A DNA stretch of 49,209 bases from Macrostomum lignano (GCA_002269645.1 NIVC01002877.1:83292-132500); one strand, 5' to 3'; numbered from the stretch's first letter, positions 1 to 49,209 are shown. The notes: generated by a model from the letters alone, not told the origin. Translations and numbers: made by a program.

Positions 1-263
1 ATCAAACAAAAGCAGAAAAAAGCCAAAAAACAAAGAAAAGAAGCTCAGCGCTGAGGAGACAGCAAACAAATAACTGTTAAAAATATTATAAAATCTAAAA
101 TATTTAATAAAAACATCGAATAGAGTGCGACCCACGACTTAGTGACATCTCTAATATCATCTAATAACTAGTTATCCACAAATATAACTTGATGAAAAAA
201 CTGCACGATAATTGGTTTCAAAGAAGATTATTTGAAGGCTCAAATTTTAACAACGAAAAATCC

Positions 264-507
264 AGATGGGCCACTCAGCAAATTTGCGTGCAAGCTACGA
301 GCTACTTTCAGTTCAGTAGTAAGTTAAACAGAAGCATTTTAATGTATTTTTAAAGGCAAGGCTCAGTTATTGGCTCTTAGCAAAGTCATCTCAGCTGCCT
401 TTATTCTTATAAAATAGCCTATGTATTCTTTTTTACTACTGATCTGAAAGTAGAAAGCGTTTTGCTAAGTATAATATGCCTGAGTGGCCTTCTAGTTATT
501 TAGTATC
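264..507 (+). repeat. Dispersed repeat, copy A
   Basis: CCACTCAGCAAATTTGCGTG..AGCTACTTTCAGTTCAGTAGTAAGTTAAACAGAAGCATT and AAAATAG..TATGTATTCTT..GTAGAAA recur at 10876-11317. Confidence 0.75.
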
Positions 508-1104
508 TGTGGAAAAACAAAACAAATCAACGCAGATTCCACAATGACTTCAACAATTCCTTCAAAAGCTTTCTAAGAAACACTCCGGTGCTATCAACAG
601 TTGGCATGACTAATACAAAAACTTTTTCTGAAATATAATTTTTATTGCACAGTAACAAACGCTAATAGAGACGAAAATCTACCAAAATTTAATATTTAAT
701 CATTATTAAAACGATCAAATCGATGAGAAATGCATGACAAAAATTGCACACCATTATCTGCTTATGTTAAACGTCGATGATTATAAAGAATTTATTGATT
801 AAGCTGTGCAAAGTTAATTATTGATGGCGCAGATTTATAAACAAAATTTTAATGTTTTATTAGCGTATTACTACTAAGTGATCCTTGGCGTTAGTAGTGC
901 ATTACTATCCAAAACCCGGGAAACACCTTAACAAAAGGACGCTAAAAAAGCATGTTTAATGAAAGATTACTTAGTTTAAACGATATAATAATACTAATAA
1001 TAATAGTAATATAATAATCATAGTGTTGGCAGCGGTAGCTTGCACAGCAAAAAAGGGCATGCAATTTATGCAATCAAAATTGGGAGATTCCTTCATCCGA
1101 TCGA

Positions 1105-4100
1105 TCAGAACGCCGTCTCTTTTCGATCGCCGCTCTGCAGGCGGATGCCGGCCGCCGCCCGCCGGGCAAGCAGCTCGTCCTTCGCCTGCCGCTGGGCCGC
1201 CGCCGCCGCCACTGCAGCTCGCCGCCGCTTGTCGCCATTCCGACGCGAGGCGCCCCTGCCGATTGCGGATACGGCGGAACCGGCCGCAGCGGAAGCCGCT
1301 TCCTCGGGCGACGAGTTGGACAAATCGGACGCGTTGGCATTGATCACTGTGGCGCCATTGTTAAGTATTAGTTGCAGAGTCGGCTTCGATCTTGGCGGCA
1401 GTTGCTGCTGCTGCTGGAACTGATGCAGCTCGCGATGATGCGGATACTGATGATGCTGGTACAGCTGGTGCTGACTGTTGAACGTACCCCCCTGTATAGG
1501 AGTGATTCGAGTGAAGCCCGAACCGCCGCCGCCGGAGGAGCCGCCGGAGCCGCCGCTGCCGCCTGTGGCACCGCTGCCGCTGCCGCCACCGCCGCCGCCG
1601 TTGCTGCTAGATGAGGCGACGCCCGGCGAGGCGCCACGGGCCAGAAGCAGCTCGGCCACCTGACGGTGTCCGCATTTCACGGCCACCCGATACGGGGTCC
1701 GGCCGATTCTGTCAACGTGGTTGGCGCGGGCGCCGGCGTCCAGCAGGACTTGGCAGACGGCCAGGTGGCCCTCCTGTGCGGCGATGCACAGCGGCGTGGC
1801 GCCCTGCCGGCAGACTGAGTCCACTTCAGCGCCGTTGGCTAGCAGCAGCTGGCACAGGTGAGCCTTGATTGACAGGTGCGTTTGTAATTGTCACTTTTAT
1901 AGCTGCGGTCAGTAGACCGGTCATAGACTCATATGCAAAGGTTATTTCCTAACCAGTTATAACTTGTTAATAACCCATGATAATTTTATAGGCCATCGAT
2001 ATGGAGTCATAGCTGTTTTTTTATTAGAGGCAGGGGGGCTGTGTGCACCCTGGCGCACTTTAAGCGACATAGGCACACAACCGGCGAGAGGCATTACTGC
2101 CCATTCCGCCGACTCCCCTGAGCAGGCATACAAGCGCGCGGATACGTACGCAGGCACACACTCACACAGGAGTGTACAGCGGCCCTAACTTTATATTATC
2201 GTTAGGTATGTACTACACTTCACTGCGCTTTGGGGGGTTGGCTCTCAAGGCCGTTAATTGCACGAGCAGAGCCAAGCCGAGATTCCAATTCAGCCCCAAA
2301 TTAATGTGACTGCACTTGGAATCGAGCCTGGGTCGCTGGCACACCAGAGCAGCTGCGCTACCGCTGGGCTACGGCCCCCCATGGAGTCATAGCTGTTTAT
2401 TCTGTCGGTCGTAGCTACAGGTCATTCAAATCGGTCATAGCTACAGGTCATTCAAATCGGTCATAGCTACAGGTCATTCAAATCGGTCATAGCTATAGGT
2501 CATTCAAATCGGTCATAGCTACAGGTCATTCAAATCGGTCATAGCTACAGGTCATTCAAATCGGTCATAGCTACAGGTCATTCAAATCGGTCATAGCTAC
2601 AGGTCATTCAAATCGGTCATAGCTACAGGTCATTCAAATCGGTCATAGCTACAGGTCATTCAAATCGGTCATAGCTACAGGTCATTCAAATCGGTCATAG
2701 CTACAGGTCATTCAAATCGGTCATAGCTACAGGTCATTCAAATCGGTCATAGCTACAGGTCATTCAAATCGGTCATAGCTACAGGTCATTCAAATCGGTC
2801 ATAGCTACAGGTCATTCAAATCGGTCATAGCTACAGGTCATTCAAATCGGTCATAGCTACAGGTCATTTAAATCGTTCATAGCTACAGGTCATTCGATCT
2901 GACATTCATTTTAATTTGACGCCTCACCTGTCCCTGCCAGGCGGCGGCGCTCAACGCACTGCCACCGTCGGCGTCCTTGGCGTTGACGTCGGCGCCCCGG
3001 CTGATCAACAGGCCGGCTGCTTCGGCCCGGCCAAGCCAGGCAGCAACGTGCAGCGGTGTCCGGCCCTGCTCGTCGGCCAGGTTTGACGAGGCGCCGCAAT
3101 CCAGCAGCAGGCTGGCTAAGCTGCACCCACCCTCCGAGGCGGCCGCGGCCAGGTACAGCAGGGATCGGCCGGCCCGGTCGGTCATGTTGGGATCGGCACC
3201 GCGGGACAGCAGCAGCTCGAGGAGGTCCGGCCGGCCAAGCTGGAAGGCGGCCAGCAGCGGAGTTAAGCCGTCCTCGTCGTGTCCGGGAATCCCGGCGGCC
3301 AACCGGTCGGTCTCGGCCAGGAGGGCCGCCACTTCGGCTTGGCCGGACAGGACGGCCAACAGGAGGGGCGTCCGGCCGGCCGAGTCCTGGGAGCGAGTGG
3401 CCGCGCCGTTGCCTGTGAAAGAGGGTAGGAAAAGAGCAGGTTTGAAACTACCGAATCATTGCCACTGGCAACCTACACAATACAGCCGGCAACCTACCCA
3501 ATACAGCCGGTAACCTACCCAATACAGCCGGTAACCTACCCAATACAGCCGGCAACCTACCCAATACAGCCGGCAACCTACCCAATACAGCCGGCAACCT
3601 ACCCAATACAGCCGGTAACCTACCCAATACAGCCGGTAACCTACCCAATACAGCCGGCAACCTACCCAATACAGCCGGCAACCTACCCAATACAGCCGGT
3701 AACCTACCCAATACAGCCGGTAACCTACCCAATACAGCCGGCAACCTACCCAATACAGCCGGCAACCTACCCAATACAGCCGGTAACCTACCCAATATAT
3801 CCGGCAACCTACCCAACAGCAGCTGGCAGACGTCGGCGTGTCCGGCTCCGGCGGCATGGTGCAGCACAGTCAAGCCGGCATTGTCGGCGTGGCCCTCGTC
3901 GAGGCCGCGAGCCAGAAGTGCTTCCACCACGGCTGACTGGCCGGAGACAGCGGCCAGAGACAGGGCGGAGCGGCCGTGCCTGTCCAGCTGGTGCGGATTG
4001 GCGTTAAAGAAGAGCAGGGCTTGAACTGCGCGAAAGTCGCCGAGTCGGGAGGACACCAGCAGAGCGCTAATACCGTCGCGGTCGCATCTGAGGATGGGCG

Positions 4101-7100
4101 CCAATCAGAGAGAATGAGAAGTGTACATGTGCATCGCAAAGTGAAGACAGGAACATAACCTGTTAGACAGGAACATAACCTGTTAGACAGGAACATAACC
4201 TGTTAGACAGGAACATAACCTGTTAGACAGGAACATAACCTGTTAGACAGGACCATAACCTGTTAGACAGGACCATAACCTGTTAGACAGGAACATAACC
4301 TGTTAGACAGGAACATAACCTGTTAGACAGGACCATAACCTGTTAGACAGGACCATAACCTGTTAGACAGGACCATAACCTGTTAGACAGGAACATAACC
4401 TGTTAGACAGGAACATAACCTGTTAGACAGGAACATAACCTGTTAGACAGGAACATAACCTGTTAGACAGGAACATAACCTGTTAGACAGGAACATAACC
4501 TGTTAGACAGGAACATAAACTGTTAGACAGGAACATAACCTGTTAGACAGGAACATAACCTGTTAGACAGGAACATAACCTGTTAGACAGGAACATAACC
4601 TGTTAGACAGGAACATAAGCTACTGTTAGGATGATCGGTAAGGAGCCTAATCTACATTAGCTATACGATAAAGAGGGTAAGCCCGATGACCAAAAGTACA
4701 CAGAGAACTAGAGTCCCCCAGATCCACACACCTGTCAACATCCGCATCGGAATCCAGCAGGAAGTCCATCAGCTCGTGCCGTTTAGCCAGGCAAGCGTGT
4801 ATGAGGGCTGTCCGGCCGTCGGCGTCGGCCAAGTTAATATCGGCGCCCGCATCGAGCAGTCGCTGTATAGCGGCGACGCTGATTGGCTCGTGCAGGCACA
4901 GGGCAGCCAACAGCAGGGCGATCGGCCGCCATTGTCTCGGGCATCAACCCGAGCTCCGGTGTCCAGCAGCAGGCCGATCAGCTCCGATTGGCCGCGCGCC
5001 GTGGCCAACATCAAAGCTGTCCGACCGTCCGAGTCCACCCGGTCAAGATCGGCGCCGGCGCTCAACAGCAGGGTGACTAAATCCGGCCGGCCGAGTGCCA
5101 AAGCCAGCGGCAGGGCCACCCAGCAGCCAGGCGGACCGTCGGGCTTGGCGCCGTGCGACAACAGCAGGGTGACGGCGTCGGCCCGGCCGCCTAGCAGGGC
5201 CCAATCGAGGGCTGAGTAGCCGCCGGAGTCGCGTCGGTTCAACTAAAGAACGGCGGGTAAACAGCGGTAGTAACTTTAACTGTATATTCATAAGCAAATG
5301 CCTCGTCATCTAATTAGCAGCTACAGTACTAACAGTAGATTGAAATTAACAAATTCAAACCTGAGAATTGGGCCCGGCCAGCAGCCTGTCAATAGTAGCC
5401 AAATCTCCGGCATAGGCGGCCAGCATTAGCGGCGTAGTCGATCCGGAGCAGCCGCCTCCGTCGTCGCCATCGACGGCCTCGTCCTCCAGGGACAGCTGAG
5501 TGTCGGCCGGTTCAATTGGCCGATTAGCCGAGGCGGCAACAGAGGCGGCCTCCTGTTCAACAGCTTCGTCCCAGTTTAACAGAGCAATGGCCATCAGGCG
5601 CAGCTCGGGCGGATCGCGTATTCTCAATAATAGCCTGGGACCGCAGGACCAGCGGCGCAGTAGCAGCAGGGTGAGCAGCAACAGATGCTCAGGCTGCAAA
5701 CCGCAACCGGCGGCTAGAAGGGAGCGGGCGAAGTCTCGCAGCATAGCGGCTCGCTCGGCCGGAGCGGACGGAGGCTGGCGCCAGTAGCAGAGGCAGTGAG
5801 CGGCCAGCAAGCAGTGGCCAAGCCGCTGGCTAACCAGATAGGCTGGCGTGCAGTACTTGGCATCCTGCAGCCAGTCCGATAGGGCGTTGTGCGCCAGCAC
5901 CAGGCACCTGATGGGATTGGCGCGAGCGGCTAAGCTCGATTAGCGCAAGTTCTTCATCACTCCCCCTGTCCTTCAGCTCTCTCCCTGTCCTTCAGCTCTC
6001 CCCCTGTCCTTCAGCTCTCCCCTGTCCTTCAGCTCTTCCTTCTGTCCTTCAGCTCCCCCCTGTCCTTCAGCTCTCCCCCTGTCCTTCAGCTCTTCCTTCT
6101 GTCCTTCAGCTCCCCCCTGTCCTTCAGCTCCCCCCCTTGTCCTTCAGCTCTCCCCCTGTCCTTCAGCTCTCCCCCTGTCCTTCAGCTCCCCCCTGTCCTT
6201 CAGCTCTCCCCCTGTCCTTCAGCTCTCCCCCTGTCCTTCAGCTCTCTCCCTGTCCTTCAGCTCTCTCCCTGTCCTTCAGCTCTCCCCCCTGTCCTTCAGC
6301 TCTTCCCCTTGTCTTTCAGCTCTCTCCCTGTCCTTCAGCTCTCTCCCTGTCCTTCAGCTCTCCCCCCTGTCCTTCAGCTCTTCCCCTGTCCTTCAGCTCT
6401 CCCCCTGTCCTTCAGCTCTCTCCCTGTCCTTCAGCTCTCCCCCTGTCCTTCAGCTCCCCCTGTCCTTCAGCTCTCTCCCTGTCCTTCAGCTCTCCCCCTG
6501 TCCTTCAGCTCTCCCCCTGTCCTTCAGCTCTTCCCCTGTCTTTCAGCTCTCTCCCTGTCCTTCAGCTCTCTCCCTGTCCTTCAGCTCTCTCTCTTGTCCT
6601 TCAGCTCTCTCCCTGTCCTTAGCTTTTCCCCGTGTCCTTCAGATCTTTCCCTGTCCTTCAGCTCTCCCCTTGTCTTAGGGCAGAGCCCTCAGCGATAATC
6701 ACATCTGACTATCGCGCCAAGACCCCAGGTAAATTTTGTGCGATGCAACACCTATGAGGGCCAACCACCAAGGCACAGAGAGTGTACATGCCTGACGATT
6801 AGAAAGTCAAAGGGCCACTGTACACCCTGTGTGAGCGTGTCTGTGAGTGCGTGAATGCGTACAGTGGAATGGGCAGAACTGCCTCAGCGCTGGTTGCAGG
6901 ATAATGCCAACTCTACTATACTCACCTGTCCGGCGTAGCCCTGAGCAGCAGCCTGAGCCGGGCAACCTGGGCAGCGAATCGGGCAAAGCTGAGGCCGGGA
7001 TTCTGCACGCTGACAGCCTGATAGGCCAGCCGAACTGGCGCCGGCTCGCCCAGCGCCAGCAGCAGCGCCAGCAGGCACCTGGCCAGCTGCCACAGCTCCG

Positions 7101-8629
7101 GATCGGTTGAGAACAATCGCTGGAATAAATAGAGGAACACGCCGGCTAAGGTGCCGGGCATCTGGGCAACCTCGGACAGCTGGACGGTACCCTGAGCTAC
7201 GGCGTCTAGCACTAGCTCTAGATAGGCAAAGCAGGCGTTGCCTTTGATGTGCAGCTGGTTAAGCAGGCAGGCGGTCTCTCTGTTGAGGTGCTGGCGCAGT
7301 TGCTCATTGGAATCCAGGCGCCACAGGATGAACTGCTGAACATCTCGGAGGACCTTCGATTTATTGATGACAGCAATAAAATCAGAGTTTTTTAGCGTGA
7401 AAACCTGGAAAACTTAGAAATCCTAACTTAACATCCCGAATGACAACTATAAAACTGGACTGTGATCGTAACTTTAGAACCAGACAGTAATTCTAACTAT
7501 AGAACCGGACAGTAATTCTAACTATAGAACCGGACATAAACCTCCCAACTAGGACCGGACATAAACCTCCCAACTAGGACCGGACATAAATCTCTCAACT
7601 AGGACCGGACATGAATCTCCCAACTAGGACCGGACATAAATCTCTCAACTAGGACCGGACATGAATCTCTCAACTAGGATCGGACATAAATCTCTCAACT
7701 AGGACCGGACATAAATCTCTCAACTAGGACCGGACATGAATCTCCCAATTAGGACCAGACATAAATCTCCCACTTAGGACCAGACATGAATCCTAAATAG
7801 AATCGGACAGTAATCCTATGCAGAAGCGGACAGCCAGAATGCCAATCAACCCAGCCCAACAGCCAATCCCTACCTGCGGCTTCCTGGCATCGGTGAGCTG
7901 GAGCTTGGAGAAGCCGGCAAAGGCCCGGCTAAGCCGGCGGTCATCGCGCCGGGAGGAGCACACGAGCACCAGCCAGGCTGGCAGGCTGCGCTGATGCCGA
8001 GCCAGCAGGTCGAACACGCAGCCGCTTGGCCCAGCCGGTGCTGCGGCCGCCGCCGTGGATCCGCCGCTTCGCTGCAGCTGCTTACGCGACGGCGCCGAAG
8101 CGGCGGCAGCAGCCGCCGCGGCCGCTTCGTCCGGAGTTCGAGTCTCGTCCAGACCGTCAACCAGCAGCAGATAGTGCCTGGCTGGCGGCTGCAAAGCCAG
8201 CAGAGGCTTCAGCAAGCCTTCAGCGAACACCCTGTCTGGCGAGTCGTTCATACAGCGATAGGTGAACAATTCAACGCCGCCAGTTCGCCGGAGCAGCTGC
8301 TCATAGGCCGGCCCGACCTCCGGGTGCTTGACGATCTGCTGGCGCAGCGAGAACAGGAAGTGGCTGAGCCGCAGGCTGTGGCTGTACAACTGCGAGCAGA
8401 AATAATAAGCCAGCACGTGAGAGCGAAGCCGATGCCGGGCGTCCGGGCTGGCTTGGCTAGCTGTAGGCCAGATTAGTTCAGTCATCAAAGCGGTTTTGCC
8501 GCAGCCGCTCTCGCCTAGCAACACGACGCCAGGATGTGCTGGAGTCTGGCCGGCGTTCACGTAGCCTAAGAGCTTGTCGAATACCCACTCTCTACAGTGG
8601 AATTCTCTGCCGCGTAGGCTGCTGTCCAT
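1105..8629 (-). CDS. ANKRD50: ANKRD50-like protein: N-terminal P-loop (NACHT-like) domain plus ankyrin repeats, about 1250 aa, 7 exons, one apparent frameshift
   Basis: Exons: 8629-7874, 7353-6926, 5907-5361, 5242-4732, 4087-3813, 3412-2928, 1863-1105; all junctions GT..AG with matching phases. Motifs [39 protein letters not shown] and [10 protein letters not shown]...LNQLHIK match ANKRD50 as I recall it, followed by many GRTPL/GxTAL ankyrin repeats. A one-base shift near 4916-4919 is needed to keep exon 4 open. Confidence 0.9.
2019..2380 (-). mobile_element. tRNA-derived SINE with A-rich tail and 18-bp target-site duplication, in ANKRD50 intron 6
   Basis: The minus strand starts GGGGCCGTAGCCCAGCGG (A box), has GGCTCGATTCC (B box) and ends CTAATAAAAAA. 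The direct repeat ATGGAGTCATAGCTGTTT occurs at 2001-2018 and 2381-2398. Confidence 0.85.
2407..2895. repeat. Minisatellite, 26-bp unit GGTCATAGCTACAGGTCATTCAAATC, about 19 copies (ANKRD50 intron 6)
   Basis: Directly visible tandem array. Confidence 0.95.
3467..3813. repeat. Minisatellite, 21-bp unit CAACCTACCCAATACAGCCGG, about 16 copies (ANKRD50 intron 5)
   Basis: Directly visible tandem array starting at the splice donor. Confidence 0.95.
4146..4619. repeat. Minisatellite, 20-bp unit GACAGGAACATAACCTGTTA, about 23 copies (ANKRD50 intron 4)
   Basis: Directly visible tandem array. Confidence 0.95.
5255..5317 (+). other. Degenerate 63-nt 28S rRNA fragment covering the R2/I-PpoI target region (not an rRNA gene)
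   Basis: 50/63 gap-free identity to the recalled eukaryotic LSU consensus GGGTAAACGGCGGGAGTAACTATGACTCTCTTAAGGTAGCCAAATGCCTCGTCATCTAATTAG; the last 23 nt are exact. Confidence 0.8.
5962..6670. repeat. Pyrimidine-rich minisatellite, 19-21-bp unit CTGTCCTTCAGCTCTCCCC (ANKRD50 intron 2)
   Basis: Directly visible tandem array with a variable C-run. Confidence 0.93.
6755..6900 (+). mobile_element. SINE body fragment related to the 2019-2380 element
   Basis: Shares GGGCCRCTGTACAC.CCTGTGTGAG and GAATGGGCAG.A.TGCC...CGC.GGTTG with the minus-strand SINE body. Confidence 0.6.
7545..7792. repeat. Minisatellite, 25-bp unit AGGACCGGACATAAATCTCTCAACT, about 10 copies (ANKRD50 intron 1)
   Basis: Directly visible tandem array. 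Confidence 0.93.
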
Positions 8630-8823
8630 GCCGGTTGCTGGCGCTGTTGATATTTCTGTAATAATGAATAATACTTACAAAATCTGAGCTAATTCTATCA
8701 TGCAGCCGCGACTCGCTTGGTCAGTCCATGACAAACTGCATGCATTATAGAGTGCAAATAGCCGCTAGTTAATAGATGATTATTATGCAAGAGACTTATA
8801 AGTTTGTATAAGCAATTCCTCCC

Positions 8824-9945
8824 TGAATGTGTTTATCCGAGTTTACCTATCCTCTTCGAATGTGTTTATAGGAGTTTACCTATCCTTTTCGAATGTGTTT
8901 ATCCGAGTTTACCTATCCCCTTCGAATGTGTTTATAGGAGTTTACCTATCCTTTTCGAATGTGTTTATCCGAGTTTACCTATCCCCTTCGAATGTGTTTA
9001 TAGGAGTTTACCTATCCTTTTCGAATGTGTTTATCCGAGTTTACCTATCCCCTTCGAATGTGTTTATAGGAGTTTACCTATCCTCTTCGAATGTGTTTAT
9101 CCGAGTTTACCTATCCCCTTCGAATGTGTTTATAGGAGTTTACCTATCCTCTTCGAATGTGTTTATCCGAGTTTACCTATCCCCTTCGAATGTGTTTATA
9201 GGAGTTTACCTATCCTCTTCGAATGTGTTTATAGGAGTTTGCCTATCCTCTTCGAATGTGTTTATCCGGGTTTACCTAGCCTCTTCGAATGTGTTTATCC
9301 GAGTTTACCTATCCTCTGAATGTTTATCCGAGTTTACCTGTCCTCTTCGAATGTGTTTATCCGGGTTTACCTAGCCTCTTCGAATGTGTTTATCCGAGTT
9401 TACCTATCCTCTGAATGTTTATCCGAGTTTACCTGTCCTCTTCGAATGTGTTTATCCGAGTTTACCTATCCTCTTCGAATGTGTTTATCCGAGTTTACCT
9501 ATCCTCTTTGAATGTTTATCCGAGTTTACCTATCCTCTTTGAATGTTTATCCGAGTTGACCTATCCTCTTTGAATGTTTATCCGAGTTGACCTATCCTCT
9601 TTGAATGTTTATCCGAGTTGACCTATCCTCTTTGAATGTTTATCCGAGTTGACCTATCCTCTTTGAATGTTTATCCGAGTTGACCTATCCTCTTTGAATG
9701 TGTTTATCCGAGTTGACCTATCCTCTTCGAATGTGTTTATCCGAGTTGACCTATTCTCTTCGAATGTGTTTATCCGAGTTTACCTATCCTCTTCGAATGT
9801 GTTTATAGGAGTTTACCTATCCTCTTCGAATGTGTTTATCCGAGTTTACCTAGCCTCTTCGAATGTTTATCCTATTTCCTATTTTAAACTTCGAATGTTT
9901 TACCTATTCTCTTCGAATGTGTTTATTCGAGCTTACTTATAACCC
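8824..9945. repeat. Minisatellite, 33-bp unit CGAATGTGTTTATCCGAGTTTACCTATCCTCTT, degenerating to about 10160
   Basis: Directly visible tandem array upstream of the ANKRD50 ATG. Confidence 0.93.
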
Positions 9946-10875
9946 TATGGATCTGTTTATCCAGTTGACCTAAACCCCTTTAGATGTGTTTATCTGAGTT
10001 GACCTATATCCATTTGAATGTGTTTCTCTTTACTCTCCTGGATGTGTTTATCTAATTTGATCTATTCCTCTTGAATGTGTTTATCTAAGTTTATCTATCC
10101 CCTTAAATGTGTTTATCTAATTTGATATATACCCGTTGAGTGTGTTTATCGAAGTTTATCTATTTCAGTTAGTCATTTGCATAAAAAATGAAAACCAATC
10201 TTAAATCATGAAGAATTCAAGTTCAAAATATAATTTTATAAATGAAAAATAGTTCACAAAGCTACTAACAAAAAAGACATGACAGAATCGCAATCACACT
10301 GGGACATGATACAGTATCTACGGCACTATATTATTGCTAAGATGGGAGAAAGAATTTATAAACATCTGATCATTGCTCACAATGGCATAGCAACGTTTTC
10401 AAGTATGCCAGAACTAAAGTGCGAACGTACCTAAGAAGAAGCGATTAAAAGACTAGGGGAACTTTTGACAATCAAGGTCGAATATGAACTTTACGTAACA
10501 AACCAGCCAACGCGCATAAGTTTAAAATATCAAGTTTATTCGACTGTTTAAAAATCACATTTCACAGTTTTTAGCGGCGTAATAAATCAATAAAAATCAT
10601 AATCCAATTGGCACTTTGCTCAATAATATCTCAAAGATCAATAATAAAATATTGAAGAAAAAAGATGTCAAAAAATCTGGAGAAAACTACGTTAGTTACT
10701 ACTAATCTTTTTCAAATAGATTTCCACACTGGACCCCAGACTGCATTTAGGCTAGGCCCTGGTACTAGGTCACATGTTAATGCCAGATTGTGCACGCTTC
10801 CGGTATGCGTACTCTTTCAGCTAAATTTGGGAATCGAATGCCGCCAGAACCACAAATTCTAGAATAACTACTCGT

Positions 10876-11317
10876 AGATGCGCCACTCAGCAAATTTGCG
10901 TGTAAGCTACTTTCAGTTCAGTAGTAAGTTAAACAGAAGCATTCTAATGTATTTTTAAAGTCAATTAGTCAAGGCTTATTAATTGGCTCTTTATCCCCCC
11001 TCCAGCTTAAAACGCTCCAACTACAAAATCTTTACCCCCGCCCCCCGCTGCCCCAAATTTTTATTGCCTTCTTCCAGTGTTCCAGCCTAAATAAAGCTGC
11101 CATGTACATTTCAGTGGCGCTGGCCAATGTACATTATGGCTAAACCAATTAGCAAGTTGTTTACGTCTACGAGCTTGGCTTCTAAATAATAAACTTATCA
11201 AAGTTTCCTTTTAAAAATAGCTTATGTATTCTTCCTTGCTACTGAACTGGAAGTAGAAATAAGGCTGTTTTACTACGCTTTATATGCCTAGGTGGCTCAT
11301 ATAGTTGTTTTAGCATC
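10876..11317 (+). repeat. Dispersed repeat, copy B, with about 200 bp of extra internal sequence
   Basis: Colinear with 264-507 except for extra sequence at about 10992-11195. Confidence 0.7.
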
Positions 11318-11346
11318 AAAACTTTTACTCGTACTTATATTATAGA

Positions 11347-11672
11347 GGGGTTGTAGCCTAGTGGTTAGAGAGTCGGACTCACGACTTGAAGGTCGGGGGT
11401 TCGATTCCCGATCCCACTGGAACAATTTGTGTCCTTGAGCAAGACACTTAACTCTGCATTGCTCCAGTTCACCCAGCTGTAAAATGGGAGCCAGCATTAG
11501 CTGGGGTAATTGAGGGTGTGTGGCGACCCCCCAGTCCTTGGTCTGAACAGCCGTACGCAGCCTTCAGATGCGCCGCGCAATAGCTGCGGCTGAGCTGTCG
11601 GTTGCACATCTGGCCCAATCGGGGCAGTTGTAATCAATTATTATGATTATTAATTATTATTATTATCATTAT
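11347..11672 (+). mobile_element. tRNA-derived SINE with CORE-like domain and (TTA)n tail
   Basis: A box TAGCCTAGTGG and B box GGTTCGATTCC, then GTGTCCTTGAGCAAGACACTTAAC...CTGTAAAATGGG resembling the MIR/CORE consensus; ATT-repeat tail at about 11637-11672. Confidence 0.8.
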
Positions 11673-11754
11673 ACTCTGCGCTCTTGCAAGCTTTTCGCGC
11701 CACACCCGATACGAACTCTAACAGTGTGTAATTTTAAATTCATCTCGACGTCAT

Positions 11755-13574
11755 CTATAGCTTGGCGCCGCCGTCTAGCCGGGCCAGGCCGAGCTCTACT
11801 GCCTCCGCGGCGGTGCCCCAGCTGAGCGCCACGCCGTGCCCGCCGTGCCCGTAGCAGTGGACGGCGTAGCCCTCGGCGGCCACCCGAATGCCGCCGTGTC
11901 GGGCCGGCCGGAGGCCAACAAAATCCGGCTGCGACGTCGACGTTGCGCCAGTCGCGCCAGGCCGCCCGTCGGAGTCGGCAAACGCGGCGGCCAAGCCGGG
12001 CAGCAGGCGGACGGCCCGGGTTCGAATGTCAGCAGCATCAGACTCCCTGGCCGTCAGGCAATAATCGCCAGCCTGACGGACGCCGCCAACCGTGGCCAGG
12101 TCACCCGGGGCAGCGCTGGGATAGGCGTAGGTCGAGTCCGGCCCGTAGAAGCCCCGCTTTAGCCAGGGGGCTCGAACCCGGGCCACCTGGCCGCGGACCG
12201 GATGTACGGCCGGGTCGCCTCCGGCTAGTCGGCCGGCCTCTAAACCGGCGCAGTTGAACACCAGGTCGGCGCCGGCGCCCGCCTCTTCGAGACTGGCGAC
12301 TCGGCGGCGCTCGATGCGGCCGCCTGCACAATGGGATCAGGTCCCCAATCAGCTTAGTCTCCCAAACTGAATTACTGGCTAGCTTGAGATTAACAACTGC
12401 GGTTTTGACTTTGGATTAAAGATAAGTAGGCTAATCTCCTGAACTGAGGATTAGCAACTGTAAATGGAGATTAGGGATCAGTGGCCTAATCTCCTGAACT
12501 GAGGATTAGCAACTGTAAATGGAGATTAGGGATCAGTAGCCTAATCTCCTGAACTGAGGATTAGCAACTGGAAATGAAGATTAGGGATCAGTAGCCTAAT
12601 CTCCTGAACTGAGGATTAGCAACTGGAAATGAAGATTAGGGATCAGTAGCCTAATCTCCTGAACTGAGGATTAGCAACTGAAATGGAGATTAGGGATCAG
12701 TAGCCTAATCCCCTGAACTGAGGATTAGCAACTGTAAATGAAGATTAGGGATTAGTAGCCTAATCTCCTGAACTGAGGATTAGCAACTGTAATGGAGATT
12801 AGGGATCAGTAGCCTAATCCCCTGAACTGAGGATTAGCAACTGTAAATGAAGATTAGGGATCAGTAGCCTAATCTCCTGAACTGAGGATTAGCAACTGTA
12901 ATGGAGATTAGGGATCAGTAGCCTAATCTCCTGAACTGAGGATTAGCAACTGGAAATGGAGATTAGGGATCAGTAGCCTAATCCTCAGATCTGCCAATCC
13001 TTGACTGCAGATTGCAGGGCTCAAACACCAAGAACAAAGACTCACCAGCGGCCAAGAACTGATCCAGCAGCCAGGGCAGGTAGAGCCTGGGATCAGCCAG
13101 CACGCTGAGGCTCTCTATGCCGAAGCCCAGCCCGCCTGGCCAGTCGGGGAACTGCGTCAACAATTCCTCCGGAGTCAATTCGCGGCAACCGCCGGGCGCC
13201 ATATCAGAATAGGCGTAGCGTCGGCGCGGCGGCGGCTCCCGCGCCACCTGAACTATCGGCAGTGGCGCCACGCCGGCGCGCGGACCGGCCGGGCCAAAGG
13301 CCAATCGGCTTAAATGACGCAACGAGTCGCGGCACCAGCGCTCTGCTCTGTCCGGACTGTCCGGCGACAGCTCTTCGACGCTTTCAACTCGAAATGCGCC
13401 AGCCGCCACCCAGGATGTGGTGCCGGCGTTGAAGGCATCGGCTATTATCGTCACGGAGGAGCCTGGCGGAAGCGCCGACTGAGCCTGTAGGGCGACCGAG
13501 GCGCCAACCAGGCCGGCGCCGACAACGGCTACGCGAGCCGGCCGCCCCCATCGCTGCTGCTCTCTGGCGCTCAT
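11755..13574 (-). CDS. DDO: D-aspartate oxidase / D-amino-acid oxidase family flavoenzyme, 365 aa, 2 exons, C-terminal PTS1 (AKL)
   Basis: Exons 13574-13046 and 12323-11755 (phase 1, G|GTGAG..CAG|). FAD motif VAVVGAGLVG; also VFNCAGL, VRGQV, VGLRPAR and HCYGHGGHG; ends GAKL*. The DDO versus DAO assignment is tentative. Confidence 0.85.
12425..12984. repeat. Minisatellite, 55-bp unit with internal inverted repeat, about 10 copies (oxidase intron)
   Basis: Unit GTAGCCTAATCTCCTGAACTGAGGATTAGCAACTGTAAATGGAGATTAGGGATCA. Confidence 0.93.
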
Positions 13575-13611
13575 GAAAGTTCGCAGGAATGATGGATTCT
13601 TGATTACACAA

Positions 13612-14450
13612 TATGTGGTCCTTTTGGAGTCTTTATGGGGTCCTTTTTGAGTCTTTATGTGGTCCTTTTGGAGTATTTATGCGGTCCTTTTGTAGTCTTT
13701 ATGTGGTTCTTTTGGAGTCTTTTTGTGGTCTCTTTTTGAAGTCTTTATGTGGTCCTTTTCGAGTCTTTATGTGGTCCTTTTCGAGTCTTTATGTGGTCCT
13801 TTTGGAGTCTTTATGTAGACCTTTTTGAGTCTTTATGGGGTCCTTTTCGAGTCTTTATATGGTCCTTTTGTAGTCTTTATGTGGTTTATTTGGAGTCTTT
13901 TTGTGGTCTCTTTTTGAAGTCTTTGTGTGGTCCTTTTGGAGTGTTTATGTAGTACTTTTGAAGCCTTTGTGTGGTCCTTTTGGGGTCTTTAAGTAGCCTT
14001 TTTTGGAATTTTTATGCAGCCCTTTTGGAGTATTTATGGGGTCCTTTTAGAGTCTTTATGTGGTCCTTTTAGAGTATTTATGTGGTCCTTTTAGAGTATT
14101 TATGTGGTCCTTTTGGAGTCTTTATGGGGTCCTATTAGAGTCTTTATGTGGTCCTTTTAGAGTATTTATGTGGTCCTTTTAGAGTATTTATGTGGTCCTT
14201 TTGGAGTCTTTATGGGGTCCTTTTAGAGTCTTTATGTGGTCCTTTTAGAGTATTTATGTGGTCCTTTTAGAGTATTTATGTGGTCCGTTTGGAGTCTTTA
14301 TGGGGTCCCTTTTGGAGTCTTTTTGGGGGCTATTTTTGAAGTCTTTATGCGGTCCTTTTGGAGTCTTTATGTGGTCCTTTTGAAGTCTTTGTGTGGTCCT
14401 TTTGGAGTCTTTTTGTGGCCCATTGGATTCTATATGCGGTCTTTTGGATT
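13612..14450. repeat. Degenerate minisatellite, about 22-bp unit GTGGTCCTTTTGGAGTCTTTAT
   Basis: Directly visible array beginning about 38 bp upstream of the oxidase ATG. Confidence 0.9.
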
Positions 14451-15289
14451 CTCAAAGTTCTACCCTAAGCTCAATTGAATAAGATGAAAGCAGAAAAGTA
14501 GCCCAATTGAAAAGATTGTAACATATTTTCTCATATTGAAATCTGGCTTTAACAATTATTACAAAACAATACGAAGTAGAAAAGAAACAATAGCAGAGTA
14601 AGTAGTAGTATATAAGCGCATTGTTATTAATAATTATATATAGCTAACCATTATCGGGGCTTGCCATTGTGGCATACCAGGCAGATTAAAGCGACACTAA
14701 AAATTCAGTGAGTCACTTACTGTATATAACAGGCAGTAGTTATAACAGAATACGGCCAGAGACAAGCAAAAAAAGACCAATTAGAAAAAATCGTTTTAAA
14801 ATCGCATGCAAAAGCCACAACGAAATTTATTGAAGAGGAGGGGGCGGCAGATGGCCATACCAAAGAATATTTCGCTACCGTAGCACAACTGGAGCCGAAG
14901 TTATAAAACTTCAATAAATGAGTAATGAACATTTCATAGAATAACACAGAGATAAACTTGGCATTTATTTCAACAACTCTCGTTTCTGTCAATAAGCATG
15001 GATGCCGAATAGCAGGGTTCTTATTAACTGTGATATAAAAGGCTTTGATTTAGTAACTAAACTAGCACACTCTTGCCAGAGAGCGATGGTATGCATAAAA
15101 GTTTATTTTTCAATAATTCTAACCGATTATGTACTTACCTGCAGATTAGTGCTTTTTACAAGTAAAAAAATAAAGCAAAATAATCAAAATGGTGAATGGC
15201 TCATGATCACTGGGAAACGCTTTCTAATGATACTCGAATATTAATATAGCTTTGATTGTGTTAATAATACCAGCTGCCACTACTTTAAT

Positions 15290-15733
15290 ACTTCAGTAGA
15301 CACCGCTACCTACTACCTCAATCCTTCAGTAGACACCACTACCTACTGCCCCAATACTTCAGTAGACACCGCTACCTACTACCCTCAATCCTTCAGTAGA
15401 CACCGCTACCTACTACACTCAATCCTTCAGTAGACACCGCTACCTACTACCCCCAATCCTTTAGTAGACACCGCTACCTACTACCCCCAATCATTCAGTA
15501 GACACCGCTACCTACTACCCCCAATCCTTCAGTAGACACCGCTACCTACTACCCTCAATCCTTCAGTAGACACCGCTACCTACTACCCCAAACCTTCAGT
15601 AGACACCGCTACCTACTACCCTCAATCCTTCAGTAGACACCGCTACCTACTACCCTCAATCCTTCAGTAGACACCGCTACCTACTACCCTCAATCCTTCA
15701 GTAGACACCGCTACCTACTACCCCAAACCTTCA
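15290..15733. repeat. Minisatellite, 34-bp unit CCTTCAGTAGACACCGCTACCTACTACCCTCAAT, about 13 copies
   Basis: Directly visible tandem array. Confidence 0.93.
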
Positions 15734-16546
15734 GTAAGCACAGGCACTTAATATTTCAGCTAACCGATCATCCTTTATTTGGCTTGCAACTGAATGCTAA
15801 ACAGATAAAAACAAAATAAAAAACTAGCGCGAATTAAAAATAAAGACTCTACACAGAGACATTTTGTAAAACTGTTAAAAGTCACTGACAATATAAGTTA
15901 TAAAACTGGTTAAAGATATGGTAATAAACAGGCCGAAACTAGTTGAAGCCAGTAAAGACTACAAAACAATTAATTGAAAACAGCGATAACAGAAAGCAAA
16001 CAAATATTTTAATGGCAGTGTATTTAAAGCAGGCACAAAAATACACAGTTAGTCAGCATCTGCAATTTGAATATTGAATCAAGCAGAGCATGAACTCACT
16101 CCCCCCACTGCAGTCGGTTATTTAAAAAGCTAAAAATCCAGATAAACTGGTAAGCAATGACAGTAATAATCGCAATATATACTGATTAGATACAATTAAA
16201 ATAAGCAATCAATCTATTATTGTTTATATATTATATAATTTTTCCAACCCTAACGGACTCAAATTGTAGTGCTCAGCTTTATAGAAACCGATGTGAATCA
16301 TAAAAACTGCAGGTGTGAAACAGATAAATATTAGAGATAAATATCTGTTTAGCGAGCTCCGGCAGGCCAACGATGGTATTACAATATAGCATACAGGTTG
16401 CGATGACAAAAACAAACAATTCAATTAACAAGGCATTTCATTAGCATTATACTGAAGATTATATACGAAATTTATTTAAGGCGGGAAGCAACGAACAGAA
16501 CTCTTACAGCTTTGTAATTTATTTGTTTCCTTTTCAGGTGTGGTTG

Positions 16547-17660
16547 CATCTGGGAGGCTGGCCCGGCAACTGAGCATCTGGGAGGCTGGCCCGGCAACTG
16601 AGGATCTGGGAGGCTGGCCCGGCAACTGAGCATCTGGGAGGCTGGCCCAGCAACTGAGCATCTGGGAGGCTGGCCCGGCAACTGAGGATCTGGGAGGCTG
16701 GCCCAGCAACTGAGCATCTAAGAGGCTGGCCCAGCAACTGAGGATCTGGGAGGCTGGCCCAGCAACTGAGCATCTAAGAGGCTGGCCCAGCAACTGAGGA
16801 TCTGGGAGGCTGGCCCAGCAACTGAGCATCTGGAAGGCTGGCCCAGCAACTGAGGATCTGGGAGGCTGGCCCAGCAACTGAGCATCTGGGAGGCTGGCCC
16901 AGCAACTGAGGATCTGGGAGGCTGGCCCAGCAACTGAGCATCTAAGAGGCTGGCCCAGCAACTGAGGATCTGGGAGGCTGGCCCAGCAACTGACCATCTA
17001 AGAGGCTGGCCCAGCAACTGAGGATCTGGGAGGCTGGCCCGGCAACTGACCATCTGGGAGGCTGTCCCGGCAACTGAGCATCTGGGAGGCTGGCCCAGCA
17101 ACTGAGCATCTGGGAGGCTGGCCCGGCAACTGAGCATCTGGGAGGCTGGCCCGGCAACTGAGGATCTGGGAGGCTGGCCCGGCAACTGAGGATCTGGGAG
17201 GCTGGCCCAGCAACTGAGGATCTGGGAGGCTGGCCCGGCAACTGAGGATCTGGGAGGCTGGCCCGGCAACTGAGCATCTGGGAGGCTGGCCCAGCAACTG
17301 AGGATCTGGGAGGCTGGCCCAGCAACTGAGCATCTAAGAGGCTGGCCCAGCAACTGAGGATCTGGGAGGCTGGCCCAGCAACTGAGCATCTAAGAGGCTG
17401 GCCCAGCAACTGAGCATCTGGGAGGCTGGCCCAGCAACTGAGGATCTGGGAGGCTGGCCCAGCAACTGAGGATCTGGGAGGCTGGCCCAGCAACTGAGGA
17501 TCTGGGAGGCTGGCCCAGCAACTGAGCATCTGGGAGGCTGGCCCAGCAACTGAGCATCTGGAAGGCTGGCCCAGCAACTGAGCATCTAAGAGGCTGGCCC
17601 AGCAACTGAGCATCTGGGAGGCTGGCCCAGCAACTGAGGACCTAAGAGGCCGGCCCAGCA
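16547..17660. repeat. Minisatellite, 28-bp unit ATCTGGGAGGCTGGCCCAGCAACTGAGC, about 40 copies
   Basis: Directly visible tandem array downstream of the G-alpha stop codon. Confidence 0.95.
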
Positions 17661-17831
17661 AGTGTATGAGGGTCGGAAAAGAAGCCAATTGACTAAATAT
17701 TGAACTTCAGCCTCGCAAAAGCAGCAACGCACGCCTCTACAATGAAAACACAGGCGGAAATAGAGCGGGAAAAGTCAAAGCATTATTAGACTCTTTCGTG
17801 TTTGAAAATCGAACGATTTACATAAAAAAAT

Positions 17832-19370
<1,539 letters not shown>

Positions 19371-19585
19371 ATTTCGACTTTTTGTAGTTTTGAATTGTCT
19401 CTAGTCGACCTTTTAGTCAATTAAAAGCTCGTCAAAGTATTTGTCTTCTGTCAAAATTTTATATGCAGAATTATCAGCAAAGATGTCATACTAACAAGCC
19501 GAAACGGATCAACATGCATCAATTTTTATGAACATTTAAGTATTAGGCAGTTTAAATAAGAAAAATATTTACCTTTTTTTAAGTT

Positions 19586-20790
19586 AAGGAGCGGGTGGCC
19601 TACTGAAGGAGCGGGTGGCCTACTGAAGGAGCGGGTGGCCTACTGAAGGAGCGGGTGGCCTACTGAAGGAGCGGGTGGCCTACTGAAGGAGCGGGTGGCC
19701 TACTGAAGGAGCGGGTGGCCTACTGAAGGAGCGGGTGGCCTACTGAAGGAGCGGGTGGCCTACTGAAGGAGCGGGTGGCCTACTGAAGGAGCGGGTGGCC
19801 TACTGAAGGAGCGGGTGGCCTACTGAAGGAGCGGGTGGCCTACTGAAGGAGCGGGTGGCCTACTGAAGGAGCGGGTGGCCTACTGAAGGAGCGGGTGGCC
19901 TACTGAAGGAGCGGGTGGCCTACTGAAGGAGCGGGTGGCCTACTGAAGGAGCGGGTGGCCTACTGAAGGAGCGGGTGGCCTACTGAAGGAGCGGGTGGCC
20001 TACTGAAGGAGCGGGTGGCCTACTGAAGGAGCGGGTGGCCTACTGAAGGAGCGGGTGGCCTACTGAAGGAGCGGGTGGCCTACTGAAGGAGCGGGTGGCC
20101 TACTGAAGGAGCGGGTGGCCTACTGAAGGAGCGGGTGGCCTACTGAAGGAGCGGGTGGCCTACTGAAGGAGCGGGTGGCCTACTGAAGGAGCGGGTGGCC
20201 TACTGAAGGAGCGGGTGGCCTACTGAAGGAGCGGGTGGCCTACTGAAGGAGCGGGTGGCCTACTGAAGGAGCGGGTGGCCTACTGAAGGAGCGGGTGGCC
20301 TACTGAAGGAGCGGGTGGCCTACTGAAGGAGCGGGTGGCCTACTGAAGGAGCGGGTGGCCTACTGAAGGAGCGGGTGGCCTACTGAAGGAGCGGGTGGCC
20401 TACTGAAGGAGCGGGTGGCCTACTGAAGGAGCGGGTGGCCTACTGAAGGAGCGGGTGGCCTACTGAAGGAGCGGGTGGCCTACTGAAGGAGCGGGTGGCC
20501 TACTGAAGGAGCGGGTGGCCTACTGAAGGAGCGGGTGGCCTACTGAAGGAGCGGGTGGCCTACTGAAGGAGCGGGTGGCCTACTGAAGGAGCGGGTGGCC
20601 TACTGAAGGAGCGGGTGGCCTACTGAAGGAGCGGGTGGCCTACTGAAGGAGCGGGTGGCCTACTGAAGGAGCGGGTGGCCTACTGAAGGAGCGGGTGGCC
20701 TACTGAAGGAGCGGGTGGCCTACTGAAGGAGCGGGTGGCCTACTGAAGGAGCGGGTGGCCTACTGAAGGAGCGGGTGGCCTAATGAAGAG
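19586..20790. repeat. Essentially invariant minisatellite, 20-bp unit GAAGGAGCGGGTGGCCTACT, about 60 copies
   Basis: Identical 60-nt lines from 19621 to 20760. Confidence 0.98.
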
Positions 20791-21309
20791 CGGATAGAAA
20801 TAAAAAACTAGAAAATCCAAATCATTCCAAACCAGACAAATAGACAGAGAGCTTCAATGTAGCGTTTTATTTCCAACAATCGAACTTTTTCTAAAGTTCA
20901 AGCAAGCTAGACCGGGCGGGGGGCGCTTTGCTTGCGCAATTATTGAACTGTCAAACGCGCAATTATTTAGAGTTGTTCACAATTGTTGTTATCATGATCA
21001 ATGCATGCACGACAGTCTGCTATTAGTATTTAAGTGCGGCTTCTGAAGACAGCTAAAATCGGGGGGAGGGGGAGATAGATGGCCCAGGAGGGAGAATTCA
21101 GCTAATAAATATAAATGCCATAGCCATTTTGCGTAGCTCATGGAAATACGCAATTTGACTGAAAAGCATTCTTTAATAGACTACTTATATATGCTTAAAA
21201 GAGTAGTATAAAAAAACAGTGTGATTCAATCCCTCCTAGTCAGCTATCTCTCTCCTGCAAGCTATAGAAAAATGCATTAGTGCGTTTTTCAACACGAAGG
21301 GCAAAGCCG

Positions 21310-30525
<9,216 letters not shown>

Positions 30526-30922
30526 GTCCCTGTTGCAAATCTGAAGATATTTTCAAATATCCCAGTCTCTGGTTGTATTCTTGATATAAACCTGACAAAC
30601 ACTAAATTTTCTTGGAACTCCGATAGGAAAGTAGATTTTTTGAAAAAAAAATAGTGTTTTAAAAGAAAACGTTATTACGACAAATAAAGTTGTTTTTTTA
30701 TTTTTTGTAACTTACTGGTGCTAAAACTTTTAGCATTGTAAATAATTGCTTACCTGTTTGTTATACTTTGCTGTCACGATAAAATTTGCACTGCAAACAT
30801 GAGTGTGCATTTTTTATTATTATTTAACTAGCTTTACTAGGCGTTGCTCAGTAAAATAGCAAATCTTTTTGTGATTTTCAGTCAACTAACTGTTATTCGG
30901 ATACAAATTCTTGCTTTTAGCT
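30526..30922. promoter_or_regulatory. Probable bidirectional promoter between head-to-head GNL3 and DESI1
   Basis: Divergent start codons only 397 bp apart; a putative GNL3 5'UTR intron at 30753-30541 (CAG|GTAAGC..TTCAG|); an acceptor-like TTCTTGCTTTTAG lies 2 nt before the DESI1 ATG. Confidence 0.55.
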
Positions 30923-33900
30923 ATGACTGAAGTCAAACTCTACATCTACGATATTTCACAGGGCTTGGCAAAGTCTCTTTCGCCTATGTTTCTTGGTAAG
31001 TTAATCATGTAGTAGTTGAGATTGGAGTTGGGATTGGGATTGCCGATTGGGGTTAGGATTGGGATTGGGGTTGGGATTGTAGCTTAGTCTTCAGCTCAGT
31101 TTTAATCGTTTTGTGCATTTTTGTTAAAAGCACCAAATTTACATAACAATAATTGAATAAACCTATTTATTAAATGGAAAATTTTGGTTGTGCTGTTGTT
31201 GGGCTATTGCATTGAACAAAAAAGTTTCTTGACAGTGTGAGACTGAGTGAGTTCGATTCACTTAAAAAATACTTAATCGCTAAAAATGGACACTTTCTAT
31301 GAAAAAATGATATTTATTTAAGTCACTGAACAATATAAAATAATAAACATGTTATCTAATATATTATAAATATAAATAACTTCAATCATTTTATACTAGC
31401 TATGCTAGCATTTTTGCTAGCAAATCAAATATAGCATAGAAGACAACTCATTTTTAGTATATAGGATCTATTCTATCACTATTGTTAGCTAGTTATAACT
31501 TGATTAAGATGCTGCTAAAAGTTCAAGTTCAAGGGTGCCAGGGTGGCAGAGCCTAATATTTTAGGGGGGGGCACAGGTCTTTTATAAGCTACTAATTAGG
31601 GCCTAAAATTAGAAAAAGCTGTAAAAGCACTAAAAATTACCTTGTGGACTCATTTTCTAGGGGTGGCACATGTCCCCAATGCCACAAGCTCCTGCTGCCC
31701 ATGGACTATTTTGAAACTTTAGACATATTAAAAGTAGGCTAGTATATTACAATAAAATAAATTTATGCATCTGTAAGATTAACAATTAATAATTATAATA
31801 AATCTTAAAATGTATTAATAGCTATATATGCCACTTGTCTTTAAGTACAAAAGAAGTTGATTGAACCTAAACAATTTTATCTACAATGCAAGTTATCTAT
31901 ATGCTTTCTTCTTGATAGGTAAACAAATTGATGGAATTTGGCACACATCAATTGTTGTCTTTGGCCACGAGTACTTCTTTGGAAGTGATGGAATTCAATT
32001 TTGTTCACCTGTAAGTATTTAATATTGATGTTTTTTATAAAGATAGAATTACTAAAATAACTAATAAAAAGCTCCAAAAGAAAATCTAGGAGAAAATCTA
32101 TATATATTTTCAAATCAAGTTTTGAATTAATTCTATTCTGGACTATATTAATTTAGGGCTTGTGTTCAACAAGTGGTTCCAAGGGGTTGTCAAATTATGC
32201 AACTCACACCCTCCAAAGGCCTGAAGATATCTGATGATTAGAGAAGTCAAAGGGCCACTATACACCCAGTGTATGTCTGCATATAATAAGGAGACAGAGG
32301 AATTTGCAGAACTCTTGATGTTGCCAAAGGCATTGCTCTAGGGTGCCCAGAATACTTAGAATATTATTATTACATAAGTGATTGCTTTTATACTACATTA
32401 ACTAACCATTATAATGTAATTCAGAGTGGTACAGTGCTTGGCGAGCCGTTGGAGGTGCACAACCTAGGCCGCACAGAGATGCCCAAGGAGGTGCTGGATG
32501 AGCTGCTAGCTGACCTGAGTCGGGACAGATTCCACGGCAGCCGGTACAATCTGCTGCGACACAACTGCAACAATTTCTCCGATGAGCTGGCCCAGTTTCT
32601 CACTGGCCAAGGCATTCCGGCGCGCATCACCGGCCTGCCTGCCGAAGTCTTGTCGACGCCATTCGGCGCCCAGCTGGAACAGATGCTCAGCTCGATGCAG
32701 ATGCAGCTGACTCACACCCAGGGCTATCACTATTCGAATTCCACTGCCGCTAATTCCGGGCCTACTACAGCTGGTGGCGGAGGCGCAGCTGGTTAGTGTG
32801 TTAAAGATTTTCGGACTTGAAAATCTCGGATTCAAACTCGGGACCTCACCTGTGTAATAAGTGACACAGTTAAAAAAAAAATTTTATGTTTATAGAAGTT
32901 AAAAAATATGATTTGCACTCTTTGTATTGAGCATGGTTCTTTTCTATTTACATTTTTTCTGAAAGTGCGATCCCTCATCATGTACAGGTACTACTAATAT
33001 ACTCGGCCTATCAATTTTTCCTACTAATAGTAGCATGCTAATAATTAATCCGCTTTTTATTTAGGCCCCGGCAGTGGTAGCGGACAGGTGCCACAGTCGC
33101 AGACTCAGCCGCAGTCGCAGCTTCCAAGCCCCATCAAATTTGCTAATCCGCCAGCCGACTTTGCCGACGACACCGGACCTGACGATGTCGCCGACAGCGG
33201 CGAAGACGCCGAGCTTTGCTGGCTCGACGCTTTAAACGAAGCGGAAATTTGCGCCGATTCCAGTCGGCGCCTCACGTCGCTTCTCCGACGCACAGCGACG
33301 TCTGGTGATTCCAGCCGGCCGAGTCCGCTCGCTGCGCCTGCGGCCGCTGATCGCTTCGTGTCGACGCTCGAACAGCTGCTGGCCAGGTCAGATCGGCAGC
33401 CCGCTTTTGCCGAACTGGCCGGCCGGGTGGCTGTCAACTCGGCCAGCGACTTGCTTGCCGGCGGCGTTTCGGCCGATCGACTGGCTAACTGTGCCCGCCG
33501 ACTGCTGGCCTCGGGTGGCCGGGCCGGACTGCCTGAAGTGGGCGGGGCATTGGCGCTTAACTTGCTTCTGCTGCGGCCGGTGAGCAATTGGGGGTGTAGC
33601 ATTGATCCCTGAGGAGTTAGGGTGTAGCATTAATCCCTAAAAGAGTTATACTTTTAGTATTAATCCCAGAGGAATTAGAGGGTGTAACATTTCCTGGAGA
33701 GCTGTAGCGGTGCTGCTTGTATAGATAGGCTCAAGAATACAATATCTTTAAACCTGCAAACCCGACCGATCCTGCCGCAATATCGCTCCCGCCATTTCAG
33801 GGCAACGAGTCCCTTGCTTTCGACCTCGGCTGCCTCCTGACCGACCGTTTGCAGGCGATGGCCGCCTCCGGCGCTTCGGAGGCCGCCCAGCTGACGTTGG

Positions 33901-34046
33901 CGCGGGCTTTGTGCGCTGCGGCGCGTAACGCCGATCAACTGGCGCCACTAGCGGCTATTCAAGGACTGAGCTTGGACAAACTGGCCGGCCTGTGTCCGCA
34001 CGTGGCCAGATTGAATCAGGCCGTTGTACGGGCTAAGGCTAATTAA
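30923..34046 (+). CDS. DESI1: DESI1 (PPPDE peptidase / desumoylating isopeptidase) with long C-terminal extension, 430 aa, 5 exons
   Basis: Exons 30923-30995, 31919-32010, 32425-32791, 33065-33579, 33801-34046 sum to 1293 nt. [21 protein letters not shown] (catalytic His), [12 protein letters not shown] (catalytic Cys) and [11 protein letters not shown]. Confidence 0.9.
32205..32280 (+). mobile_element. Short fragment of the same SINE family in DESI1 intron 2
   Basis: CTGATGATTAGAGAAGTCAAAGGGCCACTATACACCC closely matches CTGACGATTAGAAAGTCAAAGGGCCACTGTACACCC at about 6791-6827. Confidence 0.55.
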
Positions 34047-34184
34047 CAAAATGCAGAGTTTTATTGTAAATTAAGTTAAAGAGTTTAGCGTTTTGTTTAA
34101 AAGCTTTGGAATTCATTTGTTGTTATGAAAATAAACAACACTTAAATATAGGTTCGGATAATATAGATTACAGGTGTTTGGACA

Positions 34185-34862
34185 TCTGGGATCGGGATCT
34201 AGATATTTGAGATGCGGGGTTTAATAGACATCTGAGATGTGGAATTTAGATTTCTGAGATGCAGGATTTAGAGATCTGGGATGCGGGATTTAGACATCTG
34301 AGATGCAGGATTTAGACACCTGAGATGCGAGGTTTAGATATCTGAGATGCGGGATTTAGACACCTGAGATGCGAGGTTTAGATATCTGAGATGCAGGATT
34401 TAGACACCTGAGATGCGAGGTTTAGATATCTGAGATGCGGGATTTAGACACCTGAGATGCGAGGTTTAGATATCTGAGATGCGGGATTTAGACACCTGAG
34501 ATGCGAGGTTTAGATATCTGAGATGCGGGATTTAGACACCTGAGATGCGAGGTTTAGATATCTGAGATGCGGGATTTAGACACCTGAGATGCGAGGTTTA
34601 GATATCTGAGATGCAGGATTTAGACACCTGAGATGCGAGGTTTAGATATCTGAGATGCGGGATTTAGACACCTGAGATGCGAGGTTTAGATATCTGAGAT
34701 GCAGGATTTAGACACCTGAGATGCGAGGTTTAGATATCTGAGATGCGGGATTTAGATGTCTGATATGCGGGATTTAGATATCTGAGATGCGGGATTTAGA
34801 TGTCTGATATGCGGGATTTAGATGTCTGATATGCGGGATTTAGATATCTGAGATGCGGGATT
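34185..34862. repeat. Minisatellite, 20-bp unit TCTGAGATGCGGGATTTAGA with alternating 40-bp higher-order pattern
   Basis: Directly visible downstream of the DESI1 stop codon. Confidence 0.93.
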
Positions 34863-36589
34863 ATACATTCGTATAAACTTATAATTCTTATAACAATAAA
34901 CTTTGTGATTTTTTAAGCAAACGAAGGCTCGTCTATTACTTAATGTAATGTGTGTTCACACTGTTACTAATGTGTGTTCACACTGTTTTTACTAATGTGT
35001 GTTCACATGCCATAGCCACGTGCCCTGCACTCCATAAGCTTGGGCTTTGGTGATTTTCTAAGCTTTCTTTTTGGGTCACACACTTATCCAGCGCCGCATG
35101 ACTATGCTGCTTTGCTCCAATTTTAATCCAATCCTTCACATTGTTAGGAACATGAGATAAATTCAGGAACTGGCTCGGAGCCTTTTTCAGCGTAATACTC
35201 TTATATTACTACTCAGGCGCCAATTTAGTAGCGATTTTAGTTTTTTAGAACTTTTTTCTGATGCTACTAATTTTTGTGTTGTAAATGCGGGGTTCAGACA
35301 TGACAGAGACTTTAAACTTGGGACTCTGGAACAATGTGTGAGCTTACCGAGTTGCTTTTTTAACATTTAATTTGTTGTATTTTCTTACTGATATACAGCA
35401 CGATCCTCCGCCACTTGTACTCATACTTTGTACATTTTTGTTCTTTTTTTAATGCAAATGTTACTCTCTGTGAATAAAAAAATAATTGAAATTTTTATGT
35501 TTAGAATTTTGAATTGCTATATGTTGTTTGTCAAAATTTATCAACTGCTGTTACAGATTCTGTCCCATCAACCTAGCCAAGCAAACCCAAGCCCCGGGTT
35601 TCACTGGGTGAAATTCTCACAGGTGAGAGAGTAATAGTGGTGAAGGTATGATAAATCAGGGTATTCAAAATTATTGCCAGTTTGAGGATGAATCGGTCTG
35701 ACGGGAATAATCCCCCCCCTCCCTCGACGCCTCCATATTGGGAGAAATATCCGCATTTTGAGCTGTCAAACTGAGATGCAAGCGAGCTATACAAGCCGCG
35801 AAGTGTTTACTCATCCGCCCTAACCCTTCAAAATTGTGCCTCGGAGGTCGGAGCGGAGCTTTCGAGTGGCCTGTCAATCAAAAAAGGGAAATTTTCTTTC
35901 CCCGGTCTGGCTGTCTGTAGCTTCTGTTCAAAACGAGCAGGACACGATTTCTACTGTTGTATCAGGCGCATTGGTCTTGCAACCGCTGCATGTCTATGGC
36001 CGCAATGTGGCGGCAGTGATAAGTGTTTTGACCATAGACACCAGTAGTGGACTGTCTGTCGCGTGTATGTACCATTACAGCGGTGTATGTTCCGTGTACC
36101 ATGCATTGTAAAGGGAAGCAGACTGCTTAGCATTATGCGAAGTATTCAGACATTCATCTAAAGAACAGTGAAATTAGCTGCATTTAGCAACTAAGGTTAG
36201 TAAGAAAACATCAATTGCGTTGTGATTAGGAAAAAATCTAAATAAAGTTGGTTTGTCTTTGATTAAAGGTGAGATGCAAATTTCCGTTACAACTTTCAAG
36301 CAAATCTATAGTACTTTTAGGACACCGGAGACAGTGCAAGTGGTGGTGTTTTCTCCAGCAAATGTTTCAATGTCAGATTTTCTCAGATCGACTTGGAAGT
36401 ATTGATTTTGGTGGATTTACATGTGTAATTTTTACTCGAGTTCATACTCGATGCCACAGTGCCTCTATAAAATATGATATCCTATTATATTAGAATGTTC
36501 TAAGAAATTCACTTACTTTCTAGGAAACCAGCAGGGGAAGAGCAGTTCAGCGGTAAACGTGTCTGAATCGCACCACGGCCCCAATGCCA

Positions 36590-36792
36590 CTGATTCACAT
36601 CTATGAGCGCGGGAGCGCCACCCTTCCTCCAAGGCACATAAGGTGTACATGTCTGACGAAGAGAAAATCGAGAGGCTGCTGTACATGTGAGCCGTATGTA
36701 TGAATGAGTGCGTGCCTGCGTGTACAGCATTGGCTTGAATGTGCTCAGGAGTCAGCGGGATGGGCAGAACTGCCGTCAGCGCTGGTTGTGGG
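36590..36792 (+). mobile_element. SINE body fragment of the same family
   Basis: CCAAGGCACA..GTGTACATG.CTGACG and GCTCAGGAGTCAGCGGGATGGGCAGAACTGCC...CAGCGCTGGTTG match 6755-6900 and the 2019-2380 body. Confidence 0.6.
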
Positions 36793-36902
36793 ACCGATCA
36801 CACATGCGCAACCTCCAAAATTCGGTCGGCCGTGCGACTTAGTTTTAACAAAAATGCGACTTACCTGTGAAAGAAACCCTAAAGCAAAATTAACGCAATT
36901 TT

Positions 36903-36965
36903 GGGTAAACGGTAGGAGTAGCTATAACTGTCTTATTAGGGCTAAATGCCTCGTCATCTAATTAG
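36903..36965 (+). other. Second degenerate 63-nt 28S rRNA R2-target fragment
   Basis: 52/63 gap-free identity to the same consensus; the last 22 nt (AAATGCCTCGTCATCTAATTAG) are exact. Confidence 0.8.
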
Positions 36966-38240
36966 TACTACGTCTGTATTCTTTGGGGTGGGCATTTTTG
37001 CGAATTACCTTGGTTGGCCGCCAAATCGGTCAGCCGGATCGGCCGACTGTTGCGCATGTATGGGACCGATGGTGCCTAAGGTGTTGCGCCAGGGTGCCCC
37101 GCAGCCCTCGTATAGGAAACCAGCATCAATGAACACTTTAAACAAGAAGAAAACGTTGTAACTTCAATGTTTCGTTTTAATTTTGACAGTTTTAGTAGAG
37201 CCAACGCTCCATTTATTTATGCATATACAAACTAATAAATCATAAATAAATATGTATGCAGGAGACTGGAGAGGGAACAAAGGGCATCGAATTGACATTG
37301 GAGATGAGGTGGGTGGGTGCAGGGGTGAAAAACGCGGCTTCTTTGCTGCTAATTGACACCATAAATAGATATATGATGAAGCTGGGACTCAGAAATTGCT
37401 GACTACATAAAGTTTGTGTGTGCAGCTTCTTAAAAATGTGCTTAAACAAAATATTAATAAAGAATGTGTTATTAACAGTACCACGAGGCTAACGCTAAGC
37501 GACAATTGCGCACAATTTCATTTTCCCCTATTTGCAAGTGAAGGCAGCGACGTGAGCTCCAGCAACGGACAGGCTCTGCGTTCCGTTATTTTGCTTGTCT
37601 TTTCGGCTAAAGACATAAGAAGTAGAAAAAAAACAACAGAAAAAGTAGAGAAGAAAACAAGGCTGAGCACAAAACGAAGGAATTGATAAAAAGCGGACGC
37701 GGAGCGGTTGCTATAGTAACCAAAAGCGCAAAACGAATAAAAGACAGAGCGGATGTGCAATCATTAATGAAGTGAAATAGCAATAACACTCGAGTTTAAT
37801 ATGGTGCGACACACAGCAAATCTACTCAAATTTATAGTTCATCAGCAATCAGTTTGCCTAGAAATGTACAAGTGGAGTTGCTTTATTCTCGAATCGATCT
37901 CAAATCTGGCAGGACTAGAATATCAAGCTTGAGCTGTTAGTAATTATAATAAGCACGATTCATATAGTTACTACCGTTAATATTGCAATAGAAATTTGAT
38001 TAGAAACAAAACAAACAGAAGACAAAAAGGCAGCAGTATCCAAGGTGTGTGTGTGTGCGCGCAAAACTTTGATAAAGTGCAAAAAGGTGGACTGTAGAAA
38101 GATACTCAGCTGACGGGCCACCCAGAGAGATTCCGCAATTTAAGACAACGCGGAAATGAGGAAAAACGCAATTAACAGTTGCGGGACGGCAAGTTTCGCT
38201 AATTTTAACAAAAAATTCTATTGCTGTGAGCTCGGCAGCC

Positions 38241-41200
38241 TCAGGCCAGGCTCTGATGCAGCGCCAGCAGCGCGTTCAGCTCCGTCTCGGGCAGGCGGGC
38301 CCGCTTAGCGGCGAATTCCGCCAAGCCGAGCGGCGACTGAGCGTGCAGGCAGCAGGCCGGGATGTGCAGCAGCAGCCGCGCCTCGCCAGACAGCGTCGGC
38401 AGGCGATCGGCCGACGACGACCACCACTGAGCCGCCGAGCCGGAAGCTCCGGCCTGTTCGAGCAGAGACTCGTATCGTCTGGCCTCGTCTTCTACAGACT
38501 TGCGCGCCTGATCCAGATTCTGCTGCACCACCAGCGAGTTCCGCTTCCGCCGGCTGATGTGGCCGGCCTCTTCGGCCAGCTGCTTCTCCACCAGCTGGGC
38601 GACGGCCGACTTCCGGTCCGTCTCGGCCGGGAGTGGCAGCCGCGGCTGCAGGAAGGCGGCCAGCTGGGCGAGGCGCCACACCTTGTCCGGGCTGCGGTAG
38701 GCCGCCAGCAGCCGCTCTCCGGCTGCCTCAGCCAGCGCCTCCACAGCGGGATCCACCGCGGCGTCGGCGTGCGAGGAGGGCGACGCCGTCGAGGACGTCG
38801 CCGGTTGGCGCAGCACGGCGGGCAGGTCACGCACCACCGGCAGAGCCTGGCCGAGGCTGCCAGACGAGGCGGAGAAAAGCCGGCCAAGGTGGTCGCGGAA
38901 CCGGACAAGGGCGGCCGCCAACTCGCGGGCCGAGCGAAGCTCCGGATCGGTGCAGCCAGACTGCGGCGATGGCGATGGCGGCTTCGTCACGGAAGCGTCG
39001 TCCACGAGACGCTGCAGGGCGTCCAGCGCCGACTCCCAGCCGGATTCGTCATCGAAGTCCTCTTCCTCCTGATCCTGATCCTCGTCTTCGTTGACGTCCT
39101 GAGCCGCTTTGACGTCGCAGTCGGCATCCATGGCGCAGTCGGTGGCGACGGTGCCGACAGCAGCGTCGTTGCCTTCGCAGTCTGTCGCGGTTGGCGCCTC
39201 CTGATCATCTAGCAGGTCGTTACAGTTGACGTCCGCCTTCTTCGGTCGGCGGGCATCATCGTCTTTCGCTAGGCGACGATTGGCGCGAAGGATCTGACGA
39301 CGTCCGTAGTGACCGCGGCGACGACTGCAACGGCGGCTGCGGCAGCGGCTGAGAATCGCCTGGCAGGCCGGCGTCTCGGCCAGGGCGTTGCTGACAGCCT
39401 GCGACATGGCGGCGTGCAGACAGGGCACGATGATAATCTTGTCGATGGAGTCGTGCATCCCGTTCTGGTTGGCCTGTTGCAGTTGGCGGACAAAGTCGGC
39501 CGGTCGGTTGCAGACGATGGGCAGAAAGTCCTGCGGCAGCTGCGACTCGGTGTAAGCCGAGATGATCTCCAGGCAGGTGGATGCCAGCAGGTTTAGGTTG
39601 GGCAGCTGGTGGTGAGAGGGGTGATAAATCATCATTTGAAGTCGGTACTTTGGGGACTTTAGAGAGCTTATTGTGTCTTTGACACCTTCCAGTGTCGCTT
39701 TGGGGTTTCTTGGTGTGTCTCTGGTGTCCCCTTGGTGTGTCTCTGGTGTCCCCTTGGTGTGTCTCTGGTGTCCCCTTGGTGTGTCTCTGGTGTCCCCTTG
39801 GTGTTTCTCTGGTGTCCCCTTGGTGTTTCTCTGGTGTCCCCTTGGTGTGTCTCTGGTGTCCCCTTGGTGTTTCTCTGGTGCCCCTTGGTGTGTCTCTGGC
39901 ATCCCTTGCTGTTTCTCTGGTGCCCCTTGGTGTTTCTCTGGTGTCCCCTTGGTGTTTCTCTGGTGTCCCCTTGGTGTTTCTCTGGTGCCCCTTGGTGTTT
40001 CTCTGGTGCCCCTTGGTGTTTCTCTGGTGTCCCCTTGGTGTTTCTCTGGTGTCCCCTTGGTGTTTCTCTGGTGCCCCTTGGTGTTTCTCTGGTGCCCCTT
40101 GGTGTTTCTCTGGTGCCCCTTGGTGTTTCTCTGGTGCCCCTTGGTGTTTCTCTGGTGCCCCTTGGTGTTTCTCTGGTGTCCCCTTGGTGTTTCTCTGGTG
40201 TCCCCTTGGTGTTTCTCTGGTGCCCCTTGGTGTTTCTCTGGTGCCCCTTGGTGTTTCTCTGGTGCCCCTTGGTGTTTCTCTGGTGCCCCTTGGTGTTTCT
40301 CTGGTGCCCCTTGGTGTGTCTCTGGCATCCCTTGCTGTTTGTCTGGTGCCTCTTGGTGTCTGTTGGCAATTCTAATTTCGACTAGTTTTAATCCTCAAGT
40401 CAATAACATTCTGTCACTGCATATCATAACGATTTCACGCAATTATACTCGTAAGCAGACGAATTGCATCAGTAGATAAGGTGAGAACAACAATCCCTCC
40501 GCACGCTTGACTTGTTTTCCTCCTCTCGTTCAGCACCAGCTACGAAAAAGAAGTCGGACCCAGCGATGCGATATGCGAGCTAAGGAGGCCTTCCTTCCTT
40601 CTATGAAGCTTCCTCTCTCCATCTCCATAGTTGTCAAGGCGACTTGCCGCAATTCTCCGTTTCGTGTTCGCATTGTGCGTGTGCTCCCCTTCTTCCCACC
40701 CCCAGCATGCCATTGCAGCAGATGCTTCATCAAAGCAAAGCTGAGGCTCCCCTGGCGACAGAGTGGCGATCGCGAGCCCTGCGGCCAAGCAGATTCAACA
40801 ATAGGCTGCTTATAATCGGCAGCAGAAAAAGGCGCGACGCCAAGGGAGGTGGTGGGCGGGAGATGCGGGCTGGCGGCAGCTCATCAGCTAAGCGTGCCGT
40901 GACTTAACAACCGCCATGGGGTGTCGGCTTGAGGCCAGATTTGAGGCCTCGCGGTCGCAGCGAAGAAGGCAAAGAATAACAAGGGGACACGGAGAGGAAG
41001 TTGGCCCCCTATAGCTCCTCTTACCCGGCCAATTGAACAGTGAGAAGCGTTCCCGCGCTGCGAAGATCGAGTAGAGGATTATGAGATCCCTTATAGGCAT
41101 CCCTGGGACAGAGGGAGAATAGCGGGGGTGGCGGGCTCCATTGTTCGGAGCGGAACTCGGGCTCATTGTCACAGCCTCTCCGACTTGAAAAGACGTCCGT

Positions 41201-43065
41201 GCAAGTCTTTCCTGTCTGGCTTGAAGGCTCGGCTGGGAGGGAGGCCGACAAGCTTCTTCCATCACCGAGCTCAGGATCTCTCTTTGCCCGCAGCCTCATC
41301 TCCCAGCATCCTCTTTATTCTCAAAGCCCGGCGATTTACCCTCCGCGCGTTTGTCAGCCTGGAGCCTTCAAACTCCCCGGTCTTCCCTCTCTTAGCTCAG
41401 CTCAATTTCAGACTGAGCTGACGGGAGACTCATCAATTTTAAGTTTCTTTTTTTCATAAAAAATTCGGCCCACACCTTTTCAAAATGCCAGATCGACTTT
41501 GCGGCTGCCGTTCCCGTCTTGATTGGTTCAGAAAATTTCTCTCCAGGCTAGGTTAAATAGATGGATTCAAATCTGAATCTGACATTCTTTGTGGATCCTA
41601 GACTGGTGGACAATAGCGGACAGGCTCGACAAGACAGACCTAAGACACAGACACTAAGACCGACGAAGACACAGACACTAAGACAGACGAAGACACAGAC
41701 ACTAAGACAGACCTAAGACACAGACACTAAGACAGACGGAAGACACAGACACTAAGACAGACAAAGACACAGACACTAAGACAGACGGAAGACACAGACA
41801 CTAAGACAGACGGAAGACACAGACACTAAGACAGACGAAGGCACAGACACTAAGACAGACGAAGACACAGACACTAAGACAGACCTAAGACACAGACACT
41901 AAGACAGACGAAGACACAGACACTAAGACAGACGAAGACACAGACACTAAGACAGACGGAAGACACAGACACTAAGACAGACGAAGACACAGACACTAAG
42001 ACAGACGAAGACACAGACACTAAGACAGACGAAGACACAGACACTAAGACAGACGAAGACACAGACACTAAGACAGACGAAGACACAGACACTAAGACAG
42101 ACGGAAGACACAGACACTAAGACGGACAAAGACACAGACACTAAGACAGACAAAGACACAGACACTAAGACAGACCTAAGACACAGACACTAAGACAGAC
42201 GGAAGACACAGACACTAAGACAGACGGAAGACACAGACACTAAGACAGACGGAAGACACAGACACTAAGACACACGAAGACACAGACACTAAGACAGACA
42301 AAGACACAGACACTAAGACAGACCTAAGACACAGACACTAAGACAGACCTAAGACACAGACACTAAGACAGACGGAAGACACAGACACTAAGACAGACGG
42401 AAGACACAGACACTAAGACACACGAAGACACAGACACTAAGACAGACAAAGACACAGACACTAAGACAGACGGAAGACACAGACACTAAGACAGACAAAG
42501 ACACAGACACTAAGACAGACCTAAGACACAGACACTAAGACAGACGGAAGACACAGACACTAAGACAGACCTAAGACACAGACACTAAGACAGACGGAAG
42601 ACACAGACACTAAGACAGACAAAGACACAGACACTAAGACAGACGGAAGACACAGACACTAAGACAGACCTAAGACACAGACGCTAAGACAGACGCCAAG
42701 GACAGGCTGTGTAAAGGACCATTGGGGTGTACTCATATCTTGAGTAGCAAATTAAGCAGCACAATTAAGACACTCACCGGTCGGGTCTCCAGAACGCGAC
42801 ATTTAGAAGACGATGACAGAGTCTGCTGTAGCTGCTGCTGTGCCGGAGTGCTGTCTTGCGGGACAAACGCTCTGAGCGTTAGCAGCCTGGTGCCGGCATG
42901 ATTGCGCCACACCTCGGCTGAGAAGGCACGCACTCCGGGGGCGCCGCTGATTAGAGCGGCTTTCACCGCGGCCTGCTCGGAGGTCAGGGCGGCCGGTAGC
43001 AACTGTTCGAGTAGCCGTTCGCGCTTCGGCGGCTCGCACCTGGGCGCCAAGCTCTGCACCAGGCG
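38241..43065 (-). CDS. hAT-transposase-derived (ZBED1/DREF-like) protein with DDE residues substituted; 5' end not found
   Basis: Exons 43065-42778 and 39605-38241 join in phase 0 (CCG|GTGAGT..CCACCAG|CTG). Colinear hAT motifs: LVQSLAPRCEPPKR (cf. L..LxPxYxxPSR), FSAEVWR (cf. TDxWT), IVCNRP (cf. VTDNG), PCLHA (cf. CxxH), SGWES (cf. TRWNS), AAFLQPRL (cf. AxxLDPRF), and C-terminal QWWSSSADRLPTLSGEARLLLHIPACC...KRARL (hAT dimerisation domain). Confidence 0.75.
39708..40360. repeat. Minisatellite, 21/22-bp unit CCCCTTGGTGTTTCTCTGGTG(T) (ZBED-like gene intron)
   Basis: Directly visible; it accounts for the repetitive N-terminal part of ORF 38241-40328. Confidence 0.95.
41632..42695. repeat. Minisatellite, 24/25-bp unit GACACAGACACTAAGACAGACG(G)AA (ZBED-like gene intron)
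   Basis: Directly visible tandem array. Confidence 0.95.
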
Positions 43066-46000
43066 CTGCAAATGTGCCACAGCGGGGGGTCGTAAGGTGG
43101 GTTAGGAGCAGAAGTCGAAAAAAAAGAATAATAATGCCCTCCCCCCTGAGCAGGCAGTGTGAATAATGCAAAAGCTGACGCAAAAGCAGAAGAGAGAAGA
43201 CAGAAGAGAGAATGGGCCAGTACCAGCAGGAACTGCTGGACAAACACCGCGCCACTCGCGAATGACGCCGAACGAAAAAAAAAATTTTTTAGAGGCCGGA
43301 GGGGTTGCGGCGGAGACTTCGGTCGGAGCCATTGTTGGTGCCGCTAACAGGAAGCGACTTCCTCTTCTAAAGCCCACTCGCTCAATCACTCTCACCGTCT
43401 CTCTGTCTCTCTGTGTTGTCTCCTTCTCCCCCCTATTACAGCCGGGAAAAAAATGCAACAAAAACTACCCAGCAGACAGGGGCCCGCCTATTCTAGCGTA
43501 GGAAACTGCCCAAACTGATCGAAGAGTGGCTAAGCCGGCGCTCTCAAGTGAGGCGCCGCTGGTCGTCAGCAACCCGAAGCTTTGGGTGGCGTGGCGGGCG
43601 CTGCTGAAGTGTGTGAGCGGGACCTGCAGCAGCAGCTGATATCCAGCGCAGCCTAGCGAGCTGCTCGTGTGCTCATTCCATTACTTGCCTCTCCCTGTCA
43701 GGGACCGGGAATTCCCGTTCTCCTGCTGCCCACCGTTTTGTGACACAATTATCGGGCCCTCCTATGCCAACACTCGAAAGTCATTGTTCCCCGCCCTTCC
43801 AGCGATCTGGCTGAGTGAATGTGAGAGAGAGGGGAGGACGGGAACTCGATTCCCCGACCTGAAAATCCGTCCTCTTTCCCGTTCCCTCTCAACCTCAAAC
43901 CAACCCCCCGGCATTGTTCGCCTCGGTCCCGCGGGGTGACAGGCTGAGCAATAAGAGGATTCTGTCCCCATTGTTACCAACGGAGCCGATTTCCGGAGCA
44001 GCAGGACCCGAAGAGGGCCACCCCGAGAAGAAGCTCGGTTGCGGTGGAGTGGGGCGGCTGAATGATTACCTGAACAAACAGTGCGGGCCCCGGCCCATTC
44101 ACGCAGAAGACAGCGCGCTCAGCCGCGGCGCTCGCAAGGGCTTCCTGTCCCCCTTCAGGCCCTCCAGGGGAGCGGGACATTCCGGCGCCCTCTGCAGCCC
44201 CCCTCCACCCTCGGAGTTCCCAAATAGCCCAGACCTCCACCTGGAGTCGATCTCTGCTCTGTGCCCCCTCTCTTTTTCACTGTGCTGCTGCTGTTCATTG
44301 TTCTCCACTCAGCCTTCGCTCTCCCCTTCCCCCGCTCCACACGAGAACGCCCCCCCGCTACCTCGTGTTCTATTTTTTATGCCATTCTCAAACAATGGGA
44401 TTCGAGTCAGCGAGTTTCGATGAATTGATGATGACCGACCGTGAGGCGGAGAGGCAGGGAGGGTAGTCAAGCCGGGGAAAGGGAAGACCGCGGGGAGCAG
44501 CGAGGCATGGATAAAAAAGCTCTCCGAATTCCAGATCCCGCCGGGACCTGGAGGGTGCCAGCTTTTTCACCACCATGCTGGCTCGCTCTCAACCCCCCCC
44601 CCACTCTCTCTTTCTCATCAGGCCAGAGCCTCTTCTAGAAATCGATTTCTTTCCGCTCGTTCCCGCCGCCGCGTGCCCCTCATCGTCAGCCTCCCCCACA
44701 GGTGTCAGCCTCAGCAGCGCGAAGGCAAAATCAGCCGCCGGCGACCCCCAGCAGCGGCGGTGGTGGCAGCAGCGGCGGAGGCAGCAGCAGATGCCTCAAG
44801 TCACTGCCAACCCTTCGCAGAGCTCCTCCCATCCCCCCGCGGTGAGCCGCCAGCTACCTCAACCCCAGCCTCAAAATACAATAGACCCCATCCCCCTGGC
44901 GAGTGCATTGTTTCGCTCGAGTCTCAAGCTCCCCCGGGGGGCTCAACCAGTGTTGCTGCTGCTGCTGCGAGCGAATGAGTGAAGCTTCTGGGCCGGGCCT
45001 GTCCCCCCCCCTCTCTTCTCACTCGTCGCATTCCTCTACCCTCCCCCCATAACCAATTTCTAATCCCATTTCAGGCAGTTGCCGTGCTCACCCCACACAG
45101 CATCACCTCCCCATCAAGCGTCACCCGGGCCACCCCCTCCAGCGTCTCGAACCCTTCGGCTTGGCCAGGCCCAGCTGCCTGCTACAGAAGAGGTGAAAGC
45201 CAAATCGATAATGCAGTCCCTCAGTCCTCATTTCCAGCTGCTTCTCCTTCCACACCCCAGTCGCTTTCTGCTCTCGCTTACTAACACACAAAGTGAAAAC
45301 TGCTTGCCACCTTGCAAACAAATACTTTCTATCAAGCTCATTCAGCTTCCTTCCCGCGGCGGCTGCGGTGAACTCGGCCCCGAGCAGCAACTTCCTATGC
45401 GAGTAGACTCAAGCTCCCAAATTGGGAATTTGGAGGGAGGGGGGGGGGCAACTCATAATCGCCTACCAGCCTCGACTCCGCATGCCTGGGCAGGCGAGCA
45501 GAGCAATAGAAAGAAATGGAAAGAGAGGCGCGCCGATTGCGCACTTGAATCTAAGCGGATCAGCTTTCATTGAACTGCTCTATATAAGAGGAATTGGGGC
45601 GCTCAAAATCTTTGTTTGAAAGCTTGCAAACTGCGGTGTTGGGGAGATGACGAATACAGAGAGACAGGATGACAACAACACAAAAAATGTGGGAATTCTC
45701 CCCCGATCCGAGCGCCCTCCTCCTCTTTTACCTCCAACGAGGCTGGCTTTGCGGGAAATCGGGGGGGGGGGGGAATAAATGCGGCTTTTGAGTCGGATGG
45801 GTAAATCGATATCATCACCTCGGGCAGCCCCCCCCCGTCACCCACCCTGCCGCCTGTCTCCCAAGTGTGCAGAGAGGCTGACTAGGCTGCTTCTCAAGTT
45901 GGCGAAACGAAATAGACTACTTTTTTGCATCGCTCCTGCGCCCATTGTTCTGGCGCCAAGTTTTTTTTGATCGCGACAGCAAGCAAGAAATTCGGGTCCG

Positions 46001-49000
46001 ACTCACACAAAGCTGTCGAACCAAAAACGCTGTGGAGGGATTGATAATCCCGGCCTATGGAGCTCTTTGAGAGTCATCTTCCCTTTTTGATGGGGGAAGA
46101 CCACACAAGTTTTTTTCGGTCCAGGGTGCAGCGTCAACAACAGCCGCCCCTTCGTGTGTCAGGCGCTTTTTTGGATGCACAGAGCGGGCGGCCATTGTTA
46201 ATTGGATCTGCGGTGCTCAAGTTTCATCATTAGAGTTGGGGAACTCAATTGGACTCGACGAACAAGATATCCCAATGCCAGCTCCCGCAACCACCTTGAC
46301 ACTGCCGAAGTTGGCCGGCGCCTACATAGATTGTTATATACCTCGATTGCTCGACAGGTATGAATGATACTGGGACAGTTTTGGGATGGAGAAGGAAGCC
46401 ATTAAAAGGCAGTTCTCCCGAATTGCGAGCAGCGACGATAATGGGGGGAGGGAGGGAGGGAAGGAGGGAGTCACACGCTGCGGGACCCGCAACGACGGGG
46501 CTGAGGGAGGAAGGCCTGGCTTATTCTGCTGCATCTTCTGTGCCGAAAGCAGCTCGTGGGAACTGCAGCAGCATAGAGTTTCTTTGTTCTTTACACCCAC
46601 TTCCACCTTTTCCATCGCTCCCTCCTCCATCTGTTTCTCTACTCCCACTTCCCCCTCGAGCGCCCCCCAACCCCTTGCGATTCGAGGCAGAATGCAGCAG
46701 AGTGGGTACAGGGAGGGAATGCGCCTACCAGAGCTCTTCCGCCTGCTCACCGCGTCTCAAACGCTCTTATTTCTTAGACTTCCCCCCCCCCCCTATTCTT
46801 TCCTAACAACGCGCGAGAATGCGAGCCGCTCCTCGGTATTCAGCAGTTAGATCTGCAGACTCCACGCTTTGTTCCATCCTTCCCAAAAATTTTTTATAGG
46901 ACAACCGCCTCATCCTCCGCGAGGATCTGCGGGCGGTTCTATTATCCTGCCACAGCTAATCTAAACACAAAAACCCGATCTCGCGGCCTGAAGTTTGTCT
47001 GCTACATACCAGCAGGTGCGAGACGCGCTGTATAGATCTTCGCGAAGTTAACAAGCAGGCGCATATAGGGAGGCAGGCAGGCAGTGAAGCGAACGAGCTC
47101 CGCACGAGAGAGAGGCATTGAGGAGCGGAGCAATGATCCCAATTTATGGCGATCCAGACGCGCTCGAGCTATGCGGGGGGACTGAGTCGGGTGGCGGAAC
47201 TCGTCTTGCCGTTGAGGAGAATTCAGGAGAGGCTTTTATTATTATGTTCCTCCATCTTCTAGAGCATCATCTCCCCCCATGCTCACCGCCGCACTGTTAA
47301 AGACATGTTTAATGCTGCGGGCCCCCGACAATGGTCCGGCCGGGGCTCAAATAAAACCGCAGCTGCAGAGCCTGACAGCGTCGCTGCAGAACTACGCTCG
47401 CCCCTGGCCACTCGCATCATCTCAAAGGCTATAGCGCAATTCATTGCTTCGCAGTCCATTGAGCCTCCATCAGCGGCTTGTATTGAAACTCGTATTCTGC
47501 GCTGCAAACCAACTAGCCAAATCCCACCCCGTCAATAAATTCTCCCCTCACCCCCAGGTAGCCGCAACTTTTAAACTCCTCGTCCAGCAGCAGCAACAAC
47601 AGCAGCAGAAGCAGCAGCAAAGTTGCAAAGCTTTTTTTGGAGGCCCTCCCGCCAGTAGTTCGCCTCTCTCTGCAGCCCCCCAACCCCGCGGCTCCGGCGT
47701 TTGGACATTTTTCCAAAGGCTTTTCACAGCAATGCACGAGAGAGAGAGGGTTTCAGCTGGTTGAGGGTCGAGTCGGGCCCAGCAGGGGAGCATTCCAAAT
47801 TTCCCCCAGTCCAAACCTCCCGCCTCCTGTTGCAGACACAGTTTTTGGGAAAGAGAGGCAGAGGCGGCAAGCGCAAGCTGTATCTGCCTGCCGCAACAAC
47901 AACACAATACGAGGCGGACGAACCCCCCCCCCTCTATTCAGCCATGCTTCAACTTTAGTCCCTCTCAACTTCTCTCTTCTCTACTGGGTCCGCGGGGCCA
48001 CTCGCGAACTCCGGTCCGGGGCCGCATGAATAATTGAGCAGTAATTCTATTTCTCCCTAATTATCTCTACCTGTAGGTCTGCTGCCATCACACAATGCCC
48101 TGGGCCGCGGGGAACAATGGCAGGGGGGCCGACTCTTCTAACCCGCAAGTCCCCATTCCACTCCGGAGAGCCTCATCATCGCGCCCGAGTCCGCGCGCGA
48201 GCCTCTTTTACCCTGGGATCCGAGCTTTACGAGCCCCTCTCCTGCCTCAGCGCTTCCCACTCTTCAACTCATTCATTCCCCTCCCTCATCTCTCGTGTCT
48301 CCAACCCCCCCCCCCCCCCAAAGTTTTACGGGCCTGCAGCGCAGCACGGGAGTTTTAACTCCGCGCCGGACTCTGCAGCCCTCATCATACGGGGAATCGG
48401 CGCGGCGGCAGCAGGCAGCTTCCACCTCCACCTCCGCCTCCGCCCGCGCGGGGGTCGCGCGCCGTCACTTCATCATCCCGGGAGAGCGGCGGCAGCCATC
48501 GGACCCGCACGCCATTGTATGCCGGAATGCCGCATCCAAAGCGGAGGGGGGGAAGGGGACGCACGGCCGACCAGGTGGGAAGCGAGGCCCGGCATTCCGG
48601 CAGCAGGTTTTTTCAAACTTCTTTTATCCCAAGCTGCTTGCCTAAACCACCAAAACTCATCACTCGCAGGCTCAAACGCCCCCCCCACCACCAGACACTC
48701 TTGAACCCGCGCGGCCAGCTTCTTAGACAGAGACAGAGAGCGGGAAGAATCGCTCGGGCTCGAGAAAGCCGACCACCCACCGCTTTGCCGGCCTTCGCGG
48801 CCAAGCCCAGCATCCATTGTCAGCCTCATCCAACTGCTCACCGTCACGCAACGCTGCATAGCTCATATACCATCGCTCTCGCTAGCAGCTGTTTAGCCAG
48901 TCAGTCTATTATGCCCAGACGAAACCAACTCGAGAGTGAGACGGAGGCAGCTCAAGCAAAACGCGTCAGAAACAAAAAAGCCGCAATATGCGAAATAACC

Positions 49001-49209
49001 AACTCTCCCGCCCAACCCGCAGAAAATGCCCCCGCATTCATCCCCATCCTCTTTCGCCCCCTGAAAACAATTGAATTCATAGCCAGCCGCGCCAGGACAC
49101 AAACTCCAGAGCCGGCACACGCGAGACCCAGGGCCAACTCAAACTGAATGCTTGAATTGCGGCAACAAGTTTGCATGTAGCAAGTGGACCGCCCGTGCTC
49201 CACTTGTTG

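Follow-up and report, generated by a model that had tools for sequence, protein, structure and literature searches.

Transposases of the hAT superfamily have repeatedly been turned into host proteins, and the domesticated forms (ZBEDs, DREF and DAYSLEEPER) exemplify a classic path by which new regulators arise. In animals, they comprise ZBED1/DREF and the other ZBED genes (Pfam PF27041 ZBED1_RNase-like, PF27039 and PF05699). DAYSLEEPER of Arabidopsis and Gary of grasses are likewise hAT-derived, have no terminal inverted repeats (TIRs), have their catalytic acidic residues replaced, retain the C-terminal dimerization (hATC) domain and are under selection. GTF2IRD2 and PRKRIR/THAP0 retain mainly the hAT C-terminal part and have no BED finger, and the P-element KP is an N-terminally truncated transposase acting as a dominant-negative regulator; all three have lost their own DNA-binding N-terminus and kept the multimerization part. 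For active hAT enzymes, the structural reference is Hermes from Musca domestica (PDB 2BW3, 4D1Q, 6DWW and 8EDG), in which the residues D180, D248, R318, W319 and E572 are essential (PMC6027215). We found no published description of domesticated hAT transposases in flatworms. The gene described here, Mlig000368.g4 of Macrostomum lignano (homeologue g3), is probably such a case, a host gene derived from a transposase of the hAT superfamily but incapable of transposition.

The window analyzed is a stretch of 49,209 nucleotides at the end of the M. lignano contig NIVC01002877.1, in a genome rich in repeats, and all gene features lie on its minus strand. Exon 1 (42778..43065; 288 nt, 96 codons, residues 1–96) and exon 2 (38241..39605; 1365 nt, residues 97–550 and the TGA stop at 38243-38241) join in phase 0 into 550 codons across a GT-AG intron of 3172 nt (39606..42777) with canonical boundaries (CCG/GTGAGT ... 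CACCAG/CTG), the residues across the junction being VLETRP/LPNLNLL. An earlier reading of the DNA, made from the sequence alone, had proposed these two exons, their in-frame union into a 550-aa ORF and the 42778/39605 junction; the product, junction included, turned out to be identical to GenBank PAA54641.1 (BOX15_Mlig000368g4, "hypothetical protein, partial"), and the M. lignano GenBank gene models derive from RNA-seq assemblies (PMC5730564). Also as it had suspected, the gene is masked in the six-frame ORF track by a repeat-derived start: the ORF at 38241..40328 (695 aa) has a false N-terminus that is the translation of an intronic 21-nt minisatellite (39709..40359, ~30 copies). The divergence step between the two gene copies falls within this minisatellite; the intron contains also a 25-nt minisatellite (41631..42695, ~43 copies), and the matching intron of the homeologue is 4617 nt long. 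In an older UniProt fragment (P0003), the first 38 codons are read in a different frame.

The hATC domain (38250..38540, residues ~452–548) was found by Pfam, by a custom profile and by a match to Hermes. The custom profile, built from 120 sequences, gave 31.5 bits (E=7e-12), a score that none of 3000 shuffles reached and the best of them missed at no more than 11.2 bits, and the dimerization domain named in the sequence-only reading is thereby confirmed; the Pfam score (PF05699; 18.4 bits, E=0.0018) lies below the gathering score of 21.4. In a PDB search, Hermes was the best match and its E572 was paired with Q519, and hhalign against a three-sequence hAT profile aligned the C-terminus alone. 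The profile search for hAT references listed 120 matches, all of them C-terminal fragments, and searching with an 81-aa piece of Hermes as the seed gave only 4 short fragments; full-length hAT references were taken from genomic loci and a metagenome scan, three more loci having yielded no usable sequence.

The N-terminal homology is weak in each single test. A profile of 22 hAT cores scored 3.0 bits against residues 1–270, as did 4 of 3000 shuffles or better (P ~0.0013), hhalign of the core gave P=0.022 across 154 columns, and the score of the RW block was attained by 3 of 3000 shuffles (P ~0.001). The RNase-H core is thus weakly detectable (P ~0.001–0.02) yet colinear with the hAT blocks throughout at the sequence level, and of the earlier claim of colinear hAT motifs the order is borne out, with N-terminal significance marginal. 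Exon 1 encodes the helices ahead of the catalytic core and β1–β3 of the RNase-H-like core, and hhalign pairs query residues 2–96 with hAT core columns. The AF2 model, computed from a three-sequence alignment (mean pLDDT 39.4), has strands at residues 47–54, 60–67 and 89–96, and its strand and helix order fits β1-β2-β3-α1 at a mean pLDDT of ~39; a Foldseek search of the model against PDB gave no match below E=1, and the N-terminal 186 aa had no match in Pfam or by phmmer against PDB. Judged by the sequence matches as a whole, a hAT derivation of the gene is supported.

Hermes and the M. lignano gene are alike in block order, with an LLPS-type helix, a D-x-W strand, a V-T-D-x-x-A-N strand, a C-x-x-H helix and an RWNS helix, and in a C-terminal domain of the form WW...P.LS...L.IPASS..SER.FS; the W and the last catalytic position lie similarly far apart, at 233 aa in M. 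lignano and 253 in Hermes, and identity in the aligned blocks is ~19–25%. At the five positions essential in Hermes, however, D180, D248, R318, W319 and E572 correspond to E51, N129, G285, W286 and Q519, so that four of the five are replaced (D180E, D248N, R318G and E572Q). At the first, E51 (codon GAG, 42913..42915) turns D-x-W into E-V-W; N129 (codon AAC, 39507..39509) stands at the second; G285-W286 (39036..39041) takes the place of R318-W319, with GWESALDALQRL against rWnSsldmlkrl; and Q519 (codon CAG, 38337..38339) that of E572, with IPACCLHAQSPLG against IPASSAASERTFS. The sequence-only reading had given the triad as E, C and Q: E51 and Q519 stand, but C128 (39512-39510) does not, since both the profile alignment and a gapless comparison with Hermes FVTDRGANVV place the second Asp position at the adjoining N129. 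Either residue is non-acidic, and the conclusion of lost catalysis is therefore the same. Its CLH for CxxH and GW for RW reappear in the alignments, the former as the degenerate C158-L-H160 (39414..39422), which has its Cys in the aligned place and its His one residue early. The view that the protein is catalytically dead is supported by the substitution of four of the five residues essential in Hermes (PMC6027215), and of the features of an active enzyme (the DDE triad, R318/W319 and C265-x-x-H268) none is intact.

In contrast to Hermes, the M. lignano gene also has neither a BED finger nor a domain for binding DNA site-specifically, and the earlier label of a ZBED/DREF-like gene found no support. 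Pfam found no zf-BED match in the 550-aa model, and no BED-like CCHH pattern or hAT N-terminal similarity was seen in the gene-strand frames of the 6.1 kb upstream or of the corresponding 7.4 kb at a second M. lignano locus (L001), so that the anticipated upstream exons with a BED finger, or any other DNA-binding N-terminus, did not appear there. The BED zinc finger that defines ZBED1/DREF and the other ZBED genes is absent from the M. lignano gene as modelled, and orthology between it and any ZBED gene was undetected in the protein libraries searched. DAYSLEEPER, in contrast, keeps its BED finger and binds DNA, and both it and Gary belong to the plant kingdom and arose independently; GTF2IRD2, PRKRIR/THAP0 and KP have another DNA-binding module fused to them or an active partner element, and neither was found for the M. 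lignano gene.

The 5′ boundary of exon 1 is uncertain. The frame is open to 43101 and closed by an in-frame TAA (43102..43104), between this TAA and M146 (39458-39456) there is no in-frame ATG, and the published models begin at 43044, 43065 and ~43077, none with a start codon. Directly 5′ of exon 1 lies TTGCAG (43066..43071), a candidate splice or trans-splice acceptor. The spliced leader (SL) of M. lignano (CGGTCTCTTACTGCGAAGACTCAATTTATTGCATG) ends in ATG and is joined at the acceptor motif [T/C]TNCAG (PMC8629364), which TTGCAG fits; that flatworm SL AUGs are able to initiate translation is stated in PMC12582326, which cites Cheng 2006. An SL AUG joined at 43066/43065 is in frame with the 550-aa ORF. 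As there is no in-frame genomic ATG before M146, the 550-aa protein would most likely start at the 3′-terminal AUG of the SL, a start to which we give somewhat less than an even chance; a start in an unseen upstream exon is less probable, and a non-AUG codon or M146 takes what remains.

An unseen upstream exon is also what the best of the rival explanations invokes, namely that the model covers only the 3′ portion of a larger gene, either of ZBED type or a fusion, the upstream exons of which, coding for a BED finger or some other host domain, would lie past the contig end and be spliced to 43066/43065. Its appeal comes from the missing in-frame ATG, the label "partial," the position of exon 1 right behind an AG and the fact that both contigs end 6.1–7.4 kb upstream, and also from the abrupt beginning of hAT homology at profile position 30, from which it follows that the conserved D-x-RPFS block is absent. 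We nevertheless regard it as unlikely: the 6.1 kb upstream and the 7.4 kb in L001 show no CCHH pattern or hAT N-terminal similarity, the exon 1 boundary is where, or close to where, three independent protein models end, and the published mean intron length is only 1.1–1.4 kb (PMC5730564).

The L001 locus is colinear with positions 27931–49209 of the window over >20 kb, including a neighboring Peptidase_C97 gene, and the two loci are thus genome duplicates and not dispersed insertions. The second M. lignano copy (PAA64400.1) is 97% identical; a third, partial copy of 91% identity keeps E51, C128-N129 and C-L-H. The indels seen in the other two copies leave the frame intact, among them the sole one between the two main copies. 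Selection was measured on the two intraspecific homeologues, which are ~2% divergent and differ by 30 substitutions. Maximum-likelihood codon analysis gave omega=0.22 (kappa 4.5; LRT P=7e-5 with kappa and F3x4 codon frequencies) and the NG86 dN/dS was 0.27; the differences at codon positions 3:1:2 were distributed 18:10:2, and the annotated frame had the lowest ratio among the six. As dN (~1.1%) is near the flanking noncoding divergence (~1.6%) and dS (~4%) is above it, the low ratio could partly reflect mutable GC-rich third positions. The coding sequence is under purifying selection since the duplication of the locus, and mutation bias may contribute to the signal. Spliced mRNA is documented in the literature (PMC5730564; PMC7336406 Table S8): g3 and g4 have 30–99 reads per body fragment and are classed as "Non-Specific" (PMC7336406 Table S8), the reads mapping to both copies and indicating low, non-region-specific expression (PMC7336406).

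No homologues outside M. lignano were found among 1.84e9 representative proteins (phmmer) or 5.8e9 protein clusters, the searches returning one M. lignano cluster and the third M. lignano fragment only, and no paralogue family was seen among the 1.84 billion representative proteins. The search for TIRs around the gene gave no convincing inverted repeats, and the copies share >20 kb of flanking sequence. The usual proof of domestication is conservation in other species; here, the fixed duplicated locus, selection between the two homeologues, absence of TIRs and paralogues and expression, next to the lost catalytic residues, support domestication within M. lignano alone. The judgment of a host gene and not a decayed transposon was accordingly retained, on the >20 kb colinear duplicates, omega of 0.22, lack of TIRs and paralogues and RNA-seq-based annotation.

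The same data bear on the idea that the gene is a functionless transcribed relic of one ancient hAT insertion, with an ORF kept open by GC-rich chance and a low dN/dS that is an artefact of mutation bias. Such a relic would be compatible with the low expression (PMC7336406), the closeness of dN to the flanking divergence, the lack of a start codon and of homologues outside the species in our searches and the ORFs of 120–330 aa that exon 2, being GC-rich, has in its remaining frames as well. We consider it improbable because the sequence is beyond phmmer reach of all known hAT and yet has 550 codons without a stop, splice sites that are correct and hAT blocks that stay in register. Moreover, omega=1 is rejected (P=7e-5) by an LRT that includes kappa and F3x4, the signature of selection is confined to the annotated frame, and neither of the two other copies has an indel that shifts the frame.

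It is distinctly improbable that only a shorter protein is made from M146, running from the CxH helix through the insert and the insertion region to hATC, with the 145 upstream codons as an untranslated leader. M146 is the earliest in-frame ATG, but upstream of it are two out-of-frame ATGs with ORFs of 6 aa and 124 aa, the 145 codons are open with hAT blocks in register, including E-x-W, and the third copy (91% identity) keeps the upstream frame with in-frame indels only.

Active hAT elements have short TIRs with 8-bp target duplications and multiple dispersed copies, signs of mobility that were not found around the gene or in the protein databases searched. We give very little credence to the locus belonging, as an autonomous or a defective member, to a hAT family that is still mobile or was so until recently, for which the repeat-rich genome of M. 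lignano and a frameshifted fragment in an older assembly could be cited: besides the missing TIRs, four of the five essential residues are replaced (PMC6027215), the copies share >20 kb flanks, family members are absent from the protein databases searched, and transcripts overlapping annotated repeats were left out of the GenBank gene set (PMC5730564). Finally, chance matches in a gene not derived from hAT, though the Pfam score is below gathering and the N-terminus gave no significant phmmer, PDB or Foldseek match, are scarcely credible given the hATC profile score (E=7e-12, no shuffle above 11.2 bits) and three more weak matches in the right order and spacing.

Returning to a domesticated, transposition-incapable hAT descendant, the gene appears to retain the hAT layout of pre-core helices, RNase-H-like core, α-helical insertion region and hATC, and the remaining domains suggest that its product could be a noncatalytic nuclear scaffold or regulator. 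The retained hATC domain may allow self-association or pairing. Since N and Q are amides isosteric with D and E, a pocket formed by E51, N129 and Q519 might keep its fold and bind nucleic acid but leave it uncut. A fuller version, which we offer as doubtful, has the gene as a Macrostomum-restricted hAT exaptation without a DNA-binding N-terminus of its own, with no genomic start codon and translated only through an SL-donated AUG, with an isosteric E/N/Q pocket and a role as hATC-based oligomeric regulator. If true, such a regulator might, for instance, guard against hAT transposition in a dominant-negative manner or serve as a new chromatin factor. The overall advance is incremental, as the category is well known and what points to a function does so indirectly. 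What was a "hypothetical protein" in a regeneration model open to transgenesis nevertheless gains an evolutionary origin and testable properties in dimerization, nuclear localization and an absent nuclease. Its ORF may also be one that needs the AUG donated by the spliced leader, and a case without a BED finger raises the question of what selection acts on once DNA binding and catalysis are both gone.

Compared with Hermes, the gene has a basic and acidic insert of ~75 aa between CxxH and RW. The insertion (39045..39347) is lineage-specific, with pLDDT <35, and consists of a basic stretch at residues 183–219 (RRPKK-type) followed by an acidic stretch at 226–283; it may be a new disordered segment, the basic part of which would be NLS-like. 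The amino-acid differences between the two copies are mostly in or near this insert.

The joined 550-aa translation matched one protein cluster in a homologous-protein search, the M. lignano "hypothetical protein BOX15_Mlig000368g3/g4, partial". The GenBank protein PAA54641.1, an unnamed hypothetical protein, is identical to the protein encoded in the window, and its locus is 100% identical to window positions 28241-49209. Exon 1 (43065..42778) and exon 2 (39605..38241), both on the minus strand, join in phase 0 across a 3172-nt intron (GTGAGT...CAG), as the sequence-only reading had proposed, and the same junction is found in PAA54641.1. As the GenBank annotation was derived from RNA-seq assemblies, with transcripts overlapping annotated repeats dropped (PMC5730564), the splice is transcript-supported, via that annotation rather than reads inspected here. 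The suspected masking of the gene was also borne out: a 695-aa six-frame ORF (38241..40328) runs from exon 2 into an intronic 21-nt minisatellite. A candidate 3'-end signal, AATAGA, lies ~20 nt past the stop and is followed by a genomic A-run (38203-38221); a canonical AATAAA ~355 nt downstream of the stop (37882-37887) is a second candidate.

Pfam found only Dimer_Tnp_hAT in the whole protein (E=0.033), and the same family in the C-terminal 92 aa (E=0.0018), both under the gathering score, while phmmer against the PDB reached the Musca domestica transposase Hermes at E=0.2-2 over this C-terminal stretch. The sole phmmer match among 1.84 billion representatives was a third M. lignano fragment. 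On sequence grounds, we regard the presence of the hAT C-terminal dimerisation domain (hATC) as certain. For the N-terminal core, we recovered full-length hAT transposases at two reference loci, L003 and L005, adjoining two C-terminal hAT fragments; their products carry ZBED1_RNase-like, ZBED1_RNase-like_helical and Dimer_Tnp_hAT, and the Hermes sequence was mostly reconstructed from alignment to L003. Metagenome contigs gave 57 further hAT cores, 19 of which were intact ORFs and entered a 22-sequence profile. Against residues 1-270 this profile scored 3.0 bits, reached by 4 of 3000 shuffles (reversed sequence, -2.4), and hhalign gave a single colinear alignment of 154 columns (q2-185, P=0.022). 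The score of the RW block, GWESALDALQRL against rWnSsldmlkrl, was reached by 3 of 3000 shuffles. The AlphaFold2 model (pLDDT 39, unusable) gave no Foldseek match below E=1, and its secondary-structure order of helix, helix, three strands and helix fits the start of an RNase-H fold; no similarity to hAT was detectable in the insertion region (residues 287-460). Each single test is weak, but the motifs are colinear as first read, and we accept the N-terminal region as homologous to hAT because the matches are independent, in the correct order and spacing, and upstream of a certain hATC domain. At L003-L006 (GCA_977065575.1, GCA_977066385.1, GCA_977066275.1), gene calling divides the reference hAT elements into a BED/RNase-like product of 426-500 aa and an hATC product of 113-147 aa. 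These elements adjoin Tc1/mariner DDE_3 fragments and are annotated with the newer families PF27041 and PF27039, which the Pfam copy searched here does not include.

The residues essential in Hermes are D180, D248, R318, W319 and E572 (PMC6027215), placed by the reconstructed sequence in ATIDLWT, FVTDRGANVV, PTRWNS and SAASERTFS. D180 aligns to E51 (GAG, 42915-42913), D248 to N129 (AAC, 39509-39507), R318-W319 to G285-W286 (39041-39036) and E572 to Q519 (CAG, 38339-38337). The proposed E and Q thus stand, whereas the proposed Cys, C128, immediately precedes N129, the residue that aligns; the reading of RW as GW agrees with the alignment, as does that of CxxH as C158-L-H160, its Cys aligned and its His one residue early. 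Asparagine and glutamine are the isosteric amides of aspartate and glutamate, and each change takes a single nucleotide step. Such an isosteric set would fit a pocket that has been preserved yet is chemically dead. A partial third copy (P0005, 91% identity) shares E51, C128-N129 and C-L-H, and the catalytic loss therefore predates the duplications.

The homeologous locus on contig NIVC01001753.1 is colinear with window positions 27931-49209, Peptidase_C97 neighbour included, and differs in layout only in minisatellite lengths. The two loci are genome duplicates, not dispersed insertions; the M. lignano genome was recently duplicated (PMC5730564; PMC10468722). A search of the gene flanks found no inverted repeats, in line with the predicted lack of TIRs. 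Between the two coding sequences we counted 30 substitutions and one in-frame codon difference, the substitutions falling 18:10:2 at codon positions 3:1:2, with NG86 dN/dS at 0.27 and the annotated frame giving the lowest ratio of six. Pairwise likelihood (GY94/F3x4, kappa 4.5), covering two copies within M. lignano, estimated omega at 0.22 and rejected omega=1 (LRT 15.7, P=7e-5), a signal possibly inflated by biased mutation of GC-rich third positions, as dS (~4%) exceeds the flanking noncoding divergence (~1.6%) and dN (~1.1%) is only slightly below it. Exon 2 carries all the differences, since the two loci scarcely differ from the 21-nt minisatellite (39709-40359) upstream: divergence is 1.2-3% from 28000 to ~39700, exon 2 included, and steps at this repeat to 0.1-0.5% over 40750-49209, which takes in the unique intron sequence, exon 1 and the upstream region. 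The step points to a recent exchange between the copies, by gene conversion or recombination, whose breakpoint lay inside this minisatellite. Expression of both copies is low and shows no regional bias, at 30-99 reads per body fragment across four fragments (PMC7336406 Table S8). Shared flanks, the lack of inverted repeats, the low omega and expression of both copies uphold a host gene over a decayed transposon. The strongest long-term argument is an indirect one, namely 550 open codons with in-register motifs despite divergence from all known hATs past phmmer detection.

The reading frame is closed upstream by TAA at 43104-43102, with no in-frame ATG between it and M146 and two out-of-frame ATGs before M146. 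Published starts differ: 43044 in the GenBank model, 43065 in the UniProt fragments P0004 and P0005 (P0003 having the same boundary in another frame), and ~43077 as deduced from CDS lengths of 1665 and 1668 nt (PMC7336406), 4 codons over the present model. Spliced-leader trans-splicing affects 30-39% of M. lignano genes, with acceptor motif [T/C]TNCAG and a 35-nt leader ending in ATG (PMC8629364; PMC5730564), and flatworm leader AUGs can act as initiators (PMC12582326, citing Cheng et al. 2006). TTGCAG directly precedes exon 1; a leader joined at 43065 places its ATG in frame (MRLVQSL...), as does a join at a second CAG (43056-43054). Leader sequences were trimmed ahead of annotation (PMC5730564), and a "partial" CDS lacking its start is just what this would produce. 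A start in an upstream exon past the contig end is a serious alternative, the window ending exactly where contig NIVC01002877.1 (assembly GCA_002269645.1) ends, but on the gene strand the 6.1 kb upstream hold neither a BED-like pattern nor any similarity to hAT N-termini. We tentatively prefer the leader AUG as the start. P0003, P0004 and P0005 (A0A1I8HX66, A0A1I8G2A0, A0A1I8I5Z1) are near-identical 243-248-aa fragments of the gene sharing one end point (GNDA/GNDAA/GNDDA) and named 'DEAD_2', 'Rho-GAP' and 'RWD domain-containing protein', domains their sequences do not contain; older, chimeric gene models may be their source. P0003 translates the first 38 exon-1 codons in a different frame, which points to a 1-nt deletion or an assembly error.

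The locus holds a spliced, expressed, selected and immobile gene for a hAT-derived protein without catalytic residues, BED finger or TIRs. Such a protein would be unable to cleave DNA, its hATC module and core scaffold being kept and hence presumably selected. Between CxxH and RW, residues 183-283 form a lineage-specific insert in which a basic RRPKK-type stretch precedes an acidic tract. This insert suggests a nuclear adaptor that interacts with proteins or chromatin and would oligomerise through hATC. The protein might instead act as a dominant negative against active hAT transposases, but this is less likely because phmmer detected no related active element among M. lignano proteins. Mechanism and origin place the gene with domesticated hAT genes (ZBED/DREF, DAYSLEEPER, Gary); we found no report of one in flatworms in the literature. 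The BED finger that defines the ZBED family is absent from the model and from the 6.1 kb upstream, however, and the gene is therefore not to be called ZBED- or DREF-like, as initially labelled; it resembles BED-less hAT derivatives, in which mainly the C-terminal part is kept.

Its neighbours are ordinary host genes: a convergent Peptidase_C97 gene (30923-34046, plus strand) and, farther along, minus-strand exons for G-alpha (17835-18767), a DAO-type oxidoreductase (12981-13574), a NACHT/NPHP3_N protein (7796-8629) and ankyrin repeats (1108-1824). An AT-rich block at 25000-32000 (GC ~30% vs 50-60% elsewhere) adjoins and partly underlies the 5' part of the Peptidase_C97 region. Tandem Repeats Finder gave 25 rows in the window, overlapping rows with different periods representing the same array. 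Minisatellite units are ~19-55 nt in 10-60 copies (for example 2405-2895, 8825-9866, 16546-17661, 19586-20793, 22026-22977 and 34200-34857), accompanied by (AGAC)n and (CTGT)n tracts; many are intronic or intergenic, and several yield long spurious six-frame ORFs. Tandem repeats make up ~15% of the M. lignano genome (PMC5730564). The ID series Mlig000368.g2 to g13, with CDS lengths of 348 to 3162 nt (PMC7336406 Tables S6 and S8), files the hAT-derived gene within a multigene transcriptional-unit cluster. The four minus-strand exons (1108-18767) could be other members, in which case the cluster may represent one long unit, either polycistronic or merged.
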